A stretch of 64,000 nucleotides of DNA from Candidatus Rifleibacteriota bacterium. Lineage in GTDB: Bacteria; Vulcanimicrobiota; Xenobia; Xenobiales; Xenobiaceae. Position 1 is the first letter of the stretch. Each line of letters begins with the position of its first letter. Made by a program: the position numbers and the translations under genes. This document shows, piece after piece, positions 1 to 64,000 of the stretch. The notes under the pieces were generated by a model that did no database searches, was not told the DNA's origin, and worked only from the letters and a program-made list of their open reading frames with translations. The stretch covers positions 6,866-70,865 of the forward strand of contig CAAGRW010000134.1 in assembly GCA_900772775.1 (NCBI GenBank), written 5' to 3'.

Positions 1-776
1 ATCTTGTCCAAAGTGTGGCGAGCGAACTCGTAGCCCAACAAAGTGGGATTGCACTTTACGAAAGTGTTGAGCTTTTTGGTTTCGATAAGGTAAGAAGCGA
101 TGCGCTCAATCTCTTGGGGCGGGCAGCCGTGCAAGGTGGAAAGAGTGATGGAGCGGCAAACGTGAGGATTGATTTTCTCGACATATTCGGCGCTGACATT
201 GGGCAAACGATCTAAATTATTTAAAGCCCACTGACGGCATTCTTGCCAAACTTCGGTCTTGGAAGCGTCTTTTAAACCTTCGATGAAGTTGTCGATCTTG
301 GGAGAGCAAATGCCTTTGAAGTCGTAGCCTACGCTCATATTGAAGACGAAGCCATTGGGATCGCCCCAGCCGAATTGAGCGCTTAAAAGTTTCAAAGCCC
401 ACCAAGCTTTGACATATTCGCCGAAAGCGTCTTGAACGCGAAGTTCGGTAGACCACTCGACGTTGTAGCACTCGTCGTTGGCGGCAATACAAGGCTTAGC
501 CACGGGCAAATCTTCGCCGTCCAAAGTCTGGACGGTCTTAAGCTCGAAGAAACGGCTGCCAGCGAAGTAAGCGGCGATAATATTTTGGCTCAGCTGGGTG
601 TGAGGGCCGGCGGCCGGGCCAAAGGGAGTCTCTAAGGATTCGCCAAAAATTTCCAACTTTTTGGCTGCAGGCTTAAAGGGGTGATTGATAGAGAAGACGG
701 TGCCCTTTTGCGCATACTCGCTGAGGATGCGGTTCATTAAGGGGCCAAAGGCCAAAGGCGTCATTCTGTCGGACAT
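1..776 (-). CDS. Partial CDS running off the window start; N-terminal part of a DHOD/DPD-like TIM-barrel oxidoreductase, possibly YgfK-like
   Basis: Manual minus-strand translation from the ATG at 776..774 gives MSDRMTPLAFGPLMNRILSEYAQKGTVFSINHPFKP...ETPFGPAAGPHTQLSQNIIAAYFAGSRFFELKTVQ..., a DHOD/DPD-like substrate-site pattern. I did not see stops reading through to position 1. The ORF track omits it because it is truncated. It sits next to an ssnA-like gene, as in the E. coli ygfK-ssnA region. Confidence 0.5.
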   Translation of the reverse strand, partial: MSDRMTPLAFGPLMNRILSEYAQKGTVFSINHPFKPAAKKLEIFGESLETPFGPAAGPHTQLSQNIIAAYFAGSRFFELKTVQTLDGEDLPVAKPCIAANDECYNVEWSTELRVQDAFGEYVKAWWALKLLSAQFGWGDPNGFVFNMSVGYDFKGICSPKIDNFIEGLKDASKTEVWQECRQWALNNLDRLPNVSAEYVEKINPHVCRSITLSTLHGCPPQEIERIASYLIETKKLNTFVKCNPTLLGYEFARHTLDK

Positions 777-830
777 GTAAGAAAACTCCTTAAATATTGG
801 TAGGTAGTAGATAAAAGATTAGGTGAAAAA

Positions 831-2159
831 TTAAGCGTTGACAGCTTCCCAAAGCTTAGCGGCGCTGGCGCGGCACTGCTTCATAAGGTCGGCTTCGTCG
901 GCCACCAAGATCTTGCGGTCGGCCATAAGCACTTTACCGTTGCAAATGGTGTGAGTTACGGAGCGACCGTTCATACCGAAGAGGATATGGCCATTGCAAT
1001 TGCTGCCATTCATGGGAGTGAGAGGATCGTAGTCGGTTACGATTACGTCGGCGTAAGCGCCCTCTTTGAGCACGCCCAAAGGTTTGCGGAAGAAGCGGGC
1101 AGCGATCTTAGCGTTGTTTTCAAAGAGCATAGCGGGAATTTCGCCCCAAGCTACGGTCGGATCGCCAAGGTGGTGTTTGTGGATAATATTGCCAACTTTG
1201 TAGCTTTCCAACATGTCGTTGGTGTAGCCGTCGGTACCTAAGCCTAAGGTGAGTCCTTCTTTGAAGAGTTGAATGACAGGGCCGCAACCTACAGCGTTAC
1301 CCATATTGGACTCGGGATTGTGTACAACCATGGTGTTGGTCTCTTTAAGCAAATGCATTTCGGCGGGACTGACGTGGACGCAGTGGATGGCCAAGGTCTT
1401 TTCGCCTAAAATGTTCTGCTCATAGAGGCGCTCGACGATACGTTTGCCATATTTGTGCAAGGAATCGGAAACGTCGGAGGGGCCTTCGGCTACGTGAATA
1501 TGATAACCAGCTTCGCGTCCTTTGTGGTCGGCGCAGAAAGCTAAAGTCTTGTCACTTAAAGTGAAAGCGGCGTGTAAGCCCATCATGGCGTGGATCATGT
1601 CGGAGTCGTCTTTGGCAGCTTCGTTGATCATGCGCTCATTTTCGAAAACGGATTCTTCCATTTTCTGCTGGCCGTCGCGATCGGACACTTCGTAGCATAC
1701 GCAAGCGCGTACGCCCAGCTCTTTGGCGGGTTTTACGATCTGATCGAGGCTGTAAGGAATGTCGCCATAGCTGGCATGGTGGTCGAAAATAGTGGTGACG
1801 CCATTTTTAATGCAATCGGTGAAAACAGCGTAAGCAGAAAGAAGATCGTTCTCTAAAGTGAGTTTACGGTCGATTCTCCACCACATTCCCTCGAGAATAT
1901 CGTTGAAGTTTTTAGGATTATAATTAGTAAGAGAGAGGCCGCGGGCGAAAGCACTGTAAATATGGTTGTGGGCATTGATAAGGCCGGGCATAATGACGCC
2001 ACCTTTGGCGTCGATAAACTGAGCGTCGCTATATTTGGCTTTAAGAGCCGCAAAATCGCCCACTTCTTTAATGATGTTTCCTTCGATGGCTACAGCGCCA
2101 TTCTCGTAGAAACCGTTGTTATCACGGGTGATAAGTCTTCCGTTACCAACTAAAAGCAT
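831..2159 (-). CDS. ssnA: Amidohydrolase-superfamily protein, SsnA-like (442 aa)
   Basis: 442 aa. It carries the metal-binding INAHNHIYSAF (HxH) motif and later HIHVAEG and TDGYTND-type motifs typical of the cytosine/guanine deaminase-like amidohydrolase fold. The length matches E. coli SsnA. RBS GGAGAGGA upstream (revcomp of 2163..2172). Confidence 0.75.
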   Translation of the reverse strand: MLLVGNGRLITRDNNGFYENGAVAIEGNIIKEVGDFAALKAKYSDAQFIDAKGGVIMPGLINAHNHIYSAFARGLSLTNYNPKNFNDILEGMWWRIDRKLTLENDLLSAYAVFTDCIKNGVTTIFDHHASYGDIPYSLDQIVKPAKELGVRACVCYEVSDRDGQQKMEESVFENERMINEAAKDDSDMIHAMMGLHAAFTLSDKTLAFCADHKGREAGYHIHVAEGPSDVSDSLHKYGKRIVERLYEQNILGEKTLAIHCVHVSPAEMHLLKETNTMVVHNPESNMGNAVGCGPVIQLFKEGLTLGLGTDGYTNDMLESYKVGNIIHKHHLGDPTVAWGEIPAMLFENNAKIAARFFRKPLGVLKEGAYADVIVTDYDPLTPMNGSNCNGHILFGMNGRSVTHTICNGKVLMADRKILVADEADLMKQCRASAAKLWEAVNA

Positions 2160-2290
2160 TTTTTATCCTCTCCATTGCGCAGATTGAACAGTTGGTATAA
2201 CTTCTAATATACTGCATCTTTATCCTGTTTTTTAGGGCAGTAAAAACATATCGAGACCGAAGGTGCACAGAAGAGAGGTTCAGTCAGTTA

Positions 2291-2319
2291 TTCTTTTTCA
2301 ACGTCTAATGTGGTACAAT
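2291..2319 (+). promoter_or_regulatory. Candidate sigma-70 promoter with an extended -10 (TGg TACAAT at 2311..2319) and a weak -35 (TTCTTT)
   Basis: TGnTACAAT match about 100 nt upstream of the 2422 start codon, in an AT-rich intergenic region. Confidence 0.3.
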
Positions 2320-2421
2320 ATAAACTGGTCAGTTATTTTTTTATTTGTAATTAAATTGAGCTGACGCCGCTGTGGCTGAAGCTGCCAACTAAAAATATTC
2401 GTCGGAGCGAAGATTTGAGCC

Positions 2422-3726
2422 ATGGCATATGATGAAAAACAAAATTCAGATCAGGGATGGAGTAAACCGCGCCTCAAGCCTAAAAAACAAGGCTCGGCCG
2501 AGGGTAAAACGGCTAAAGTAGGCGGCGAAAAAGGTGGCGGCCCTAGCTCTGTCGGCGGTGGACTCAAGGCCAAAATAAGGGCTCGGCGTGAGCAAGAACA
2601 GCTTAAAGACGTCTCTCAAGGTATAAAGGCTCGCTCCAAAGCTTTTAATCGAAAACAGGAAGAAAAGGCCGCTCAAGCAGAGGTTGGCAGTGAGGCCATA
2701 GGCAAAAAGCGCCCTGCCAACAAAAAAAAGTTTAAAAACAACAAATTGTTTGGCCTCACTTTGTTGGCGCCCGGCCTTGATGAGTGCGATCCTGAAGGTG
2801 TGGCCGCCTTAGATGGAACGTTAGCCGCTTGCTTGGGCCAAGCTCCAGCTGCCGCCCAGCCTATTGCCGCAAATGAAAGTTGCAGCGCTCGCCACCCAGC
2901 ACCAGGAGAGGCCGAGCCTTTGCCTATGGCTGCGCCCTCTGCGCCTATAGCTTCGGCGCCTGCACAATCGGTGGCCGCCTTGGCCGACAATGTTTCTGCA
3001 CAGCCGAACTTTGGTGCGCCGCCAGTGGCAGCGCCAGTTTCACCGCTGCGCCCCTATAAGCACCAGCCTCACGAAGCTGGGGGCGAGCTCGAGCCTTATA
3101 TTCCCGGTCGTCGTCCTGCAGCTTCAGCGCCTGCGGTTGCCCAAGGGCAGACATATGCTACATCCGGCGAGGTGTCGGAGGTCGCTGCACCGGCCAAGCC
3201 CGAGTCAAGTGGAGCGGCAGCCAAATTGCAATTGGCTATTCCTACTTCACCTCTTCGTCCTTATCGTGGGCAGCCTCGTGAAGCCGTTTCAGAGCGCAAG
3301 CCTTATATTCCCGGTGTACTCCATCCATCTACACATACTGCGGGCAACTTATCAGCTGCGCCCAACTTCGGAACAGGAACGGCTTCTGTGTACAGTGCCC
3401 CAGTTAGTGCCGCTCACTTGGGCTCCTCAGCTTCTAAAAATACGGTTTTGCCTTTGCCTGTTGGGCGTGCTCACAAAGCGGCCGCTCAAAAAAACAAGGT
3501 GCTTCATGAAGAAGGCGGCAGCTACCGATCATCGGCGCGAGCCAATTCAAATGATGATTTTGGTGGCCAAGCTCGCGAGGCTGCCGGTAAAAATGGCAAC
3601 CACAACCAAGAAACTATTCCTCCTGAAGAGGAAGAGTCCGAAACATCCACTGAAGGCAAATCACTTATAGAATTGTTGGAAAGTGTGCCAGTGGCCAAGC
3701 GCAAAGGCCCAAGTCGCTATGTTTAA
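2422..3726 (+). CDS. Low-complexity Ala/Pro/Gly-rich hypothetical protein with internal repeats (SPLRPY..QP..EPYIPG and SAQPNFG)
   Basis: 434-aa ORF with a very basic K/G-rich N-terminus, a repeated SPLRPY[KR]xQP[HR]EA...[EK]PYIPG motif, and an acidic C-terminus. Overlapping alternative-frame ORFs look like GC-skew artefacts. Confidence 0.5.
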   Translation: MAYDEKQNSDQGWSKPRLKPKKQGSAEGKTAKVGGEKGGGPSSVGGGLKAKIRARREQEQLKDVSQGIKARSKAFNRKQEEKAAQAEVGSEAIGKKRPANKKKFKNNKLFGLTLLAPGLDECDPEGVAALDGTLAACLGQAPAAAQPIAANESCSARHPAPGEAEPLPMAAPSAPIASAPAQSVAALADNVSAQPNFGAPPVAAPVSPLRPYKHQPHEAGGELEPYIPGRRPAASAPAVAQGQTYATSGEVSEVAAPAKPESSGAAAKLQLAIPTSPLRPYRGQPREAVSERKPYIPGVLHPSTHTAGNLSAAPNFGTGTASVYSAPVSAAHLGSSASKNTVLPLPVGRAHKAAAQKNKVLHEEGGSYRSSARANSNDDFGGQAREAAGKNGNHNQETIPPEEEESETSTEGKSLIELLESVPVAKRKGPSRYV

Positions 3727-3934
3727 TACAATATGGCCGCAGTGTGCACAACTAAGTGACATATTTAGGCTTCAATAGATAATTCTACCTTCTAAAAATT
3801 GCCCAAAGGCTGTGCTCTAAGTCGTTTTGAAAGGCAATCAAAGCCTACTTGTGGAAAAAAGTTGGCAAGAAGGATAACGCAAAAAATTTTAGGATACTAT
3901 AAACTAACATATCAGAGTTGATGGCGAGGGAGTT

Positions 3935-5398
3935 GTGAACAGCTCAGGTTATGACAACAAAAATGGAGGGCTAGGCGGCGGTGACGACGCCGGTCGCCTA
4001 GGTTTAAAGTTTGACAATGCCCTTAACGGCGATCATTTAGATCCTGCAACCGTAGTTCATCGTCGGCCTAGTGCTTTGGCTATGCGCCGTGGTACCAATA
4101 TTAGCCCTTACAGACGGGCCAAGCCTACGCCCACTTCTGCTGGCCGAACGGCTCCCAAAAAATACGATACTCCGCCCAGTTTGAGCGCTCAGGGCTACGG
4201 AGATGGTACTTCGGTAAATAGGAGTCCACAAGGCCCGTTCGGCACTACTTCTCAAAATTACGGCGGCGGCTTCCAAGGACAAAACCCTTACAGTGGCTAT
4301 CCAAACCAGCAGTCCGGCTTTGGCAATACCAATTTAGGCAATAGCGGTTTCCAAGGGCAAAATCCTTACGGCGGCTATCCAAATCAGCAGTCCGGTTTTG
4401 GCAATACCAATTTGGGCAATAGCGGCTTCCAAGGACAAAATCCTTACGGTGGCTATCCAAATCAGCAACCCGGTTTTGGCAATACCAATTTGGGTAATAG
4501 CGGTTTCCAAGGACAAAGCCCCTACGGCGGTTACCAAGGTCAACAGCCTGGCTTTGGCGCCAGGACTAATACTTTTTGTCAGACTGGCGGTTTTGGTGCC
4601 CAGACAAATTTAATGGGTCAAACCGGAGGTTTTGGCGCACAAAACAATTCGCCATTTTCCGGCTACGGTACCAATTCTGGAATAGATCGCCGCGAAGGCA
4701 GTTTGAGCGATGTCTTGTTAGCTTCGCGCCGCAGCTCCAATCCCAATGCCGGTTTAGGTGGAGGCATTGGCGGAAATGAATCCGGCGATCCTTCAGAGCC
4801 TTCCGGCCATTTGAGCCCGGCCGAAACTTATGCCAAATTGGTAGAAGAAAGCCAACAAGAGCGCAACTCTTGGCGCGGATTTGTGGCTTGGTTCCAAGGT
4901 GGAGGCAAATATACTGTTTTGAGCTTTATGATCGTAGTGGTGGCTCTTTCAGTCTTTGCTCTATTTTTGTTCCACCGTATCAATAAAGATAACGAAGAAA
5001 CCGCTGGAGAACAGGGCCGCCGCGTTACTGAGTCTGTCTCGGAAGCTGCGTCCGAAACGGATAGCTCCAGGCGCAAATCTCAAGAATACAAAGGCTCTGT
5101 TGTTTCTGGCAATAGCGATAAAAAGGCTGCCGAAGAATATAGTCCCAGAGCTGAGGCTTTGAAAAAGTCAGTTTCTTCTCAATCTAAGTCTCAAGCGGCA
5201 ACCAAGAGTCAGGCCAAAGCTACTACTAAAGCCAAGCCTACCAAGGCTGCTCCGGTCAAGAAAGCTGAACCTAAAGCTGCTCCTCCCAAAGAAGAAGCAT
5301 TTGACGACGAGCCTACCTACTATGGAGAAGAAGGAGACGATTCCGCTTTCCATATGGATGATAACGATTTCGCCCCTTCGGTAGATGTTGAATATTAA
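3935..5398 (+). CDS. Single-TM protein with an N-terminal Gly/Asn/Gln/Tyr-rich 26-aa tandem repeat (x3.5) and a C-terminal Lys/Ala/Pro-rich tail
   Basis: Repeats GFQGQNPYGGYPNQQSGFGNTNLGNS are encoded by imperfect 78-bp DNA repeats across 4268..4560. The differences between copies are mostly synonymous (the encoded 26-aa units are nearly identical), which fits selection on the protein. A single TM segment (YTVLSFMIVVVALSVFALFLF) is followed by a KSQAATKSQAKATTKAKPTKAAPVKK... tail and an acidic end. The GTG start at 3935 is uncertain. Confidence 0.55.
   Translation: MNSSGYDNKNGGLGGGDDAGRLGLKFDNALNGDHLDPATVVHRRPSALAMRRGTNISPYRRAKPTPTSAGRTAPKKYDTPPSLSAQGYGDGTSVNRSPQGPFGTTSQNYGGGFQGQNPYSGYPNQQSGFGNTNLGNSGFQGQNPYGGYPNQQSGFGNTNLGNSGFQGQNPYGGYPNQQPGFGNTNLGNSGFQGQSPYGGYQGQQPGFGARTNTFCQTGGFGAQTNLMGQTGGFGAQNNSPFSGYGTNSGIDRREGSLSDVLLASRRSSNPNAGLGGGIGGNESGDPSEPSGHLSPAETYAKLVEESQQERNSWRGFVAWFQGGGKYTVLSFMIVVVALSVFALFLFHRINKDNEETAGEQGRRVTESVSEAASETDSSRRKSQEYKGSVVSGNSDKKAAEEYSPRAEALKKSVSSQSKSQAATKSQAKATTKAKPTKAAPVKKAEPKAAPPKEEAFDDEPTYYGEEGDDSAFHMDDNDFAPSVDVEY
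4268..4560 (+). repeat. 78-bp imperfect tandem repeat (~3.5 copies) inside CDS 3935..5398
   Basis: Direct reading: ggcttccaaggacaaaacccttacagtggctatccaaaccagcagtccggctttggcaataccaatttaggcaatagc and variants. Confidence 0.8.
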
Positions 5399-5408
5399 TA
5401 TTGTGTAG

Positions 5409-5446
5409 TCGGCCTCAAGTTCTTGTAGCTTTAGGCCGATTTTTTT
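5409..5446 (+). terminator. Rho-independent terminator
   Basis: TCGGCCT...AGGCCGA stem followed by TTTTTTT, 11 nt after the stop codon at 5396..5398. Confidence 0.6.
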
Positions 5447-5585
5447 CGCCCTCTCTCTGGCTAATTGCCATTAAAACTCTTTGTACTTGGGAAGGTAAAA
5501 GGCCCACCTGTTCGAAAGGGTCACACTGTTTGTTTTTTTTGTCTTTTTAAAGGCAGACCTAGTTTTTTATGCGAGGTTTTTTATA

Positions 5586-6572
5586 ATGGTCGCTGCTCAG
5601 AATAAATTTGAGACGACTGGTAGTATTTTGGTTGCCGGCTCGTTGGCGTTCGATTTTATTATGCGCTATGCCGGGCTTTTCAAAGAGCACATTCTGCCTG
5701 AGCGTTTAGATTCTATAAATTTGTCGTTCTTGACTGAGCGAGCCCGCAAAGAGCGCGGCGGCTGCGCTGGCAATATTGCCAACGCTTTGGCTATGTTAGG
5801 AGAACATCCCCGCATAGTGGCTACTGCAGGCGGAGATTTTGAGCAGTATCGTTTCTACCTCGAAAACAGAGGAGTAGATACTTCTTGCATTGCTGTTTAT
5901 GAAGACGAATTGACCGCTACTTGCACAGTTTGTGCCGATAAATGCGACAATCAGCTCACTTTTGTTAGCGTCGGCGCCATGGCTGAAGCTCACAATTTAG
6001 ATTTGAGCAAGTTCGCTACCGAGCAAACTAAGTTGGCGATCATTTCACCCGACGATCCCAAGGCCATGAACCAGCATTGTGAAGAAGCTAGAAAAGCTGG
6101 TATTCCTTTTATTTACGATCCTTCTTTCCAAGTGATCGCTTTTTCCGGTGAGCAGCTTTTGACCGATGTTAAAGGCGCCAAAGCCTTAATTGTCAACGAC
6201 TACGAATTTTCGCTTTTCTTAGATAAGACCGGTTTAACTCAGCCGCAGCTTAATGAAATTGTAGAAGTAATTATTGTTACTAAAGGCGGCGAGGGCAGTA
6301 CCGTTTATACCAATAAAGGTGAAGTTTTACATATCGATCCTGTTAAAGTAGAAGCTGTCGATCCTACTGGCGCTGGCGATGCTTTCCGCGGTGGCTTAAT
6401 CTATGGTTTGCTTCACGGTTTGTCTTTAAAAACTTCCGCTCAATTGGGCAGTGTCTGTGGCGCTTACGCTGTCGAGCATTTAGGCACCCAAAATTACAGT
6501 TTTACTATGGACGCTTTTAAAAGGAGATACGAATCTACTTTTAATGAGCCTGCGCCTAGTTGCTTAGCTTAA
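5586..6572 (+). CDS. PfkB-family carbohydrate/nucleoside kinase (ribokinase-like)
   Basis: 328 aa. PfkB signature 2 DPTGAGDAFRGGLIYGL near the C-terminus, and an N-terminal GSLAFD motif. Confidence 0.8.
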   Translation: MVAAQNKFETTGSILVAGSLAFDFIMRYAGLFKEHILPERLDSINLSFLTERARKERGGCAGNIANALAMLGEHPRIVATAGGDFEQYRFYLENRGVDTSCIAVYEDELTATCTVCADKCDNQLTFVSVGAMAEAHNLDLSKFATEQTKLAIISPDDPKAMNQHCEEARKAGIPFIYDPSFQVIAFSGEQLLTDVKGAKALIVNDYEFSLFLDKTGLTQPQLNEIVEVIIVTKGGEGSTVYTNKGEVLHIDPVKVEAVDPTGAGDAFRGGLIYGLLHGLSLKTSAQLGSVCGAYAVEHLGTQNYSFTMDAFKRRYESTFNEPAPSCLA

Positions 6573-6602
6573 TTTAGTTTCAAGCATAAGGTTAAATATA
6601 GA

Positions 6603-6648
6603 AGAGCCCTCCCTTTTTGTGTAGTAAAAGGGAGGGCTCTTTGGCTTT
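6603..6648. terminator. Bidirectional rho-independent terminator between convergent genes
   Basis: Perfect 15-bp stem AGAGCCCTCCCTTTT/AAAAGGGAGGGCTCT followed by TTGGCTTT. Confidence 0.7.
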
Positions 6649-6718
6649 AGTTGTATGTGCTTGGTGAAAGAAAGTCGGGCCGCAGACATGCGTTTATGCC
6701 TGGGCCGACAAGTCTAAA

Positions 6719-8314
6719 CTAAGGACATACAGCGATACCCCAAGGAGTAGATTGGGGCATAGGTGAACTGGTGTTGATGACGCCGCCGCTGTGGCCGTCC
6801 AAAATGCTGATATTGCTGCTGCCGGTGCAAGCTACGAAAACTTTGTTGCCGTCAGAAGTGCAAGCAATACCTACAGGGCCTTTGCCTACGGGAACGGTGG
6901 CAATAGGCGATTGGTTTTGGCCATTAAGTACGGTGACGTTGTCGGAGCCTTTATTAGTAACAAACACTTTGGAGCCGTCAGGAGTAATGGCTACTCGCTG
7001 AGGGTTGACGCCTACGCGGACGCGGCCCATTTCTTGGAAAGTCCAAGCATCAATTACTGAAAGATCGCCGGAACCGGAATTGGCTACGTAAAGGAAGCGT
7101 CCGTCGGGAGAAAGTTCCATACCGCAAGGGTTGGCGCCTACAGGTAAAGCTTTTTCGGGAATGCCTGTAGAGAGGTTGATAGCTAAAAGCTCACCAGAAG
7201 AGGTGGTGCCCATAGTTACAAACATGCGAGTGCCTTCGCGATTGATAACGGCGGCGCGGGGCTGGCCAGCTTCACCGGTACGCATACGCGGCAATACAAT
7301 AGAGCGTTGGGGAGCGTTGCTGACTGGATCAATTAAAATGACGCTGGGTGAGGCGCTCATTACTGTAGCGATAATGTAGTTGCCATTCTGAGCCATACGT
7401 AAGTCGGTGACAATGCCGCCGGCGGGAATGGAAGTAAGCAACTGGTTGTCGTTAGCAGTATCGTAAATTTGGATCATACGATCGGAAGTGCTGACGTAAA
7501 GTCTGGTGCCCGAAGCATTAAAGGCAGACCAGAAGGGCTGACTGCCCAACGATTTGTAGTTGGGGTTGCCGGGAGCGTCGCCGTTCATGATCATTATGGA
7601 GTTGGGGTTGGCGCTGAAGGTTGAACCTTGCATGGCCGTCATCATATCGTGGGCGCTACCCAATTGGGTGGGCATTTGGGCATTTTGAGCCATAGTATTG
7701 TTGATACCGAAGGGGTTACCTTGGCCCAAAAGGAGCATTTGCGCATAGGATTGAGTGGTTGTTACTGGAGGTGCATTGTAGGAAGTGCTGCTGCCAGCAG
7801 GAGCGCCCTGACCGGCTTTGGCAGCTAAGCAAATGTAGGCTGTGCCAGGATCGATAGGGGCGCGTACGCCTTGCATACCGTTAGACATGGTATTGCCAGG
7901 ATTCATGCCCGGGTTGAGGATCACTGTCACCATGGCTCTTTCGCCAGGCCCTTTAGGCACGGTGACGCTTTTTGTTACCATACCTACGCCAGCTTTTTGT
8001 ACCATCAAGGTGTATTGACCAGGTTTTACAGTAAAGTAAAAGACGCCCTGAGAGTCGGTGACAGCTTTTTGTTTAGTTTCTTGTACAGTTACTTCGCAAG
8101 AATCTAAAGGCTCGTAGGGAACATCAATAGCACTGCGTCCGGGGCGGGAAGTGACTACGCTTCCGCACAAGTTGGGATCGCGATATTTATCAAATTTTTT
8201 ATCGTTATAGTCAGCTTTCTTTTTGGCTATGGCCGGGGCTGCCAAAAGTCCCGCGATAATGGCGGTAACTAAAAACAGCCAAAGAAAATTGACTTTTCCG
8301 GCATATTTGCGCAT
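6719..8314 (-). CDS. Secreted YVTN-type beta-propeller repeat protein with an N-proximal carboxypeptidase-regulatory-like (CarboxypepD_reg/Cna-B-like) domain
   Basis: Signal peptide MRKYAGKVNFLWLFLVTAIIAGLLAAPAIA. Repeated ...SPDGRFLYVANSGSGDLSVID..., ...TPDGSKVFVTNKGSDNVTVL... and ...TSDGNKVFVACTGSSNISILD units (YVTN 40-residue beta-propeller repeats). Confidence 0.7.
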   Translation of the reverse strand: MRKYAGKVNFLWLFLVTAIIAGLLAAPAIAKKKADYNDKKFDKYRDPNLCGSVVTSRPGRSAIDVPYEPLDSCEVTVQETKQKAVTDSQGVFYFTVKPGQYTLMVQKAGVGMVTKSVTVPKGPGERAMVTVILNPGMNPGNTMSNGMQGVRAPIDPGTAYICLAAKAGQGAPAGSSTSYNAPPVTTTQSYAQMLLLGQGNPFGINNTMAQNAQMPTQLGSAHDMMTAMQGSTFSANPNSIMIMNGDAPGNPNYKSLGSQPFWSAFNASGTRLYVSTSDRMIQIYDTANDNQLLTSIPAGGIVTDLRMAQNGNYIIATVMSASPSVILIDPVSNAPQRSIVLPRMRTGEAGQPRAAVINREGTRMFVTMGTTSSGELLAINLSTGIPEKALPVGANPCGMELSPDGRFLYVANSGSGDLSVIDAWTFQEMGRVRVGVNPQRVAITPDGSKVFVTNKGSDNVTVLNGQNQSPIATVPVGKGPVGIACTSDGNKVFVACTGSSNISILDGHSGGVINTSSPMPQSTPWGIAVCP

Positions 8315-8586
8315 CTTTACCTCGCTCTTTTTTTTGATAATTTTGGCTTGATTTTAGTACATAGGCGCCTTTGACTGCAACAAAGGTGCGTTTCGTTTTG
8401 CTTATTTAAGTTTAGAGTGCAAAATAGGCTTGGCATTTTCTTTGGCCAATATATTTTTTTACATATGCGAGATTGTGCCATTAAAAATAGTTTAATAAAG
8501 AGAGGGCTTTAAGCTTGTTGTTGTGAACTTTAAAAACACGGTTTCTTGGCGTTTTTCCCATACTTAAGAAAGTTTAGGTATAAGAA

Positions 8587-8823
8587 ATGACTGTAATGAC
8601 GGCTATTTTTATCTTGGCAGTTTGTGTTTTGCTGATCGTCAAGATGGTTTTTACCATAAAAGACTTACGGCGCCGACAGCGTGAAGGTGAAGAAGCTGAA
8701 GCTGCAGGCTTAAAAAAAGCTGAAAAAACAATGATTGTTATAGCTTCTGTGCTGGGAGTGGTAGCCATTCTCTGTGCGCTTTATGTTGGCGCTGCTTATA
8801 TTCTGGTTTCGGCTATAGACTAG
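8587..8823 (+). CDS. Small two-TM membrane protein, hypothetical
   Basis: 78 aa with two hydrophobic helices flanking a charged RRRQREGEEAEAAGLKKAEK loop. Weak RBS. Confidence 0.4.
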   Translation: MTVMTAIFILAVCVLLIVKMVFTIKDLRRRQREGEEAEAAGLKKAEKTMIVIASVLGVVAILCALYVGAAYILVSAID

Positions 8824-8859
8824 TTCATTTTTTTTGCCCCCCTTGTAAGGAGGTTTGCT

Positions 8860-9573
8860 ATGTTATTAAAACTCACACGTAGAAAAATTTTCAGCTTTTT
8901 AGCTTTACTTTTAATTGTTGGTATCTTTTGTCCTGAGCAAGCTTGGGCTGCTAAAGCCAAAGTCTCTCGCGGTAAAGTTAGCAAAAATGGTGATGCCGTT
9001 ACTTACAATTTAAAATATACGGCCGTTTCTAATTGCAATACTCGCTTCAAGACTAGTCTTATCAATGCTGATGGCTACGTTTTAGCTAGATGGGACGATA
9101 TTGATGTAGCTAAAGGCAAATCTCACAATGAGCCGCAAAGGATGACCAATGTGAGCAAATTGCCTCCTAAAGGCGATATTTTTATTGTAGTAAAAGCTCA
9201 GCCTGCTGCTGGTGGCAGCGAAGGTGAATTTGGTAGTTGGAAATTTGCTTTTAATCGCTCAGGCAAACCCGCTATTTACTGCACTTCCGTCAAGCGAGCC
9301 AATGACAATGGTGAAACTGTTCAGAAGTTCAAATTCCGCTTTGAGGGCGCTTATCCCAAGCATAGTAAAATACGCATAGAAATTTATAATTCTGATGGCA
9401 CTAAGTTAGTTTCGAAAAATCGTACGGCTGGCAAATTTAAAGGCAACTACACTCTCAAGTGGAATGGCTACCCCGATAAAGGTGGTGTGATGTGCAAAAA
9501 CGGCAAGTACATCGTAAAATACTGGATTGAAAATTCGAAGCCTAAGCAAAAAGAAGTCAACTTGAAGTTTTAG
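8860..9573 (+). CDS. Secreted hypothetical protein (signal peptide)
   Basis: Strong RBS AAGGAGG upstream of the ATG. Signal peptide LALLLIVGIFCPEQAWAA. Confidence 0.65.
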   Translation: MLLKLTRRKIFSFLALLLIVGIFCPEQAWAAKAKVSRGKVSKNGDAVTYNLKYTAVSNCNTRFKTSLINADGYVLARWDDIDVAKGKSHNEPQRMTNVSKLPPKGDIFIVVKAQPAAGGSEGEFGSWKFAFNRSGKPAIYCTSVKRANDNGETVQKFKFRFEGAYPKHSKIRIEIYNSDGTKLVSKNRTAGKFKGNYTLKWNGYPDKGGVMCKNGKYIVKYWIENSKPKQKEVNLKF

Positions 9574-9616
9574 TTTAGCGCAGTTTTGATGATTGATAGT
9601 TAAGGAGCTGATATTT

Positions 9617-10462
9617 ATGAATTATAAAGGTACTGTTTGTGCTTTAGCTTTAGTGGCTCTTTTTAGCGTCGGTTGTACAGCTAAAAATGGTAATCAAACT
9701 GCCCCGCAAGCTCAGCCTGTTGCCGCTCCATCTAGTGCGACTGCCGAAACTACAAGCGCTCAGTCTACTGCGGAAATTGCGCAAAATACCGCAACTGCTC
9801 AAGTTGGCGCAGCCGAAGTCAACCCTAATTTTAAGGGCGTCGGTTCTTATGCTAGAGAAAATAGCAGTCAATACAACAACGGCAATTTAGTTATTACAGA
9901 CTTTAAGGAAGGCTTAAAGATCTTCGAATTTAACATCCTTAGCGGCAATGAAGCTACCGATTCAGCTACTACTTATCGTCTGGCCGGCATCTTTAATGTA
10001 GATGCTGGTAAAACTGGCGTAGGCGAATTTGACAGCATTGTGGCTGGTTATGATGGCAAAATAAAATTTAAGCTCAGCGACGACGGCAAAATGATTAACG
10101 TCACTGCCGAAGGAGAAAAAAATCAGGTTTACGTGGGCAGCTACAGCTATACTCACTCTGATTTTGATATTAGCTTAGGCTTAGTAAAAGCAGTACTGGA
10201 AGAATTGCCAGGCGCAGTTACTGGTTTAACCAAAGAAGCTGGCAAATATACTATAAAATTGCTCGATAATGGCGAGCCTTTAGCTGGCGAATATTATGAA
10301 GCTGAAGCTGTCAACAAGCAAGGCCAAGTGATCGGCGCTTACGTTATTTCCAAAGATTTGCAATTGGTTTTGCGTACTGATATTGGTGCTTTAACAGCTA
10401 TTCACGGCCAGCTTACTCCCGAAGTTGAAGCTAAAATTGCTGAAGCTTTGCCTAAAGGCTAA
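9617..10462 (+). CDS. Lipoprotein, hypothetical
   Basis: RBS AAGGAG 8 nt upstream of the ATG at 9617. The ORF-track start at 9593 is an upstream extension. Lipobox-like ALFSVGC, then an Ala/Thr/Gln-rich linker. Confidence 0.65.
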   Translation: MNYKGTVCALALVALFSVGCTAKNGNQTAPQAQPVAAPSSATAETTSAQSTAEIAQNTATAQVGAAEVNPNFKGVGSYARENSSQYNNGNLVITDFKEGLKIFEFNILSGNEATDSATTYRLAGIFNVDAGKTGVGEFDSIVAGYDGKIKFKLSDDGKMINVTAEGEKNQVYVGSYSYTHSDFDISLGLVKAVLEELPGAVTGLTKEAGKYTIKLLDNGEPLAGEYYEAEAVNKQGQVIGAYVISKDLQLVLRTDIGALTAIHGQLTPEVEAKIAEALPKG

Positions 10463-10489
10463 ATTTTAGCTTCGCACTACTACAAAGGC

Positions 10490-10526
10490 TCCGCCGCACT
10501 TCAATTAAGTCGGCGGATTTTTTTTT
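10490..10526 (+). terminator. Rho-independent terminator
   Basis: TCCGCCG...CGGCGGA stem followed by a run of 9 T. Confidence 0.65.
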
Positions 10527-10539
10527 ATTGTAAAATGTG

Positions 10540-10569
10540 TTGACACCATATATGGTTCCATTGTATCGT
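10540..10569 (+). promoter_or_regulatory. Candidate hicAB promoter (TTGACA-N18-TATCGT) with an embedded 12-bp perfect palindrome ACCATATATGGT (10545..10556), a likely operator
   Basis: Consensus -35 TTGACA at 10540..10545. The palindrome lies between the -35 and -10 elements. TA operons are typically autorepressed at such sites. Confidence 0.45.
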
Positions 10570-10587
10570 GGCAGTGGGGGTGATTAC

Positions 10588-10833
10588 ATGTCAAAATGGG
10601 AAAAACTGTTAGCCCGCATTTGTTCTTTATCGAGAGGGCTTAGATTTGAAGAAATTCGTAAAGTGTTGGAAAGTTACGGATATACAATAAGTGGACGAAC
10701 TATTGGAAGTAGTCATTATACATTTCGTAAACCTGGGAAACAGCCTATCACGATACCTAGACATGAACCCATAAAAAGGGTTTATGTAGAAATTGTTAAG
10801 CAAGTTGTAGAAAGTGAGGTAAGCGATGATTAG
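10588..10833 (+). CDS. hicA: HicA-family mRNA interferase toxin
   Basis: 81 aa. The ...GYTISGRTIGSSHYTFRKPGKQPITIPRHEPIKRVYVEIVKQV... region matches the YcfA/HicA fold motif (GSHxxF...IPxH...lkkilkqag). GGGGG RBS 7 nt upstream of the ATG at 10588. The ORF-track TTG at 10537 is an extension. Confidence 0.8.
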   Translation: MSKWEKLLARICSLSRGLRFEEIRKVLESYGYTISGRTIGSSHYTFRKPGKQPITIPRHEPIKRVYVEIVKQVVESEVSDD

Positions 10834-11203
10834 TCAATTGAATGAGTATTTAGCTAAGCCTTACAAAATGGAAATAGTAGAAGATCCCTATGAGGGTGGC
10901 TTCGTAGTCTCTTTTCCTGAATTGCCAGGGTGTTTGACTTGCGGAGAAACGATAGAACAAGCTTTAGCTAATGCTGCTGATGCTAAAAAAGTGTGGCTTG
11001 AGGCGGCTTTAGAAGAGGGAATAAAAATAAACGAACCTGACAGCTTAAAGAGTTATTCCGGGCAGTTTAAATTGCGCATTCCCCGTAGTTTACACAAACT
11101 TTTGAGTGAGCATTCACGTGAGGAAGGAATAAGCTTAAATCAATATTGTGTTTACTTGCTCTCTAAGGCATTAGGTGAAACGGCGTCTGCAGCAGCGCTG
11201 TAA
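10826..11203 (+). CDS. hicB: HicB-family antitoxin (RNase-H-like N-domain plus C-terminal RHH/DNA-binding tail)
   Basis: 125 aa. ...EGGFVVSFPELPGCLTCGETIEQALANAADA... (HicB/UPF0150 core) and a C-terminal SGQFKLRIPRSLHKLLSEHSREEGISLNQYCVYLLSKAL. It overlaps hicA by 8 nt. RBS GAGG. Confidence 0.8.
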   Translation: MISQLNEYLAKPYKMEIVEDPYEGGFVVSFPELPGCLTCGETIEQALANAADAKKVWLEAALEEGIKINEPDSLKSYSGQFKLRIPRSLHKLLSEHSREEGISLNQYCVYLLSKALGETASAAAL

Positions 11204-11281
11204 AGTAATATTAACAGTGAATTTTCATCGTTTTTTTTAGCTTTGATAGCTTTTTTTTGCTAATCTTAAGCATTGCTTTCA

Positions 11282-11560
11282 ATGTCCGAATTAGTGTCCG
11301 AATCTATGTCCGAATTGGAAGAGCAGCGCTGGAAGATTGTGGCAGCGTATTTAGCCGAGCACGAGACTGTAAATAGCGCAGTAGCTGCTGAGCTTTTAGG
11401 CGTACATACAAAAACTGCTGCCAGGCTTTTGCTTAAAGCGGAAAATATTGGCTTGCTGCTCAGCTACGGCAAAACGCGGAATAAAATTTATAAAATAACT
11501 AAAAAGAGCCCCCGCTCGGTTGAGAGTGGGGGCTCCCTTTATTCAGCTAAGCTGTTCTAA
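11282..11560 (+). CDS. Small putative HTH-containing protein (doubtful ORF)
   Basis: 92 aa. AAELLGVHTKTAARLL is helix-turn-helix-like. There is no clear RBS. The 5' end carries three 12-nt direct repeats, and the 3' end runs through the terminator hairpin of the convergent porin gene. Confidence 0.3.
   Translation: MSELVSESMSELEEQRWKIVAAYLAEHETVNSAVAAELLGVHTKTAARLLLKAENIGLLLSYGKTRNKIYKITKKSPRSVESGGSLYSAKLF
11491..11535 (-). terminator. Rho-independent terminator of the porin gene (minus strand)
   Basis: GAGCCCCC...GGGGGCTC stem. On the minus strand it is followed by TTTTTAGTTATTTTA, about 37 nt after the porin stop codon. Confidence 0.65.
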
Positions 11561-11571
11561 CTAAGTGAAGA

Positions 11572-14034
11572 TTAGAACTTAACTTTGAACTGAGTGGTGA
11601 CCTGCCAGCCGTACCAGCTGAAAGGATGGTTGGTGTAACCAGGCTGAGTGTTATCAGCGCTCTGACCCAAACCGCTGAGGTCGGCGAAGGTAGCGGCATC
11701 AACCTTATCCTTGGTGTCGTAGTAACGGAAGTCCATGTTCCACTGAGTGTTGGCGCTCAAGTCGCAGTCGAAACCGATGAAAGGAATGGTCTGCTGAACG
11801 TCAATGTTCTTGAAGTCAATGGCGTTGACGGAAGCGGCGAACTGGTTGTAAGCACCGGAAGGATCCCAGTGACCATTGATGTTAACCATGTCGCAACCGG
11901 CGCGCAAGGTCCACTGATCGTTGGCTTCCCAGCCTAAACCGATGTGGAAGTTGTCGTTGTTTAGCTTGACGTAGTTCTGGCTACCACCATCGAGAGCGGC
12001 GAGGTCGCTATCACGTTTGAACTCATTGCGGTTGTAACCGAGGTCGAGTTTCAAACGAGGGTTGTCCCACTTGTAGCTGGCGCCGATACCGTACTGGGTC
12101 TGCTTACCTTTGTGATCTTCCATAGAGTTAAGATCGTCATTGAAAGAAAGGGCAGAGTAACCGTAGAAGACGGGATCCATGAAGCCAGGAGCAAAGCCGA
12201 GAACGGTGTTGCCAGCGGCATCTTTAGTGCGTACGTCGTACAAGCTGGACTCTTTCTGGTTCAAGAAAGCGGCCTTAGCCCATACTAAACCGTGACGATC
12301 ATCGAAGCGCCACTGACCGTTGAAGCGGATACCTTCGCGGTTGTGAGGATACACTTCAGTGTCGTGCAAGGACCACATATTGTCATAGTAGTTGGTGTTG
12401 AACACATTGAACACGCTATAACGATCAGTAGTACCGTTCAGATAGTAGGGGTTCATGTTTACGAAAGGATCGTAGTTAGGATCTACGGATACGTAAGCCA
12501 AGCTGAGGTCGAGGTCGCCCTCTAACAAGTTGGCACCAACTTCTACGCGGAAAGCGTTACCATCAGAGGTATAGTCGGAGTTCTTGTTAGCTTTGTATTC
12601 GGTGCGGGCATATTCACCGGCGGCGTAAATTTCGTTACCGGACTCGCCGATATCCCACTTGTAGTTGGCGCTGATGCCATAACCGAACATGCTCTGAGGA
12701 CCGAAAGCACCGATATCGGTTAAGGGGCGCTTATCAAATCCAGGAGTGTCGTAACCGGGAACGGTAGCCATGCTAGCGGCGGAATACTCAGAGGGGTTGA
12801 CCCACTGCATATCACCAGCAGCACCGGCGATCAAACCGGTAGCCAAGGTGTTACCGTTAGCGGCTTCGTTAGCAGCGCGCATGAAGTTGACTTTTACCTG
12901 GCCGCCGCCGAACTCGAAGGCGATGTCGCCACCGATGATGTCGGTATCGTAGCTGTAAAGAGCATCAGTTTCATTGTCCTGAATGCCACCGAAGGTAGAA
13001 ATACGAGAACCTAAAACTTCCCAACGAAGTACGCCAGCTTCGAAAGCGTGGCTGCCGCTCAGGTTGAAACCGAAGCGATCTAAGTAGTCGGGGCCGAAGG
13101 CGGAGAGGTTCTTCTGGCCGGCGAAGAGGATGTTGTCCATGTTGTCTTCGCTGTAAGCACCCAAGGTGAGCTTAATGCCGGAAGGATTGTGAATTACCCA
13201 GAAGTTGTCCAACACCATGCGGGTGTAGGGGGCGTTGTTCAAGCTGTTAACGGAAGTGGAGCCGCCAAACTGGTTGCAGAGGTAAGGAGCGGAGACACCC
13301 CAGAGGGAGTCAACCATGCTGTTACCAGCGGAAGTGTAAGCAGCGAACTCAGCGCCGGCGTCGATATCGTCGGAAACGCGGATGCGCATACCGAGGATAC
13401 CCTTCATGGTGAAGCCGGTACCATTGGTGAGGCCTACGCCGTTGCGATAGTCAGCAACGGGAAGTACGCCACCAAACTGAGGACGATAAGCTAATCCATC
13501 AACAGTGCCAACAGCAGAGTTGTAGTCATAAGCGCCGTTGAGGAGAGTATTGTTGTTGTTTGTCTGCATACCGTCAGCATCGTTGTGGAAGGACTGAGCG
13601 GTAACGCGGGCTTCCAAGGAGCCGTAGAAGGTGATTCTCTCGAGCTCGGAGACGCGGAGGTCGAGTTTGTCAACCTTGTCTTCCAAGGTGCCAACGCGGG
13701 CGCCGAGGGCGTCTAATTCGCTACGGAGAGCGTCCACCAATTTCTGGAGCTCAGCGAGCTCGGCCTTGGTGGCGAAAGTGGCGTGCTCCTGCTCCATCTG
13801 ACCGAGCAAGCGAGCAACCATCATAGCAACTTCCCAACGAGTGGCGTTTCTGTCACCCTTGAAAGTGCCATCGGGATAACCTTCGACAATACCTTTAGCA
13901 GCCAAGGTGGCTACGGCATCACGAGCCCAATGATTCTCGGGAACATCCGGGAATAAAGGAGCAGCGAATGCAGGGGCGGCTAGACCGAGTGTAAATACTG
14001 CGGCAGCAACCGTAGTTTTCATGCGTAAATTCAT
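11572..14034 (-). CDS. SLH-domain outer-membrane porin (SLH, coiled-coil, then C-terminal beta-barrel)
   Basis: Signal peptide MNLRMKTTVAAAVFTLGLAAPAFA. SLH motif FPDVPENHWARDAVATLAAKGIVEGYPDGTFKGDRNATRWEVAMMVARLL. Coiled coil AELQKLVDALRSELDALGARVGTLEDKVDKLDLRVSELE. The long remainder is rich in alternating amphipathic strands and ends ...QFKVKF (C-terminal Phe typical of OM barrels). RBS AAGGAG. Confidence 0.8.
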   Translation of the reverse strand: MNLRMKTTVAAAVFTLGLAAPAFAAPLFPDVPENHWARDAVATLAAKGIVEGYPDGTFKGDRNATRWEVAMMVARLLGQMEQEHATFATKAELAELQKLVDALRSELDALGARVGTLEDKVDKLDLRVSELERITFYGSLEARVTAQSFHNDADGMQTNNNNTLLNGAYDYNSAVGTVDGLAYRPQFGGVLPVADYRNGVGLTNGTGFTMKGILGMRIRVSDDIDAGAEFAAYTSAGNSMVDSLWGVSAPYLCNQFGGSTSVNSLNNAPYTRMVLDNFWVIHNPSGIKLTLGAYSEDNMDNILFAGQKNLSAFGPDYLDRFGFNLSGSHAFEAGVLRWEVLGSRISTFGGIQDNETDALYSYDTDIIGGDIAFEFGGGQVKVNFMRAANEAANGNTLATGLIAGAAGDMQWVNPSEYSAASMATVPGYDTPGFDKRPLTDIGAFGPQSMFGYGISANYKWDIGESGNEIYAAGEYARTEYKANKNSDYTSDGNAFRVEVGANLLEGDLDLSLAYVSVDPNYDPFVNMNPYYLNGTTDRYSVFNVFNTNYYDNMWSLHDTEVYPHNREGIRFNGQWRFDDRHGLVWAKAAFLNQKESSLYDVRTKDAAGNTVLGFAPGFMDPVFYGYSALSFNDDLNSMEDHKGKQTQYGIGASYKWDNPRLKLDLGYNRNEFKRDSDLAALDGGSQNYVKLNNDNFHIGLGWEANDQWTLRAGCDMVNINGHWDPSGAYNQFAASVNAIDFKNIDVQQTIPFIGFDCDLSANTQWNMDFRYYDTKDKVDAATFADLSGLGQSADNTQPGYTNHPFSWYGWQVTTQFKVKF

Positions 14035-14370
14035 TGCATGATCTCCTTATATTTTTTATATATATTAGTGATGGTAAAAACTCCGGAGTTATAATACTTT
14101 TTTCCCTGCCAGCCCGCGGCTCTAAAATGAGCTGTTCAAAGTTTCCTCAAGCTAGTTGACCGCTAACTCTCAGAGAGCGCGTACCGTTACCGGAGCGGTG
14201 TCAGCTTCGGCAAAAGATCTTTTCTCCTGCCGAAGGTCATAAAAAGCGGATAAAAATCCGTGAAGACTTGTGTTCTTTACTTATTAACGCAGCGGATCTT
14301 CTTCTCTAGTTTTTGTTCCCCTTCAAAAAGGAAAATATTTTCTTAAAAAAGATCCGTCACTTTTTTTAGC

Positions 14371-15240
14371 TTAGCATGCCAAAATGGCATCATTGGCTTG
14401 TAAAGTGCGCTTAGCCTTCCATTCTTTGGAAACCTTTGTTTTCAATTCGAAAGTCTCCAAATCGTCAGGCACAAAAAGGTGGCCGCTAAAATACGGCTTA
14501 CCTTCTTCAGTATATAAGCTCTTTCTTTGCTTTATGTTTCTATCTTCAGTGTGATAAATTATTAAATTTTTTACCTGAAGACTTTGAGCCAATTGGCAAG
14601 CCTCTTTTACTGTAGAATGATGTTTTTGATGAGGCTTAAAAATATCGGCTTGGCTATCTAAGCAAAAAGCTTCATGCAAGAGCCATTGGCTGCCTTGAGC
14701 GTACTTTCTGGTGCTTTCATTAAAAGGCTCGTCGCCGCAGCAAGTCAATTTTTCGCCATTGCCTAAATCCATAGAAAAGCCAAATTGTTTGGCTTTAGTA
14801 GACAAAATATCAAAAAATACTGTTTTGCAGCCTAAAATATTGATTTCTTGACCGTCTTTTACTTCCACTAAGTGCAAGCGCTCGTCTATATATTTTGTCT
14901 CTTTGGGTGTAAAAAGCTGCTCAGCCAAAAGGCGCAGACATTTTATAACTTCGTCGTGGCCGTAAATAGTGGCTTCGCCTTCATACTGGCCGCGAGCCAT
15001 ACCTTGGCAAATAAAGCGAATCATCCAGACAATACCTAAAATATGATCCACATGTTTGTGGGTCACAAAAATAGTGCGCAAATCTTGCCATTTTAAATTG
15101 GCTTGCTTCAATTGGCGGAAAAGCCCATTGCCTCCGCCGCCGTCTACCAAAAAGTTGCCTTGTTCGTTGCTAAGCACAAAGCAAGTATTATAACATTCTG
15201 TTACGCCGGCATTGCCGGTACCGAGAATAGTTAATTTCAT
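14371..15240 (-). CDS. MBL-fold metallo-hydrolase (RNase Z / beta-lactamase-like)
   Basis: THKHVDHILG (HxHxDH). The true start is probably the ATG at 15240 (MKLTILGTGNAGV...). The ORF-track extension to 15339 would overlap prfB. Confidence 0.75.
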   Translation of the reverse strand: MKLTILGTGNAGVTECYNTCFVLSNEQGNFLVDGGGGNGLFRQLKQANLKWQDLRTIFVTHKHVDHILGIVWMIRFICQGMARGQYEGEATIYGHDEVIKCLRLLAEQLFTPKETKYIDERLHLVEVKDGQEINILGCKTVFFDILSTKAKQFGFSMDLGNGEKLTCCGDEPFNESTRKYAQGSQWLLHEAFCLDSQADIFKPHQKHHSTVKEACQLAQSLQVKNLIIYHTEDRNIKQRKSLYTEEGKPYFSGHLFVPDDLETFELKTKVSKEWKAKRTLQANDAILAC

Positions 15241-15265
15241 AATCTTTTTCCTAAAAAACTGTAGC

Positions 15266-16394
15266 TTAGACGACGTCGCTAGTTTGCGGCTCGCGGCCCA
15301 AGCGGGCTCGAGCTTGCAACCAACTGCGCATAAAGCCATTGATGTCGCCTTCCAGCACTGCGCCTACGTTGGCATTTTCAAAGCCGGTACGTCTATCTTT
15401 AACCATAGTGTAGGGTTGCATAACGTAGTTGCGGATTTGGTTGGCCCAGGCCGCCTCGCGATTTTCGCCCTTTACATTATCTAAAGTGTCTTGGCGTTGC
15501 TCGCGTTTAAGCTCTAAAAGTTTGGCTTTAAGCATGCGCATAGCCGTCTCTTTATTGGAATGTTGGGAGCGCTCGTTCTGGCAAGCGGCCACTGTGCCGG
15601 TAGGAATGTGAGTAATGCGTACCGCCGATTCGGTCTTGTTGACATGCTGCCCGCCTGCGCCTTGGGAGCGATAGGTATCTATTTTTAAATCTTCGGGGCG
15701 CAGCTCAATATTGAGCTCTTCAGCTAGCTCCGGCACTACTTCTACTTTAGCAAAAGAAGTGTGGCGGCGGTGAGCAGCGTCGTAAGGAGAAATGCGCACT
15801 AAACGGTGCACGCCGTGCTCGGAACTGAGCATGCCGAAGGGATAGAAGCCTTCTATAATGAGGCTGGCCGAATGGATGCCGTCTTCTTCGGCAGGCGAAT
15901 ACTCTACTAAACTTACTTTGTAGCCTTCACTTTCGGCCCAGCGCATATACATGCGCAAGAGCATTTCTGTCCAGTCTTGGGCGTCTACTCCGCCGGCTCC
16001 GGCATGAAGAGTAACAATAGCGGCCGCTTTATCGTAAGGGCCGTTCAGTAAAGAAATAGTTTCGGCTCGCTCTAAACGGTGAGTAAGCTCGTCATAATAG
16101 CGCTGGGCTTCGTCTATTTCTTCTTGATTGTCGGGCGTGCCCAACTCGGCGGCCACTTCGGCTTCTTCTAGCGCAGAATTGAGTTCGTGCCACTGTTGAG
16201 CTATCGTTTTGTATTGAGCCAGCTCTTGGGTGAGGCGTTGGACGGCCTCGTTATCTTCCCACACTTGGCCAGAGCCAAATTGGGCTTCTATTTCCTGAAT
16301 TTTGCGTTCGATTGTTTCCAGGTCAAAGATAGTCGCGCATGCGTTCGACGCGGGCGCGGGCTTCGCTTAAAGGCTCGGCAAATTGGGAGAGCAT
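15266..16394 (-). CDS. prfB: Peptide chain release factor 2, expressed through a programmed +1 frameshift
   Basis: ORF0 (minus strand, from the ATG at 16394) reads MLSQFAEPLSEARARVERMRDYL and then TGA, within the canonical CTT TGA C shift site (plus coordinates 16322..16328). The +1 frame continues DLETIERKIQEIEAQFGSGQVWEDNE... into the 332-aa ORF. That ORF contains the SPYDAAHRRHTSFA (SPF-type motif variant) and GGQHVN (GGQ) motifs. Confidence 0.9.
16322..16328 (-). other. RF2 autoregulatory +1 frameshift site (CUU UGA C)
   Basis: Plus-strand GTCAAAG is the reverse complement of CTTTGAC. It sits 23 codons after the ORF0 start. Confidence 0.85.
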
Positions 16395-16439
16395 AACGAA
16401 GTGTTTTCCTTTCAAAGATATACTGTTGAGCAACAAAGC

Positions 16440-16477
16440 GGGCCCGCGCCTAAATAGAAAGTAAGGCGGACGGGCCC
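16440..16477 (-). promoter_or_regulatory. GC-rich stem-loop between secA and prfB (possible attenuator or partial terminator)
   Basis: GGGCCCG(UC)CGCC ... GGCG-CGGGCCC. On the minus strand it is followed by a moderately U-rich stretch. Confidence 0.3.
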
Positions 16478-16498
16478 GTGACTAAATAACACTAAAGA

Positions 16499-19090
16499 TT
16501 AGCGCTCTTCGGGATAGTGGCACTTCTTCCACTTTTTACCGCTGCCGCACCAACAAGGATCGTTGCGTCCCAATTTGGCTCCGGTGCGCTTAATGGGCTC
16601 GACGGGCATTTCGCTGTCGCGGTTGGTGGCCGTTTCGTGCATAGTCTCTTTTTGCTCAATCTGGTCGGGAGTTTGCACTTCCACACGGAAGAGATAATGC
16701 AAAGTATCGTCGCGTAAACGGCGTTTCAAGCCATCGAACTCTTCAGCAGCTTCGCGAATAAATTCAACTTGAGGATCTTTTTGACCATAACCGCGCAAAT
16801 GGATACCTTCGCGCAATAATTCGATATTGCTCAAGTGCTCAATCCACTTTTCGTCGGTGACGCGCAATAAAGTGAAACGCTCTAAGTCGGACATAAGCTG
16901 ATCGCCCAAAACTTCGATCTTTTTGTCGTAAACTTGGCGCAACCAACCGACGATAGTTTCTTTAATTTCGGCAGGCAATTTGCCACCTAAGTCGGCCTTG
17001 CTTACACCTTCGGGAAGCACTAATTGATCGTGCAAAGCTACCATCAAACCGTCGAAATCCCAAGTTTCCGGCGGAGCTTGCTCGTGCATATGCATATCGA
17101 CCAGATCGCTAACTGCGTCTTCAATGAAGCTGTAAATAGTCTCGCGCAAATCTTTGCCTTCCAAGATCTTGTCGCGGTCGGCATAGATAACGCGGCGCTG
17201 TTCGTTCATAGTATCGTCGTACTTGAGAACGTTTTTACGAATCTCGAAGTGATGGCTCTCTACCTTCATTTGGGCATTTTCGATACCGCGAGAGATCAGA
17301 GGATTCTCGATAACTTCATCTTCTAAGCCCAAAGTATCCATCAAGTTGCGGATTCTGTCGCTGGCGAAGAGGCGCATAAGCTCGTCGTCTAAAGCGACAT
17401 AGAAGCGGGAAGCACCAGGATCGCCCTGACGGCCGGCACGACCGCGCAACTGGTTGTCAATACGGCGAGATTCGTGGCGCTCGGTACCTAAAATATAGAG
17501 GCCGCCAGCTTCACGCACTTTCTTTTCTTCTTCGGGATCGGCAGGATCGCCGCCCAACTTAATGTCAACGCCTCGACCGGCCATATTGGTGGCGATAGTG
17601 ACAGCACCTAAACGTCCGGCTTGAGCGATAATGTGAGCTTCTTTTTCGTGATATTTGGCGTTAAGTACGTTGTGCTTAATGCCCATTTTGGTAAGAAGCT
17701 GGCTGAGCTCTTCCGATTTTTCGATAGAGCGAGTGCCTACCAAAATAGGTTGGCCCTTGGCATGGCGCTCGGCAATATCGGCACAGACGGCCTTAAATTT
17801 ATATTTTTCGTTTTTGTAAACTTGGTCGTGCAAGTCGATACGAGCCACTTTTACGTTGGTAGGAATGACCACTACGTCCAAATCGTAAATTTCGCGGAAT
17901 TCGCGCTCTTCGGTTAAAGCTGTACCGGTCATACCGGCCAACTTGTGGTAGAGCTTGAAGTAGTTCTGGAAAGTGATAGTAGCCAAAGTTTGGTCTTCTT
18001 GGCGGACTTTGACGTCTTCTTTGGCTTCGATAGCTTGGTGTAAGCCGTCGGAATAACGGCGACCGAACATTAAACGGCCGGTAAATTCGTCGACAATAAC
18101 GATTTCGCCATTTTTAACTACATACTCAATATCGTTGCGGTAGCATTCTTTGGCACGCAGAGCGTTATCTATAAAGTGGGCCGTCTCCATGTTGTCGGGA
18201 TCGAACAAGTTGCGCAAGCCTAAAAGTTGCTCAACTTTGGCCACGCCTTCTTCGGTTAAAGGAGCGGTTTTCGATTTCTCTTCCACTGTGTAGTGAACGT
18301 CTTTTTTGAGCTCGCGAGCTACTTGAGCGTAGCGGCCGTACATGTTGGTTGAGCCGGTACCGCGACCGGAAATAATTAACGGTGTGCGGGCTTCGTCAAT
18401 TAAAATGGAGTCGACTTCGTCTACAATAGCAAAGTTGAGCTCGCGTTGGACGCGCTGGTCTAAATCCATGACCATATTGTCGCGCAAATAATCGAAACCG
18501 TATTCATTATTAGTGCCGTAAGTAATATCGGCTTCGTAGGCTTGGCGGCGAGGTACGGGACGCAAGTGATTGTTGCTATCATCGCCAGTTTCAACTTCGG
18601 GATCGTATAAGTAGGCGGTATCGTGATTGATAATACCGACAGATAAGCCCAAGAAATGATAAATGGGAGCCATCCAGCGGCCGTCGCGTTTGGCCAAGTA
18701 GTCGTTTACAGTAACGACATGGACGCCGCGTCCAGTTAAAGCGTTGAGGTAAACTGGGCTGGTAGCTACCAAAGTTTTACCTTCACCGGTTTTCATCTCG
18801 GCAATACGTCCCTGATGGAGCACGACGCCGCCGATCATTTGTACATCGTAATGGCGCAAACCTAAAGTGCGTTTGGAAGCTTCGCGCACGGCGGCAAAAG
18901 CTTCTGGCAAAATATCGTCTAAAGTTTCTTTGCCTTGTAAACGCTGGCGGAAACTGTCTGTAAGAGCGCGCAGCTCTTCGTCAGAACGACTTTTCATGCT
19001 CTCTTCAAAGTCGTTGATCTTCTTGACGACCTTGCGGATTTTCCTAATTTCCCGCTCGTTGGGGTCGAAAAGCCATTCAATGAATCCCAT
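16499..19090 (-). CDS. secA: Preprotein translocase ATPase SecA
   Basis: 863 aa. Conserved ...MKTGEGKTLVATSPVYLNALTGRGVHVVTVNDYLAKRD... and ...LRGRAGRQGDPGASRFY..., plus a C-terminal zinc finger GRNDPCWCGSGKKWKKCH. Confidence 0.95.
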   Translation of the reverse strand: MGFIEWLFDPNEREIRKIRKVVKKINDFEESMKSRSDEELRALTDSFRQRLQGKETLDDILPEAFAAVREASKRTLGLRHYDVQMIGGVVLHQGRIAEMKTGEGKTLVATSPVYLNALTGRGVHVVTVNDYLAKRDGRWMAPIYHFLGLSVGIINHDTAYLYDPEVETGDDSNNHLRPVPRRQAYEADITYGTNNEYGFDYLRDNMVMDLDQRVQRELNFAIVDEVDSILIDEARTPLIISGRGTGSTNMYGRYAQVARELKKDVHYTVEEKSKTAPLTEEGVAKVEQLLGLRNLFDPDNMETAHFIDNALRAKECYRNDIEYVVKNGEIVIVDEFTGRLMFGRRYSDGLHQAIEAKEDVKVRQEDQTLATITFQNYFKLYHKLAGMTGTALTEEREFREIYDLDVVVIPTNVKVARIDLHDQVYKNEKYKFKAVCADIAERHAKGQPILVGTRSIEKSEELSQLLTKMGIKHNVLNAKYHEKEAHIIAQAGRLGAVTIATNMAGRGVDIKLGGDPADPEEEKKVREAGGLYILGTERHESRRIDNQLRGRAGRQGDPGASRFYVALDDELMRLFASDRIRNLMDTLGLEDEVIENPLISRGIENAQMKVESHHFEIRKNVLKYDDTMNEQRRVIYADRDKILEGKDLRETIYSFIEDAVSDLVDMHMHEQAPPETWDFDGLMVALHDQLVLPEGVSKADLGGKLPAEIKETIVGWLRQVYDKKIEVLGDQLMSDLERFTLLRVTDEKWIEHLSNIELLREGIHLRGYGQKDPQVEFIREAAEEFDGLKRRLRDDTLHYLFRVEVQTPDQIEQKETMHETATNRDSEMPVEPIKRTGAKLGRNDPCWCGSGKKWKKCHYPEER

Positions 19091-19334
19091 GTTATCGCAC
19101 TCCGATATTTGTAAACAAACTAAATCAAATTTTTCTTATAAAAAATTGAACAAACTGTCTTTTGCAGGCTGTTTTGTGGGGAAAACGGACGAGCACAAGG
19201 CGGCGGATGAGAAAGCGCATTCCCAAAAGTTGCCCAACGACAGCCTAGGTGGTTTCTATTATGAACGCTTGCTTCCTTCGCTTTTCCTATTTGTTTTCTA
19301 TCTGCCTTGTATATGCGTTGTGTTTGTACTCGAG

Positions 19335-20612
19335 CTAGTCTTGACGGTTACATTCGAGCACGTCTTTATGGAAGACGGTCTTCCACTGAATGTAAGTAAT
19401 CATAGCGCCGCCGACGATAAAGCAAAGAATTAGTAAAGTTTCCATAGCGGCCATACCCCAGCGCTCAGTAAAAACGCCTTGCAAAGCGGCAATAATACTC
19501 ATGGCTCCCCAAGCGGTAAAGGTATTGAGTGAGCCAAAAGCCGTCTTGTCACCTACACTAGGAAACATATCGGGCACACTAATTACTAAGGCCATAGAAT
19601 AAATACGATCTAAAGTCATAAAAATAGCAATGGCCGCTACGGCGGCGGTTAAATTTAATTTGCCATAGATAAAAATAGGCAGCAATACCAATGAAGAAAT
19701 AATGCTTACCAAAAATGTGGAGCGATGGCCAAAGCGCTTCATTATGCTGTTGGTAAAGAAATTGATAAGACAATCGGCTAAACCGATAATCAGAAGGGCT
19801 AAGCTAACTTCTTTAAGATCGAGATGATAATGGTAGGGAAACCAAAGGCCGCACAGAGAGTAAAAGCCAAAGTAGGCCATACGGTTGATGGTTGAGCCTA
19901 TATAGTAGGTGACGGCATGGGGCACGGCCAAAGCCTTTTGGTAAGGCTCGACAATGGCTTTACAAATGGAGAAAAGGCTCTTAAAAGTTAAATTTTGGCA
20001 TAAAGGAGAAGCTTTTTCTTCTTTATCTGGCTGGGGCGCATTGGGTTGGCTCGCTTCGTCTTTGTGTTCGGTTGGATAAAACCAAGCCAGAGCTAAACCG
20101 CTGGCCGCTGTAAGTAAAGCAATAATTAGGATCGGTACACGCCAATTGAAGTCGACCGTAAGCCAACCGGCCAGCGGTACGCCTATAGCTGTGGCTAAGG
20201 GGCGAGCTGACATTAAAACGGCGATCATAGCCGGGAAATAAGCTTTGGAGACGCCGTGGAAAGTTAGGCTCCACATAATGGAAGCTACAAAGCCTGCTCC
20301 CAAACCAGACAGAGCTCGCCAGACTAAGCCCAGCTCGAAGGAAGAAGAAAAAGCGAAGGCTGCTTGGGTGAGCGCCAAAAGAAGCGTACACCAAAAGAGC
20401 AATTTGCCGGGCTTAAACGCCGAAACTAGCGAAGGGCCGAACACCAGACCAGCTACAGTGCCGCCAGTACAAAACGAGATGAATAGTAAAGCAGTGTGGG
20501 CTGGAATGCTGAAGCTTTGGCCAATCACGTCGGCCATGGGAGAGATGGCGTTGTCGATTGAATTAAAAGCAAAAATTAAAATAAAAGCTAAAACGACAAC
20601 GACTCTCTCCAT
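19335..20612 (-). CDS. MFS-family transporter (12 predicted TM)
   Basis: 425 aa, hydrophobic throughout, with an MFS-like pattern and a central cytoplasmic loop. Last gene of the rSAM/ATP-grasp operon. Confidence 0.75.
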   Translation of the reverse strand: MERVVVVLAFILIFAFNSIDNAISPMADVIGQSFSIPAHTALLFISFCTGGTVAGLVFGPSLVSAFKPGKLLFWCTLLLALTQAAFAFSSSFELGLVWRALSGLGAGFVASIMWSLTFHGVSKAYFPAMIAVLMSARPLATAIGVPLAGWLTVDFNWRVPILIIALLTAASGLALAWFYPTEHKDEASQPNAPQPDKEEKASPLCQNLTFKSLFSICKAIVEPYQKALAVPHAVTYYIGSTINRMAYFGFYSLCGLWFPYHYHLDLKEVSLALLIIGLADCLINFFTNSIMKRFGHRSTFLVSIISSLVLLPIFIYGKLNLTAAVAAIAIFMTLDRIYSMALVISVPDMFPSVGDKTAFGSLNTFTAWGAMSIIAALQGVFTERWGMAAMETLLILCFIVGGAMITYIQWKTVFHKDVLECNRQD

Positions 20613-20637
20613 TGTTTCGAACCTCTAGTCTGCGAAA

Positions 20638-21960
20638 TTAGTGCAGCTCTTTCAAGGCTCGAGCGGCCAGGGCCAGAGCAGACTCCACATATTCTTCACT
20701 TTCGCCTAAAGCGGCCAAAGCTACGGTGCCATGAGCCGGCGGCGAAGTAATTATCAGTCCGCGTCTGCCCTTGGTTTTGTGCAAAAGGAGCGGTTCCCCT
20801 TCATAGGTGAGCGAGCCCAGCTTATCCAGCACTTCGTCGGTGGTAGTAGCTGCGGTAGGTAACGACTCTCGAGAACTTATATACAGGCTTGACCAATGGG
20901 GGCCAAAGAAGTGTTTGGCTATATCAACTACATAACCGAAACCGTTGTGACGGAAGTTGCATTCCAAAAAGATCGGCTCAAGTTGGCCGTGCTCGTTTCT
21001 AGTTAAGCCCCAGTCCATATTTAAATAGCCTCGGGCTCCAGTTAAGTATACTGAACGACCTAAGCGGTTTATATCGGCCAATAGCTTTGACATAGCTTCA
21101 TCGGCTTCCGAGCCGGTTAGGTTGGCCGGATAGTCAAAACCGCACCAACCTCCGTGAGTGTCAAACACTTGGCTGTCTAAGCCTACAAAATGGCAACCTT
21201 GATCGTCTATTAAGCTGAGCGAGCCGCAAACCGTTTCAAAATCTATAAATTGCTCAACTAACACTCTGCTGCCGCCGTACCATTGGGGCAAAGCCGTTTT
21301 CAATTCGTCGGCAGTGCCAGCTAAATTGCCAGCGCCGCCAGCCGATTGAATTTTGCGCAACATAAGTTTGGGCTGTTTTTGCTCATTTTGGGCTGAGAGC
21401 TGGGCCGAAACGGTGTCGATAAGCTGTTTCAGGCTGGAACTATTATCGGCACACATTCCCGGCGGCACTTGGCAACCCGCACCTATAGCCAAAGCTTTGC
21501 AAAAGTCTTTGCTATTTAAGTTGTCGATTAAGCCTAAAGCCAAGTATTTTTGGGCGGTGCCTTTTACGGGCAACTCCAATTGTTGGCCCAGCTCAAAAAT
21601 AGGCTCGGTCTGAATGTAGGGCTCGACAAACCAATCTTCACCTTGGCAGCGCTCTTTTATGGCTTGTAAAGCGGCGGCGTCGGCTTTAATAGCGTCGGTC
21701 AAGAGGCAACTTGCAGCCATTTTGACATTGATAACTGTTTGCTCGGGTGTTCCCAAATCGAGTAAAGAGCAAATATAGCTCTGGAAAGAAGGCTCGATTT
21801 GAGTAGGCGTTACCAACACATCACCTGGATTCAGTGAGCAAAGAAAGCGGGGGAAAACTTTCAAAGTTTTATGCTGAAAAAATTCACTAAAGCCGCCTTC
21901 AGAGGTTGGGATCACATTTTCGGCGTTGGGCAAAAATAGTTTAGGCATAGAACTTGCCAT
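20638..21960 (-). CDS. ATP-grasp-like ligase (hypothetical)
   Basis: 440 aa. Segments resemble ATP-grasp motifs: LMLRKIQSAGGAGNL (K-x-GSGG loop), VLVEQFID...GSLSL, and YLNMDWGLTRNEHGQLEPIFLECNFRHNG (the E-x-N Mg/ATP site). It overlaps the upstream rSAM gene by 20 nt. Confidence 0.5.
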   Translation of the reverse strand: MASSMPKLFLPNAENVIPTSEGGFSEFFQHKTLKVFPRFLCSLNPGDVLVTPTQIEPSFQSYICSLLDLGTPEQTVINVKMAASCLLTDAIKADAAALQAIKERCQGEDWFVEPYIQTEPIFELGQQLELPVKGTAQKYLALGLIDNLNSKDFCKALAIGAGCQVPPGMCADNSSSLKQLIDTVSAQLSAQNEQKQPKLMLRKIQSAGGAGNLAGTADELKTALPQWYGGSRVLVEQFIDFETVCGSLSLIDDQGCHFVGLDSQVFDTHGGWCGFDYPANLTGSEADEAMSKLLADINRLGRSVYLTGARGYLNMDWGLTRNEHGQLEPIFLECNFRHNGFGYVVDIAKHFFGPHWSSLYISSRESLPTAATTTDEVLDKLGSLTYEGEPLLLHKTKGRRGLIITSPPAHGTVALAALGESEEYVESALALAARALKELH

Positions 21961-22927
21961 CGCAGAGCATATTGCGAGGATATTTTTGCAAATTTAAGCC
22001 GCGAATGCTTTTTAAGGAGCAAAGCACAAATTGGAAATTGCGCTGCATAAGAGCTGTGGCCACTTTATCGACAGAAGCTAAAGCTACTTCGTTCTTTTGT
22101 GAAAAAGACACTGTGTCGTCTTGGCCAGGCAAAATTTTGCGACTAGCGTCAAAATTGTAGCGAGACAAGATCTTCTCCAATTCGGCTGGATCTAAAGCTT
22201 GGCGTATAGCATCCATAATGCCGGGCGAGAAGAGCAAGTACGACCACATGACGCGCTTTAAGTGGTGCTGCTCCAATAAATCGAGGAAAGGCAGCAATGC
22301 TTCGTCGCGGTCGTCAATTTGCGCAATAAAAGGATCGAGGTGAATTGTTGTCAGGCAACCGGCTTGGCAAATTTCTTCGGCTGCTTCTAAACGTGGTTGC
22401 AAAGGCTTTAAGTTTTTGACAAACTTGGCCAGCGGATTGGGATTGAGCATAACTGAAGGACTGAAGGCGGCGTTATAGGAGAACTTTTCGCGCCATTTGC
22501 TCATTAAATCGATAATTTCACGGCTGGGCAGTCCTTTAGTGGTAATAATTACTCGATTGACTTTGGAGGCGCTGAGAATTTTTAAAATTTCTAAACTCAG
22601 GCCGCTTTCTACAAACTTAGGCGTAAAAATATCGGTGTAGCGAGAAAGCTTTAATATGTTAATGTTGCCGGAGTTTACTTCTTCGTGGATGCGACGCAGC
22701 AATTCTTCTTCGGGATAGAGAAGGGCCGGATCGTCAAATTTGGCATTCAGTTCGTTTAAAGTATTGTTGACAGCTACGCGAGAGCGAGCGTAGCAATAAG
22801 GGCAATTGTGTTGGCAACCTACCCAAGGTTCCAAATAGTGATATTTTCCATACCAGCATGTTCCTAAAGAACCGGGAGCAAATAAAGTTACTTTTTCTTC
22901 CATTCGTAGATGTTCTCGTTTATTCAA
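21941..22927 (-). CDS. Radical SAM protein (SPL/COG1533-like)
   Basis: CQHNCPYCYA (CxxxCxxC) cluster at about residue 38. A 328-aa TIM-barrel-sized protein. Confidence 0.7.
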   Translation of the reverse strand: MNKREHLRMEEKVTLFAPGSLGTCWYGKYHYLEPWVGCQHNCPYCYARSRVAVNNTLNELNAKFDDPALLYPEEELLRRIHEEVNSGNINILKLSRYTDIFTPKFVESGLSLEILKILSASKVNRVIITTKGLPSREIIDLMSKWREKFSYNAAFSPSVMLNPNPLAKFVKNLKPLQPRLEAAEEICQAGCLTTIHLDPFIAQIDDRDEALLPFLDLLEQHHLKRVMWSYLLFSPGIMDAIRQALDPAELEKILSRYNFDASRKILPGQDDTVSFSQKNEVALASVDKVATALMQRNFQFVLCSLKSIRGLNLQKYPRNMLCDGKFYA

Positions 22928-23067
22928 AAATTATTTGCCAAAAAAGCAAAAACAGATCGAACCCAGAGGGAAAATACAGCATATAAGCGGCCTTTTTGAC
23001 AAAAAAACCAGCCACTCAAGCAATAAATAATAATGCTATTCCTGCTATTGTCTCACACAAATAATAA

Positions 23068-23095
23068 AGCCGCAAGCAAAAAAGTGCGGCTTCAG
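23068..23095 (-). terminator. Putative terminator downstream of the methyltransferase gene (minus strand)
   Basis: GCCGCA...TGCGGC hairpin. On the minus strand it is followed by TTTATTATTTGTGTG. Confidence 0.4.
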
Positions 23096-23125
23096 GTAGG
23101 GTGATAGGTTAAATACAGAGCGTCT

Positions 23126-23788
23126 TTATCTTTTTTGTAGCATTATACCGCCGTAAAAGGAACATTTAGGCATAAGGCCGATCAATTTGAAGCCGACTTC
23201 CTCTAGGCAGCTTTGCCAATATTTTACTCCGCAGGGAAATTCGTTGAGAAAGCTATTCATGACGTCGTGCTCTTTGGTTTTCCAGGCCTCGCCGTAATAT
23301 TGGGCGGCTTGTTTTTTCAATTTTTCCCAATTTTCTTGCAATTGCGGTCGCTCAAACTCAAAAAAGATACCGTCTTCTATATATAACAAGGCGCCGCTTT
23401 TAAAGGCCGGGCCGATATTTTGGGCAAAAATAGCTTTCTCGGCGTCGGTTAAGTGGTGCAAAGCTTTGCGGGAAAAGCCTTTACTAAATGTATTCGGCTG
23501 CGGCTTGTAAGCCGTAAAAGAGCTGCAAATAAGTTCTGTATTGGGGTAATGGTTTAAATTTTGGCTTGTCAGCTCAATTTGCAACTTGGAAATATCCAGC
23601 CCGTACACTTTTTGAGCTATGGGTGCAGCCAAACTTAAAAATTCGCCGTTGCCGCAACCGAAGTCTATTAAAGTGTCGTCGCTATTAATTTTAAGTAAGT
23701 TTAAACAGTGCTTAAAATATTCGGCTTCTGTGGCGTAGTTGCGGTTATAATAGGCTACATATTCGTCGTTTAACCAATTCTCTTCCAT
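23126..23788 (-). CDS. Class I SAM-dependent methyltransferase
   Basis: Motif I LIDFGCGNGEF and motif II-like VYGLDIS. 220 aa. Confidence 0.8.
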   Translation of the reverse strand: MEENWLNDEYVAYYNRNYATEAEYFKHCLNLLKINSDDTLIDFGCGNGEFLSLAAPIAQKVYGLDISKLQIELTSQNLNHYPNTELICSSFTAYKPQPNTFSKGFSRKALHHLTDAEKAIFAQNIGPAFKSGALLYIEDGIFFEFERPQLQENWEKLKKQAAQYYGEAWKTKEHDVMNSFLNEFPCGVKYWQSCLEEVGFKLIGLMPKCSFYGGIMLQKR

Positions 23789-23800
23789 AATAGCGACTCC

Positions 23801-24550
23801 TTAGTTCTTCCCCGGGAAGGGAGTGTAAGGCACTTTGGTGCGTTGAGGATGATTCTTTAGCCAATAGAGAGTGAGAGCCCACAGGTGCTTGAGATAATTT
23901 ACTATTTCACCGCCGCCGAATTTACTTTTGCCAGCTAAACGATCTTCAAAAATAAAAGGCACCTCAGTGACAGTTTTATAATGGCCTTTAATTAAAACTT
24001 CCAAATTGATCTTAAAGCCAATTGGATTTAACTCAGCGCCTTCAATTACTTGACGGCGCATAAGCATATAGCCGCTGGTAACGTCGTTGACTGGACAAAT
24101 CGGCCAGCCCATAGCTACGGCAGTTAGAGAAGTTATGCGTCTGTACCAAGGCCAATTGCGCACACCGCCGCCTTTTATGTAGCGACTGCCCATAGCAATG
24201 TCGGCGCCGCCATTAGTTATGGAGTAGACCATATCGGGCAATATGTTGGGATCGTGGGATAAATCGGCGTCGATTACTCCCAAAATTTCGCCCTCTCCGG
24301 CTTGCCAACCGGCAATAACGGCAGAAGAGAGGCCGAGCTTGCCGCTGCGTTTTACTACTTTTATGCGTCCTTGGTATTTTTCGCTAAGCTTTTCAGCTAA
24401 AGCGGCGGTGCCGTCGGGAGAATTATCGTCCACTACAACCAATTCTCCGCTAATAGAAGCTTTATCTAGGGCCGCAAATACTTTTTCCGCTAAAACTGGC
24501 AGGGTCTCTTTTTCGTTATAAGTGGGAACAATTAGTGAAAGCTGGATCAT
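23801..24550 (-). CDS. GT2 glycosyltransferase, polyprenol-phosphate sugar transferase (Dpm1/ArnC-like)
   Basis: LSLIVPTYNEKETL ... VVVDDNSPDGT ... IDADLSHDP (DxD/DAD). Start at the ATG at 24550; a TTG at 24556 also lies in frame. The upstream gene's stop codon lies 2 nt before it (TGACTATG). Confidence 0.8.
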   Translation of the reverse strand: MIQLSLIVPTYNEKETLPVLAEKVFAALDKASISGELVVVDDNSPDGTAALAEKLSEKYQGRIKVVKRSGKLGLSSAVIAGWQAGEGEILGVIDADLSHDPNILPDMVYSITNGGADIAMGSRYIKGGGVRNWPWYRRITSLTAVAMGWPICPVNDVTSGYMLMRRQVIEGAELNPIGFKINLEVLIKGHYKTVTEVPFIFEDRLAGKSKFGGGEIVNYLKHLWALTLYWLKNHPQRTKVPYTPFPGKN

Positions 24551-24552
24551 AG

Positions 24553-25017
24553 TCAAAAACGTATAACCTTTTCTGATTTAAGGCAAATTTCCAAAATAAG
24601 GTGGGCGGAAACCAAATGGCCGACTTTTATTTCGTCGCATAAGGACAATTTTTGAGCCGAATGCTCGCAAATACGCAGAGAACAGCCGCGCTTTTGCAAA
24701 AATTGCAAAATTGGCAACAATTCAGAAGTTTCGGTACATAGGCGCACCGCTTCGTGCATAAAAATTATAAATCTGGGCAATTCTTGTAAGTTGTTCAGCT
24801 CGGCAATAATGTTGTGCAAAAGTTCTTCGCCCAAAGCGTCGGGAGCTCCGATGTAGGGTTGGCAAAAAATAATGGTGCCGCGAAACTTGTGAGAATCCGA
24901 GCCTGCTAACGGGGAATATTCGGCAAAGGGGCGGCCGCTGCGCAAAGCGCCCAAATAGTATTGAAGATCTTTTTCTTCAAAACACTCAGGAGTAGTAAGA
25001 CTCAATTTTTCCTTCAA
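24553..25017 (-). CDS. Hypothetical protein, first gene of the GT2 operon
   Basis: 154 aa, Cys-containing (CQPYIG, RGCSLRICEH), tightly coupled to the GT2 gene. No confident family assignment. Confidence 0.45.
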   Translation of the reverse strand: MKEKLSLTTPECFEEKDLQYYLGALRSGRPFAEYSPLAGSDSHKFRGTIIFCQPYIGAPDALGEELLHNIIAELNNLQELPRFIIFMHEAVRLCTETSELLPILQFLQKRGCSLRICEHSAQKLSLCDEIKVGHLVSAHLILEICLKSEKVIRF

Positions 25018-25250
25018 CTCTCAAAACTTCTTTGCTATTCTGTCGGCCTTTCAAGTTCGGCGACCTTTACCCCTTCCCGGTTGTGGCTTTTAGCCACTCA
25101 AAGCCTCAGTATAGGCCGAGTGGGAAAGGCGCTTTTTCGGCAGGAATAGGCGATAAAAACAAGAATGCGCGACAGAATACGGCTCGGCAGAGGCATTTTT
25201 TTTTCTGGCTGGTGTACTGCCGCGCTTCTTGGGAAGGTTAGGCTGTCACC

Positions 25251-26645
25251 ATGAATTCATTTACGAGCGCGGAAATCAAAAACAGATTAAAGCGCTTGAT
25301 TGGCGGCTTCCGTTGGCGTGCTGTGGTTATGGTGGCCGTGATCTACCTATTCTCCTTCAGTATTGTGGCCTCTTCCGTGATCTACTTAGCCCGCACTAGA
25401 GGTGAAGGCGAACTTTCCGCCGCTTTAGTGCAAAGCGTAAAAGCTTTTGGCTATACGAGCACACGCGATTTTGACACTTCAGTTACGCAAGCCGAATTTT
25501 TAGCTGCCGATTCTTGCCTTGACGCCTACAGAAACAGCACCAATTTAAAGCAAAGTTTTGATTCTCTTTCCGAAGCCGACAAAAAAGCATTAAGCAGTGA
25601 CATGCTTACCGCTTTAGCCAACATCTCCAAAGATGCGGTAGCTATTGTCGATACCGAAGGCAATGTTTGCTTATTTACTGAGCGCACTGCTCCTAAAGAA
25701 AAAGGTGGCGGCACTCCTTCTGAAACCGACTTTGGCAAAGCGGAAACCCATGGCAAAAAAGGTGAATCTGGCGATAAAGCCGACTCGCTCAAAAGCCTTG
25801 ACAAGCTTGACGCTGATTTCCTCGATTCAGTATTTAAATTCGGGGAAGCCAGCAAAGGGTGCTTGCGCTTTTCTACTTCATCTTCTGCGCCTCTTTACAA
25901 CGTAGTGGCTGTAGCTCTCAATAAGGGGGCTAAAGACGAAAAAAAGAAAAACGGGGCTTTGCTTTTAGCTGAGCGTATAGACGACAAAGCGCTGGTCAAG
26001 TGGAGCCAAAATATGCCTCCCGGCCTTTTGGTGTTGGTTGCTCAAGGTAAAGTCGTTTCTGCTTACGACAAGCGTTCCGATTCGCGTCCCACTCCGACTA
26101 TCGCTGCCGAATTAGACAAAATGCTCAAATATTGGAGCCCGCGTCAAAATCTTGACGAGTCAGGCAAAGGCAGCTCCCAATTTAAGATCAGTAGTTCCGA
26201 CGTCAAGTTGGCTGGCAAGACTTGGAAAGCGGCTGTGGCCGAGCTGGATAGTAGCAAAAAACGTGAAGCGGCAGCTTATGTAGTCTTTTTGGCCGATCCT
26301 TTGAATCTGGAACAAGAAATAAGGCAGCATATTTGGGTTCTGGGTATTTGCTTGGCCGTCACTCTGGTTATGCAAAGCGTTTTAGTCTATTTCTTAAGTC
26401 CGGTTTGTTTGCGTTTTGCCCGAGCTCATTTGCAAGCTGGTTCGGCCCATTTAGTTTCTTTAGAAGTAAAATCGCGCCAGACACAAATTTTAGCCGCGCA
26501 AAATGCTGCCTCTTCAGAATCGGCTCCCCCTGTCGCGTCTACCAATCCGACGGCTTCATCTGTATCGGCTGCTGGAACTGAAGCTGCGACCGCGCCTACT
26601 GCGCCTCCTACGCCGTCGATTCCCGCTGACCAAACTCAAAAATAA
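25251..26645 (+). CDS. Membrane protein with two TM segments flanking an extracytoplasmic domain of about 330 aa and an Ala/Thr/Pro-rich C-terminal tail; no recognisable output domain
   Basis: N-terminal TM RAVVMVAVIYLFSFSIVASSVIYL, a second TM HIWVLGICLAVTLVMQSVLVYFL, and a C-terminus ...TEAATAPTAPPTPSIPADQTQK. Confidence 0.55.
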   Translation: MNSFTSAEIKNRLKRLIGGFRWRAVVMVAVIYLFSFSIVASSVIYLARTRGEGELSAALVQSVKAFGYTSTRDFDTSVTQAEFLAADSCLDAYRNSTNLKQSFDSLSEADKKALSSDMLTALANISKDAVAIVDTEGNVCLFTERTAPKEKGGGTPSETDFGKAETHGKKGESGDKADSLKSLDKLDADFLDSVFKFGEASKGCLRFSTSSSAPLYNVVAVALNKGAKDEKKKNGALLLAERIDDKALVKWSQNMPPGLLVLVAQGKVVSAYDKRSDSRPTPTIAAELDKMLKYWSPRQNLDESGKGSSQFKISSSDVKLAGKTWKAAVAELDSSKKREAAAYVVFLADPLNLEQEIRQHIWVLGICLAVTLVMQSVLVYFLSPVCLRFARAHLQAGSAHLVSLEVKSRQTQILAAQNAASSESAPPVASTNPTASSVSAAGTEAATAPTAPPTPSIPADQTQK

Positions 26646-26664
26646 AATTTGTTTAATTGCAACA

Positions 26665-26701
26665 GCCGGAAAAGGTCAAAGCTTGGCTCCGGCCTTTTTT
26701 C
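26665..26701 (+). terminator. Rho-independent terminator
   Basis: GCCGGA...TCCGGC stem followed by CTTTTTTC. Confidence 0.6.
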
Positions 26702-26727
26702 TTGAAATTAAAGAAAGCTGCTCCCCC

Positions 26728-27555
26728 ATGAAAAATCCTAAAGTGCGTCTCGATTTGCTTTTAGTGGAGCGAGCCTTGGCTCCCACTCGAGAAAAAGCCA
26801 AATCTCTTTTAATGACCGGTCAAATTTTCGTCAATGGTGTTCGCCGTGACAAAGCCGGTTTTTTAGTCGATGAAGAATCGGAAATAACTATTCAAGGACG
26901 AGGCATTCCTTTCTCCAGCCGCGGCGGCTTTAAGTTAGAAAAAGCTTTAAATACTTTTAATATCTCTCCCGAAGGCAAGGTTGTGGCCGATTTGGGAGCT
27001 TCTACCGGCGGTTTTACCGATTGCTTGCTTAAAGGTGGAGCGGCCAAAGTTTACGCTGTAGATGTAGGCAAGGGCCTTTTGGACTACAAGCTCACCCAAG
27101 ACAGTCGCGTGGTAGTTATGGATCGCACCAATGCTCGCTATTTAACTGCTGATATGTTTGCCGAGCCTTTAGACTTAGTGACTATGGACTTGTCTTTTAT
27201 CTCTTTGGAGCTTATTTTGCCGGCTGCTAAAGAACTTTTGGCTGCCAATGGTCAGATCGTTTGTCTAATTAAGCCTCAATTTGAAGCTGGCCCCAAAAAT
27301 ATTAAAGGCGGAGTAGTGCGCCGCCCTGAAGTGCACGAACAAGTTTTGACTAAGTTTATCGCTTTTTGTCAAAGTATTGGCTTGAGAGTTGAGCAACTTA
27401 CTTTTTCGCCTATTAAAGGGCCGGCTGGTAATATCGAATTTTTGGCTTGTTTAAGTAGTGCTGATAGAGTAAAAAGCGACTGTGAGTCTGAAATTGGCGA
27501 TCAAGCTTGGGATGTAAAAGAACTGGTTTCTCAAGCTTGGCAAGAAGCCAAGTAG
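26728..27555 (+). CDS. tlyA: TlyA-family rRNA 2'-O-methyltransferase (hemolysin A homologue)
   Basis: S4 domain VRLDLLLVERALAPTREKAKSLLMTGQIFVNGVRRDKAG, then an FtsJ-like domain VADLGASTGGFTDCLLKGGAAKVYAVDVG. True start is the ATG at 26728; the ORF track extends upstream into the previous gene. Confidence 0.85.
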   Translation: MKNPKVRLDLLLVERALAPTREKAKSLLMTGQIFVNGVRRDKAGFLVDEESEITIQGRGIPFSSRGGFKLEKALNTFNISPEGKVVADLGASTGGFTDCLLKGGAAKVYAVDVGKGLLDYKLTQDSRVVVMDRTNARYLTADMFAEPLDLVTMDLSFISLELILPAAKELLAANGQIVCLIKPQFEAGPKNIKGGVVRRPEVHEQVLTKFIAFCQSIGLRVEQLTFSPIKGPAGNIEFLACLSSADRVKSDCESEIGDQAWDVKELVSQAWQEAK

Positions 27556-27588
27556 TCCAACACAAAGCAAAATAAGGAGAAAGTTAGC

Positions 27589-28797
27589 TTGAGCAAAGAA
27601 TCGAAAATAGGGGCCTTATTGGTTCTGATGGTTGTTCTTTTGTTCATTTTCGCTCCCAGCAGCGAAACTAGGGACAGCCGTATCTTTGCCAACCAATATC
27701 GATTGATTTTTAAAGAGACTCCGGGTTTGGAAGAAAATTATGACGTCAAGATGGCCGGCGTCGATATTGGTTATGTTAAAGAGATCGATTTTTGCACCGC
27801 AGAAGACAAAGAGCGCTTTGGCCCGGATGCTAATATTGCTGTTACTGTAGCCACAGATTTTTCTGCTCGCATTCCCGAAGATAGCTCCGCTAGCGTCTTG
27901 GAAGCTTCCACAAGTTTGTTGTGGCTGGAAATTACTCCAGGAATTTCCGATACATTTTTGGAGAGCGGCTCTTGTGTGCGTTTGCGCACTCCGCTTTCTT
28001 CTGCGGCTTCTTACGATTCGGCTTTAGCTGGCTCTCCTTTTAAAGATCTTAATAAGCAAACTTTGGCTGTGCGCACTTTAATGACGGCTAAAGGTTTCTC
28101 TCGCAAAATATTAGATTTAGCTTCCAATTTGCGTTTTTACAGTAATGAATTGCGTATTGCTAGCAAAGATGCTCACAGTCAATTGGGGCAAATGCACTCT
28201 AAGCTTGATGAAGAAGAAAAAGCTATTTCTATGCAATTGGATCGCTTGGATAGGCAGCTTAGTCAAGCTGGAGTCAACTTGCAAAATACTTCAGCCGCTT
28301 TAAAAGATCAAAGCGCTCAACTTTCCGGTACAGTTTCCGATTATGAAACTAAGTTGCAGCAAATGAGCGCTTTGGCGGTAAGCGAAACTGAGCGCTTTAA
28401 GGCTTTAAGTGCCAGCGCCGAAAGCAAAATGAAGGCCAAATGCTCTCCCGAATTGGTGGAACGTTTGCACAAAGCCTCGCGCAAACTCAAAAGCTTTGCT
28501 CAGATTGCCGAAGATTTGCATTACATGACTCAAGAGCCAACCACGCAGCAAGCTCTTAAAGATGCTGCTCACAAATATAGGTTGCAATCTGAGCAAATTG
28601 ACAAACTGGTGCGCAAGGTTGAAAGCTTTGTGCCGGGCGACGCGCCCCAAGATAGCGCCGCTTCCGCCGCTACAGCAGCGCCTGCCGCTTCTGCGTCTGC
28701 TGCGCCAACGAGTGAGTCTACTTCCGCTGCGCCTGCCGCGCCGACCGACTCTGTTTTAGAAGCGCAGCCAGAGGCTGCGCCTACGCCTGCTTTGTAG
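27589..28797 (+). CDS. MCE/MlaD-domain protein with a long coiled-coil and an Ala/Ser/Pro-rich C-terminus
   Basis: TTG start with RBS AAGGAGA. N-terminal TM, then YRLIFKETPGLEENYDVKMAGVDIGYVKEIDF (MCE domain core). Confidence 0.6.
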   Translation: MSKESKIGALLVLMVVLLFIFAPSSETRDSRIFANQYRLIFKETPGLEENYDVKMAGVDIGYVKEIDFCTAEDKERFGPDANIAVTVATDFSARIPEDSSASVLEASTSLLWLEITPGISDTFLESGSCVRLRTPLSSAASYDSALAGSPFKDLNKQTLAVRTLMTAKGFSRKILDLASNLRFYSNELRIASKDAHSQLGQMHSKLDEEEKAISMQLDRLDRQLSQAGVNLQNTSAALKDQSAQLSGTVSDYETKLQQMSALAVSETERFKALSASAESKMKAKCSPELVERLHKASRKLKSFAQIAEDLHYMTQEPTTQQALKDAAHKYRLQSEQIDKLVRKVESFVPGDAPQDSAASAATAAPAASASAAPTSESTSAAPAAPTDSVLEAQPEAAPTPAL

Positions 28798-28856
28798 TCA
28801 GCGCCTAGGCAACACGCCAGCCGCCGCCGGGGGCGCTTTGCTTGAATTAGTTGGGC

Positions 28857-28906
28857 ATAAAAATAGCTCCGCTCTCTTCTTGCAAGAGAAGGCGGAGCTA
28901 TTTTTA
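28857..28906. terminator. Bidirectional rho-independent terminator (A-run, 17-bp stem, T-run) between the convergent MCE and PTS genes
   Basis: AAAAATAGCTCCGC...GCGGAGCTATTTTTAT. Confidence 0.7.
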
Positions 28907-28962
28907 TGTGTATAGGCTAGGCAAATGGCGCTGCGGCCTTGGCCGCAGCGCTTAGCTAAGCA

Positions 28963-30855
28963 CTACTTTTGAGCTTCAAGCAAAGCCTGGTTCATGGCGG
29001 CGGCTTCATCTAAAGCGCAAACCAAGTGGAATTTGCCTTGGCCCAAGTTCATGAGGTTAAAGCCTTTAGTAGCTAATTCTTCGGCTTTAACCTTAGAAGC
29101 GTCTTTTACTTGGAAAACCACTCGGGTTAAGGAAGCTAAATGGAGGTTTTCCAAGTTGCCAATACCGCCAACTAAAGAGGCAAATTCAGTCGCTTTGCTG
29201 CGTATAGTTGCGCTGACAACCACAGGCTCACTTGAGGCGGAGTCGGTCGGCGCGGCAGCAGGCAAGGGCGCGGCAGAAGCGTCGCCGTGAGCGCTGATAT
29301 ACTCTTCAATGTCGGATTTAAGATTTTCGGAAAGGGTTCCGAAAATAGCTTGCAAGTTGTTACCTACAGTGACTACACCGGCAGCGCCTAAGGCTTTGAG
29401 GGTGTCGGGGCTGGCTTTAGATATATCTTTTAAACCGACGCGCAAGCGAGTAATACAAGCGTCTAAACTTACCAAGTTGGTGCGACCGCCCAGAGCTTGA
29501 AGCACTTTACCGGCCAATTCGCTGCCAGTGCCTCCAGCTTCGGATCCGGCCATAGCTTCTTCGCGTCCAGGAGTTTTGAAGTTAAAGAACTCGATAGCCT
29601 TGCGGAAGACCACATAGTAGATAAGGGCGTAAATCGGGCCAAGCCAAAGTACGCAGCTGGGATTGGTGTCGTTGTGGAAATAGAGTAAGTAGTCGATACA
29701 ACCTTGGGAGAAGGTAAAGCCCATGTGAGCTCCCACTAAGTTCATGACATAGAAGGCGCTACCCACCAAAACAGCGTGAATGGCGTAAAGGGCCGGAGCT
29801 ACAAACAGGAAGGAAAACTCGATAGGCTCAGTGATACCGGTCAGGAAAGAAGTCAGGGCCGCCGACATCATAATGCCGCCAACTTGTACTCTGTTTTCGG
29901 GCTTGGCACTATGCCAAATAGCAATAGCTGCTGCGGGCAGACCCCACATCTTGAAGAGGAAACCGCCGCCCAAAATTCCGGCTGTAGGATCGCCGTTAAA
30001 GAAGCGGGTAATGTCACCTTGTACTACGTTGCCGTCAGGAGTGGTAAAGCTGCCCATTTGGAAGAAGAAGGGAGCGTTCCAAGCGTGGTGCAAACCGAAA
30101 GGCAGCAAAGCTCTTTCGACAACGCCGTACACAGTGGCGGCCAGAGAAGGATTTTCGTTGGCGGCCCAGTTGCCGGCTAAAGTAATGAAAGCGCCAATAG
30201 GCGGCCAGACGAAGCTAAGCACAATACCAGTAGCAATAGCAGCAAAGGCGGTCACAATGGGTACGAAGCGTTTGCCAGCAAAGAAGCCAAGATAGGGCGG
30301 CAGCGAAATTCGATAGTATTTATTAAACAGGTACGCTGTAATAATACCTATGACAATGCCGCCAAATACGCCCGTATCGACGCTCTTTATGCCCATTATC
30401 GTAGTAGTGGATAAAACCGATTGGTCGCTTAGCAAGCCTCCGCAATCGGGACAATACTTTAATACGTCTAGGCCGCGAATCGTGGCCATAACGCCCATAG
30501 TGGCATTCATGACCATATAGCCTACGACGGCTGCTAAGGCGGAAACGCCATCATTTTTGGTTAAACCTAAAGCTACACCAATAGCAAAAATTAAAGGCAA
30601 ATTGCTGAAAATTACTTGGCCGGAGTCGCCCATAATTTTCAAAATAGCTACACCCAAAGCCATAATGGTAGGCCAGCCTTGAGTGAAGATATTTACGCCA
30701 CTTTTGAGGACGGCGTCTAAATTGGCAGGCATCCAGCCGTACTTAGAAGCGCCCACGCCTAACAAAATACCTGCCACAGGCAGGACGGCTACCGGCAACA
30801 TTAGGGCTTTGCCTATTTGTTGCAAAATGCCGAAAGCTTTTTTGAAAAAGTTCAC
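28963..30855 (-). CDS. ptsG: PTS glucose-family EIICB component with an extra C-terminal EIIB-like domain
   Basis: 630 aa. The EIIC core carries the GITEPIEF motif. The EIIB domain has [19 protein letters not shown] further ~75-aa C-terminal domain ([19 protein letters not shown]) resembles EIIB but lacks the Cys. Confidence 0.85.
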
Positions 30856-33455
30856 CGCTCGATATCCTCCTGTAATTTGCGTACCGCTTCGGAACTTTCA
30901 CAGGCTAAAGCCCGCTCGGCTAATTGGCGGCATTCTTCCAGGCCAACTTGACGGATTCTGTCTTTGACGGCAGGAATGGCTGGAGCCGCTACGCTAAGCT
31001 CGTCTACGCCCAAGCCGACCAAAATAGCCGTAGCTTGCAAGTCACCGCCAATACCGCCGCAAATACCCACCTTGCGATTATGTTTGTGAGCTCCGTCGAC
31101 CGTCATTTTAATTAAGCGCAGAATAGAGGGATGGAGACTGTCTACCAAGTTGGCCAATTGAGGATGGCCGCGGTCGATAGCCGTAGTGTACTGAGTTAAA
31201 TCGTTAGTACCGATAGAGAAGAAGTCTACTTCTTTGGCTAAAGTTTCAGCCATTAAAGCGGCGGCGGGTACCTCGACCATAATGCCCAAAGGCACTTTTA
31301 CGCCTAAATTTTTGCATTCTTCATCGAAAATGGCTCTAGCTTGGCGATATTCGCCGATAGTAGTAACCATAGGTAACATAATTTGCAACTTGGCAAAGCC
31401 TGCTGCTCTTAAAATGGCGCGGAACTGAGTGCGCAATAAATCCGGACGCAGCAAAGAAATACGCAAACCGCGTTCGCCTAAGAAAGGATTGGCTTCTTGG
31501 GGAATAGGCAAATAAGGCAAAGGCTTGTCGCCGCCTACATCTAAAGTACGAATAATTAGCGTAGCTTTAGGGCCCAAAGTGCGGGCAATTTGGCCGTAAA
31601 TATCGGCTTGTTCATCTTCGGTAGGCGGAGTAGTGCGGGCTAAGAAGAGGAACTCGCTGCGCAAAAGGCCTACACCGTCTGCGCCTAAAGTGACCGCTTG
31701 TTCGGTATCGGCTACCGAGCCTACATTGGCAGCTACTTCTACGAGGCGACCGTCGGTAGTTTGGGCCGATTCTTTGGCTTTTTCTAATAACTGGCGGCGA
31801 CGTTCTTGCTGAAGTTTGAGCTTTTCTTTAGCTTCTTGGTAGCGCTTGTCGTCCGGATTGAGCTCCAAAGTGCCTTTGCTGCCGCTTAAAATGGCCCGCG
31901 TGCCGTTAGCTATAGTGAGAGCTCGAGCAGAAATGCCTGCCAAAGCTGGCAAATCGAGCGAACGCGCTAAAATAGCCACGTGGGAAGTAGAGCCGCCCAA
32001 CACGGTGGCAAAGCCGACTACTTTAGAGCGATCTAAAGCGGCCGTATCCGAAGGAGTTAAATCTTCGGCAATAAGGATCGTATTTTCGGGGAAGTTGTGA
32101 ATAGTGGGAGCTTCACCCATAAGCAAGCGCAGCACTCTTTCACCCACGTCTTTTAAGTCGACGGCGCGGGCGGCCATCAGTTGGTGGCTGAGCTGCGCTA
32201 AACGCTCCGCTTGGCCGGTGTAGGCTTGTTTCCAACTGTAAGCGGCGCTTTTACCTTTAGCTATGCCAGCTTCGGCTTGCTCAATTAAATCGGGATCGTC
32301 TAAAAGCTCGCGGTGAGCGGCGAAGATACCGGCTTTATTAGGATCGGCTTTGGCCTTCATGCTGACTTCTAAAAATTCCAGCTCATTTTGGCCTTTTTTC
32401 AGAGCTTCGCGCAATTTTTGCAACTCTTTTTCCCGGCCTTGGCCTTCTTCTTCTACTTCATATTCGGCTCGTTGCATTTGATAGATGCGCCCTACAGCTA
32501 AGCCTGGAGAAGCAGAAACTGCGTGCAACAAATTGTCTGTATCGGGAGTTTGTGGGTTGGGCAAAGCCGGAGTTAGAGGGCCGGGAGTAATCATGGGCTG
32601 GGCTTGCACATTTATATCGGGCCTGGCACTTACTCCAGAAACGCCGGGAACTTCAGGCTTTTCGCCTAAACCGCTGGCCAAAGCTTCACTTAACGCATCT
32701 AAAGCTTCTTGGGCCTCTTCGCCGCTAGCTCTAAAGCGCACTACTTCGTTGTGCAGCACTTGCAAGCTCATTAAAGCTACGACGCTTTTGCAATTGGCAA
32801 ATTGCTCGCCGCGTACAATTTGCAAGTTAGCTTTAAACTTTTTGGCTAAATTGGCTAATACGGCAGCTGGACGAGCATGCAAGCCTTGAGGATTGGGCAC
32901 CACGATAGGTTCGGACATTAAGCTCAGGCCGGAGGTAGTCTCTTTATCTTCTTCTTTTTGAGCTAAAGTGGCACTGATAAGCAGATCTTGACCAGCTTTC
33001 TTGTAGCCTGGTTTTATTTCTAAATTGCTGACGGCTTCGGTATTGGTAATTAAAACTAAAGTAATCAGGCTGCGGGCCTTTTCAGCGATAAGTCCTGCGT
33101 CAAAAGCAATAAGCTCTTGCCCTTTTTCCACCGAATCGCCTACTTTTACTTTGGGAGTAAAGCCTTCGCTCTTTAAGGCTACCGTGTCCAAGCCTATGTG
33201 CATAAGCACTTCCAAACCTGAAGGAGTCTCCAGAGTTAGAGCGTGACAGGAGGGATGAATTTGCTTGACGACTCCCGGACAAGGGGCCAACAAGACTTCT
33301 GAAGTTGGGTCTATAGCTACGCCGTCGCCTACCATTTTACCGGCGAAAACCGGATCGGGTACGCGTTCGAGCTCTACAGTCTGTCCCGAGAGGGGAGCAT
33401 ATAAAGCGACAGCATGATTGCTCACGTGAAACAGCACACTCCAAAAAAATATCAA
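30852..33455 (-). CDS. ptsI: Multiphosphoryl transfer protein: EIIA(Glc)-HPr-Enzyme I fusion
   Basis: N-terminal EIIA-Glc ([19 protein letters not shown]...[29 protein letters not shown]), then HPr ([15 protein letters not shown]...), then EI ([24 protein letters not shown]-utilising). It overlaps ptsG by 4 nt. The start codon is uncertain (TTG at 33455 or a GTG 30 nt downstream). Confidence 0.85.
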
Positions 33456-33479
33456 AAAGCCTGCAAAAATTCGACATTT

Positions 33480-33535
33480 TAGGCCGCCTCCCTTCGCTGC
33501 TTTGTTGTATCAGCACTTAAGAGGGAGGCGGCCTA
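33480..33535. promoter_or_regulatory. 14-bp perfect inverted repeat (TAGGCCGCCTCCCT / AGGGAGGCGGCCTA) with a 28-nt loop in the divergent ptsI-gdh intergenic region
   Basis: Direct reading. There is no U-tract on either strand, so it is not a canonical terminator. Confidence 0.45.
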
Positions 33536-33595
33536 AAAAAGCGAAACTCGCCGAATTAAGCAGCTTTTTAGACAGTGTGAACGGAGCTAACTTAT

Positions 33596-34948
33596 ATGGG
33601 TATGCGAACGACGACTCTAGATTTGATTATGGGCCAAGTTGCGGTGCGCAATCCTGGCGAACCTGAGTTTCTCCAGGCGGTAAGAGAAGTTTTCTCTTCA
33701 GTAGTGCCTGTAGTAGAAGCCAATCCAGTTTACAGGCGCATGAAAGTCTTAGAGCGCCTCGTTGAGCCGGAAAGAGTGATTATTTTTCGCGTCCCTTGGG
33801 TTGACGATTTAGGCAATATCCAAATCAACCGAGGCTACCGTGTAGAAATGTGTGGCGCTATCGGCCCCTTCCAAGGCGGTTTGCGTTTCCACCCCAGTGT
33901 AGATTTAAGTATCATCAAGTTTTTGGCTTTCGAACAAGTTTTTCGCAATTCTCTCACTTGTTTGCCTTTGGGCGGTGCCAAGGGCGGGGCCGATTTCGAT
34001 CCTAAGGGCAAATCTGATATGGAAGTGATGCGCTTTTGCCAATCCTTTATGGCTGAGTTGTTCCGCCATATTGGCCCTACAATTGATGTGGCTACCAGTG
34101 GTTTGGGCGTAAGTGGACGCGAAATAGGCTACTTGTTTGGCATGTACCGAAAGCTTTCCGGCCAATTCTCCGGCGCTCTAACCAATAAAGGCTTGGGCTG
34201 GGGCGGCTCAATGTTGCGTCCGGAAGCTACAGGTTTTGGCGTTATCTACTTTATCGAAAATATGCTACAGCGCCGCAGCGAATCTTTAGAAGATAAACGT
34301 ATTGTCATTTCCGGCTCCGGCAATGTGGCTCAATTTGCGGCCAAAAAGGCTATTGCGATGGGGGCCAAAGTGCTCACTATGTCCGATTCTTCCGGCATGA
34401 TTTACGATCCCGATGGCATTGATGAAGACAAGCTGGACTGGATTATGGAACTTAAAAATTTGCGTCGCGGTCGCATAAGAGAATATGTCGACGAATTTGA
34501 CGGCGCCGAATATATAGAAGGTGGCGCTCCTTGGAACATTCCTTGCGATGTAGCTATTCCGGCCGCTACCCAAAATGAAATTTTCTTAGAAGACGCACAA
34601 GCTTTGATTGCCAACGGTGTGACAGTAGTAGCAGAAGCGGCCGATATGCCTTGCATGCCGGAAGCCATTTCCGAATTTTTGCGCAACAAAGTGCTCTTTG
34701 GCCCCAGCAAAGCGGTCAATGCCGGCGGCGTAGCCACATCAGGATTGGAAATGTCGCAAAATGCTTCACATGAAAGTTGGAGCACTGAAGAAATAGAGCA
34801 GCGCTTGCGTCGCATTATGTCTTCTATACATGAAGCTTGTGTCCGTTATGGACGCAGTGACGATGGCTTTGTTAATTATGTGCGCGGCGCCAATGTAGCC
34901 GGTTTTGTTAAAGTAGCCGACGCTATGGTAGATCAGGGCATTATCTGA
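33596..34948 (+). CDS. gdhA: NADP-type glutamate dehydrogenase family protein (GdhA-like) with a Lys-to-Gln change at the conserved substrate-binding Lys
   Basis: 450 aa, collinear with E. coli GdhA from memory (GGAKGG, RFCQSFM, GSGNVAQ, ANAGGVATSGLEM). The canonical GPYKGG reads GPFQGG here (CAA at 33872..33874). Confidence 0.85.
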   Translation: MGMRTTTLDLIMGQVAVRNPGEPEFLQAVREVFSSVVPVVEANPVYRRMKVLERLVEPERVIIFRVPWVDDLGNIQINRGYRVEMCGAIGPFQGGLRFHPSVDLSIIKFLAFEQVFRNSLTCLPLGGAKGGADFDPKGKSDMEVMRFCQSFMAELFRHIGPTIDVATSGLGVSGREIGYLFGMYRKLSGQFSGALTNKGLGWGGSMLRPEATGFGVIYFIENMLQRRSESLEDKRIVISGSGNVAQFAAKKAIAMGAKVLTMSDSSGMIYDPDGIDEDKLDWIMELKNLRRGRIREYVDEFDGAEYIEGGAPWNIPCDVAIPAATQNEIFLEDAQALIANGVTVVAEAADMPCMPEAISEFLRNKVLFGPSKAVNAGGVATSGLEMSQNASHESWSTEEIEQRLRRIMSSIHEACVRYGRSDDGFVNYVRGANVAGFVKVADAMVDQGII

Positions 34949-35013
34949 GCGCTATAAGTAGGCTACCGGCTGAAAGGACGAGCTAAAAAAGAAAGAGAGA
35001 GGCCCAAAATAAA

Positions 35014-38000
35014 ATGAGATCGCTGGGGAAATTTTACGAATTGGCTTCCTATCGCGTGCGCGAGGTGCTGTTCATCTCTTCCGAATACGATGCTTTTATT
35101 TTGGAAACAGAAAATCAACTGGCTGAGCGTCTTTTTTATCGCTATTCCGAATTTTTTATGGTTGGCGTGCCTCGCATCAGCCACGCTTGTTCAGCCGATC
35201 GCGCTTTAGAAATTTTGGCCAGCCACCGCGTCGATCTAATAGTTATTGCCGTACGTGACGCCTCTTCGCTCAACACCGCTTTTTTGTCGCGTCTTCGTAA
35301 AAGCGCTCCTACAGTTCCGGTCATTTTGTTAATTTTAGACCCTGCTTGTTTGCATGGTTTAAATTGGAATCGCTTGCCTAAGTGGCTGGCCGGAACTTAT
35401 CTTTGGACAGGCGACTTAAGTTTGATTACGGCTATGTTTAATCAAATTGAAGATCGCTTTAATGTCGAGCGCGACACTACTTCCACAGGCGTGCAAGTTA
35501 TTATCACTGTAGAAGATACGGTAGCAGACTATTCAGTCTTTTTGCCCCATCTCTATGATGAATTATTTGAGCAAAGTCGCTCTATTTCTGGTGAAGGTGT
35601 AAATTTCACTCAGCGCACCTTGCGCATGCTGGCTCGCCCTAAAATATTATTGGCTTCCAATTACGAGTCGGCCCAAGCTCTTTTTGATAAATATCAGCGC
35701 TATGTTTTAGCTTTAATTAGCGATGTAAGTTTCAGAGTAAAAGGCAAGCAAGATACTAAAGCCGGCTTCAAATTGGCCGCTTATTGCTCTGAGCGCAAGC
35801 CTAAATTGCCTATTTTACTCCAATCGTCAGATTCTTCCAATTCTCAAAATGCCTCAGAAAAAGGCTGGCACTTTGCCAACAAAAAACCGGAAATTTTCCG
35901 TCCCGCTTTGCATCTTTTTTTAGAAGAGAGCTTGGGCTTTGGCAATTTTGTCTTCCGTATGCCCGATCGCACCGAAGTAGCTAGGGCTCGCGACACTTAC
36001 GAACTAGAGCGCTTATTGCACACTGTCGATTTGCGCTCGTTTTGCTACCATGCCGTCAACAATAATTTTAGCGTCTGGTTGCGAGCTCGCAATTATTTCA
36101 ATTTAGCTAATGTGGTAGAAAATCTCAATTTAGCCGATTTCTCCAGCCCTGAAGAGATGCGGCAGCGCCTTATTCGCATTTTGCAAGATTCGGCCCGCGA
36201 AGAGCGTCAAGGAGTAGTAGCCGATTTTTCCGTTCATCGCAGTGACAATTCTGCTCACAATTTTTTCCGTGTAGGTCGAGGCTCCATTGGAGGTAAGGGG
36301 CGCGGTATAGCTTTTATAAATTCGCTCTTAGCTAAAGAAGATTTTATTACCGAGCGCCATGGCTTAAAAGTGGCTATTCCGCGTACTTTGGTCTTGGGCG
36401 TCGATGTTTACGATCGCTTTATGGAGCTAAATAATTTTAGCGTTAAAGCGCAGCGCGGTTTTACCGACGAAGAATTGACCGATATCTACTTAAAAGCCAA
36501 GCTGCCGTCGGAAATGATAGAAGAATTGCGAGCGGCTTTTTCTCTCTTGCACGGCCCTTTGGCGGTGCGCTCTTCAAGTTTGTTGGAAGATTCGCAAAAT
36601 CAATCTTGCGCCGGCATCTACGCTACTTACATGATCCCCGACAATCACGAAGACTCACCGCACCGCTTTGAGTTAATATGCCAAGCTATCAAGCGAGTTT
36701 ATATGTCGGCTGTCTCTTCTCGCGCTCAAGCTTATTTAGCTAGCGCTCAATATTTGGGAGCTGAAGAAAAAATGGCCGTGATTTTGCAAGAAACGGTGGG
36801 CTCGGTGCACGGTCGCTACTTCTATCCCAGTTTTTCCGGCGTGGCCATGTCGGTCAATTATTATCCTATGGGGCCGCAGCATATCGATGACGGTATTGCG
36901 GCTATGGCTTTGGGCTTAGGCAACACTGTAGCCGATGGCGGCAGTTGTATGCGCTTTTCTCCCAAGTGGCCCAAAGTTTTGCCTCACCAATACTACCAAG
37001 AACTTTATTTAAATTATTCTCAGCGTGACTTCTACGCTATCGAATTGGACGCTTCCACCAAAGAAAATCCCAGCGGTTTAGTTAAACTTAAATTGAAGCA
37101 AGCTGAAGAAGATGGAACCTTGGCGCCTATAGGTTCGGTTTTTTCTCTTGAAAGCAATACTTGGCGCGATTCTTTAGACTACAAGGGACCGCGAGCTGTA
37201 ACTTTTAGCAATATTTTGCAAAATGGCGAAGTGCCTTTAGCTCAATGTTTGGAAGAATTGTTGGAGCGTTTTAAAGTGGCTATTGGCTGTCCTGTAGAAG
37301 TTGAATTCGCTGTCGAATTGGGGCCGTCTTTCACTAAAGGCAGTGATTTTCTCTATTCAGTACAGAGCGATCCCGCGCCGGAAGAAGCCAATCAAGACGA
37401 GCCTACCCTTTATATTTTACAACTTCGTCCTCTTACTAGCTTGGCTGTGGGAGAAGAAATTCACGCTTGTGGTTATAATCAACAAGATATTGTTTGCACT
37501 GGTGATTCTTTAGGCCACGGATCTGCTGATGATATTTATGATCTAATTTTTGTGGCTGGCTCCAATTTAAGCGCCCGTGAAGCGCGTTTGGCTGCAGCCA
37601 GAATTGCTCGTTTTAACGCCGCTTTAGTTAAAGAAAAACGCCCCTATTTATTGATAGGGCCGGGCCGTTGGGGTTCACTAGATCCAAATTTGGGTATTCC
37701 TGTGCAAATTAGTCAAGTTATGGGAGCTAGAGCTATCGTAGAATTGCCCTACGGAGATCGCTTTGTCGAACCGTCCATGGGCTCTCATTTCTTCCATGAA
37801 TTGGCAGCCATGCATATTTTTTATATGAATTTATGCTTTGATGGACAGGAGCGAGCTATTAATCAGGGAATCCGCGGCGGAATTTGTCGGGACGATACTT
37901 CGGTAAAGTGTGCTGACAAAATTACTAAAGATTATATAGATGTAGACTGGCTTAAGGCTTTGCCTGTCTTGGGCGAAGCTGATGGAGTCAGACATATACG

Positions 38001-38139
38001 CTTAGAACGACCTGTGCATGTGCGCGTTAATGGACGTTGCTGTCGTGGAGTCGTTCTAAAAAATTATGTTAAAGAGTTGGCCGATCAGGAAGATAAATTG
38101 AATTTTTCTCTACCTCCGGCCGAATCTTCGATTTGGTAA
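35014..38139 (+). CDS. Large multidomain protein: N-terminal receiver-like domain plus a PPDK_N-type PEP/pyruvate-binding (ATP-grasp) domain; no phosphohistidine swivel domain seen
   Basis: 1041 aa. ...FRVGRGSIGGKGRGIAFINSLL... matches the GGKxxxL ATP-binding motif of PEP synthase / PPDK N-domains. I found no GGxTSHAAI motif. Confidence 0.6.
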   Translation: MRSLGKFYELASYRVREVLFISSEYDAFILETENQLAERLFYRYSEFFMVGVPRISHACSADRALEILASHRVDLIVIAVRDASSLNTAFLSRLRKSAPTVPVILLILDPACLHGLNWNRLPKWLAGTYLWTGDLSLITAMFNQIEDRFNVERDTTSTGVQVIITVEDTVADYSVFLPHLYDELFEQSRSISGEGVNFTQRTLRMLARPKILLASNYESAQALFDKYQRYVLALISDVSFRVKGKQDTKAGFKLAAYCSERKPKLPILLQSSDSSNSQNASEKGWHFANKKPEIFRPALHLFLEESLGFGNFVFRMPDRTEVARARDTYELERLLHTVDLRSFCYHAVNNNFSVWLRARNYFNLANVVENLNLADFSSPEEMRQRLIRILQDSAREERQGVVADFSVHRSDNSAHNFFRVGRGSIGGKGRGIAFINSLLAKEDFITERHGLKVAIPRTLVLGVDVYDRFMELNNFSVKAQRGFTDEELTDIYLKAKLPSEMIEELRAAFSLLHGPLAVRSSSLLEDSQNQSCAGIYATYMIPDNHEDSPHRFELICQAIKRVYMSAVSSRAQAYLASAQYLGAEEKMAVILQETVGSVHGRYFYPSFSGVAMSVNYYPMGPQHIDDGIAAMALGLGNTVADGGSCMRFSPKWPKVLPHQYYQELYLNYSQRDFYAIELDASTKENPSGLVKLKLKQAEEDGTLAPIGSVFSLESNTWRDSLDYKGPRAVTFSNILQNGEVPLAQCLEELLERFKVAIGCPVEVEFAVELGPSFTKGSDFLYSVQSDPAPEEANQDEPTLYILQLRPLTSLAVGEEIHACGYNQQDIVCTGDSLGHGSADDIYDLIFVAGSNLSAREARLAAARIARFNAALVKEKRPYLLIGPGRWGSLDPNLGIPVQISQVMGARAIVELPYGDRFVEPSMGSHFFHELAAMHIFYMNLCFDGQERAINQGIRGGICRDDTSVKCADKITKDYIDVDWLKALPVLGEADGVRHIRLERPVHVRVNGRCCRGVVLKNYVKELADQEDKLNFSLPPAESSIW

Positions 38140-38146
38140 AAAAACA

Positions 38147-39229
38147 ATGACTTCAGAACAAGAACACACCAACCCCCAAGCGGATCGTCACAGTAAGCCC
38201 TTGGGGTTGATTTTGGCCTTCAGCGTATTGAGTTTGCTGGGCCAATATTTTTTTAAATTGGGTATGGAAAGCGAATGGGCTAAACAACTCGTCTTCTCTT
38301 TAGGTAGTGAAACCGGAGCTTTTATACATGGCAACCTTTGGGAAGGCTTTAAGCTCGTTTGGCATAGCATTATCCTTTTCTTCCAGCCCATGATCTTTGT
38401 AGGCATGATAGCTTACGGTTTGTCGGCTGTTTGCTGGCTCTCTATTCTCAGCAAAGTCGATCTCAGCTTCGCTTATCCTATGATCAGTATCGGCTATGTG
38501 GCCATTTTACTTATGGGCTGGTTAGGCTTTGGCGAGCATGTCTCTTGGTTGCGTTGGATGGGCGTTTTTCTCATCTCTTTGGGCATTTTGGCCATCTATT
38601 CGGAGAAAGCTTTTGTGAGTCGCAGCGGCGTAGTAGCTGCGTTTCTTTTAGCTCTGGCGATGGCGGTTCTTATTTTCACTAATGGTGGGGCAAGCGCTGT
38701 TGCCGATTTTGATAAACCGGTGCTTTTAATTGTTTGCACTATACCTTTGGGAGTAATAGGCCAAATATTGCTTAAAGCCGGCATGAATTTAGCTATAAAT
38801 AAGGAGCGCGTACAAAAAATAGGCTCAGCTTGTGGTCAAATAAAAGAAAAATTGCTCGCCTCCGTAGGTCAAGCTTTGCTTAACGCTTGTACTTTATGTT
38901 TAAGTCCCCGAGTTTTTTGCGGCTTGTGCGTTTATGTGCTCTCTACTGTACTTTGGCTAGTTTTACTTACCAAGGTGCCGATTAGCTTTTTATATCCTTT
39001 GCTCAGCTTCGGTTATGTTTTGGTTTTGCTTATCGGTTGGTTGGGCTTTGGCGAAAAGGTAAGCTTTGTGCGCTGGTACGGCGTGTTAGTTATTTGCTTA
39101 GGCATAGTGTTTATCTATTCGGAAGCTTTAGTTAATACTCACGCTTTCCTTTTTGGCGCCACTTTAGTTGCCTTAGCCGCCTCTATCCTTAGCGCCAAGC
39201 ATTTTGTCAAATTGCAACCACTTGCCTAA
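38147..39229 (+). CDS. DMT-superfamily transporter made of two tandem 4-TM SMR/EamA-like repeats (ArnE/ArnF-like fusion)
   Basis: Internal duplication: YPMISIGYVAILLMGWLGFGEHVSWLRWMGVFLISLGILAIYSE versus YPLLSFGYVLVLLIGWLGFGEKVSFVRWYGVLVICLGIVFIYSE. Confidence 0.7.
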   Translation: MTSEQEHTNPQADRHSKPLGLILAFSVLSLLGQYFFKLGMESEWAKQLVFSLGSETGAFIHGNLWEGFKLVWHSIILFFQPMIFVGMIAYGLSAVCWLSILSKVDLSFAYPMISIGYVAILLMGWLGFGEHVSWLRWMGVFLISLGILAIYSEKAFVSRSGVVAAFLLALAMAVLIFTNGGASAVADFDKPVLLIVCTIPLGVIGQILLKAGMNLAINKERVQKIGSACGQIKEKLLASVGQALLNACTLCLSPRVFCGLCVYVLSTVLWLVLLTKVPISFLYPLLSFGYVLVLLIGWLGFGEKVSFVRWYGVLVICLGIVFIYSEALVNTHAFLFGATLVALAASILSAKHFVKLQPLA

Positions 39230-39273
39230 ATTGAATATTATTGTCAGCTGTTGTTGACAAGTTGTAGATCTGT

Positions 39274-39316
39274 AGAAAAATGGGCTTTTCTCAACTATTT
39301 TGAGAAAAGCCCATTT
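39274..39316. terminator. Bidirectional terminator (perfect 17-bp stem AAATGGGCTTTTCTCAA/TTGAGAAAAGCCCATTT)
   Basis: Between the convergent DMT transporter and hisS genes. The A/T flanks fit both strands. Confidence 0.7.
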
Positions 39317-39365
39317 GGCTTAAAAACGATTGCCAATCGCCACTATTTACTGATTTAGCTAGCGC

Positions 39366-40676
39366 CTATTTCTGTTGACTTTTAATCCAATCTTGCAAAG
39401 GCATTTGCACTTGCTCGCCGGTTTTTAAGTCTTTAACTTCAACCAGTTGAGCTTCCTCTGTATATTGGTGGGGGAAGAGCATGAAAGGAATACCTTTGCG
39501 ATCGGCGTAGCGAATTTGCTTTTTCAAAGCGGCTACTTCGTGGAAAATTTCCGTAGGAATATTGTGCTCACGCAAAGTGGCGGCTATAGCGCGGCAAGCG
39601 GGGCGCAATTCTTCGCTGGGCCAGCTAATAAGCACTTGAGTGGGAGTCTGGCGCGAGCAATCCAAAGCATTTTGAGCGAATAAGTGAGAGATAAGGCGGC
39701 TAAGGCCGATACTTATACCCACACCGGGCAACTTACGATTGATAAATTGGGAAGCTAAGTTCTCATAACGTCCGCCGGAGCAAATACTGCCTAAGCTAGG
39801 ATAGTCTGGCAACATAGTTTCGTAGATCGTGCCAGTGTAATAGTCTAAGCCTCGCACAATACCCAAATTAAAGATTAAATTTTCGCTGCCGATATGGGAA
39901 AGTTCATCAGCGACAAAGGCCAATTCTTCCAAGCCTTTTTGGAAAATTTCGTTGTCGGTGCCCAACTCTTTAGCTTTAGCTAAAACTTCTTGAGGAGCGC
40001 CTTTTAATGAACACAAAGCCAAGCACTTATCGGCTGTCGCTTCGTCAATTTCCAATTTAGTAAGAGCTTCTCGGACTTTATCGGCGCCAATTTTGTCAAT
40101 TTTGTCAACTTCGCGCAAAACGTCGGCACTCTTAGCTTCATCTAAACCTAAGCTTTGGTAGTAGCCTAAAAGCACTTTGCGGTTGTTGATATTGATTTGG
40201 GCGCGAATGCCTAATTTTTGGAAAATTTCGTGAATAACGGCGGGCAACTCGGCGTCGAAACTTAAAGGCAATTCGCCGTCGCCGATAACGTCGATGTCAG
40301 CTTGGTAAAATTCACGGAAGCGCCCTTCCTGGGGACGTTCGCCGCGCCAAACTTTTTGAATTTGCCAGCGCTTGAAGGGGAAATTAACCGCACCGCTATT
40401 TTGAGCTACGTAACGAGCTAAAGGTACGGTTAAATCAAAATGCAAAGCCATCTCCCAGCGGCCGGGAGTACCCTGCAAACGGCCTAAACCGTATATTTCT
40501 TTGTTTATTTCGCCTTTGGCGGCCAATATAGAGACGCGCTCTACAGCGCTAGTTTCGAGGCGGGAGAAACCATGTAACTCATATACGCTGCGGATAATAT
40601 CTATCACACGCTGTTCGGCAATTTGCTGGCCGGGGAGCCATTCGGGAAAACCGCTTAAAGGAGTAGGTTTGATCAT
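39366..40676 (-). CDS. hisS: Histidine--tRNA ligase
   Basis: Class II motifs (...FRGERPQEGRFREFYQADIDVIG..., ...CSGGRYENLASQF...) plus a C-terminal anticodon-binding domain. Start at the ATG at 40676 (MIKPTPLSGFPEWLPG) with a GAGAG RBS. The ORF track adds 17 codons upstream. Confidence 0.9.
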   Translation of the reverse strand: MIKPTPLSGFPEWLPGQQIAEQRVIDIIRSVYELHGFSRLETSAVERVSILAAKGEINKEIYGLGRLQGTPGRWEMALHFDLTVPLARYVAQNSGAVNFPFKRWQIQKVWRGERPQEGRFREFYQADIDVIGDGELPLSFDAELPAVIHEIFQKLGIRAQININNRKVLLGYYQSLGLDEAKSADVLREVDKIDKIGADKVREALTKLEIDEATADKCLALCSLKGAPQEVLAKAKELGTDNEIFQKGLEELAFVADELSHIGSENLIFNLGIVRGLDYYTGTIYETMLPDYPSLGSICSGGRYENLASQFINRKLPGVGISIGLSRLISHLFAQNALDCSRQTPTQVLISWPSEELRPACRAIAATLREHNIPTEIFHEVAALKKQIRYADRKGIPFMLFPHQYTEEAQLVEVKDLKTGEQVQMPLQDWIKSQQK

Positions 40677-40764
40677 ATATTTATTTCTCTCTAAATGCAA
40701 AAAAACAGCCTCAAGGAAAAATTCCACGAGGCTGCTGTTCTAAAATCCAGAAATAAGAAGCAGA

Positions 40765-41193
40765 TTACTTCTCAGACTGGTTCTCCAACCACTGGTAGAA
40801 CGGGATCGTGCGAGCTGAACGTACGCGGTTGCGGTTGTCAGCGCGGACTTCGATCTTGGAACCAACGCGGATAGCGTCGAAGGAAGGAGTGTACTGAGTC
40901 AAGTTTTCGTACAGGTAGAAGTTGGCAATGTCATCTTCAGAACCGTCGATATCGACGCTCATGTACTTACCGTCGACGTACACGACTTCGCCGGTGAAAT
41001 CCTTCTGCCAGGTTACGCCGGCGTCAGGAGTACCGAACTCCAAGTTCTCGGGACCCATCCAAGTAGTATACCATACGCCAGGAGCCATCTGATGATTAGA
41101 CTGGACGTCTGTTTCCGCTGTTGCGACACCAGCCGAAGCGCAGATTACGGCCGCCATGAACGCGGTGCAAGCTAAATTACGGAGAGCCTTCAT
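40765..41193 (-). CDS. Small secreted hypothetical protein
   Basis: Perfect RBS AAGGAGGTG 8 nt upstream of the ATG at 41193. Signal peptide MKALRNLACTAFMAAVICASAGVATA. The ORF-track extension to 41352 is unlikely. Confidence 0.65.
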   Translation of the reverse strand: MKALRNLACTAFMAAVICASAGVATAETDVQSNHQMAPGVWYTTWMGPENLEFGTPDAGVTWQKDFTGEVVYVDGKYMSVDIDGSEDDIANFYLYENLTQYTPSFDAIRVGSKIEVRADNRNRVRSARTIPFYQWLENQSEK

Positions 41194-41566
41194 TTCGTGT
41201 TTCACCTCCTTGATTAAGAACTCAACCGCAACGGCTATGCAGCCAACTGCGGCGGGGCGATCTCTGGTCTGAGACCTAAGATTATGCTGGCAAGTTCGCC
41301 TAAAATCTTTCTTACCCTGCCCGAACCCAGGAATATTTTCGCGTCTGCACATCTGAAAATCCGGGGCAGGCCAAAATCTTTCAAAAGGTTGGGAGTTCTC
41401 ACAGTCCCACCTTATGCGCCGACCTAAAAATAATTCCTTCCTGAGCCTATCTTTTTTTTATAATTTTTAGCAAGTTGAGGTTAAAAAATGCGGATTTTGT
41501 GGCCATATTGAAAAAAAAACTTATTTTTGCTAGTTTGAAGCTGAAGTTTTTTTTCAGGTGATCTTT

Positions 41567-42571
41567 ATGTTTTGGCAATCTTTAGGCGTCGGTTCTCTAA
41601 TAAATTTAGTCGGTGACAATAATCAAAAGCGTGACGTTAGTCTCATTCAGCAGCAAAGTTTAGTCTCTTTGCGCGATGAATTAAACAAACTTTTGGCTTC
41701 CAGTCAAAATGATATTGACGCCGATTTTGAAGAAGATGGTTCTTTGGAGGCTAAAGCCCAATTAGCTGAAGCCTTAAATCAATTTACTTCTCCGGAAGAA
41801 AGCAATGAAGCTGTAGCTCAAATGCAAAGCAACTATTATGCCGAAAAACAGCGGCTCAGCTCCAATCTAAGCGCTCGTTTGGCCGACTTAAAAGCAGATT
41901 TTTACGATCAATATTGTCTGAAAAATCGCGAATTGCCCAGCGGAGCTGTCGAGCTTGTATTAGATGAAAATGATCAGCCCGAATTAGTAGAAGGCTACGA
42001 AACGCCAGAACTTAAGATCTTGCGCGGCAAGTGGGAAGCTGAGCAACGTCGCCGTCTGATTGAAAAGCAAGATTTAGAGCGTGATGAATTTTTAGCTCAG
42101 TGGAAAAGCAAGCTTTTGGAATTTTTGCAAGACAATAAAAGGCGCTTTATTGTCGATAGAGTTTATAACGAATTATTTGAGATGCTTATGGAAATGCGCT
42201 CGGCGGCTGTAGAAATTGTTTTGCGCCAAGATAGAGAGCGCTGGATGTTAGAAATACCTCATGAAGAGGAAATTCAGGCTGTAGCTGAAGCTGGCCTAAA
42301 TGAATTGGAAGAGTTGTGTCGTCAAGAAGCGGCCTTAGAGCGTGAATCTCCCGATATGCAAGAAATTCTCAATTTTGAACGGGAGCTGGCTGCTTATATC
42401 TATCAGTGCCGTCACGAATTGCGCCGCAAACACTACGACGATAGCGATTTCCTCGATTTGCGCGGCGGTTTGCAAGCTCGTCAAGAAGAATATATCGATT
42501 TTACTGAAGCTCTGCCAGCCCATATTGTCAGTTGTTTGGACGATTTGGGTTTAGATAATGACAGCTTATAA
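41567..42571 (+). CDS. Acidic coiled-coil hypothetical protein
   Basis: GGTGA RBS 5 nt before the ATG at 41567. E/D/Q/L-rich helical repeats with no hydrophobic segments. Confidence 0.55.
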   Translation: MFWQSLGVGSLINLVGDNNQKRDVSLIQQQSLVSLRDELNKLLASSQNDIDADFEEDGSLEAKAQLAEALNQFTSPEESNEAVAQMQSNYYAEKQRLSSNLSARLADLKADFYDQYCLKNRELPSGAVELVLDENDQPELVEGYETPELKILRGKWEAEQRRRLIEKQDLERDEFLAQWKSKLLEFLQDNKRRFIVDRVYNELFEMLMEMRSAAVEIVLRQDRERWMLEIPHEEEIQAVAEAGLNELEELCRQEAALERESPDMQEILNFERELAAYIYQCRHELRRKHYDDSDFLDLRGGLQARQEEYIDFTEALPAHIVSCLDDLGLDNDSL

Positions 42572-42629
42572 ATCGGCTTTTGGGGGTTGACGCCAAGTTG
42601 AGTGAGGCTTGGCGCCAACTTTAGTTATA

Positions 42630-43922
42630 TTAGGAGCGGCCTACGCCATAGTAGCGGAAATTGTGTTCGGCCATACGTTTAGGCTCAAAGAGATTGCGTC
42701 CATCTAATACTATCGGAGCGGCCATATAGCGGTGCACCTTCAGTAAATCGGTGCTCTTAAACTGAGGCCATTCGGTGCAAATAATAAGAGCTTGAGCTTG
42801 CTTGCAAGCTTCTAAAGCACTTTCACACATGATCGCTTCGGGAAGTAGTTGGGCCGCTTTTTCCATAGCCGCTGGATCGTAACACTTCACTTGAGCGCCT
42901 TCTTGGATAAGGGCTTGGATTATTTCTACTGCCGGAGCAAAACGCAAGTCGTCGGTATGGGGCTTAAAAGACAAGCCCCACACCGCTAGGCGTAAACCGC
43001 GCAAGTTGGGATAGAGCTTTTGCAATTGCTCCAAAGCCCAGCGGCGCTGAGCATTATTTACTTTTTCTACAGCTTCCAGCAACTCAAAATTGTAACCTAA
43101 ATCCTTGGCTATTCTAATATAGGCCGCCACATCTTTAGGTAAACACATACCGCCGTAGCCTATGCCCGCTTCCATAGAGGCCATACCAATACGATGGTCA
43201 AGGCCGATACCTTTGGCTACTTTTTTTATATCTGCTCCGGAGCGCTGGCAAACTTGGGCCACAGAATTGATAAAAGATATTTTTAGAGCCAAAAAAGCAT
43301 TGGCCGAGTGTTTAATAAGTTCGGCTGAATTTATATCGGTAATGAGCAACGGAGCATTTAAGGGCTCGTAAAGCTCCACCAATAAAGAGGAAGCCTTTTG
43401 GGAAGAAACGCCTATAACTACTCTATCAGGGTGCAAAAAGTCGCTAATAGCTGTGCCTTCGCGCAAAAATTCCGGATTGGAAGCGACGTCAAATTCGACA
43501 CCTTTGGCGGCATAAGTGCTTATGGTACGCTTAACCCATTCGCCGGTACGCACAGGCACGGTGCTTTTTTCCACAATAAGGCGATAACTATCCATATTGC
43601 CGGCGATTTCTTTGGAAACTGCTTCTACAAAAGAAAGATCGGCCCGCCCGTCTGGCAAAGGCGGCGTATTGACACATATAAAAATGATTTGGCTACAGCG
43701 CACCGCTTCGGCAATACTGGAAGAAAAACGCAAACGTCCTTCGGCAGTATAAATTTTTATCAGTTGCTCTAGGCCGGGCTCGTAAATAGGACACTCCTGG
43801 CGTTGCAAGCGGGCCAACTTTTCTAAATCATTATCTACCGCTACAATGTTGTGCCCCAATTCGGCCAGACAGGCACTGGTTACCAGACCGACATAACCAC
43901 AGCCTATAATACTTATGTCCAT
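42630..43922 (-). CDS. ugd: Nucleotide-sugar (UDP-glucose-type) 6-dehydrogenase
   Basis: N-terminal GCGYVGLVTSACLAELGH Rossmann motif, catalytic GYGGMCLPKDV, and a central dimerisation and C-terminal UDP-binding layout. 430 aa. Confidence 0.85.
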   Translation of the reverse strand: MDISIIGCGYVGLVTSACLAELGHNIVAVDNDLEKLARLQRQECPIYEPGLEQLIKIYTAEGRLRFSSSIAEAVRCSQIIFICVNTPPLPDGRADLSFVEAVSKEIAGNMDSYRLIVEKSTVPVRTGEWVKRTISTYAAKGVEFDVASNPEFLREGTAISDFLHPDRVVIGVSSQKASSLLVELYEPLNAPLLITDINSAELIKHSANAFLALKISFINSVAQVCQRSGADIKKVAKGIGLDHRIGMASMEAGIGYGGMCLPKDVAAYIRIAKDLGYNFELLEAVEKVNNAQRRWALEQLQKLYPNLRGLRLAVWGLSFKPHTDDLRFAPAVEIIQALIQEGAQVKCYDPAAMEKAAQLLPEAIMCESALEACKQAQALIICTEWPQFKSTDLLKVHRYMAAPIVLDGRNLFEPKRMAEHNFRYYGVGRS

Positions 43923-44101
43923 TTTGTTTCTCTCCTAAAACGGCGCTTGTGTCCGCCCAGCGCATTTTGCTAAAACAATAGGCTTTCACCTTCTCAAAAA
44001 GGCCACAAAATGCGCTTTTTAGGGCAGAAAAATATTCCGCTTCGGCGCAAAATCAGGCAAAGCCGCTTTGTCGGCAGCTCAAAGATAAAGTAGCCGAAGC
44101 T

Positions 44102-46234
44102 CTATTTGGCAAAATGGGGTTGCTCGCCCAGCTCTAGAGTGAGCGTTTTTAATTTGGGACTCTTTATAAAGATGCGAGCATTATCGGCGGCCGTTTCCAA
44201 ATTGAAGCAAGCTGCACCGCGTCTGTCGGTCTGGCCTTGATAAAGAACTTGCCCTTGCGCATCTTCTACACTAAATGGCGACAAAGGTAAAGCGTTGTGC
44301 CACTCGTCCTCAACTAACACCTTTAAGGTTAAAGCCAACTTGGAAGAAGCTGGCGTAGTAGCCTCTTGTACACGCAAGCTAGGCACCGGAGAAGCTGGCG
44401 AAGCCTCGCTCGGTTTCGAAGTTTCCGCTTCGCCCAAATCGATTAGACCTTTTAAAGGCTGCTCTGGAATGGGCGCTTCCAAGTTGTCCTCGTCGGGCTG
44501 GGCCTGAGCCAGGGTTTGGCTGGTGGACGGGCAAGCGGTAGGCTGAGCTAATGTCGAAGTTTGGCTACTGCTAGCCGATAAAGCAGTGGTGCGTCGGACA
44601 CAGTCGCTCAGCTGGACGATTAGCTTATGTGGCTCTCCGCTCTCCAGGCGCATATTGGCCGTGCCTTTAGAAAACAAGCCACAAGCGGTGAGGTTAGCTG
44701 TACCTGGAGAGCGCAAAGAATGCACTTCAAATTCGGCCCGCCCATCTTTAGTAACCACCTGACTAGGGCAGCTCAGGCCCAGCCCGTAAAGCTCGAGCAC
44801 CGTACCGTCGGGCACAGGGTTGCCTTTAGAATTTAAAGCCAAAATGGAAGCTTGGCCTTTGTCGCGACCGTCGCTTTTTAAGGTTTTGGGCAAGTCGATC
44901 TTAATTAAACTTGGGTAAGCGGTGCCGCGACTGTCTTTTAGCACTAAAGCGTCGCCAATGGGACGTTGGTAAGTGCCTGCCTGGGGGCCGTTGCCTACGA
45001 TATTGGGGCCTATAGCCATGCCTACGGAGCCGCCGCCATCGAGGTTGAGCGCTTCAGTCATGCCTTTTTTCTGCAAATATTTGGCCAAGACGGGCAGCTT
45101 CCAGCCTTGACTGTGACTGTCGCGGGCGCCGGATAAGGTGGCCAGCATCATTTGGTCTTTGTTGTAGGCAATAAGGCTGCGACCGCAGGCTCTAGTAATA
45201 TCGTTGCCTTTGGGCCCCAGCTCTTCAGCGTCGGCAGTAATATAAAGTTGGCCGTTTTTTAATAAAGTGGGGCCCGCTCCCAAAGCCATACGCAAGGGAG
45301 GAGTAGGCTGGCCATTGAGGCGCACTACTTGGCCCTTTATAGCTTTAAGGCGATCAATAAAAGGCTGCCCGTCTTTAGTAAAGGCAATCACGCTGCGGGC
45401 GGGGCGGCGGCCTACGTGGGGCGAAATGAGCTTGCCGTCTTTGACTACTAAGCCGAGCAAGCCGCCGTTAGGCATGTTGAAAAAACCGCCGTTAATGCCA
45501 GCAACGGCCCCTTCTTCTTGGGGCACGATCTTGCTTAGCACAGCTACTGTGTGGGGATTGTTGTTATTAGCTAAAGCCACATCTACACTTACATGTGGAT
45601 CGGAACGATCAAAAAGAAGCTGGTTCCAAAGCAAAGTGCCAAAGGTTGGATCTTTGATAAGTTGGCGGCTCCAAGTTATGCCTGGAGAAATTTTGTAAGT
45701 TGAAGGCAGTGGCTTAGGAGTAGTGTCTATATCTACTACCAGGCGATGGGGCTCTTTAAGCTTAAAAAATGAGACTTTATCTGTTTGTAAAGCTGAAGCA
45801 AAATTTATAGTAAAGCGGCTGCGGTTTAAATCGGGCCAGCTAACTTGCCAACTTTTGATAGCTTTGCTTTTGGGGGCGCCTTCCGGCTTTACATTACTTT
45901 GACGGGTATTTATTAAGTCTATAATTAAACTTTTACCTTGGTTGCTGAAACTGTAATCAAAAACTGGCTCGGCTTGGGTATTGAGTACTAAACGCACTTT
46001 AGAGCCGGAAGCTGAATGGCGTATAGCTTCCAAACTATTGAATTTGCCTGCGTCAGAATTGAGTGGCTCGCTAATAAGGCTATTCTCAGCTACAGCCGGA
46101 GTGGCCGCAGCCGGGCGCAGACGATTATTTTCAGCTTTAGCCGCTTGGGCTGTTTGCAAAGTAGTGGGCAACCATAAACCGACACTTAAAGTGGCTGCCA
46201 ATATAAGGATGTAAGAAAAACGATGGCTATTCAT
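44102..46234 (-). CDS. Secreted phosphodiester-glycosidase family protein (NAGPA/DUF2233-like) with an N-terminal AMIN-like domain and C-terminal Ig-like/low-complexity regions
   Basis: Signal peptide. ...GGFFNMPNGGLLGLVVKDGKL... and the hallmark ...ALNLDGGGSVGMA... of phosphodiester glycosidases. Confidence 0.65.
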   Translation of the reverse strand: MNSHRFSYILILAATLSVGLWLPTTLQTAQAAKAENNRLRPAAATPAVAENSLISEPLNSDAGKFNSLEAIRHSASGSKVRLVLNTQAEPVFDYSFSNQGKSLIIDLINTRQSNVKPEGAPKSKAIKSWQVSWPDLNRSRFTINFASALQTDKVSFFKLKEPHRLVVDIDTTPKPLPSTYKISPGITWSRQLIKDPTFGTLLWNQLLFDRSDPHVSVDVALANNNNPHTVAVLSKIVPQEEGAVAGINGGFFNMPNGGLLGLVVKDGKLISPHVGRRPARSVIAFTKDGQPFIDRLKAIKGQVVRLNGQPTPPLRMALGAGPTLLKNGQLYITADAEELGPKGNDITRACGRSLIAYNKDQMMLATLSGARDSHSQGWKLPVLAKYLQKKGMTEALNLDGGGSVGMAIGPNIVGNGPQAGTYQRPIGDALVLKDSRGTAYPSLIKIDLPKTLKSDGRDKGQASILALNSKGNPVPDGTVLELYGLGLSCPSQVVTKDGRAEFEVHSLRSPGTANLTACGLFSKGTANMRLESGEPHKLIVQLSDCVRRTTALSASSSQTSTLAQPTACPSTSQTLAQAQPDEDNLEAPIPEQPLKGLIDLGEAETSKPSEASPASPVPSLRVQEATTPASSKLALTLKVLVEDEWHNALPLSPFSVEDAQGQVLYQGQTDRRGAACFNLETAADNARIFIKSPKLKTLTLELGEQPHFAK

Positions 46235-46383
46235 AATTTGTCTTTGTCTATTTGGGGGAAGTTAAAAAGAACAACAGCCCCCTCAGCTTAAGCGAAGGAG
46301 GCTGAATTTAATTTAAAGCGAGCTTAATTTTGACCAATTAAGCATACGCTTTTATCAATTATCATTTAGACATAGAGTACAAT

Positions 46384-47094
46384 CTAAAATGGTTTATTGC
46401 CTTCGCATTCATAAATATCGCCGGCAGCCATTACTTGCACTTTTTTGCCTGTCTCTTCTTCAACTAAGCGCTTAAATTCTTGCGGATCGGCTTTGACGAC
46501 CGGGAAAGTATTAAAGTGCATAGGTATCACTTCTTTGGGCTTAAGCATTTTGACCGCTTCTACGGCTTCTTCTATATCCATAGTGAAAGTACCGCCGATA
46601 GGTAAAAGGGCCAAATCTAAATCGTAGCGCTTGCCAATAAGTTCCATGTCGCCGAAAAGTCCGGTGTCACCGGAATGATAAATAGTTACGCCGCCTATAT
46701 TAAGCACGATACCTACGGAAGCGCCGGCGTATTTGCCTTCGAAAGAAGAACTATGCGTAGCTGGAACTAAGCGCATCCAGCCCCAGGAAAAATGTAATTT
46801 GCCACCCAGAGCGCAAGGGAAAGTTTTTACGCCTTTGGCTGCTAAAAGATTGGCCAATTCAAAAGGAGCTACTACAGTTGCACCGTGTAATTTTGCCAAA
46901 GATTCGGCGTCGCCGCTATGATCGCCGTGGCCGTGAGTCAGCAAAATGTGAGAAAAGACCAACCCTTTGGGTAAGCTTTGGCCTTGCATATGAGGGTTGC
47001 CTGTAATAAAAGGATCGATAATAACGGCTTGCTTATCTTCTGTTTCTAAAGCAAAAGCGGAATGGCCGAAGTAATGGACGCGAATTTTGGACAC
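46384..47094 (-). CDS. MBL-fold metal-dependent hydrolase (UPF0173-like)
   Basis: HILLTHGHGDHSGD motif. 236 aa. Confidence 0.8.
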   Translation of the reverse strand: MSKIRVHYFGHSAFALETEDKQAVIIDPFITGNPHMQGQSLPKGLVFSHILLTHGHGDHSGDAESLAKLHGATVVAPFELANLLAAKGVKTFPCALGGKLHFSWGWMRLVPATHSSSFEGKYAGASVGIVLNIGGVTIYHSGDTGLFGDMELIGKRYDLDLALLPIGGTFTMDIEEAVEAVKMLKPKEVIPMHFNTFPVVKADPQEFKRLVEEETGKKVQVMAAGDIYECEGNKPF

Positions 47095-47154
47095 GATTTT
47101 CCCTCCTTGACTACTTATCTAAAAGTATTAAACAGCGAGTCTATTGCAAAATAG

Positions 47155-47562
47155 CTAACCGAGGTGGGTCAGTTTAAGGAAATTTTCCAGGCGCTTTTGA
47201 GAGCAGCTCTTTAAGTAGTTGTCGAGTTGACGTTTTTCTTTGGCTTTGCGCTCTAAAAGAAGCCTAAACTCGCGATAGGGGGCCGGGCTAGACAGGGCGT
47301 CGGTAAGCCTGGAGGCCAAAGCTTTGTCAGCTACAATTTTAATAAATCCTTGTAACTCGGCATAACGCTCAGGGCCGGTCTTTTTGGGGATTTGTACAAA
47401 ACGCTTGGCGTCGGCAGCCATATCGCGTTTGAATCTTTCAATGCCTTGCGGATCTTGCAAACTGACTTTGCGTACAGTTTGTAATTTTATATCGGCAAAC
47501 CACTGTACGCCGGGATCGCTTTCATTTAAAGCCTCGATGAGTTTGGCATGATCTATGGCCAT
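47155..47562 (-). CDS. Hypothetical cytoplasmic protein
   Basis: 135-aa ORF in an operon-like position. No recognisable motif. Confidence 0.5.
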   Translation of the reverse strand: MAIDHAKLIEALNESDPGVQWFADIKLQTVRKVSLQDPQGIERFKRDMAADAKRFVQIPKKTGPERYAELQGFIKIVADKALASRLTDALSSPAPYREFRLLLERKAKEKRQLDNYLKSCSQKRLENFLKLTHLG

Positions 47563-47656
47563 TATTGCTTAGCCCTCCTTTGTTGCTGCACTGCCGATCT
47601 TGATATTCGGCGTCTTTGACTATTCCAATTGCTTAAGCTTGGCCCCTTCTCCCTTT

Positions 47657-48181
47657 CTATTTAGCTAGACGGCGCAACAAAGCGGAAGCGGAAGCGGCCA
47701 TGCCCTCACCTTGGCCACAAAATCCCATCTTTTCTGTGGTAGTAGCTTTTACACTGACGGCTGCGTCGGCTACACCCAAGGCGGTGGCAATATTGTGAGC
47801 CATAGTGGCAAAATAAGGAGAGATTTTGGGCTTTTGAGCGATTAAAATTGCGTCAATATTGACAATTTCGTAACCTTCGCGCTTAACCAAATCGGCTACG
47901 GCGGCGGCCAATTTTAAAGAATCGGCTCCTTTCCACTTAGGATCCGTGTCGGGGAAATGGACGCCAATATCAGCCAGTTTGGCTGCACCTAAAAGGGCGT
48001 CCATAACGGCATGTACCAAAACATCGGCGTCAGAATGGCCCAAAAGACCAAGCTCGTAAGGGATATTAACACCGCCAACTATTAAAGGGCGTCCTTCGAC
48101 AAGCCTGTGCACATCAAAGCCTAAACCGGTGCGGAATTGAGTCTGTTCTCTGATAAGTTCGATTATGTCTTGTCTATCCAT
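47657..48181 (-). CDS. ispF: 2-C-methyl-D-erythritol 2,4-cyclodiphosphate synthase
   Basis: [70 protein letters not shown]... is collinear with IspF. Start at the ATG at 48181 with an AGGAAAGG RBS. Confidence 0.9.
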
Positions 48182-48237
48182 AGAGGAGAGCCTTTCCTGA
48201 AAAACAACCGCCATCTAAACGGTATCTATTTTTGGCG

Positions 48238-48280
48238 AAAAAAAAGAGACGTAGAGTCAAAAAATTCGACGCTTCGTCTC
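48238..48280 (-). terminator. Rho-independent terminator (minus strand) after the 48339..48881 gene
   Basis: AGAGACG...CGTCTCT stem followed on the minus strand by 7 T plus T-rich sequence. Confidence 0.6.
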
Positions 48281-48338
48281 TCTTAGCCTTAATATATCTT
48301 CCTGTTGAGGAAAACAAACTAAAAAAACTTTATAAAAA

Positions 48339-48881
48339 TTAAGCGATGCGCACACCGTCTGTGTTGTAAATACCTTCGCTGATAGTAGAGGGACCATTAA
48401 GGAACATTTCTACTCCGGCCACTTGTTCAGTTTGAGCATCGTCGACAGCTGCCGTAGAGCTTACGGAAGAGGAATGCAAATCGGAAGGTTGCTGTATATC
48501 ATCTATCAGAGCGATAGTACCTAAGCTGGAAACAGCTAATTCTTTAACTTGGTTCTGCGTATTGACAGAAGCTGAAGAAGCATCGGCAATTAAGAAACCG
48601 TCAAATTCACTGCTGGTTAAGCCGTGCTTGGCGGAAGCTGTAGCCGAAGTAAAACTATCAACACTTACAGAGGGCTTAGAATCTGTTTGCTCGGAGGCGA
48701 GAGTAACGGACTCCAGCGAATCGGTATAGGTGAGATCCGAACCGATATTTACTTGATCAAGCTGCTGCTCGGGTTCGACATTGACGGAGGGGCGCTCGCG
48801 CTGAGCGGAAGCTGCTTGACCGTAGCTTAAAGCGCCCGCAGAACGGACGGTGTGCATTCCAGCCAAATTGATCTCGTTCAT
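48339..48881 (-). CDS. Ser/Thr/Asp-rich hypothetical protein
   Basis: GGAGGG RBS 8 nt before the ATG at 48881 (MNEINLAGMHT...). Low-complexity S/T-rich body. Confidence 0.5.
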   Translation of the reverse strand: MNEINLAGMHTVRSAGALSYGQAASAQRERPSVNVEPEQQLDQVNIGSDLTYTDSLESVTLASEQTDSKPSVSVDSFTSATASAKHGLTSSEFDGFLIADASSASVNTQNQVKELAVSSLGTIALIDDIQQPSDLHSSSVSSTAAVDDAQTEQVAGVEMFLNGPSTISEGIYNTDGVRIA

Positions 48882-49345
48882 ATAAATAACCCTCCAAAGG
48901 CTGAGCCCCATTTCTCAGGGTGCAGCCACAAAGACGCAGTCTCGCTGCTTACTTAATCCTTACTCGGAAATATATCTGAAAGTACCCGACAGCCAAACCA
49001 AAAGAGCTGCCAGGCCTATCAAAACTTCAGCCATGCCGAAAGATAACAAACTCAAAAAAGCTTTAAAACAGTAGTTAAAAACTTCAAATGAGAGCTTTTC
49101 GGGCATAGCCGAAAGTAAAATTCTGTTCTTTTGGTTCGCAAGGATATATTAGAAACAGGAGCTCTTAAAGTCAACGAACATAATGGGCCGTTTTGTTAAA
49201 ATCTGGTAGGAAAGGCTGTAAAGGTTTTGCCGCTCAAAAAATAGAAAATCGGCCTCGCGTTTGGTTGTGCAGCCCAGAATAGTTCTTAAACTTTTTTTTC
49301 GGCTGAAAGCAGCCAATTCTTTCGTATTCGGAGAAGGCTAAAATT

Positions 49346-49660
49346 ATGGAGATTACCACTAAGATCGTCCCTCAACCCGAAGTCGGAGGCAATGAAGTTA
49401 CTCTGGCTCTAAACGGGCGCTTCGGCAACAATTCCGCTTCCGAAGTAGAGAGTGCTGTTCAGGAAATTATCGGCTCGTGCCGCAGATTGGTTTTTGATTT
49501 TGCGGGTGTGGATTATATTTCCAGTGCCGGTTTGCGCGTTTTACTTATGGCCAAGAAAAAATTGGGCTCGGGGGTTGAAGTTAGCGTAATTAACGCCAAT
49601 GATGTTGTCAAAGAAATTTTCGATATTTCCGGCTTTTCCAAAATATTGCAAGTTCAATAA
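49346..49660 (+). CDS. STAS-domain anti-sigma-factor antagonist (SpoIIAA/RsbV-like)
   Basis: 104 aa. ...DFAGVDYISSAGLRVLL... carries the phosphorylatable Ser in its canonical position. Confidence 0.8.
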   Translation: MEITTKIVPQPEVGGNEVTLALNGRFGNNSASEVESAVQEIIGSCRRLVFDFAGVDYISSAGLRVLLMAKKKLGSGVEVSVINANDVVKEIFDISGFSKILQVQ

Positions 49661-49690
49661 ATAAGTACCTAAGCTCCTAAACTGAACAAT

Positions 49691-52012
49691 ATGCGCACCG
49701 CTATTCGCAAAAAGCTCTTAATCGTAGTTTCCTTGGCTGCTTTGATTGTCTCTTGGCTGGCTTTGGATTTGGTAGATCGCAACTGTCGCTTGCACGTGAG
49801 CAAGCTATTTAATGAAGCGGGCAAAGATACAGCCCGCGCTTTAGCTACTAGCGATAAACGCGCCTATGATATGCGTTCGAGCATGATGCATACGGTGCTG
49901 ACTTCTTTGGAAACTGTCACTGAAGTAGTCAATTCTTTTCCCGGCATAGAAAAGAATCACGCTGCTTTGGACGGCTTGCGCAGCAGTTTAGGTATCAGTC
50001 GTATCGATATTATCGATGCGGCTCAATGGAAAATTATAGTTAGCTCCGATAAGCAATTAGATGGAGCCCCTGTACAAGTTGACAGGCCCGCCCCTTTGCA
50101 AGATAGCAATCCCGATTTTAGCGCTTTTGTCAGCAGTATGGGCAGTTACCATCCGGTCGATTATGTTACCGATAGACACAATCGCGACTTGTTGCTTTTC
50201 TATAGCGAACTTAAGCGCAAAGGGCGAGTCTTGCGTTTGGGCTTCAATGCCGTCAGTTTTAAAAATACCTACAATGTGGCCGAACACGAGTTGGTAACAG
50301 GCAGCTTGCCGCTGGGCGAGCATGGCGGCGTCGATGTCGTTTCCCAAAATGGTGTGATCGTCAATTGCGTAAATAAAGAATTTATCGGCACGCCCTTTGC
50401 CGAAGTCTACCCAGGGCTTGATTTCAGCCATTTCAAGGCCGGCCAATTGATAAAAGCCAACCGTCGCGGCACGGTGAGCTATTGCACTTTCTACACTACG
50501 CAATACGGCTACATTATGGTGCCCTTTATGCCTGCGGCGGAAGTTTATGCCACGCGAACGACCATTTTGGAAGTTATGCTTACCGGCTTTTTGATTATTT
50601 TGGCCGCTATCTTTTTTAGCACTTCCCGCATTGTCAAAAAGGTTATTCTGGATGGTTTAGAGCGTATCAATGCTTCCTTAGCCAAAATTGAAGCTGGCGA
50701 TTTGGAAGAAAAAGTAAACGAAACGAGTTATCCTGAGTTTTGTGTGCTAAGCCAAGGTATCAATTCCACAGTAGATGCTTTGAAGCAACTTATGGAAAGC
50801 CAGTCGGCCTACGACGCCGAGCAAATGAATTTGGCGCGCACTATTCAGCTCTCTTGTTTGCCCAAGTTTTTCCCCACTTATCCCGAGCTTAAACAGCTTG
50901 ATCTTTGTGCTCGTACTTCACCAGCTCAAGAAGTAGGCGGAGATTTTTACGATTATTTCCGCATTAAAGACAATTTGTATTGCGTCATTATTGCCGATGT
51001 TTCCGAACATGGCATTCCGGCCGCTCTAATGATGATGACAGCCAAAACTGCTTTGCATGATGCTATTTTATCTGGCGATACGCTCGAACACTGTATGGAG
51101 AGTGTCAACTTCTCACTGTGTGAAAATAACAGCACTTGCATGTTCGTGACCGCTTTTGCCGCTACCGTCAATACCGAAACTGGCGAATTTCGCTTTGTCA
51201 ATGCTGGCCACTGTCGCCCTCTGTTGCGCCGTCGCGACGGCATTTGGCATTCGGTAAAGATTGGCTCCGGCATGGTGCTTGGCGGTATGGACAATTTGAG
51301 CTATTCGGCCGAGAGTTGGTTCCTGGAAGAAGGCGATCGTGTTTTCTTATATACAGATGGCGTTACCGAAGCTATTAACGAAAAAGGCGAGATGTTCGGT
51401 TTGGGTGGCTTAGAGGTAGTATTAAATCGCCCTGCTTGCGACAATTACGATCCCGCTTCTCTAATAAATTTAGTGCACGACGAATTGGACAAGTTTGCTC
51501 AAAATTCCACTTTGGAAGATGATGTGACTATGGTGGCCTTGGAATATTATGGCCGCCGCCCTCGGGCTCGTTTCCTTCAGGTGCCGGCTTTAAGTGAAAA
51601 GTTGGACGATGTACTCAACTTTATAGACAATTTGTTGGACGAAACAGAACTTGATTTAGAAACTCTCAAACAAGTAAAAAGCTCTATGGCTACTGCAGTT
51701 GACGATATTTTTACCAATATCGTGAATTATGCCGGCCAGGGACGTCAGGAAACGGTCACTGTCACTGTGCGAGCCGAAATTCAAGCCTATCCTTACCAAT
51801 TGGTCGTGCACTTTATAGATAATGGCCATCCTTACGATCCTACGGCTGTTTCCGCTCCCAATGTAGATTTAGGTTTCCAAGAGCGTTGCTGCGGCGGTTT
51901 GGGCATATTCTTGGTGAAAAAGCTGACCGATCAAATGACTTATCGCTATACGGAAGGTTGCAACATCCTTCGTTTAGCTAAAAAATTAGAAAAAGCGGAA
52001 GAAAAAAACTAG
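49691..52012 (+). CDS. Membrane sensor: TM / extracytoplasmic domain / TM, then HAMP, a PP2C (SpoIIE/RsbU-type) phosphatase, and a C-terminal GHKL (RsbW/SpoIIAB-like) serine-kinase domain
   Basis: HAMP: LERINASLAKIEAGDLEEKVNETSYPEFCVLSQGINSTVDALKQL. PP2C: QEVGGDFYDYF...VIIADVSEHGIPAALMM...FLYTDGVTEA. HATPase_c: ...VRAEIQAYPYQLVVHFIDNGHPYDP...CCGGLGIFLVKKLTDQMTY... Confidence 0.75.
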   Translation: MRTAIRKKLLIVVSLAALIVSWLALDLVDRNCRLHVSKLFNEAGKDTARALATSDKRAYDMRSSMMHTVLTSLETVTEVVNSFPGIEKNHAALDGLRSSLGISRIDIIDAAQWKIIVSSDKQLDGAPVQVDRPAPLQDSNPDFSAFVSSMGSYHPVDYVTDRHNRDLLLFYSELKRKGRVLRLGFNAVSFKNTYNVAEHELVTGSLPLGEHGGVDVVSQNGVIVNCVNKEFIGTPFAEVYPGLDFSHFKAGQLIKANRRGTVSYCTFYTTQYGYIMVPFMPAAEVYATRTTILEVMLTGFLIILAAIFFSTSRIVKKVILDGLERINASLAKIEAGDLEEKVNETSYPEFCVLSQGINSTVDALKQLMESQSAYDAEQMNLARTIQLSCLPKFFPTYPELKQLDLCARTSPAQEVGGDFYDYFRIKDNLYCVIIADVSEHGIPAALMMMTAKTALHDAILSGDTLEHCMESVNFSLCENNSTCMFVTAFAATVNTETGEFRFVNAGHCRPLLRRRDGIWHSVKIGSGMVLGGMDNLSYSAESWFLEEGDRVFLYTDGVTEAINEKGEMFGLGGLEVVLNRPACDNYDPASLINLVHDELDKFAQNSTLEDDVTMVALEYYGRRPRARFLQVPALSEKLDDVLNFIDNLLDETELDLETLKQVKSSMATAVDDIFTNIVNYAGQGRQETVTVTVRAEIQAYPYQLVVHFIDNGHPYDPTAVSAPNVDLGFQERCCGGLGIFLVKKLTDQMTYRYTEGCNILRLAKKLEKAEEKN

Positions 52013-52030
52013 CCGCACTTTGTCAAAAAT

Positions 52031-53323
52031 ATGGCTTCAGAAGATAATTATAACGAAAACAATGTCTCTCCCTTGACGGCGGCTTTGCTTACTTTGCTTA
52101 TTGGAGGCTTAGTCTGGTTGGGAGCTTCATTTTTTGATAATCTCACCAATTATGGCAGTCAGCCCCAGCCTGATCCTGTCAATTTGATGGCTTCGGGCAA
52201 TACTGAAGAAAATTTCTATAGTCCTGGACGGGCCAAGAGACGAGCCAATTTTTTCTTGCGCCGTCAAGGCGACGAAGCAGAAATGTCCTCTGCAGAAAAA
52301 GAACTTTTGGAAGAAGAAGATCGCACTAAAGAGCGCGATAAAGAAGATAGAGAAGAAGCTAGGCAAGGGCAAAATAGCAGCTCCGGTAATGACGACTTAG
52401 CTCAATCTCTCCAAGCTGTGCAATCTTCTGGAGCCGGTTGGGGAGAAGGTGGAGGGACTACTTCCGCTATTAGTCCTGTTTCTCCCGACGGTTTGAAACT
52501 TTCCGGCATTATGTTGGGTAGCGGCTCTGGCATTGCCGTTATCGAATATAACGGCACTTCCTACACAAAATCGGAAGGGCAAAAGATTGGCCGTTACACT
52601 GTGTCCAAAATTCTTTCTGACCGGGTAGTTGTAGAAGATGGAGTCAACAATTTTACTTTGGGGCTTAGCTCTTCCGGAAGTTCCGATTTAGCTTCTTCGG
52701 CAGGCGCAAGCCTTTCTTCAAACGGCCATCCTGTTTTGCCCGATCCCGGACAAGTGCCGCCACCTTCAGCACCGGTAGTAAAAGCCAAAACTGCTTTCAA
52801 AAATGAAGCTTCCTTAGCGCCTTCAGCTCTTTCAGAATACGAAGAAGAAAATGTTGAAACTGCCTCCGGAAATGCGTCTTCAGTGCCTGTGCCCAGCAAA
52901 ATTGATGTTTACGATTTAGCTCAAGAGCGCCGCGCCGAAGAAGAAAAAAAAGCTGACAGTTTGTATGCGCCTAAGGGAGCGGCCAAGGCTAAAGTAAAAT
53001 TGCCTAAAGCTAACCCTACGCCTGTGCGTCCTACTCGCGAAGAAATTGAAAAATATTTGCAGCGCGGCGCGGCCATCATTTCTGAAATTAAAGTGCAACC
53101 CGATGCCAGCGGTTTAGGCGTCAAAGTTAAGTTTGTACAAGAAGATAACGTATTGCACCGTTTAGGCATAAAAGATGGCGACGTTATCACCAGAGTAAAT
53201 AATAAAACTATTTTAAATAGCGAAGAATTGTTTAATTCAGTGCTCAATATTAGCGAAATGCCTTTCGTCAATATTGAATACAAACGCCAAGGCCAAACTG
53301 ATACTTTAATTTACGATTTATAA
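52031..53323 (+). CDS. gspC: GspC-like T2SS inner-membrane protein (TM, HR/PilP-like domain, C-terminal PDZ-like domain)
   Basis: TM LTAALLTLLIGGLVWLGASFF. HR-like LKLSGIMLGSGSGIAVIEYNGTSYTKSEGQKIGRYTVSKILSDRVVVEDG. C-terminal GVKVKFVQEDNVLHRLGIKDGDVITRVNNKTILNSEELFNSVL (PDZ-like). Confidence 0.55.
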   Translation: MASEDNYNENNVSPLTAALLTLLIGGLVWLGASFFDNLTNYGSQPQPDPVNLMASGNTEENFYSPGRAKRRANFFLRRQGDEAEMSSAEKELLEEEDRTKERDKEDREEARQGQNSSSGNDDLAQSLQAVQSSGAGWGEGGGTTSAISPVSPDGLKLSGIMLGSGSGIAVIEYNGTSYTKSEGQKIGRYTVSKILSDRVVVEDGVNNFTLGLSSSGSSDLASSAGASLSSNGHPVLPDPGQVPPPSAPVVKAKTAFKNEASLAPSALSEYEEENVETASGNASSVPVPSKIDVYDLAQERRAEEEKKADSLYAPKGAAKAKVKLPKANPTPVRPTREEIEKYLQRGAAIISEIKVQPDASGLGVKVKFVQEDNVLHRLGIKDGDVITRVNNKTILNSEELFNSVLNISEMPFVNIEYKRQGQTDTLIYDL

Positions 53324-53432
53324 AACGGGCCGCGTCGCTAGCAGCTTTGGGCCGCTACTCATTTAGGCTCACTCAAAATGGACGGGCTTTTTAGCAGGAG
53401 CCGCCCCTTGAAAGACAAATTACCTACGCCCT

Positions 53433-54722
53433 ATGGGTACGTTTTATAAGACAGCTCTCAGCCTGGCCGTTACAGCCGGCATTGGTTTCTCTCTCTGCGC
53501 TCCTTGTTTGGCCGAGCCTTGCGTTTCGGCTGAAGGACGTCTTGTAGCCGCTTCTTACGGCGTGAAAAAATACGATCGCGCTTCCAAAGCTAAAAAGGCG
53601 CCTAATTCAGCCAAGAAAAATATTGCACAAGATCAGTCGGTGCAAGCTTTAAACGAGATGCGTTTAGTCTCGCGTTGGTTTGCTGCTGCTTACGATATTC
53701 CGGCTCGCGTGCCCGAAGAAATGTTTTTAGCTGGCTATACCTATAGCGACGCTATTGTGGCTCTTTCGCTGATGGATGCGGGCGCTTCCTTAAATGAAGT
53801 ATTGGAGCAAAGGCGCAACCATCGCTGGGATGAAGTAGCCGCTTCAGTTGGTATCGAGCCTTCTTCTTTACCTAAGCCGGTCATCAAAGTAATGAATACT
53901 CAAAATGGCAATAGACCTTTAGAGTATGTCCATTTTACTCCCGATGTTCGCTCCGGCTTAGCTAGTCGTTTGCATTTGCCTTCTTTTTCTCCCACTGTGC
54001 CGGATCCCGTAGCTGTCGAACGTTTCCGTCTGTCTAAGAGCGATATTGCCAATATCAGAAAAGCCTTAGAAAATGTCAACGACTTAGATGAAGCCACTTT
54101 GCGCTTGCCTGCCGGTCGCTCTTTAAAAGTGGGCGATTGGGTCATTGCCGGCGTTCTCTCTAAATATAAGCCTTTCCCTATAGATACTATTCTCTCAGTT
54201 CGCACTGGCGAAGTAGTAGAGTGGGGCGATGTGGCCGCTATGTTTAGCGTCGATCCCAGCATTTTTGTAGAAGGCCCCTTGGCTCCCATTTATGGCGCTT
54301 TAGTCGAAGGTGAAAATTATGCTACTTTGTCGAGCTTGCGTCGCTCTTCTTATCCAGATGCCCTTAACAATATCTATGCCTTAAACAATGTAGAAGGCGC
54401 CGAGTTGCAAGCTTTGGGCTGGCTCATGAGTCTCTACTACAAAGAAACCGACGAAGAGAGGGCTTTACTCAATTCTTACGGCCTTTCTTTTGCCGATCAG
54501 GCTTTGTCTTTAGCTGTAGCTCGTATGGCTTTTGCCGATGTTAACGAAATCGCCAACCGTATTCGTCATGGAGCCAATTGGCAATATTTAATCGACTACT
54601 ATAAGTTAGACATGACCGGCCAAGATGTAGTGATGGCTGCTGCCGTAAGTCGCGACCAAGCTCGTTTCCCCGAAACTCCTTCGACAGATTCTAAGTCTGT
54701 GCGCAGTAAGCGCTTCAATTAG
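53433..54722 (+). CDS. Secreted hypothetical protein inside the T2SS-like cluster
   Basis: Signal peptide ALSLAVTAGIGFSLCAPCLAEP. 429 aa with no recognisable family. Confidence 0.5.
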   Translation: MGTFYKTALSLAVTAGIGFSLCAPCLAEPCVSAEGRLVAASYGVKKYDRASKAKKAPNSAKKNIAQDQSVQALNEMRLVSRWFAAAYDIPARVPEEMFLAGYTYSDAIVALSLMDAGASLNEVLEQRRNHRWDEVAASVGIEPSSLPKPVIKVMNTQNGNRPLEYVHFTPDVRSGLASRLHLPSFSPTVPDPVAVERFRLSKSDIANIRKALENVNDLDEATLRLPAGRSLKVGDWVIAGVLSKYKPFPIDTILSVRTGEVVEWGDVAAMFSVDPSIFVEGPLAPIYGALVEGENYATLSSLRRSSYPDALNNIYALNNVEGAELQALGWLMSLYYKETDEERALLNSYGLSFADQALSLAVARMAFADVNEIANRIRHGANWQYLIDYYKLDMTGQDVVMAAAVSRDQARFPETPSTDSKSVRSKRFN

Positions 54723-54730
54723 GAAAGACC

Positions 54731-55144
54731 TTGAACAGGCTGCTAACTAGAAAAAATAGTGAAAGGGGAGGCAAGCTGGGCTTTTCGCTTTTGGAAGTGC
54801 TCATTTCGTTAGGCTTGGTCTCTATGGTCTTCGGCAGCTTAATTGGGGGCTTTTGCCAGCATGTGCAGCGTGTCGCTCGCCTGGGCCCCTTCTATCGCAA
54901 TCTGATCGTGGCTTCCGTAGGTTTGGAAAAAAGCATGGCCAAGAGAAATGACGGCGAGACCGATTCTATAGATGATATTGAATATAAAGTCACCGTCGGA
55001 GCCATGCCTTCCGATCCGCGTATCGACCAGATAGAAAGCAAAGTTAGCAGCAATCGTCCGGGACATAGCGCTGTAGTTAAGGCTTATCGCTTGCGTCAGG
55101 TCAGTTCTGCTTCATCTTCTTCGGGCACTTCTTCCGGCACCTAG
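54731..55144 (+). CDS. Minor pseudopilin (GspI/GspH-like) with a type IV prepilin leader
   Basis: ...GGKLG|FSLLEVLISLGLVSMVFG: Gly-Phe cleavage site, Glu+5, hydrophobic helix. TTG start with AGGAAAG RBS. Confidence 0.65.
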   Translation: MNRLLTRKNSERGGKLGFSLLEVLISLGLVSMVFGSLIGGFCQHVQRVARLGPFYRNLIVASVGLEKSMAKRNDGETDSIDDIEYKVTVGAMPSDPRIDQIESKVSSNRPGHSAVVKAYRLRQVSSASSSSGTSSGT

Positions 55145-55162
55145 TCAGAAATTTTTTTATTC

Positions 55163-55966
55163 ATGTTTAAAGCCAGCTTCAGTGCAAAAAATACAGCCTT
55201 GCTTTTAAGACGACATTCCGGCGGCTTCACTTTGCTTGAACTTATGCTGGTTATGGGGCTGGCCACTTTAGTTTATTCACTGATTTCCTACATGACCATT
55301 CAGATGAATAATACGGTGCGCCATTCGCAAGTAGCTTTCAAACGCCAAGAATTGATTATCGAAACGGCTGAGCGTTTGCGCTGGCAATTGCGTTGTCTTT
55401 ATGATCGCGTACCGGAAAGCTCTTCTTCTGAAGCTCCTGCCAGCCATACCAATCCTCCCACTTTGCTTAAATCGGCTCTCTATGGCAAAAGCCTAGGTGA
55501 AAAAGGGAAAGATGTACTCCTTTTCAAGACTACCTATTTCCCTTTGCGAGTTAAAAACAGCGGTACTGCTGAAGTGGGCTACAAAATTATGAGCGATTCT
55601 TCCGGAAGCTTCTCTCTTACCGAGCCGGTAAAAACAGATGACGATAAGTTGCGCTCTCTGGAAGCTGCCGATTTTATTAGCTCTAATCAAAACGCTGAAA
55701 GTAAAAACTACTTGGCTTACCGGCAGTACCCTTGGGCCGATCCTTTGGGCTTACACGATGTTGGCGACGATAGTCAGGTGCCTTGGGAAAAGTTAAGCTC
55801 AGAAATTATCGGTATGGAAATACGCTTTTCCGATGATTTAGAAATTTGGCAGCAAGATTGGACAGGCGAAGGGGTGCCCAAGTGGGTGGAAGTTACTTTT
55901 GAACTTAAACGCGGCGAGCCTTTAGTCTTCATTACCGGCCCTGTAGTAGCGGCCGATCGCTGGTAG
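55163..55966 (+). CDS. Minor pseudopilin (GspJ-like)
   Basis: ...RRHSGG|FTLLELMLVMGLATLVYSLISY prepilin signal. The start is either the ATG at 55163 or the in-frame TTG at 55199. Confidence 0.6.
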   Translation: MFKASFSAKNTALLLRRHSGGFTLLELMLVMGLATLVYSLISYMTIQMNNTVRHSQVAFKRQELIIETAERLRWQLRCLYDRVPESSSSEAPASHTNPPTLLKSALYGKSLGEKGKDVLLFKTTYFPLRVKNSGTAEVGYKIMSDSSGSFSLTEPVKTDDDKLRSLEAADFISSNQNAESKNYLAYRQYPWADPLGLHDVGDDSQVPWEKLSSEIIGMEIRFSDDLEIWQQDWTGEGVPKWVEVTFELKRGEPLVFITGPVVAADRW

Positions 55967-55978
55967 GGGGCAACGATT

Positions 55979-57118
55979 ATGGTTTTAATGGCAGTTTTGG
56001 GAGCTATTTTGGTCGCTTTAGTTATTGCTGCCAAAATGAGCGAAGTGGGCGTCGACGCCCAAAACCTAATAAACTACACTTCAGCTAGAGAAAACAATTA
56101 CCAGATCGCTCGTTCGGCTGCCGAAATGGGCTTCGAGCTTCTTAAAGCCGACAATGGCGATACCGACAGCTTAAACGATATGTGGGCTGCTGGTTCCGTC
56201 ACTATGGAGTGGGAAGGCAAAAACGTTATCATCAGTATCATTGACGAAGAGAGCAAGTTTCCTCTCAGCGCTATGCAAAAAGCTCCTGATAATTGCGAAT
56301 ATTTGGAAAAAGGCTTGGTGCGTCTTTTTGAAAATGGCGGTTTGGGCTGCGGCGAAGAAGCCAAAGATCGCTTTCTCGATTGGGTAGATCCCGATTCTCA
56401 AAGGCGCAACCAAGGCGGCGAAGTTAGCGATTATGATGAACTGACTATAAAAGATGCTCCGGTCGATTCTTTGCAAGAAATTTTGAATTTGCCCGGTTGG
56501 GATAAAGGCCCCTCGTATGCTTCGGCCCGAGCTCAAAACAGTTTGCAAAGCGTTATGGGATCTGTTTCCGCTGGTAGTTCAGCTACTTTAAGCCAGGCGG
56601 CCGCCCAATCTTCAACCGAGAGCCAAAATACGGCTGCAAGCAATACCTCTGCCAACAACGGCCAATTTAGCAAGTTCGGATCTGACAATTCAAGCCAAAC
56701 TACTGCCAATTCAGAAGATGAAGGCTACAAATTAGATGTACCTTCAGCCCAAACTCAAGGCGGCACTGCCACTACTCCCTGGGAAGAATGGGTCAGCGTC
56801 GATTCTAATGGCAAAATCAATATCAATACCGCTCCCAAAGAAGTGCTTCTGGCTTTGGATGAAAGTATGAGCCAAGTGTTGGTAGATGAAATCGACTCTA
56901 AGCGCCGCTCTGAAGCTTTCAAAAAAGTAGACGATTTGCACAACGTTACCGGCATGGACGCCGATTTGCTTTTCCGTATCCAGGATTATTTGTGCGTTAA
57001 AAGTTCTACTTTTAGTATCGATGTAACGGTTCTGTCCACTCCCGGACGCATAAAGTTGCACAGTGTAGTCAGCCGTGAAAGCGGCGCTATAAAAATTTTG
57101 CGCTGGGAAATACGCTAA
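55979..57118 (+). CDS. gspK: GspK-like pseudopilin
   Basis: Non-canonical N-terminal hydrophobic segment AVLGAILVALVIAAKMSE and a C-terminal helix-hairpin-helix KININTAPKEVLLAL characteristic of GspK. TAGGGGG RBS. Confidence 0.6.
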   Translation: MVLMAVLGAILVALVIAAKMSEVGVDAQNLINYTSARENNYQIARSAAEMGFELLKADNGDTDSLNDMWAAGSVTMEWEGKNVIISIIDEESKFPLSAMQKAPDNCEYLEKGLVRLFENGGLGCGEEAKDRFLDWVDPDSQRRNQGGEVSDYDELTIKDAPVDSLQEILNLPGWDKGPSYASARAQNSLQSVMGSVSAGSSATLSQAAAQSSTESQNTAASNTSANNGQFSKFGSDNSSQTTANSEDEGYKLDVPSAQTQGGTATTPWEEWVSVDSNGKININTAPKEVLLALDESMSQVLVDEIDSKRRSEAFKKVDDLHNVTGMDADLLFRIQDYLCVKSSTFSIDVTVLSTPGRIKLHSVVSRESGAIKILRWEIR

Positions 57119-57416
57119 AAATTTCTTGGCGCTGGATCTTTTTGCCATTAGGCAAAAAATAGGGCAGGAAGGGAAACAATCGGGGAGAACCAAGGCCATG
57201 TAGAATAAAGTCTGCACGCCATATTGTTTAACTTTCTTTATATAACCAACTTCAGGTTCTCTTCACGGAAGTACATTTTTTTTACTATGTGGAGGAACTT
57301 GTTATCTTACATGGAAAAACCGCTGGAAATAAGGCTGATGTTCTCGCAAAGCATCTCCTTGAAGTAAACCCTACAAACTTTCAAAGGTTTTTCTCGAAAG
57401 GGATTTGTTACTAAAC

Positions 57417-58922
57417 ATGACTAACAAGAACACGTTTCGTTTTGCTACTTTCGCTGCAGTAGCCAGCTTAGGTTTAGGCTTGATGATCTCCGGCTGCGGT
57501 GATGGCGGCTCCACTACTCCTAACCCCTTAAACGCCAAATTCGGCCAAGTCACTTTCAACTACAACGTATTGGCTCAGACCACTGCTAGAGCCGATATCG
57601 CTGAAAATATCGCCACTGTAAAATACGTTTTCTTCGGTGTAGAAAATGGCGCTCGCTTCATGGAAGAGCCCGTTGCTTACAATTTCACTCACGGTGAAAA
57701 AGATGCCGAGACCGATGTTACCGTTAAGAACGTCAATCTCGATGCTTCCGGCGTAATCGCTGCCTACTACGACAAAGATGGCAACCTCGTTGCTATGGGC
57801 GAAGATGTTATCGAATTCGATGCCGAAGGTAAAGAAGTTGTCGAGACTCCCGAAGTAACCGACTTCGCTAACGCTACCTACAGCATGACCGCTAGCCAGT
57901 ACGTTATCGCTCCTAAGGACGAAACCGTTATCGGTCTTACCGCCGTTGCCGGTGACAAGACTTACAACGTAACTCCTTTCGTAACCATCAGTGGTATCGA
58001 CGAAGCTATCTTGGCTTATGTCCAGGATACCAACCAAGGCGCTACCTACCAGGGCGCTGAGTACGGCACCATCGCCGCCAACACCATTAAGGCTACTGTA
58101 AACGGCACCGAGTATGCTATCGACAAGCCCATCTACGTAACCGACCAGACCCCCAACGCCATCAAGATTGTGGCCGACCAGGTTGACGGTAAAGACGTAA
58201 CCACCGTTGCCGCTACCGAAGAAGCCAACGAAGCCCTCACCGTAGTATTGGCCGGTGAAAAGAGCATTCTCGCTAACGAGAAAGCCGTAGAGCTCACTGC
58301 TGAAGGCAAAGACGCTCTCTACTATGCCGTAAACGAGCAGCCTATCGCCGTTATCGCTACCGGTTACACCAACGTAGAGGGTAAAGGCCCGCAGCCCGAA
58401 GGTATTGAGAGCGAAATCGAAGACCTCAGCAAGATCACCCTCGTTTCCGGCACCGAAGCTACCGCTAAGGCCGAAGGTTTGAACCTCATCGCCGCTGCCG
58501 AAGGTAACACCGTCGTCACCGCTACTTACAAAGTAGACGACGAAACCACCGTCGAGAGCACCAACAAGTTGGACGTCAAAGTTGTCGGCGCTGACGAGAA
58601 CCTCGCTTTCTCCAACACTGAGACCAAAGCTTTCATGACTGATGTCAAAGTAGACGCTGAAAAAGACCAGACCTTCACCATGGCTGTTGCCGGTAAAGCT
58701 ACTTTAGACGTAGACGCTACTTCTTACGTCAGCGCTCCTATCGAGTACACCGCTGAGGAGTATCCCGCCATCGTAGCCGTTACCGAAGAAGGTATCACTT
58801 ACGCTCAGACCGAGGGTAAGAACGAGTACACTCTCACCGTGGCCAAGACCGCTGCTCCTGAAGAAGCTGTCGAAATCACCGTTGATGCTACTTCCTTCGA
58901 CTCTATCGAAGTTACCAAGTAG
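57417..58922 (+). CDS. Surface lipoprotein, paralog 1 of a four-member tandem family
   Basis: Lipobox LMISGC, then conserved FNYNVLA, TVKYVFFG and AAYYDKDGNLVAMG motifs shared with the downstream paralogs. ATG at 57417; an in-frame TTG at 57405 is also possible. Confidence 0.7.
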   Translation: MTNKNTFRFATFAAVASLGLGLMISGCGDGGSTTPNPLNAKFGQVTFNYNVLAQTTARADIAENIATVKYVFFGVENGARFMEEPVAYNFTHGEKDAETDVTVKNVNLDASGVIAAYYDKDGNLVAMGEDVIEFDAEGKEVVETPEVTDFANATYSMTASQYVIAPKDETVIGLTAVAGDKTYNVTPFVTISGIDEAILAYVQDTNQGATYQGAEYGTIAANTIKATVNGTEYAIDKPIYVTDQTPNAIKIVADQVDGKDVTTVAATEEANEALTVVLAGEKSILANEKAVELTAEGKDALYYAVNEQPIAVIATGYTNVEGKGPQPEGIESEIEDLSKITLVSGTEATAKAEGLNLIAAAEGNTVVTATYKVDDETTVESTNKLDVKVVGADENLAFSNTETKAFMTDVKVDAEKDQTFTMAVAGKATLDVDATSYVSAPIEYTAEEYPAIVAVTEEGITYAQTEGKNEYTLTVAKTAAPEEAVEITVDATSFDSIEVTK

Positions 58923-58983
58923 TAATTTCTACTTACACTTCATCTAGGTTGAGTTTGTAGCTTAGCCTAGTTTGAACTGAGAA

Positions 58984-59022
58984 TAGCCTCCGGCTTCTAC
59001 TGAAGCTGGAGGCTATTTTTTT
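58984..59022 (+). terminator. Rho-independent terminator
   Basis: 14-bp stem TAGCCTCCGGCTTC/GAAGCTGGAGGCTA followed by TTTTTTT. Confidence 0.7.
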
Positions 59023-59168
59023 GCTTTATTGTGTGAAGTTTTTTTTATAAAAAAGTAAAAAATGCCGAAAAAAGGACGTTTCTCTTTTGCTGGTGAAAAA
59101 AGCTAGGAGCGTCCGCTGTGAAGCGGTTCTGGCTATTTTTTCTAACGAAAGGTTTTGTCTTTTTACAT

Positions 59169-60842
59169 ATGCTTAACAAAAACACGTTTTGTTTTACTGC
59201 TTTTGCAGCGGTCGCTAGCTTAGGTTTAGGCTTATTCGTTTCCGGTTGCGGCGACAGCGGCTCTACTAGCCCCAACCCTTTAACGCCGACAACTAAAACT
59301 TATAAGGCCGTTTTTAATTACAATGTGTTGGCTGCTTCAACCGCTAAGGCTACTGATATAAAATCCGAAATCGTTACTGTCAAATATGCTTTTTATGGCC
59401 AAATTGACGGCCAAAACTTTATAAACGGCCCCGAAACCGATCCTTCTTATATTCAAACTTTTACTCACGGCGCAGAAGCTGTAGAAAAAGAATTTACAGT
59501 CAATAATGTCGATCCGCAAGCTACTTCAGTAGTGGCAGCTTACTATGACGCTGAAGGCAACTTAGTGGCTGTTGGTCAAAACGATATTTCTTTTAACGAA
59601 GATAAGGTTGCTATCGTAGCTGAACCTGAATTAGACGAAGTCGCTGACGATAGCATAACTTTTACCGCTAGCAAATACGTTATACCTTTGCAAGATACTG
59701 TGCTAATGTCTCTTAAAGCTATAGCTGCCAATAAATAATACGATTTGAGCGCTTTTGCCGAAATTAGCGGTATAGACGAGGCGGTGCTCGAAAAGCAAGA
59801 GGGCAGCTTAGAGGGCCTTACTTACAAGGGCATAAAATATGGCACTATTGAAGGTGGTACTATTACTGCTACTATTGGCAACACTAAGACCGTTATCGCC
59901 GATCCTATTTATGTTACCGACCAAACCCCCTCTGCTATTAGGGTAAAGCCTGCTTCAGTTGAGGGCCATGATATTTTTGCCGATAGTGATTACAATGGCC
60001 AAAAGTATTATATGCAATACGTTGACGAGAAGTGTTTACTTAGCCATTACCCGTACATAAAGTACCACGCCAATTCTTCCAAGAAACAATACGATCCAAT
60101 CTACTATTACATTAACGATCAACCTTTTATCGTTTATGCCACCGCTTACACTTCCGAAGATCCTACCAAAGGGCCTACTCCCACTATTAAAGATGGACAA
60201 ATTGGTATCAATATTACCGACGATCCTAACGTTAAGCTTTTAGATGTAGAATTTTCCGATCCCGAGTATATGAAAGCGCTTGGTTTCAAAATTCAGGCTA
60301 GTATAGTCGATAAAACTAAAGTGCATGCTAGTGGCGTAAACTCTTATAACTATGGTGACGATTACCAAATAACTGCCCAATATGGACAAGGCGACCAAGC
60401 TATAAAGAGCGATCCTATAAGGTTAATCGTCGAAGCTGAAGGCGTGAATAATGAAGTTATTCAGTTTGCGGCTATAGAGGAAGGCCAAGAACCTACTTTC
60501 TTTGTTCCTTATACTATCGAGGCTAAGAAAACTAAGATCGACTTTAAGATGAAACTTATGGGCATTTCTAGTGTGCTTATTAGCTTTGATGGAGGAGAAT
60601 CGGTGCCTTTTTATACCGATCCTTTGGAAATTCCCACCGATGTAATTGCACCTGATCAGTATCCTGATGTTGTCAAGCAAACTGAGTTCTCCAACTTGAT
60701 TTATAAACAAGATGAACCTGGACTTAATGCCTACACCTTAAAAGCTGAAGGTGAGCTGGAAGCTAATAAAATAGTTAAGCTTTACGTTGAAGATGTGGAA
60801 AGCGCTCCGCAATACTCTTTCATATCTATTACCACTTATTAG
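59169..60842 (+). pseudogene. Lipoprotein paralog 2, interrupted by an in-frame TAA at 59736..59738 (the ORF track splits it into 59118..59738 and 59745..60842, same frame)
   Basis: ...LKAIAANK * YDLSAFAEISGIDEAVL... aligns residue for residue with paralog 1 ...TAVAGDKTYNVTPFVTISGIDEAIL... across the stop. The 5' UTR and signal peptide are also homologous to paralog 1. Confidence 0.6.
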
Positions 60843-60867
60843 AGTGATAGTTCGCTAAATTAACTAT

Positions 60868-60907
60868 AAGCGGTTGTACTTCTTGTAAGTACAGCCGCTT
60901 TTTTTAT
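60868..60907 (+). terminator. Rho-independent terminator
   Basis: AAGCGGTTGTACTT/AAGTACAGCCGCTT stem followed by TTTTTTTATT. Confidence 0.65.
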
Positions 60908-61117
60908 TGGAAGGCTTGGCAGGAGGGAGGGCGCCTTGTTTGAAAATGTATCGGTTATTATTTATAAATTGCCCCGGGGTGGCTTTTTTTTGCCAAGTCG
61001 GCGGCGCTTGTCTCTTGTAAGCTATTTTTCTGGCTGAAAGGCTGAGAAACGGTTCACGAATTTTTCGCGTCAAAAGCGCGGTTCAACTCTTTCTATCTCT
61101 GAGAGGAACAAATAAAT

Positions 61118-62731
61118 ATGGCTAAGTCCGCCTATAAGAATCTATACGGCTTTACTGCTTTTGCGGCTGCCGCCGGTTTGGCTTTGTGCTTAACTGCTTC
61201 CGGTTGCAGTGATGATACTTCCGATCCCAATCCTTTTGCGGCCAACCTCGGTACTGTCACCTATAACTATACTAAAGCCGTAGCTAAAGCTGCCGAGCTT
61301 CCTTCTACTGCTGTTAAAGCTACTTACACTTTTAGTGCCGGCGACGCTTTAGTCTATACTACCAGCGCTCCTATCGATACTATTACTGACGAAGAAGCCG
61401 CTGCTGGCGAATCGGTTGTCCGTACAGTTACTATCGAACAAGTACCTGCTAGTGCTGACAAAGTTTCCGTTATGTACTTTAATAGCGAGGGCACTCCCGT
61501 TGGTTTGGGCGTAGATAGCCTCGACTGGACTTCCACTACTACAGGTAAAGCCGCTGTTGTAGATCAGCCCGATGTCATAGACAGCACAACTATCGCTGCT
61601 CAAATTGTGGCCAAGCAAATTGTTCCCCAATTAGTAGCTTCCGCTCCTTGCGTAGACAAGGGCAACTACGTTTGGGTAAAGCCTGTTATGGCTTACACTA
61701 ATAGTTTAGGTCAGTCCGTCACCTTTGATCTTAGCGGTTTTGCTACCTATTCTTTGAATAAAAAATATGCCGATCAGCCCACTTATTTAGAAGAAGCCAA
61801 ATATGCCTATTATATGGGCAACAAGGCCGATTCTTTAGTAGCTGACGAAGACACTACCGAAGATGATACTACTGGCGAAGACACTGAAGCTACTGCTAAA
61901 GTAAGCGCTGCCGAAGCTACTCCCGGCTATTATAAAGCTGTTGAATATGGCCAGCAGGAAGTTAGCGTATCTCTGACCGGTTTGGAAGCTTTGGGCGAAT
62001 TGGCTCCTCTTACTGTCTATATTAGCGACGCCAAACTTGCTGGTGTAACTATCGATGGTGAAGATGATGTTTACGTTATCGCTCCCGATTACGATTTCGG
62101 TCAGGAATCTGTGACTGTCTCCGGCGTAAGCACTGCTGCTATTCCTTTTAATACTGCATCTTTCCAAGCTGTCGGCGAATATGTTGGCACCAACGGCCCT
62201 AGCTTCACTACCGATGCCAGCCAGTATGTCAACTGGAATATTGAACAGAGCGAAGGCGTTACCGCTACTCAAGACGCTTTGGGTCACTATGTAGTTACTT
62301 CCAAAGCTACTTCTTTGAAAGATATTGCTATAACCGCTCAGTCTAAAGGTACTTCCGACAAAGTCACTTTGCACTCTCTGCCCGCTAAAGCCGATATTAA
62401 AGTCAATATCGATAAAGAAATGACCTTGGATACCGTAGAAAATGGTACCGTTGAAGGTTTCTTCAAAGTTACGACTGCTGAAGGAGAAGTAGAAACTTCC
62501 AGCTTCAATGTTCCCAACTATGGTAAAGTCAAGATCAAAAATGTCGAGTCTGATAGAGCCGAGAGCAAACCTGAAGTAGCTAAAAATGAAAATGCTAACG
62601 GCATTTACATTAGTCTTGACAAAGAAGAGCCCGGAAACGAGGTTTCTTTCGACGTTATTTACAAAGATGGTAAGAAAATCAACAAGACAGTTTCCACTAC
62701 CGTAACTGTTGTTGACGTCGAAGATGTATAG
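61118..62731 (+). CDS. Surface lipoprotein, paralog 3
   Basis: GAGAGGA RBS. Lipobox LTASGC, with VTYNYTKAVA, ATYTFSAG and VMYFNSEGTPVGLG motifs homologous to paralogs 1 and 2. Confidence 0.7.
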   Translation: MAKSAYKNLYGFTAFAAAAGLALCLTASGCSDDTSDPNPFAANLGTVTYNYTKAVAKAAELPSTAVKATYTFSAGDALVYTTSAPIDTITDEEAAAGESVVRTVTIEQVPASADKVSVMYFNSEGTPVGLGVDSLDWTSTTTGKAAVVDQPDVIDSTTIAAQIVAKQIVPQLVASAPCVDKGNYVWVKPVMAYTNSLGQSVTFDLSGFATYSLNKKYADQPTYLEEAKYAYYMGNKADSLVADEDTTEDDTTGEDTEATAKVSAAEATPGYYKAVEYGQQEVSVSLTGLEALGELAPLTVYISDAKLAGVTIDGEDDVYVIAPDYDFGQESVTVSGVSTAAIPFNTASFQAVGEYVGTNGPSFTTDASQYVNWNIEQSEGVTATQDALGHYVVTSKATSLKDIAITAQSKGTSDKVTLHSLPAKADIKVNIDKEMTLDTVENGTVEGFFKVTTAEGEVETSSFNVPNYGKVKIKNVESDRAESKPEVAKNENANGIYISLDKEEPGNEVSFDVIYKDGKKINKTVSTTVTVVDVEDV

Positions 62732-62895
62732 TTTCTTGTAATTCTTACGATATAAAAGGTGGCTGTCTCAGCTCTAACAATCTGGGGCTGCCCCTTTTTT
62801 TTAGGCTAACATTATTTTGTTAAAGGCGGAAAAATATCTGCTTTAGCAAAATTTGAGGGGCTTTGATACTACATTTTCACCAGAAAGGAATATCT

Positions 62896-64000
62896 ATGCG
62901 CAAGTTTTTTCTTAACAAACGCTCTTGGAAAGTTTTAGTAGCTTTTCTTATGGTGTTGGGCTTTTGCACTGTCTTAAGCGCTTGCTCCGACGATGATGAG
63001 CTGGCTAATCCTTCTCGCGCTTCTATTTTGGTAACTCACGAAATTTCTTCCGGTAAAGTAGCGGCTTCGGCTCGTGCTTTAGGTTCCGATATTCACAGTG
63101 TGATTTACTATTGCTACAACAGCCAGGGCGTGCGTACTTTTGGACCGGCTCAGTTGGTAAAAGCTCACCAAGTGCTTTTGCAAGCTGTTCCGGTAGAATC
63201 TACCTCTATTGGTATGACCTACTACAATAGTGATGGTAAAGCTTTGGCTTACTACAGCCAGCCTGTCAGCTTAAAAGTAGGCCAAGTCTACGAAGTGACC
63301 AATCCCGAGTGGAAATACCTTGACGAAATCGACAATATGGTCGGCTTAGAAATTGCTCAAGACGAGATGCGTTTGCATACTGGCGACGAGGCTATTTTCT
63401 ACGCTTTGGCTTTATTTAAAGATGCTGAAAGTGGCAAAATCTATCCTCAGCTTTTCACCGGTATGTGTGATTGGAAGAGCAGCAATACTAAAGTTGCTTC
63501 TTTAACTAAACAAACCGATGACGGCGAGAGCACTTTAGGCAATGGTAAGTTCTATACTTTGGCTGCTGGCAGCGCCGACATTAGCGCTTCTTTCCAGAAA
63601 TATACTGATACCGTAACTTTAAATGTTACTGACGCTGATATTACTGAAGTTAAATTTGCGGAAACTGACATTACTTTGCCTTTAGGTTTGCCTTCTTACG
63701 AGTGTCCTTTGATGGCTACTTGGTCTGATGGCGAAACTACCGACGTAAGTTATCAGAGCAACTGGAGCTCTAGCAATATTGATCGCGTTTTGGCTAGCTA
63801 TGGCGCTATCTTCCCTAAAGCTTGCCACGAAGAAGAGGAACAGCCTACTACTATTACCGCTACTTGCACTTCCAATGGCAATAGTTATCAGGCTCAGTGC
63901 AAAGTAACTGTAGTTGAAGGCACTTTCAAAGGTTTAAGCGTCTCTCTCGACCCGGAAACTCTCTATGTTGGTGGATCTAGCTTCATTGATGTCTTTGCTA
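62896..64000 (+). CDS. Surface lipoprotein, paralog 4 (partial, runs off the window end)
   Basis: AAAGGAA RBS. Lipobox VLSACSDDD with YYCYNSQG and MTYYNSDGKALAYY motifs. No stop before 64000. Confidence 0.65.
   Translation, partial: MRKFFLNKRSWKVLVAFLMVLGFCTVLSACSDDDELANPSRASILVTHEISSGKVAASARALGSDIHSVIYYCYNSQGVRTFGPAQLVKAHQVLLQAVPVESTSIGMTYYNSDGKALAYYSQPVSLKVGQVYEVTNPEWKYLDEIDNMVGLEIAQDEMRLHTGDEAIFYALALFKDAESGKIYPQLFTGMCDWKSSNTKVASLTKQTDDGESTLGNGKFYTLAAGSADISASFQKYTDTVTLNVTDADITEVKFAETDITLPLGLPSYECPLMATWSDGETTDVSYQSNWSSSNIDRVLASYGAIFPKACHEEEEQPTTITATCTSNGNSYQAQCKVTVVEGTFKGLSVSLDPETLYVGGSSFIDVFA

Follow-up and report, generated by a model that had tools for sequence, protein, structure and literature searches.

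A membrane-sensor protein joining PP2C phosphatase and RsbW-like domains, encoded beside a STAS gene in an uncultured gut lineage of Vulcanimicrobiota

Two adjacent genes in the window analysed here (the whole stretch of DNA, 64,000 nucleotides long) encode a STAS protein and a sensor-linked phosphatase-kinase fusion, an observation that our analysis confirms. We estimate a probability of roughly three in four that the two genes constitute a partner-switching module of the fused type. Since all the named domains are present and the adjacent STAS protein carries a serine, Ser60, at the position of the SpoIIAA phospho-serine, the best reading of the pair is a signal-controlled bifunctional kinase/phosphatase that acts on this STAS protein.

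Results

Architecture of the fusion protein

From the N- to the C-terminus, the 773-aa protein comprises a transmembrane segment (TM1), a sensor of ~260 aa with a double-Cache fold, a second transmembrane segment (TM2), a HAMP-like region, a PP2C domain of the SpoIIE/RsbU type and a GHKL domain of the RsbW type. The two genes and the parts of the fusion protein are as follows:

49346..49660, + strand: STAS-domain-only protein, 104 aa, probable substrate and partner of the fusion protein (Pfam and TIGR00377)
49691..52012, + strand: fusion gene, 773 aa, ATG start, dCache-TM-HAMP-PP2C-RsbW-like
49712..49774, + strand: TM1 (~aa 8–28), from the hydropathy scan; continuous helix 2–82 in the model
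49775..50554, + strand: extracytoplasmic sensor (~aa 29–288), double-Cache (tandem PAS-like) fold, from the fold of the AF2 model
50558..50626, + strand: TM2 (~aa 290–312), from the hydropathy scan; helix 287–334 in the model
50627..50815, + strand: HAMP-like helix-loop-helix (~aa 313–375), prolonged to aa 388 by a long linker helix
50897..51550, + strand: PP2C/PPM phosphatase domain of the SpoIIE/RsbU type (~aa 403–620), from Pfam, motifs and fold
51569..51985, + strand: RsbW/SpoIIAB-type GHKL serine-kinase / anti-sigma-like domain (~aa 627–765), from Pfam, profile match and motifs

The AF2 model of the whole protein has a mean pLDDT of 82.7. Because homologues of the same length, at 55–94% identity, are present in independent gut metagenome assemblies, the fusion gene is no chance ORF. 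From sequence and model, the protein is predicted to sit in the membrane with the double-Cache sensor outside and the HAMP region, linker helix, PP2C domain and RsbW-like ATP-binding domain inside.

Phosphatase and RsbW-like domains

The initial annotation had placed a PP2C and a GHKL kinase domain in one chain, and Pfam bears this out. SpoIIE (PF07228) matches aa 427–619 at 146.2 bits (cutoff 25), covering profile positions 2–191 of 192. D418, D436, D556 and D610/D611, within the motifs GGD, DVxGHG-like, TDG and DD-x-T, align with the motifs of Rv1364c (3ke6), and we take these aspartates to be metal ligands, as is established for PPM phosphatases. Loss of the catalytic aspartates had been named beforehand as grounds for giving up the phosphatase assignment; all four motifs are present, and the aspartates are invariant in 121 aligned sequences. 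The domain is modelled with a PPM fold that matches Rv1364c, RssB, SiaA, SpoIIE and RsbX at a probability of 1.00.

The C-terminal region likewise proved to be an HATPase-type domain, as had been proposed. HATPase_c_2 (PF13581) matches aa 632–764 at 50.5 bits (cutoff 27.4), and HATPase_c reaches 17.2 bits on the same protein, under its cutoff of 26.4. A profile built from 18 homologues of the GHKL domain matched, in the PDB, Bacillus subtilis RsbW (6m36) at E 8e-9, SpoIIAB at E 5e-3 and histidine kinases at E 5e-3 to 0.8, and a single-sequence PDB search with the kinase domain returned SenB alone (E 1.1). The N-box (D672...N676), G1 box (D710-x-G712) and G2 box (G735-G-L-G738), which are the Mg-ATP binding boxes, align with the RsbW motifs. 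D710, G712, G735, L737 and G738 are invariant, N676 is kept in 120 of the 121 sequences and G736 in 113. Position 672, four residues before the N-box Asn, is Asp here; RsbW and SpoIIAB have the catalytic Glu there. It is Glu in 111 of the 121 homologues and in 138 of 142 close representatives; Asp is restricted to the query's own clade, where it is kept down to 55% identity. We infer from these motifs that the domain is competent as a kinase, and Asp672 may slow it.

PP2C and RsbW-like domains are encoded by adjacent separate genes in 11 loci, and 65 of the 147 RsbW-like representatives listed (the query's own cluster and two earlier matches being set aside) are stand-alone proteins of ~135–160 aa, which argues that the C-terminal domain is a genuine RsbW-type unit.

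Sensor, membrane segments and HAMP region

A two-TM extracytoplasmic sensor had been proposed for the N-terminal part, and the two hydrophobic segments at ~aa 8–28 and 290–312, with their flanking basic residues, agree with it. R2, R6, K7 and K8 precede TM1 and basic residues also follow TM2, so the N-terminus should lie inside and aa 29–289 should be extracytoplasmic. Because the sensor region matches no Pfam family, even at E ≤ 10, it is classified by fold alone. In the models (pLDDT 83.5 for the sensor alone), the stretch between the TM helices opens with a long N-terminal helix and continues as two PAS-like alpha/beta modules. The top Foldseek matches in the PDB are nearly all dCache ligand-binding domains (Mlp24, McpH, Tlp3, PctA/B, PscC), at E ~1e-9 over ~260 columns but with low TM-scores of 0.3–0.4. 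The periplasmic domain of Chlamydia RsbU (6mab) is also among the fold matches (E 7.5e-7).

The HAMP domain of the initial annotation holds in structure and falls short in score. HAMP (PF00672) reaches 16.8 bits when the whole protein is scanned and 21.3 bits (E 3.5e-4) for aa 313–402 alone, in both cases under the cutoff of 25, although the match spans profile positions 5–53 of 53. Directly after the last TM segment, the model has a clear helix-loop-helix (helix 287–334, loop 335–347, helix 348–388), and several homologues carry a precomputed PF00672 match.

The STAS partner

The STAS gene ends 30 bp upstream of the fusion gene on the same strand, and the identity of its product, from which the initial annotation had placed the fusion gene directly downstream, is supported by PF01740 (51 bits) and TIGR00377 (54.6 bits against a cutoff of 53.45). 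The protein aligns to SpoIIAA (1th8/1tid) and RsfB (8ih8) with S60 in the phospho-serine column, facing the SpoIIAA serine, which the 1tid variant replaces by Ala. S60 lies in the context DYIS-S60-AGLRVLL, and its column holds Ser in all but one of the 66 STAS sequences taken from related loci. Ser60 is therefore the putative phosphorylatable residue, and the 104-aa protein is the probable substrate and partner of the fusion protein.

On the same strand and at a distance of no more than 300 bp, a small STAS gene accompanies 29 of the 56 fused ORFs detected in the window and the 83 related loci. The pairing is also seen for homologues of only 29–36% identity in other phyla. Membrane-sensor fusions in the survey nearly always come with a STAS protein that bears a YISSAGLR motif.

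Gene neighbourhood

The fusion gene is followed by genes on the same strand that are possibly co-transcribed with it:

52031..57118, + strand: downstream same-strand genes, from Pfam and NCBIfam matches
52031..53323, + strand: GspC-like PDZ protein, 18 bp after the fusion gene (Pfam/NCBIfam)
53433..54722, + strand: secreted or lipoprotein-like protein
54731..55144, + strand: GspI-like minor pseudopilin
55163..55966, + strand: GspH/J-like minor pseudopilin
55979..57118, + strand: GspK-like minor pseudopilin

The STAS, fusion, GspC-like and pseudopilin genes thus lie on one strand with gaps of 6–110 bp. Secretin, ATPase and platform genes are absent from the window. A promoter/terminator scan of 48800–55200 gave counts no different from those of shuffled sequence, so the operon structure is argued from gene spacing alone. 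The order from the STAS gene to the pseudopilins is kept in L001, L004 and L084/L085 and in none of the other related loci; in the four genomes that keep it, the fusion protein is at 55–94% identity. The arrangement with the secretion-like cluster is conserved only within the query's own lineage (class Xenobia, genus Candidatus Bruticola), and among the related loci no secretion genes were found beside homologues outside it. Upstream, the divergently transcribed housekeeping genes show an equal degree of synteny, so relatedness may be all that the conserved order reflects.

Neither phmmer over all ORFs with one sigma-70 query (the L003 sigma) nor Pfam over the larger ORFs between 11.5 and 62.7 kb detected a sigma factor gene in the window. 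By jackhmmer, a sigma factor gene lies within 4 kb of the module in 1 of the 83 related loci, L003, a distant homologue whose sigma-70 family gene stands directly downstream of the STAS and fusion genes. With no sigma factor gene in the window and a single one among the 83 loci, the output step finds no support in gene context. The window also yielded no further RsbW-like gene.

Distribution of the fused design

Both the PP2C and the RsbW-like domain are present in all of the best 120 database homologues, and a species-level genome scan gave at least 600 matches to the fused architecture across many phyla. The unusualness implied by the initial annotation does not survive this comparison: fused PP2C-RsbW proteins are abundant across many phyla and have already been characterised elsewhere, by experiment or by structure, in Rv1364c, HsbR, CrsR and SypE. 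A literature search on the exact dCache/HAMP-PP2C-HATPase_c_2 architecture returned no report.

Among gut and rumen anaerobes, the membrane-sensor form is very common. Membrane-sensor fusions often have a STAS-APH fusion protein encoded beside them, and a sigma factor gene is rarely adjacent. Clustering of neighbours across the 83 related loci gave STAS, STAS-APH, generic ABC ATPases, a histidine kinase and a transporter as recurrent neighbours, and no informative output gene emerged among them. The survey suggests that many membrane-sensor fusion systems have non-sigma outputs.

Discussion

Judged from RsbU, HsbR, CrsR and SypE, a ligand bound at the Cache sensor would act through TM2, the HAMP region and the linker helix to alter PP2C activity. 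The PP2C domain would then take the phosphate off Ser60 of the adjacent STAS protein, and the C-terminal RsbW-like domain would re-phosphorylate this protein using ATP and would bind it in one of its two phosphorylation states. In such a scheme, the signal would set the phosphorylation state of the STAS protein, and this state would govern the choice of partner by the STAS protein or the kinase domain. As final target, either a sigma factor whose gene lies elsewhere or something other than a sigma factor is conceivable. In the structural comparison Rv1364c came first, its fused RsbU and RsbW domains (3ke6) matching the model at E 1e-18 over 372 aligned columns. Rv1364c, HsbR, CrsR and SypE are reported both to phosphorylate and to dephosphorylate a STAS partner or domain (PMC7693655, PMC6482189, PMC10120452). 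Linker-mediated control has been described for RsbU-type phosphatases, HAMP-linked ones included, and the layout of a HAMP region, a long helix and a PP2C domain in our model agrees with it (PMC12143880).

Two alternatives bear on the C-terminal domain itself. The sensor-TM-HAMP layout of the N-terminal part is typical of histidine kinases, and together with the weak HATPase_c match (17.2 bits) it might suggest a histidine kinase catalytic domain and hence a hybrid two-component sensor. We reject this very improbable reading: HATPase_c stays under its cutoff and HATPase_c_2 is well above its own, a PP2C domain stands where a HisKA/DHp domain would be, the profile reaches E 8e-9 with RsbW against 5e-3 or worse with histidine kinases, and the conserved neighbour is a STAS gene and not a response regulator. 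The other alternative starts from Asp672. In the GHKL ATPase GyrB, the E42D substitution, which shortens the catalytic carboxylate, lowers activity. The replacement here of a near-universal Glu by Asp in this clade alone could likewise mean a weak or dead kinase, the domain serving as an ATP-dependent docking site for a STAS protein that another kinase phosphorylates. However, the ATP-binding motifs are all intact and conserved, Asp retains the carboxylate, its conservation in the clade down to 55% identity suggests a functional site, and the window holds no other RsbW-like gene, all of which leaves this alternative quite unlikely.

The remaining alternatives take the bifunctional switch further, to its output. 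In a canonical anti-sigma arrangement, which concerns the output step only, the RsbW-like domain would hold a sigma factor encoded elsewhere until the dephosphorylated STAS protein displaces it. We consider this plausible, at somewhat less than even odds: the profile of the domain matches the anti-sigma factor RsbW best, CrsR and HsbR use the equivalent domain to bind RpoS (PMC6482189), and L003 has its sigma-70 family gene next to the module, but the window lacks a sigma factor gene, 82 of the 83 related loci lack one within 4 kb, and several STAS systems operate without a sigma factor (PMC8256260). Alternatively, the STAS protein could itself be the output and act on a non-sigma target, namely the downstream type II secretion-like / type IV filament-like machinery, in the manner of SypA in the syp locus, BtrV with type III secretion and HmpV in the hmp locus, which serves hormogonium motility and polysaccharide. 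Such precedents, including secretion systems, have been reviewed (PMC8256260, PMC10120452), and the close spacing on one strand and the gene order kept in four genomes point the same way; yet the upstream divergent genes are equally syntenic, no homologue outside the lineage has secretion genes beside it, and the promoter/terminator scans did no better than shuffled sequence, so that we hold a non-sigma output of this kind to be rather improbable.

A specific form of this last proposal, to which we give similarly little credence, is that in gut-associated Xenobia the Cache-gated kinase/phosphatase and its STAS protein form a post-translational regulator dedicated to the type II secretion-like (type IV filament) machine in the same operon. 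If this were true, the STAS protein, and not a sigma factor, would be the output, and the machine would be the first type II secretion-type system under partner-switch control, a control that would respond to an extracellular ligand. To our knowledge none is known, and a literature search returned no report of one. Should the secretion link prove real, the post-translational control of a type II secretion-type machine by a ligand-gated switch could be tested here.

Comparison with known systems

One of the closest known systems is Rv1364c of Mycobacterium tuberculosis, which strings a PAS domain, PP2C, GHKL kinase and STAS domain in one chain (3ke6 being its RsbU and RsbW domains) and is both the best PDB sequence match (E 1.4e-13) and the best fold match over both domains. 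It shares with the fusion the order of PP2C then RsbW-like domain in one polypeptide, and is reported to have kinase and phosphatase activity on its own STAS domain (PMC7693655). However, Rv1364c is cytoplasmic, with a PAS sensor and a C-terminally fused STAS domain, whereas the protein described here is membrane-bound, has a dCache-HAMP input and is paired with a separate upstream STAS gene.

In HsbR/HsbA of Pseudomonas aeruginosa and CrsR/CrsA of Shewanella oneidensis, an input domain, PP2C and a kinase/anti-sigma GHKL domain act with a separate STAS protein phosphorylated on a conserved serine (PMC6482189). The fusion has the same order of input, PP2C and GHKL and a separate cognate STAS gene, but HsbR and CrsR take their input from a phosphorelay through a receiver domain and have RpoS as the target, and the input here is a transmembrane Cache-HAMP unit. 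Pfam gave no Response_reg match in the fusion protein, whose N-terminus is TM-dCache-TM-HAMP. Because the receiver domain is missing, we class the protein as working like HsbR/CrsR and not as their orthologue.

SypE of Vibrio fischeri exerts opposing serine kinase and PP2C activities on the STAS-only protein SypA, which is the downstream output and does not serve as a sigma antagonist (PMC10120452, PMC8256260). Like the fusion, SypE is one protein with kinase and PP2C domains whose gene lies inside a cell-surface export locus. It is cytoplasmic, however, with the order kinase, receiver, PP2C, and belongs to a polysaccharide locus, whereas here a membrane protein is encoded with secretion-system pseudopilins. 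Chlamydia trachomatis RsbU resembles the fusion in being a PP2C phosphatase of the membrane whose periplasmic sensor is Cache-like; RsbW is made as a protein of its own there (PMC11619594), as is RsbV, whereas here the kinase domain is fused to the C-terminus of the phosphatase. The same three catalytic/substrate modules and motifs occur in Bacillus subtilis RsbU/RsbW/RsbV and SpoIIE/SpoIIAB/SpoIIAA, but as three separate proteins with the sigma factor gene in the same operon, in contrast to the fusion and STAS pair with no sigma gene nearby. Bacillus RsbU is activated by a partner protein and not through a transmembrane sensor (PMC12143880).

The fused phosphatase-kinase design is thus widespread in bacteria and already studied in other species, and as a discovery the present case is of small value; the survey of membrane-sensor forms has some practical value. 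To the known fused PP2C-RsbW class the present case adds a member with Cache-HAMP input from an uncultured gut lineage (Vulcanimicrobiota, class Xenobia), which differs from the known fused systems in its dCache-HAMP input and in its place heading a type II secretion-like gene cluster.

Domain architecture and predicted structure

The gene under study encodes a 773-aa polypeptide and lies between two closely spaced ORFs, the downstream one being a 430-codon ORF that begins 18 bp 3' of its end. The upstream ORF, the fusion ORF, its Pfam domains and the segments of its full-length AlphaFold2 model (56-sequence alignment, mean pLDDT 82.7) are as follows.

Features of the fusion gene and its product
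49346..49660, + strand: upstream ORF, 104 codons, 30 bp 5' of the fusion ORF on the same strand
49691..52012, + strand: fusion ORF, 773 codons, ATG start
aa 427-619: SpoIIE-type PP2C domain (Pfam, 146.2 bits, cutoff 25)
aa 632-764: HATPase_c_2 domain, RsbW/SpoIIAB-type GHKL family (Pfam, 50.5 bits, cutoff 27.4)
aa 2-82: first membrane segment and stalk, one long helix (model)
aa 104-186 and aa 212-281: two alpha/beta modules (model)
aa 287-334: second membrane segment running into the first HAMP helix (model)
aa 335-347: loop between the HAMP helices (model)
aa 348-388: second HAMP helix and linker (model)
aa 403-620: PP2C domain (model)
aa 627-765: GHKL domain (model)

By hydropathy, the stretches from about aa 8 to 28 and from about aa 290 to 312 are membrane segments, and basic residues before the first and after the second put aa 29-289 outside the cell. 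The Pfam HAMP score was below threshold both in the whole protein (16.8 bits) and when aa 313-402 were scanned alone (21.3 bits, E 3.5e-4, full profile coverage). The initial annotation had proposed a TM sensor, a HAMP, an RsbU-like phosphatase and an RsbW-like kinase in one chain beside a STAS gene, and Pfam, hydropathy, NCBIfam and the model bear out every element of this layout, with the HAMP weak by sequence and visible as a helix-loop-helix in the model, and with the C-terminal domain scoring above its RsbW-type family cutoff.

Searched against the PDB with Foldseek, the full model ranked 3ke6 ("the RsbU and RsbW domains of Rv1364c") first (E 1e-18), with both catalytic domains covered over 372 columns. 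No Cache family was detected by the Pfam scan in the sensor region. A model of the sensor alone (pLDDT 83.5) retrieved near-exclusively double-Cache ligand-binding domains of chemoreceptors and kinases, including Mlp24, McpH, Tlp3, PctA/B and PscC (E about 1e-9 over about 260 columns, with TM-scores of only 0.3-0.4), and the periplasmic domain of Chlamydia RsbU was also among the matches. A double-Cache fold is thus well supported by the predicted structure.

Catalytic residues and the STAS partner

We aligned the fusion protein with its 120 best database homologues. The PP2C motifs EVGG-D418-FYD, A-D436-VS, YT-D556-GVTE and D610-D611-xT are invariant in these 121 sequences and coincide with the corresponding motifs of the solved PP2C domain of Rv1364c; the catalytic aspartates are therefore present, which sets aside a pseudo-phosphatase. 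In the GHKL domain D710, G712, P717, G735, L737 and G738 are invariant, and N676 (120/121), P714 (118/121) and G736 (113/121) nearly so. A GHKL profile built from 18 diverse homologues found B. subtilis RsbW as its top solved relative (6m36, E 8e-9, residues 5-132 of 141 covered), with SpoIIAB next (E 5e-3). The profile alignment to RsbW pairs the N-box 'avdEifvNiasYay' with 'avsEactNavqHay', G1 'DsGkpYnP' with 'DeGdsFdf' and G2 'GgLGiflv' with 'GGLGlylm'.

Two positions in otherwise invariant motifs set apart the clade formed by the query and its nine homologues of 55-94% identity. Four residues ahead of the N-box Asn, the acidic position is occupied by Glu in RsbW and SpoIIAB, in 111 of the 121 aligned sequences and in 138 of 142 close representatives; Asp672 (51704-51706) replaces this catalytic Glu in all 10 members of the clade. 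All 10 also carry Glu439 (51005-51007) in the PP2C DVSG(K/H)G motif, where 107 of 121 sequences have Gly.

The product of 49346..49660 is a STAS protein (PF01740, 51 bits; TIGR00377 anti-sigma-factor antagonist, 54.6 bits, cutoff 53.45) that aligns with RsfB, SpoIIAA and related structures. The SpoIIAA serine exchanged for Ala in the 1tid variant aligns with Ser60 of this protein, in DYIS-S-AGLRVLL. Of 66 STAS sequences from related loci, 65 have Ser at this position, and the motif Y-I-S-S-A-G-L-R-V is strikingly conserved among them.

Distribution of the fusion

Scoring of 8000 candidates gave at least 2222 significant homologues, and PF07228 and PF13581 are both present in all of the best 120. 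Many of these 120 carry a 5TMR-LYT membrane domain in place of the Cache sensor, indicating that the PP2C-kinase core has been joined to different inputs. When a single genome was scanned for each species, there were at least 600 matches, and 596 of these 600 were confirmed. The best 80 loci, mostly from gut or rumen assemblies with one complete Ruminococcus genome, span Vulcanimicrobiota, Elusimicrobiota, Actinomycetota, many Bacillota, Bacteroidota, Spirochaetota, Synergistota, Lentisphaerota, Chloroflexota, Fibrobacterota, Ignavibacteriota, Alphaproteobacteria and Binatia.

Using our own profiles built from the homologue alignment, we found 88 PP2C ORFs in the window and 83 related loci. 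The kinase domain was in the same ORF in 56, in a separate ORF right after it in 11 (loci L032, L045, L046, L051, L064, L068, L069, L072, L073, L077 and L078) and undetected in 21. In the split forms the RsbW-like ORF begins where the PP2C gene ends or overlaps its last part, and certain of them could be frameshifts in draft assemblies. These 11 loci indicate that fused and split forms of the same pair both exist. Searched alone, the kinase domain matched 9266 representative clusters at E<=1e-3, of which 1418 reached E<=1e-10. With the query's own cluster and two earlier matches set aside, the 147 representatives listed include 65 stand-alone proteins no longer than 160 aa and 42 long proteins that carry the kinase domain at the C-terminus; 36 of these 42 contain the PP2C GGDxxD motif. 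Together, the homologue, locus and cluster counts make the fusion a common fused-versus-split variant of the ordinary RsbU-RsbW gene pair.

Gene context and candidate outputs

The closest named relative (86% identity) belongs to Candidatus Bruticola, phylum Vulcanimicrobiota, class Xenobia, and a human gut assembly (locus L004) holds a copy 92% identical to the query. The fusion gene is followed by a same-strand series.

Genes 3' of the fusion gene
3' of the fusion gene, + strand: GspC-like PDZ protein, first of the series
53433-54722, + strand: secreted or lipoprotein-like, 429 aa, signal-peptide or lipobox-like N-terminus (…GFSLCAPC…)
Further in the series, + strand: GspI-like, GspH/J-like and GspK-like minor pseudopilins (family matches)
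57405-58922, 59118-59738, 59745-60842, 61118-62731 and 62857-window end, + strand: mutually paralogous proteins, function unassigned, after the pseudopilin genes

The 53433-54722 product matches no Pfam or NCBIfam family, and its gene keeps its place between those for the GspC-like protein and the pseudopilins in related loci L001, L004 and L084. The paralogous run, which has relatives in L001, shows no family signal beyond a weak match to the NCBIfam 'lipo-invert anchoring domain' that stays below threshold.

Recurrent neighbours of the module in related loci are only a small STAS gene (<=300 bp, same strand, with 29 of the 56 fused ORFs) and a 390-425-aa STAS-APH protein, in which an N-terminal STAS domain with the same YISSAGLR phospho-serine motif is followed by a phosphotransferase domain of the APH type (PF01636). 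The STAS-APH gene adjoins the PP2C-kinase gene in many Bacillota and some other loci. We found no published description of this protein, which could be a second substrate or an output of such modules.

STAS-APH examples, all + strand, 390-425 aa
L008:6559-7731
L024:5121-6383
L041:5613-6845
L047:1916-3196
L050:2859-4049

ABC ATPase genes recur close to the module in 9 related loci, and in a Lentisphaeria assembly (L086:899-10537) amino-acid-type ABC transporter and glycyl-radical enzyme genes flank the STAS and fusion genes.

Elsewhere in the window, the release factor 2 gene (about 16393-15266, - strand) has a classical programmed +1 frameshift site (ATG…GAC TAT CTT TGA CCT, about 16393-16319, minus-strand reading), which is why the ORF list gives only its downstream frame, 15266..16264. 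A single 866-aa phosphotransferase-system protein (30852-33455, - strand) combines EIIA, HPr and Enzyme I and adjoins an EIIC-EIIB permease gene (28963-30855, - strand). In an 819-aa protein (11572-14034, - strand) the only recognised domain is an S-layer homology domain at the N-terminus.

Discussion

Sequence and model together predict a membrane protein with its Cache-fold sensor outside the cell and its HAMP and long linker helix inside. The PP2C site is intact, as is the ATP-binding GHKL site, with Asp for the catalytic Glu, and the adjacent gene encodes a STAS protein carrying the conserved serine. We consider it probable (roughly 0.75) that the two proteins form an enzyme-substrate module as proposed. 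By analogy, a ligand would act through the HAMP and linker to alter PP2C activity, the C-terminal domain would phosphorylate Ser60 and bind the STAS protein in one phosphorylation state, and that state would then steer either the STAS protein or the kinase domain towards another partner. A largely inactive kinase domain would fit the loss of the catalytic Glu to Asp672; with the ATP-binding residues preserved around it, we regard this as improbable.

Gene context does not show the output of the module, given the rarity of sigma genes and recurrent neighbours limited to STAS and STAS-APH. Sigma-factor outputs have precedent (PMC6482189), and control of a distal sigma factor is a tentative possibility. 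We found no sigma factor gene within the 64-kb window in a phmmer screen of all ORFs with one sigma-70 query and Pfam scans of ORFs from 11.5 to 62.7 kb, and among the 83 related loci one adjoins the module only in L003, an assembly labelled Alphaproteobacteria (L003:7625-11293, in the order STAS, fusion and sigma-70 family gene), where the homologue is distant (36% identity). STAS proteins acting on non-sigma targets, secretion and motility systems included, also have precedent (PMC8256260), and four genomes with fusion proteins 55-94% identical share the downstream gene order, in which neighbouring genes are 6-110 bp apart. Synteny of the divergent housekeeping genes 5' of the module is just as strong in those four genomes, no secretion genes were found beside homologues outside the query's lineage in the related loci, and we consider the adjacent type II secretion-like machinery an unlikely output.

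The fusion protein is real and its interpretation right, and it belongs to a known, very widespread class. Some novelty attaches to only two readings: a link with the type II secretion-like cluster, which is possible, and Asp672, which is specific to the clade. Linkage to a HAMP is discussed as one of the standard types of input to PP2C phosphatases, and their activation is proposed to follow a general mechanism that works through the linker (PMC12143880). The bifunctional switch suggested by the initial annotation holds by analogy, while any rarity does not, since fused proteins of dual activity are already described. M. tuberculosis Rv1364c, a single chain of PAS, PP2C, GHKL kinase and STAS domains whose architecture is also covered in PMC12143880, reportedly acts as both kinase and phosphatase on its own STAS domain (PMC7693655), and in V. 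fischeri one protein, SypE, serves as both serine kinase and phosphatase of the STAS protein SypA (PMC10120452). In P. aeruginosa HsbR and S. oneidensis CrsR the domain order is receiver, PP2C and kinase/anti-sigma; these proteins sequester RpoS and control whether HsbA and CrsA, which are separate STAS proteins, are phosphorylated (PMC6482189).

Follow-up and report, generated by a model that had tools for sequence, protein, structure and literature searches.

A variable array of putative lipid-anchored surface proteins with predicted Ig-like domains in gut Xenobia

The window, by which the whole stretch of 64 kb of analysed DNA is meant, ends in four consecutive genes of the forward strand, here called p1 to p4, with starts at positions 57417, 59169, 61118 and 62896. 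Upstream, on the same strand, lies a group of context genes (52031-57118) with no shown functional link to p1-p4: a gspC-like PDZ gene (52031-53323), a 429-aa gene of no assigned function (53433-54722), a gspI-like gene (54731-55144), a gspJ/H-like gene (55163-55966) and gspK (55979-57118), which ends in TAA. The array was described in the first-pass annotation as lying directly downstream of pseudopilin genes, and gspK is indeed followed by p1. The first gene is preceded by a conserved leader or promoter region of about 130 nt (57287-57416) ending in the Shine-Dalgarno sequence GAAAGGG, and encodes a 501-aa lipoprotein (57417-58922) with the lipobox cysteine at residue 27, a tether reaching to about residue 40 and five predicted beta-sandwich domains. 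A TTG at 57405 was considered as its start and rejected; the ATG at 57417 is backed by orthologs and by database gene calls. The second gene, p2 (59169-60842), is a paralogue of p1 with 557 codons and an internal stop. A conserved region with long blocks invariant across seven genomes (60903-61117) precedes p3 (61118-62731), a remote family member encoding a 537-aa lipoprotein with the mature N-terminus CSDDTSDPNPF and an acidic low-complexity insert at residues ~240-270. The last gene, p4 (62896-64000), has the mature N-terminus CSDDDELANPS and runs past the window end, so that 368 of its approximately 492 codons are included, the length being taken from an ortholog of 492 aa. It had been claimed that each gene has its own terminator, and this holds for p1 (58979-59020, a 19-pair stem and a T-run), p2 (60868-60900, a 14-pair stem and a T-run) and p3 (62769-62800, a hairpin and a T-run), all of them strong, while the end of p4 lies beyond the window.

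The signal peptides of all four products combine an n-region rich in K/R with a hydrophobic core and a lipobox (consensus [LVI][ASTVI][GAS]C), the last read from the sequence as LMISG/C in p1, LFVSG/C in p2, LTASG/C in p3 and VLSA/C in p4. A lipobox filter applied to the ATG-started open reading frames of the window, at a length of 120 aa or more, passed these four and no others. The earlier description of four co-directional neighbours with lipoprotein signal peptides is thus borne out by gene coordinates and lipobox reading, and lipidation of the four products may be assumed.

All-against-all alignment of the four proteins revealed that their homology is real though graded. Identity between p1 and p2 is 36% over the full length (E 1.7e-87), p3 is remote (28% identity with p1 over 253 aa, E 7e-7), and p4 matches p2 and p3 with E ~2e-4, confined to the N-terminal 140-160 aa. 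Profile-profile comparison (hhalign) of p4 orthologs with the p1-p3 family gave a probability of 94% (E 1.3e-7; 233 columns), and the common ground of p4 with p1-p3 appears to be only the N-terminal two domains (about 230 residues). The blocks FNYNVLA, TVKY.F.G and AAYYD..GNLVA.G, which the first-pass annotation attributed to all four genes, are exact in p1 and p2 only and occur in p3 and p4 as degenerate versions (VMYFNSEGTPVGLG; MTYYNSDGKALAYY); all conserved blocks sit within the first folded domain. Lipoprotein paralogues that share a conserved N-terminal module and diverge in their bodies were therefore correctly recognised, but they are not four equivalent diversifying paralogues: p4 is conserved, the p3-type occurs once per array and p2 is inactivated here.

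A recent duplication of p1 and p2 together with their promoter had also been proposed on the basis of a shared 5' untranslated region. That shared sequence reduces to a T-run and a ribosome-binding site, and upstream of the two genes the similarity is no greater than expected by chance, being equalled or exceeded in 34 of 500 shuffles. Nucleotide similarity starts 5 nt before the ATG and spans the signal peptide and the tether, forming a direct repeat of 120 nt with 78% identity between its copies at the 5' ends of p1 (57412-57531) and p2 (59164-59283), the 62-nt core of which is also found inside p3 (61151-61212). Distinct p1 and p2 orthologs are present in genomes whose flanking genes are just 78-92% identical, and for this reason the duplication is judged from the sequences to be ancient, not recent.

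The in-frame TAA of p2 (59736-59738, forward strand), missed at the first reading, is GAG in a 91%-identical relative (L001). The truncated product, of 206 aa, was recovered in independent NCBI/ENA/Logan and JGI assemblies; most close p2 alleles are full length, with 557-584 aa. Stop-codon recoding was rejected, as TAA also ends gspK, relatives have a sense codon and the window contains prfB (PCRF and RF-1 domains, frameshift site). This copy of p2 may be either a pseudogene or a truncated lipoprotein of 189 aa carrying the first domain and the start of the second.

In the AlphaFold model of p1 a disordered tether is followed by five beta-sandwich domains, D1 (~41-150), D2 (~151-243), D3 (~244-335), D4 (~336-405) and D5 (~406-501), in agreement with the Ig-like or beta-sandwich structure that had been anticipated. 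The domains resemble the Big_2 domains of LigA and S-layer proteins; however, the matches are to generic beta-sandwiches with low whole-chain TM-scores (0.1-0.3), and such a predicted fold leaves ligand and function unspecified. D1 is modelled as a transthyretin-like sandwich, equally matched by fibronectin III, CBMs and glycosidase domains. Searches of Pfam, NCBIfam and PDB sequences gave nothing usable for p1-p4: p1-p3 have no Big_2 (PF02368) match at the Pfam gathering threshold and the p4 of the window gave just aBig_2 at 14.2 bits (cutoff 27). Two p4 orthologs have precomputed PF02368 matches, and p4 orthologs carry an acidic GDNTGD tail.

The segment ANPSRASILVTH of p4 was considered as a sulfatase formylglycine motif (C/S-x-P-x-R-A-S-I-L-T-G) and rejected, the target position being Ala or Gly in most orthologs. 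The same segment aligns with the family-wide 'NP' tether and the first beta-strand. A radical SAM/SPASM gene adjoins p4 in relatives, in convergent orientation, and in L006 it has its own upstream open reading frame of 30 aa; a link between this gene and p4 was rejected on account of the orientation, the separate upstream frame and the Ala/Gly at the motif target.

The transthyretin-like D1 allows a reading in which p1-p4 face the periplasm and dock an outer-membrane machine in the manner of pilotins or TssJ, with the Ig-like domains spanning the periplasm. We hold this to be highly improbable, since the match identity is just 5-8% on a generic fold, pilotins are single-domain proteins of ~110-140 aa and p1-type proteins have about 500 aa in five domains, so that none of p1-p4 is a small single-domain transthyretin-like protein. 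Moreover, machine parts are not expected in 3-10+ copies, freely pseudogenised or body-swapped between near-identical strains. D1 alone also matches the subunits of type V pili (FimA/Mfa), a system in which lipoprotein precursors encoded as tandem paralogues undergo cleavage and then polymerise through strand exchange. That p1-p4 are such subunits is scarcely credible: five domains are predicted rather than the two of type V pilins, with their N-terminal cleavage site and C-terminal donor strand, no Pfam family is significantly matched by p1-p4, the genes are monocistronic with individual terminators, and the phylum is unrelated to Bacteroidota. The resemblance to S-layer proteins could in turn mean that an S-layer-like lattice, anchored by lipid, is built from p1 as its protomer, with the paralogues as alternative or accessory subunits. 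This is very unlikely, because the likeness extends only to generic strings of Ig-like domains (TM-scores 0.2-0.3), the genome already encodes an abundant-looking SLH protein of the OmpM/SlpA type, and p1-p4 have no SLH or other lattice-anchoring module; neither a wall-anchoring module (SLH, CWB2 or similar) nor a self-assembling lattice was recognised.

The family comprises 74 clusters among 1.84 billion representative proteins, and all genome matches are gut metagenome-assembled genomes of UBP9/Xenobia; it would thus represent a previously undescribed, lineage-specific lipoprotein family. Comparison of relatives, which had been recommended for copy number and sequence, demonstrated that both vary among close relatives, as is usual for variable surface coats or adhesins. 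Arrays of 3, 4, 5, ~6 and 8 genes were found; the same genomes contain additional arrays at other places, and there are fragmented family copies in L015 and L018. Every array examined ends in a single p4 gene, whose identity among relatives is 64-95% (dN/dS 0.075), and there is one p3-type gene per array. The genes p1-p3 evolve faster than their neighbours: dN/dS is 0.13-0.21 versus 0.02-0.10, and identity between orthologs amounts to 56-57% for p1-p3 as against 78-92% for the flanking genes. Gene-wide positive selection was not seen in any of the four genes, dN/dS being below 1 throughout (0.075-0.21). The reading of these genes as surface antigens or adhesins stands, because neither of the two findings named beforehand as speaking against it was obtained: identities are above random for the family and the copy number among relatives is not a conserved single one.

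The variation is most pronounced in p1, where it was observed between strains, not within a clone. Between genomes L011 and L012 identity is 98-100% as far as the start codon of p1, falls to ~38-50% in the p1 body and recovers within p2, and the p1 body of L011 does not exceed 40% identity with any other family member compared, paralogues of the same genome included. When 35 alleles of p1 are compared, the segment of signal peptide and tether is nearly invariant (entropy 0.03), whereas 45-58% of sites are variable in each folded domain. A search for a device of phase variation or gene conversion revealed no invertible repeats, none flanking promoters and no arrays of simple sequence repeats. 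No silent cassettes were found, all copies having their own Shine-Dalgarno sequence and signal peptide and, in the window, p1-p3 their terminators; no tandem coding repeats and no long near-identical tracts between the window paralogues were found either. The T8 tract that precedes p1 does not vary in length among the five closest genomes.

The p1 leader is 75-87% identical in nucleotides in genomes where the p1 coding sequence is just 57-73% identical, and the region upstream of p3 is 70-80% identical versus 64-78% for its coding sequence. The p1 leader has no Rfam match, its predicted fold is no more stable than that of shuffles (z -0.15) and only 2 compensatory pairs were found in seven sequences, so the evidence leans against a structured cis-regulatory RNA. 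The C3 value of p1 is 0.46, close to the 0.48 of the OmpM/SlpA-like SLH protein, while all other family members have 0.19-0.30; in every canonical array C3 is highest in the first gene, and dS of p1 is 0.17 versus 0.23-0.54 in neighbouring genes. High expression of p1 is suggested by this strong bias towards C-ending codons, an indirect proxy of expression.

[quoted passage not shown] In the window, as in at least eight related genomes, gspK is followed immediately by the canonical array. The signal peptide and the tether, being nearly invariant, could serve as a recognition element, and InvL, a 492-aa lipoprotein with three Ig-like domains and a lectin domain, needs the T2SS for its surface exposure (PMC9245377). 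Nevertheless, p1-p3 have separate terminators, a conserved region of its own precedes each of p1 and p3, and no gspD, gspE, gspF or gspG was found among the scanned open reading frames of the window. In the more distant L006/L019 the orthologous array is preceded by DUF3300 and peptidase genes instead of gsp genes and keeps the downstream neighbours radical SAM/SPASM and AI-2E, and there are no gsp neighbours at L007, L014, L016, L018, L020, L021 and L022. A conserved gsp association, a supportive rather than defining trait of T2SS-dependent lipoproteins such as PulA, InvL and SslE, is therefore not found across the family, and it is generally known that adjacency of cargo genes to T2SS genes is not the rule. 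The earlier suggestion that the lipoproteins are substrates or partners of the pseudopilin module is weakened by the terminators and by the unconserved adjacency, and such a role is considered unlikely; it would be compatible with a surface coat, because the T2SS would supply the export route.

The interpretation preferred here, to which a probability of about 0.6 is given, is that p1-p4 are lineage-specific lipid-anchored, probably surface-exposed proteins of gut Xenobia, acting as a variable surface coat or as adhesins. Export would proceed by Sec, with lipidation at the cysteine of the lipobox, and a flexible Pro/Thr/Asp-rich tether of ~13 residues (CGD[SG]GSTTPNPL, or CSDD... in p3 and p4) would hold to the membrane a rod of Ig-like beta-sandwich domains projecting outward. 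The envelope of the bacterium is very probably diderm, to judge from the OmpM-like SLH protein, MlaD and the T2SS genes in the window and from the outer membrane with LPS seen in the sole cultured member of the phylum (PMC9758169); consequently the proteins would have to be flipped across the outer membrane to its outer face. An array would consist of 1 to 6 p1/p2-type genes, one p3-type and one conserved p4-type gene, each transcribed alone, the first gene being the main expressed member and the hotspot of variation with replacement of whole-body alleles. The family would evolve by birth and death, that is by duplication, loss, nonsense mutation and fragmentation, and p2 of the window would be a recent casualty of this process. 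Host immunity or phages may be the selective driver. A more far-reaching proposal is that the first array position is a dedicated high-expression site, marked by the conserved leader, the invariant signal peptide and tether and the codon bias, at which the ectodomain is exchanged by homologous recombination with the invariant 5' ends of the first and the next gene as crossover handles, possibly with T2SS export through recognition of the tether. It is decidedly unlikely in this full form; if true, an uncultured gut phylum would possess population-level antigenic variation of a dominant surface lipoprotein.

Xenobia (UBP9), so far uncultured, belong to the gut communities of primates and humans and occur, for example, in samples of Hadza hunter-gatherers. 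The family described here is a candidate for the dominant and most variable component of their cell surface, and in such a role it would probably be where the cell meets host IgA, mucus and phages. The family could be used as a strain-typing marker or as an antigen for enrichment or cell sorting, and it offers a test case for the surface delivery of lipoproteins in a Terrabacteria diderm with an OmpM-type envelope.

Several known systems share some of these features. In the variable lipoprotein families of Mycoplasma (Vlp/Vsa) and Borrelia (Vsp/Vlp), which are tandem or dispersed, a conserved 5' region and signal peptide are joined to divergent mature parts, and copy number differs between strains. 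The family of p1-p4 is likewise multigene, with a conserved 5' end and signal peptide and divergent mature regions, but promoter homopolymer variation, invertible elements, silent cassettes and tandem coding repeats, by which switching could be recognised, were not found, and the predicted fold of p1 is Ig-like, as opposed to repeat or helical. The S-layer proteins SbsB, SbsC, EA1 and Sap of Firmicutes are anchored by SLH/SCWP, in contrast to the lipid anchor predicted for p1-p4.

With the surface lipoproteins of Bacteroidota p1-p4 share the gut niche and the beta-sandwich lipoprotein type; nevertheless the closest genomes are Xenobia of the phylum Vulcanimicrobiota/Eremiobacterota, outside Bacteroidota, and there is no Sus-like or TonB-dependent transporter partner near p1-p4. 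The machinery for the lipoprotein export signal (LES) is, to our knowledge, described from Bacteroidota alone. In Bacteroides this signal is SDDDD, and the motif is defined as one polar and then two or more acidic residues at positions +2 to +5 of the mature protein (PMC5080379). The mature N-termini of p3 (SDDTS) and p4 (SDDDE) resemble the signal and fit this definition, taken from Bacteroidota; those of p1 (GDGGS) and p2 (GDSGS), whose CGD[GS]GS has a single Asp at +3, do not.

The leptospiral LigA/LigB and the intimin/invasin-type adhesins differ from p1-p4 in that Big_2 is undetected in p1-p3 and weak in p4 orthologs; p1 has five domains versus 12-13 in the Lig proteins, its D1 is distinct and transthyretin-like, and the phylum is another one. 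InvL of Acinetobacter baumannii, which functions in adhesion (PMC9245377), is similar as a lipoprotein of ~500 aa built of consecutive Ig-like domains in a diderm with T2SS genes. It differs in that p1-p4 have no detectable sequence similarity to it and no recognised C-terminal lectin-like cap, and in that InvL is single-copy, whereas the p1-p4 family forms a variable multigene array in which linkage to gsp genes is not conserved. As a variable family of lipoproteins with multiple predicted Ig-like domains, p1-p4 would bring no new mechanism and would extend a known pattern to a new phylum.

Four genes, p1 to p4, lie in succession on the plus strand between 57.4 and 64.0 kb and belong to a real, lineage-specific and previously undescribed family of multi-Ig-domain lipoproteins. 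p1 (57417-58922, +) encodes 501 aa, p2 (59169-60842, +) comprises 557 codons, p3 (61118-62731, +) encodes 537 aa, and p4 begins at 62896 (+) and runs past the window end, its ortholog on a 91%-identical contig being 492 aa long. p1 truly starts at ATG 57417, preceded by the Shine-Dalgarno sequence GAAAGGG, and not at TTG 57405. Each of the four proteins starts with a basic n-region, which leads through a hydrophobic core to a lipobox (ISG-C, VSG-C, ASG-C and LSA-C in p1 to p4 respectively). A simple lipobox filter, run on the 64-kb window's ATG-started ORFs with a length of 120 aa or more, retained these four genes alone. Strong intrinsic terminators are located 3' of p1, p2 and p3, and each of the four genes is monocistronic.

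The paralogy proposed earlier exceeds chance in both pairwise alignments and profile-profile comparison, but it is graded. p1 and p2 are 36% identical over the full length (E 1.7e-87), p1 and p3 28% across 253 aa (E 7e-7), while p4 reaches only E of about 2e-4 with p2 and p3, in the N-terminal 140-160 residues. In hhalign, a p4 profile of eight orthologs matched the p1-p3 family profile (37 sequences) with a probability of 94% and E 1.3e-7 over 233 columns, spanning the signal peptide, the tether (the disordered Pro/Thr/Asp-rich stretch after the lipobox Cys) and the first two folded domains. The conserved blocks quoted for the whole array all fall within the first domain and are exact in p1 and p2 only, being degenerate in p3 and p4. 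The 5' UTR said to be shared by p1 and p2 comes down to a T-run and a Shine-Dalgarno sequence, and the alignment of the two upstream regions does not stand out from that of shuffled sequence (34/500 shuffles score as well); the nucleotide repeat that does exist begins 5 nt upstream of the ATG and takes in both signal peptide and tether (120 nt, 78% identity). Nor was the duplication recent: it is old, because p1 and p2 already have distinct orthologs in genomes that share just 78-92% identity in the flanking genes.

Beta-sandwich domains, anticipated for the family, were indeed predicted for p1. Its AlphaFold2 model (37-sequence alignment) is confident and all-beta (pLDDT 86.8, pTM 0.74), with residues 1-39 (signal peptide and tether) disordered and followed by five such domains; Big_2-CBM56, intimin, invasin and FdeC are listed alongside this model, the fold matches being generic, with low whole-chain TM-scores (0.1-0.3). 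Searches of p1-p4 against Pfam, NCBIfam and PDB sequences gave no match, and two p4 orthologs carry Big_2 matches. Only 74 clusters emerged when 1.84 billion representative proteins were searched with a profile, so the family is tiny and lineage-restricted. The closest named proteins belong to 'Candidatus Bruticola' MAGs (class Xenobia, phylum Vulcanimicrobiota/Eremiobacterota), and all genome-collection matches are UBP9/Xenobia gut MAGs (Hadza humans, UBA4705, Bruticola).

Between the window and the related locus L001, dN/dS amounts to 0.21 for p1, 0.20 for p2, 0.13 for p3 and 0.075 for p4, against 0.02-0.10 for six upstream genes; constraint is thus relaxed, yet selection is purifying overall. 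Against another related locus (L004), p1 and p3 orthologs are 56-57% identical, p4 75% and flanking genes 78-92%. The clearest case is that of two further loci, L011 (6000-8200) and L012 (6000-8300). They match at 98-100% over gspK and the p1 leader, as far as the p1 start codon; just past the signal peptide, identity drops to about 50% nt and 38-39% aa in the p1 body, stays at about 50% nt through the p1-p2 spacer, and recovers inside p2, reaching 100% by about 500 nt into that gene. In an otherwise near-identical background the p1 allele has been replaced, and p1 is a hotspot of such replacement, bounded by conserved 5' gene ends. A set of 35 p1 alleles is almost invariant over signal peptide and tether, with 10% of sites variable there, in comparison to 45-58% in each folded domain. 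About 130 nt upstream of p1 (57287-57416) and about 215 nt upstream of p3 (60903-61117) are conserved across species at least as well as coding regions; they may be promoters and mRNA-stabilising leaders, with no Rfam match and unconvincing covariation.

The canonical locus opens with n p1/p2-type genes, continues with one p3-type and one p4-type gene, and is followed by a radical SAM/SPASM gene in convergent orientation and by an AI-2E transporter. Comparison with related genomes bore out variation in copy number: n is 1 in L006/L019, 2 in the window, L001, L008 and L011, 3 in L004/L010, 3 plus a fragment in L015, and 6 in L005. Further arrays or singletons occur in unrelated contexts of the same genomes (L014 and L016 with four genes each; L007, L018, L020, L021, L022), and copies are fragmented in L015 and L018. 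The pattern is one of birth-and-death evolution. In L005 (7350-10000, a Ca. Bruticola MAG) an insertion of about 2.6 kb, containing a GNAT acetyltransferase and small ORFs, splits the array and separates its first member from six others. The radical SAM/SPASM gene is convergent to p4 in every canonical array (L006 15408-16603, -; L001 17015-18121, -), lying just past the window end in the present case, and the AI-2E family transporter comes next or close by. An overlapping 30-aa ORF precedes the radical SAM/SPASM gene in L006, and the two look like a RiPP precursor/maturase pair.

The nonsense allele of p2 in the window is one case of this birth-and-death evolution. An in-frame TAA at 59736-59738, overlooked by the first-pass annotation, replaces the GAG of L001. 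The stop is genuine and not an assembly artefact, because the truncated product recurs in independent assemblies: NCBI/ENA/Logan contigs carry the exact 206-aa product, and a JGI contig carries a second variant of 206 aa. TAA serves as a normal stop codon here, since it also ends gspK and since prfB (RF2; 15266-16394, -) is encoded in the window with a classical programmed +1 frameshift site (CTT TGA C, 16322-16328, -) 22 codons past its ATG. Full-length p2 alleles (557-584 aa, at least 90% identical) are found in dozens of contigs, the majority of close alleles being intact.

Three observations lead us to infer that the main expressed member is p1: its C-ending codon bias (C3 0.46, against 0.19-0.30 in p2-p4 and all other family members), the top C3 rank of the first gene in every canonical array, and the lowest dS in the region (0.17, window vs L001). 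The first gene of the array is probably highly expressed. The p1 value is near that of an 820-aa SLH protein gene (11572-14034, -), whose codon bias exceeds that of any other window gene (C3 0.48, Nc 36) and whose N-terminal SLH domain matches OmpM (Veillonella) and SlpA (Deinococcus). It is probably an abundant outer membrane-peptidoglycan tether, and indicates an OmpM-type diderm envelope in gut Xenobia. Given this protein, the MlaD and T2SS-type genes also encoded in the window, and the outer membrane with LPS of the sole cultured member of the phylum (PMC9758169), a diderm envelope is very likely.

Upstream, a partial T2SS-like cluster (52031-57118, +) comprises a gspC-like (PDZ) gene, a gene for a secreted 429-aa protein without family match, gspI-like and gspJ/H-like genes and gspK; gspD/E/F/G/L/M were absent among window ORFs scanned against Pfam. 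Ahead of it lie a SpoIIE phosphatase fused with a HATPase_c_2 anti-sigma kinase (49691-52012) and, as seen in relatives, a STAS gene, which suggests partner-switching regulation. The array directly follows gspK in the window clade and Bruticola genomes, and this position had been taken as a pointer to a link with the pseudopilins. The position does not support it: in L006/L019 the orthologous array keeps its downstream neighbours next to upstream genes unrelated to gsp, all secondary loci are without gsp genes, and the genes are monocistronic. A T2SS export route is nevertheless possible for p1-p4 by analogy, because T2SS-dependent surface lipoproteins are well documented, e.g. InvL, a 492-aa Ig-domain lipoprotein (PMC9245377). 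The mature N-termini of p3 (SDDTS) and p4 (SDDDE) may hint at surface targeting in another way, as they resemble the lipoprotein export signal SDDDD of Bacteroidota (PMC5080379), a precedent from another phylum. The mature p4 N-terminus, 'CSDDDELANPSRASILVTH' (62990-63030, residues 30-48), mimics this Bacteroides signal and also the tail of the formylglycine motif of sulfatases (PSRASIL.T); the likeness to sulfatases was put down to coincidence, as most orthologs have Ala or Gly at the target position.

With a conserved leader, signal peptide and tether, an ectodomain that changes fast, fluctuating copy number, pseudogenes, and allele replacement at its first gene, the family bears the hallmarks of a variable cell-surface component, for which we infer surface exposure, abundance, a ligand and an export route. 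It shows no new mechanism and represents a well-known kind, the variable surface lipoprotein system.

Follow-up and report, generated by a model that had tools for sequence, protein, structure and literature searches.

Lipoprotein genes and the LP2 reading frame

The window (the whole stretch of DNA analysed, 64,000 nucleotides) carries tandem lipoprotein genes directly downstream of a pseudopilin cluster resembling those of type II secretion systems (T2SS) and type IV pili. Three of them (LP1 to LP3) are 21–39% identical to each other, and a probable fourth (LP4) is seen in the gene tables of two contigs (L001, L021). The features that matter here are listed below with their window coordinates.

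54731..55144: pseudopilin, GspI/ComGE-like
55163..55966: pseudopilin, GspJ-like, with an N-methylation motif
55979..57118: GspK
57417..58922, + strand: lipoprotein paralog 1 (LP1), 501 aa, 39% identical to LP2
58979..59020, + strand: intrinsic terminator of LP1 (hairpin)
59169..59735, + strand: N-terminal part of LP2, with predicted signal peptide, lipobox V-S-G-C, disordered linker, the first Ig-like domain and the opening strands of the second
59736..59738, + strand: premature stop TAA; ancestor GAA (Glu) with G-to-T at 59736, from seven orthologues
59739..60842, + strand: remainder of LP2, same frame, intact; natural TAG at 60840-60842
59745..59747, + strand: TTG start of the 365-aa fragment, used by the ORF finder and the gene callers
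60868..60900, + strand: intrinsic terminator of LP2 (14-bp stem and T run)
61118..62731, + strand: lipoprotein paralog 3 (LP3), 537 aa, 21% identical to LP2
62769-62790: strong intrinsic terminator of LP3
62896..64000, + strand: probable fourth paralog (LP4), running off the window; 480 aa on the full contig

The premature TAA at 59736-59738 is read directly from the + strand of the window. It closes an ORF of 206 aa that starts with GTG (59118..59738), and an ORF of 365 aa (59745..60842) begins with TTG 6 nt past it. The two ORFs lie in a common frame (59745 − 59118 = 627 = 3 × 209), in which the stop is codon 207 counted from the GTG and codon 190 counted from a conserved ATG at 59169. Translated straight through, the segment has 574 codons and, over its full length, is 39% identical to paralog 1 (57405..58922 in this alignment), the TAA standing opposite a Thr (AGDKTYNV in paralog 1, AANK-stop-YDL in LP2). 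Full-length proteins in the database align with the read-through protein along 100% of its length and reach 94% identity (E = 0), so the two ORFs are no chance juxtaposition; judged from frame and alignment they are one gene, lipoprotein paralog 2 (LP2). Coordinates, frame arithmetic and the whole-length alignment bear out the sequence-only reading of this DNA, which had described LP2 as split by an in-frame TAA opposite the Thr of paralog 1. In annotation, the 206-aa and 365-aa ORFs should become one disrupted gene, with the intact 574/557-aa form as the reference for the family; beyond annotation the significance of the stop is small.

The gene callers place the start of LP2 at GTG 59118. 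The start conserved across species is ATG 59169 (MLNKNTF...), since two of the orthologous loci (L007 and L008) carry in-frame stops upstream of this ATG. The N-terminus has a signal peptide followed by a lipobox of the form [LVI][ASTVI][GAS]C, with the sequence MLNKNTFCFTAFAAVASLGLGLFVSGC. The codon of the lipobox cysteine is at 59247-59249, and this residue (Cys44) is invariant in 70 homologues. LP2 is a predicted substrate of signal peptidase II, that is, a lipoprotein.

Searches of LP2 against Pfam gave only a sub-threshold match to DUF7077, and searches against NCBIfam gave nothing above cutoff. AlphaFold2 modelling of P0001, the closest intact orthologue, from a 70-sequence alignment gave a confident structure (mean pLDDT 85.5, pTM 0.76) that is almost all beta. 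After a disordered stretch (residues 1-58) come beta-sandwich domains in series, the first spanning approximately residues 61-170. Residue 207 belongs to a predicted strand (206-209) past domain 1 and within domain 2. The best Foldseek matches in the PDB are Leptospira LigA, the S-layer protein SbsB, the Ig-like region of PrgB, FdeC and cadherins, with E values of 1e-6 to 4e-4 for the top entries 8gyr, 4aq1, 8beg and 4e9l (the listed matches span 1e-6 to 1e-3). Their TM-scores on the query are low (0.12-0.18), as expected for flexible chains of domains, so the resemblance of LP2 to Ig-like surface proteins holds at the level of the domain fold only. LP2 is predicted to be a lipid-anchored chain of Ig-like domains of ~557 aa. 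A string of predicted Ig-like beta-sandwiches is what LP2 shares with the Big-domain surface proteins (Leptospira LigA/LigB, the intimin/invasin-type FdeC of E. coli, Enterococcus PrgB, SbsB). LigA/LigB also carry an N-terminal lipoprotein signal, a second trait in common with LP2. LP2 differs from these families in that no Pfam or NCBIfam Big-domain model matches it, the fold alone being similar. The lineage possesses a set of tandem genes for surface lipoproteins of predicted Ig-like fold that belong to no Pfam or NCBIfam family, and this paralog family seems confined to Xenobia-type gut metagenome-assembled genomes (MAGs).

LP1 has its own terminator (58979..59020), so LP2 is a separate transcription unit. 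A terminator follows each of LP1 to LP3 and no polar effect of the premature stop on LP3 is therefore expected. Elsewhere in the window, an SLH-domain protein of 820 aa (11572..14034, − strand) adjoins a HicA/HicB toxin-antitoxin pair (~10.5-11.5 kb; gene tables of L030), a hint that the envelope of this lineage may be of the S-layer type.

The natural end of LP2 (60840..60863) is polymorphic. In the window a TAG comes first, and codons for SDSSLN lead on to a TAA, while many orthologue alleles (e.g., P0005, 564 aa) have CAG (Gln) in place of the TAG and gain seven residues (QSDSFVN); other alleles terminate in ...TTYPND or ...TTYPNN. One homologue of 603 aa (P0041, from Logan) has an odd N-terminus and a C-terminus that crosses the terminator and intergenic region of the window for ~100 residues (…SGCTACKYSRFFFIGRLGRREG…). 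This extension probably reflects a frame that happens to be open, or an artefact of assembly or gene calling.

Orthologues and the ancestral codon

A collection of 5.8 billion proteins was searched with the read-through protein, the stop being written as X. Approximately 40 clusters of orthologues were retrieved, 76-94% identical to LP2, nearly all with 100% query coverage and mostly 557-577 aa long. The next-ranked matches are at the level of paralogs (30-45% identity), a few of them labelled 'Candidatus Bruticola sp.', a genus within Xenobia (phylum Vulcanimicrobiota/Eremiobacterota). A scan of GTDB species representatives found an LP2 orthologue in five species (Hadza gut MAGs, a MetaWRAP gut MAG and UBP9 UBA4705). 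No internal stop occurs in the orthologues of these five representatives and of two further contigs (L003-L009, the two contigs being L003 and L004), and LP2 is a single uninterrupted gene in all relatives compared. Values of dN/dS among the orthologues are 0.16-0.28 for the whole gene and 0.06-0.27 for its halves taken separately; with each half under 0.3, they show that intact LP2 is functional in the relatives. By these values (dN/dS ~0.2) both halves are under purifying selection there.

These data bear directly on the proposal that the locus is naturally two genes, one for a short lipoprotein and one for a separate cytoplasmic protein, as the callers would have it, who annotate two products (206 aa and 365 aa) on contigs with the TAA. 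Against it, the frame is one continuous ORF in every relative, from 76% to 99.9% identity, the gap between the ORFs is only 6 nt in the same frame with flanks identical to intact alleles, and residue 207 falls inside a predicted beta-strand of domain 2 where there is no domain boundary. As the relatives all have a single LP2 gene, the two-gene proposal is refuted and we give it practically no credence. Relatives with two natural genes had been named beforehand as the outcome that would speak against a disrupted gene; none is of this kind.

The codon at the position of the stop was read from a codon alignment of LP2 of the window with seven orthologous DNA sequences. The column has GAA in three orthologues and GAG in four, all coding for Glu, whereas the window has TAA. 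Across the 1,725 nt of LP2 this alignment shows a single base private to the window, the T at 59736, and the 30 nt on either side of the stop match the intact allele of L003 exactly. The orthologue column and the identical flanks define the event as GAA (Glu) to TAA through a G-to-T transversion at 59736. The one-base change that had been proposed to account for the TAA is thus confirmed, and the list of candidate codons given with it contains the true ancestor. Downstream of the stop (59739..60842) there are no further private substitutions, stops or frameshifts; outside 59736, LP2 of the window equals the intact alleles of L004 and L014. Since the gene is otherwise unchanged, the nonsense event must be very recent.

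Intact alleles exist on haplotypes close to that of the window. A pattern scan of metagenome contigs gave one match, L004 (ERZ869991), with the allele GAA. Its LP2 is identical to that of the window except for G at 59736 and its flanks differ at 11 sites, so this strain is distinct from the one in the window. The exact repaired 574-aa protein (P0123) was then followed on 22 contigs that carry it, from Hadza and related gut metagenomes. The closest is scaffold_3 of SAMEA4765854 (L014 and L031), from another Hadza gut sample: it has one difference in 20,621 bp, at 59736, and zero in a further 21,278 bp, so that 59736 is the sole difference from the window's contig in the 41.9 kb compared. NODE_83 of yet another Hadza sample has four differences in ~62 kb. 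The ancestral GAA, the sole private base and the intact near-identical strains support the option, raised in the sequence-only reading, of a recent nonsense mutation in a redundant family. The word 'antigen' used there for this family goes further than the structure prediction, which shows an Ig-like multidomain lipoprotein only.

Over 9335..64000 (54.7 kb) only two SNPs are private to the window, 37858 and 59736. At 37858 seven other contigs read T and the window reads A, which turns TTT (Phe) into ATT (Ile) at codon 949 (Phe949Ile) of a gene (35014..38139, + strand) encoding a PPDK-like protein with a PPDK_N domain. Both private changes (T-to-A and G-to-T) are transversions and both alter a protein, a pattern that fits fresh mutations and also fits errors. 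An excess of nonsense changes was considered and rejected: stop-creating changes make up 4.4% of all possible substitutions in LP2, and to find one such change in two private SNPs is not significant (P ~0.09).

Nonsense allele, consensus error or functional stop

The truncated 206-aa product is found on four to five contigs only, mutually identical wherever they could be compared. Of four TAA carriers, ERZ27296300 k119_89083 matches the window at 100% identity, ERZ28619178 RAMP15-1_SAMN03418268 scaffold_97 is identical to it except for contig-end junk, and two are similar contigs. Within their overlap with the window, JGI contig Ga0134560_1000118 (IMG 3300030040) and a Logan contig from run SRR1930141 also show 100% identity. 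In a cluster look-up of the truncated form, whose sources include NCBI and Logan, the longest carrier is a contig of 119,517 bp, and the JGI/IMG copy lies on a contig of 65,975 bp. The names and the perfect identity indicate that the TAA-bearing assemblies are probably re-assemblies of one sample, RAMP15 presumably standing for the Rampelli 2015 Hadza study. A search by accession found no literature linking ERZ27296300, ERZ28619178/SAMN03418268, JGI 3300030040 and Logan SRR1930141. Since several differently named assemblies, made with different assemblers, all give T, an assembler artefact is unlikely; since they possibly stem from the same reads, an error at the read level could still be common to all of them.

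A consensus error in this single dataset, or a minority variant promoted in one low-depth metagenome, is therefore the main rival to a nonsense allele: the real allele would be GAA and the gene intact. It would explain why the haplotype departs from contigs of other samples at this one base only, and it agrees with the probable origin of the TAA carriers in one sample and with a second private SNP that is likewise a protein-changing transversion. G-to-T is, moreover, the signature of oxidative damage in library preparation. However, damage artefacts sit at low allele fraction and not in the consensus sequence, and T is present in at least four assemblies produced by different pipelines (MEGAHIT-style k119, RAMP15-1 scaffold, IMG, NCBI/Logan), one of them with a 119-kb contig that suggests adequate depth. 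Nor is any other long gene disrupted in the 64-kb window, which argues that the assembly is not generally error-ridden. We consider such an error rather unlikely.

A different possibility is that the stop is functional, either as a reversible phase-variation site or by programmed read-through or re-initiation yielding two products. Tandem families of surface-type lipoproteins such as the one to which LP2 belongs often phase-vary, and an in-frame TTG lies 6 nt downstream of the stop. The sequence around 59736 (AATAAATAATAC) has no simple-sequence or tandem repeat and no homopolymer, its longest single-base run being 3, and what separates the intact from the stop allele is a G/T substitution, with no change in the number of repeats. 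LP2 therefore lacks what marks a slipped-strand contingency locus, a repeat at the switch site with repeat-number alleles. It also lacks the flanking inverted repeats and nearby recombinase of an invertible element: the inverted repeats around LP2 are limited to short (10-17 nt), imperfect, chance-level ones and the terminator hairpins, and the gene tables show no recombinase among the neighbouring genes. LP2 resembles the phase-variable contingency loci (Neisseria opa, Haemophilus lic) in being a surface-type member of a multigene family turned off by a small change. In those loci, however, the change is a frame-shifting one in repeat number with a high reversion rate, whereas in LP2 it is a substitution in non-repetitive sequence.

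Recoding fares no better. A programmed read-through site is recognised by a conserved stop, and a reassigned codon by its disuse as a terminator. No orthologue has a stop at the position of codon 207, and TAA is the commonest stop of the window (23 of the 42 long ORFs), as TAA-T is the commonest, and thus preferred, termination context (11 of 42). Codon reassignment was rejected on this normal stop usage and on the 85% coding density of the window under the standard code. No tRNA gene, suppressor tRNAs included, was found in the window. The purine-rich ribosome-binding motif seen before several other genes of the window is absent from the sequence ahead of TTG 59745 (tatagctgccaataaataatacgat), and any product initiated there would be without a signal peptide. 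With no repeat, inversion or recoding feature at 59736, reversion could occur only through ordinary back-mutation, so the stop is not a switch. The reversible on/off inactivation that had been suggested from the letters alone is thus unsupported, and a functional stop of any of these kinds is very improbable.

Nature and probable fate of the LP2 allele

We favour, with a probability of roughly 0.78 on the comparative sequence data, a real and very recent GAA-to-TAA nonsense allele, i.e., a nascent pseudogene, in one strain or sample of an uncultured human-gut Xenobia. LP2 is one gene among four tandem paralogs (the fourth being probable) of this uncultured gut Xenobia (Vulcanimicrobiota/Eremiobacterota), and a single G-to-T change at 59736 in the sampled strain would have converted the Glu codon into TAA. 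Translation would then end after residue 206. Because residue 207 lies inside domain 2, after domain 1, one expects a short lipoprotein, held by its lipid anchor, that keeps domain 1 and part of domain 2. The remaining C-terminal two thirds would go unmade or, at best, be synthesised in the cytoplasm, lacking a signal peptide. The stop may be tolerated because three paralogs remain, or the allele may simply not yet have been purged.

This kind of phenomenon, a strain-private nonsense allele, is already known. LP2 is like the nascent pseudogenes and strain-private nonsense alleles of bacterial populations and MAGs in having a one-base nonsense change in an otherwise intact gene, orthologues that are intact and under purifying selection, and an allele limited to one strain or sample. 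Nothing essential sets it apart from them, its particulars being the four-copy tandem family and the uncultured gut Xenobia host.

The allele may not be neutral. Adaptive loss of an exposed Ig-like lipoprotein, for instance as escape from a receptor-using phage or from host antibody, caught soon after arising in a strain that circulates among Hadza individuals, could be invoked from the nonsense change being one of two private changes in ~55 kb and, over 41.9 kb, all that separates the window from its nearest intact strain; we regard it as quite unlikely. If the truncation were selected, it would mark the LP family as one on which phages or immune defences exert pressure, in a phylum without a cultured gut representative.

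Recurrent disruption of the paralogs in other strains was considered and rejected. The apparent splits of LP1, LP3 and LP4 in three loci (L013, L016, L017) are runs of N, and a shortened pseudopilin in L012 is likewise a scaffold gap of N and no true disruption. When 15 loci of the same species were scanned against a reference, LP1 to LP4 showed no further real stop or frameshift; the flags raised were dismissed as a scaffold gap (LP1 of L013) and contig-end junk (LP3 of L002). The radical-SAM gene of L014 is called as two pieces (334 + 30 aa), and the scan flagged nothing there. The MERR22-1 scaffolds (L012, L013, L016, L017) contain gaps of 10 or 100 N within genes. Note that such gaps lead gene callers to report apparently split genes, which makes them a trap for pseudogene counts.

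A side result of modest interest is the recurrence of a near-identical strain in several Hadza gut metagenomes from different studies. It was followed over 9335..64000 in scaffold_3 of SAMEA4765854 (L014/L031), in NODE_83 of Hadza A_8_1525 (L010/L023/L030) and in two further contigs (L033, L035). Contigs of this strain show 0-4 differences in 40-60 kb, and in the closest cases 0-1 differences in more than 40 kb, which points to strain sharing within the Hadza population.
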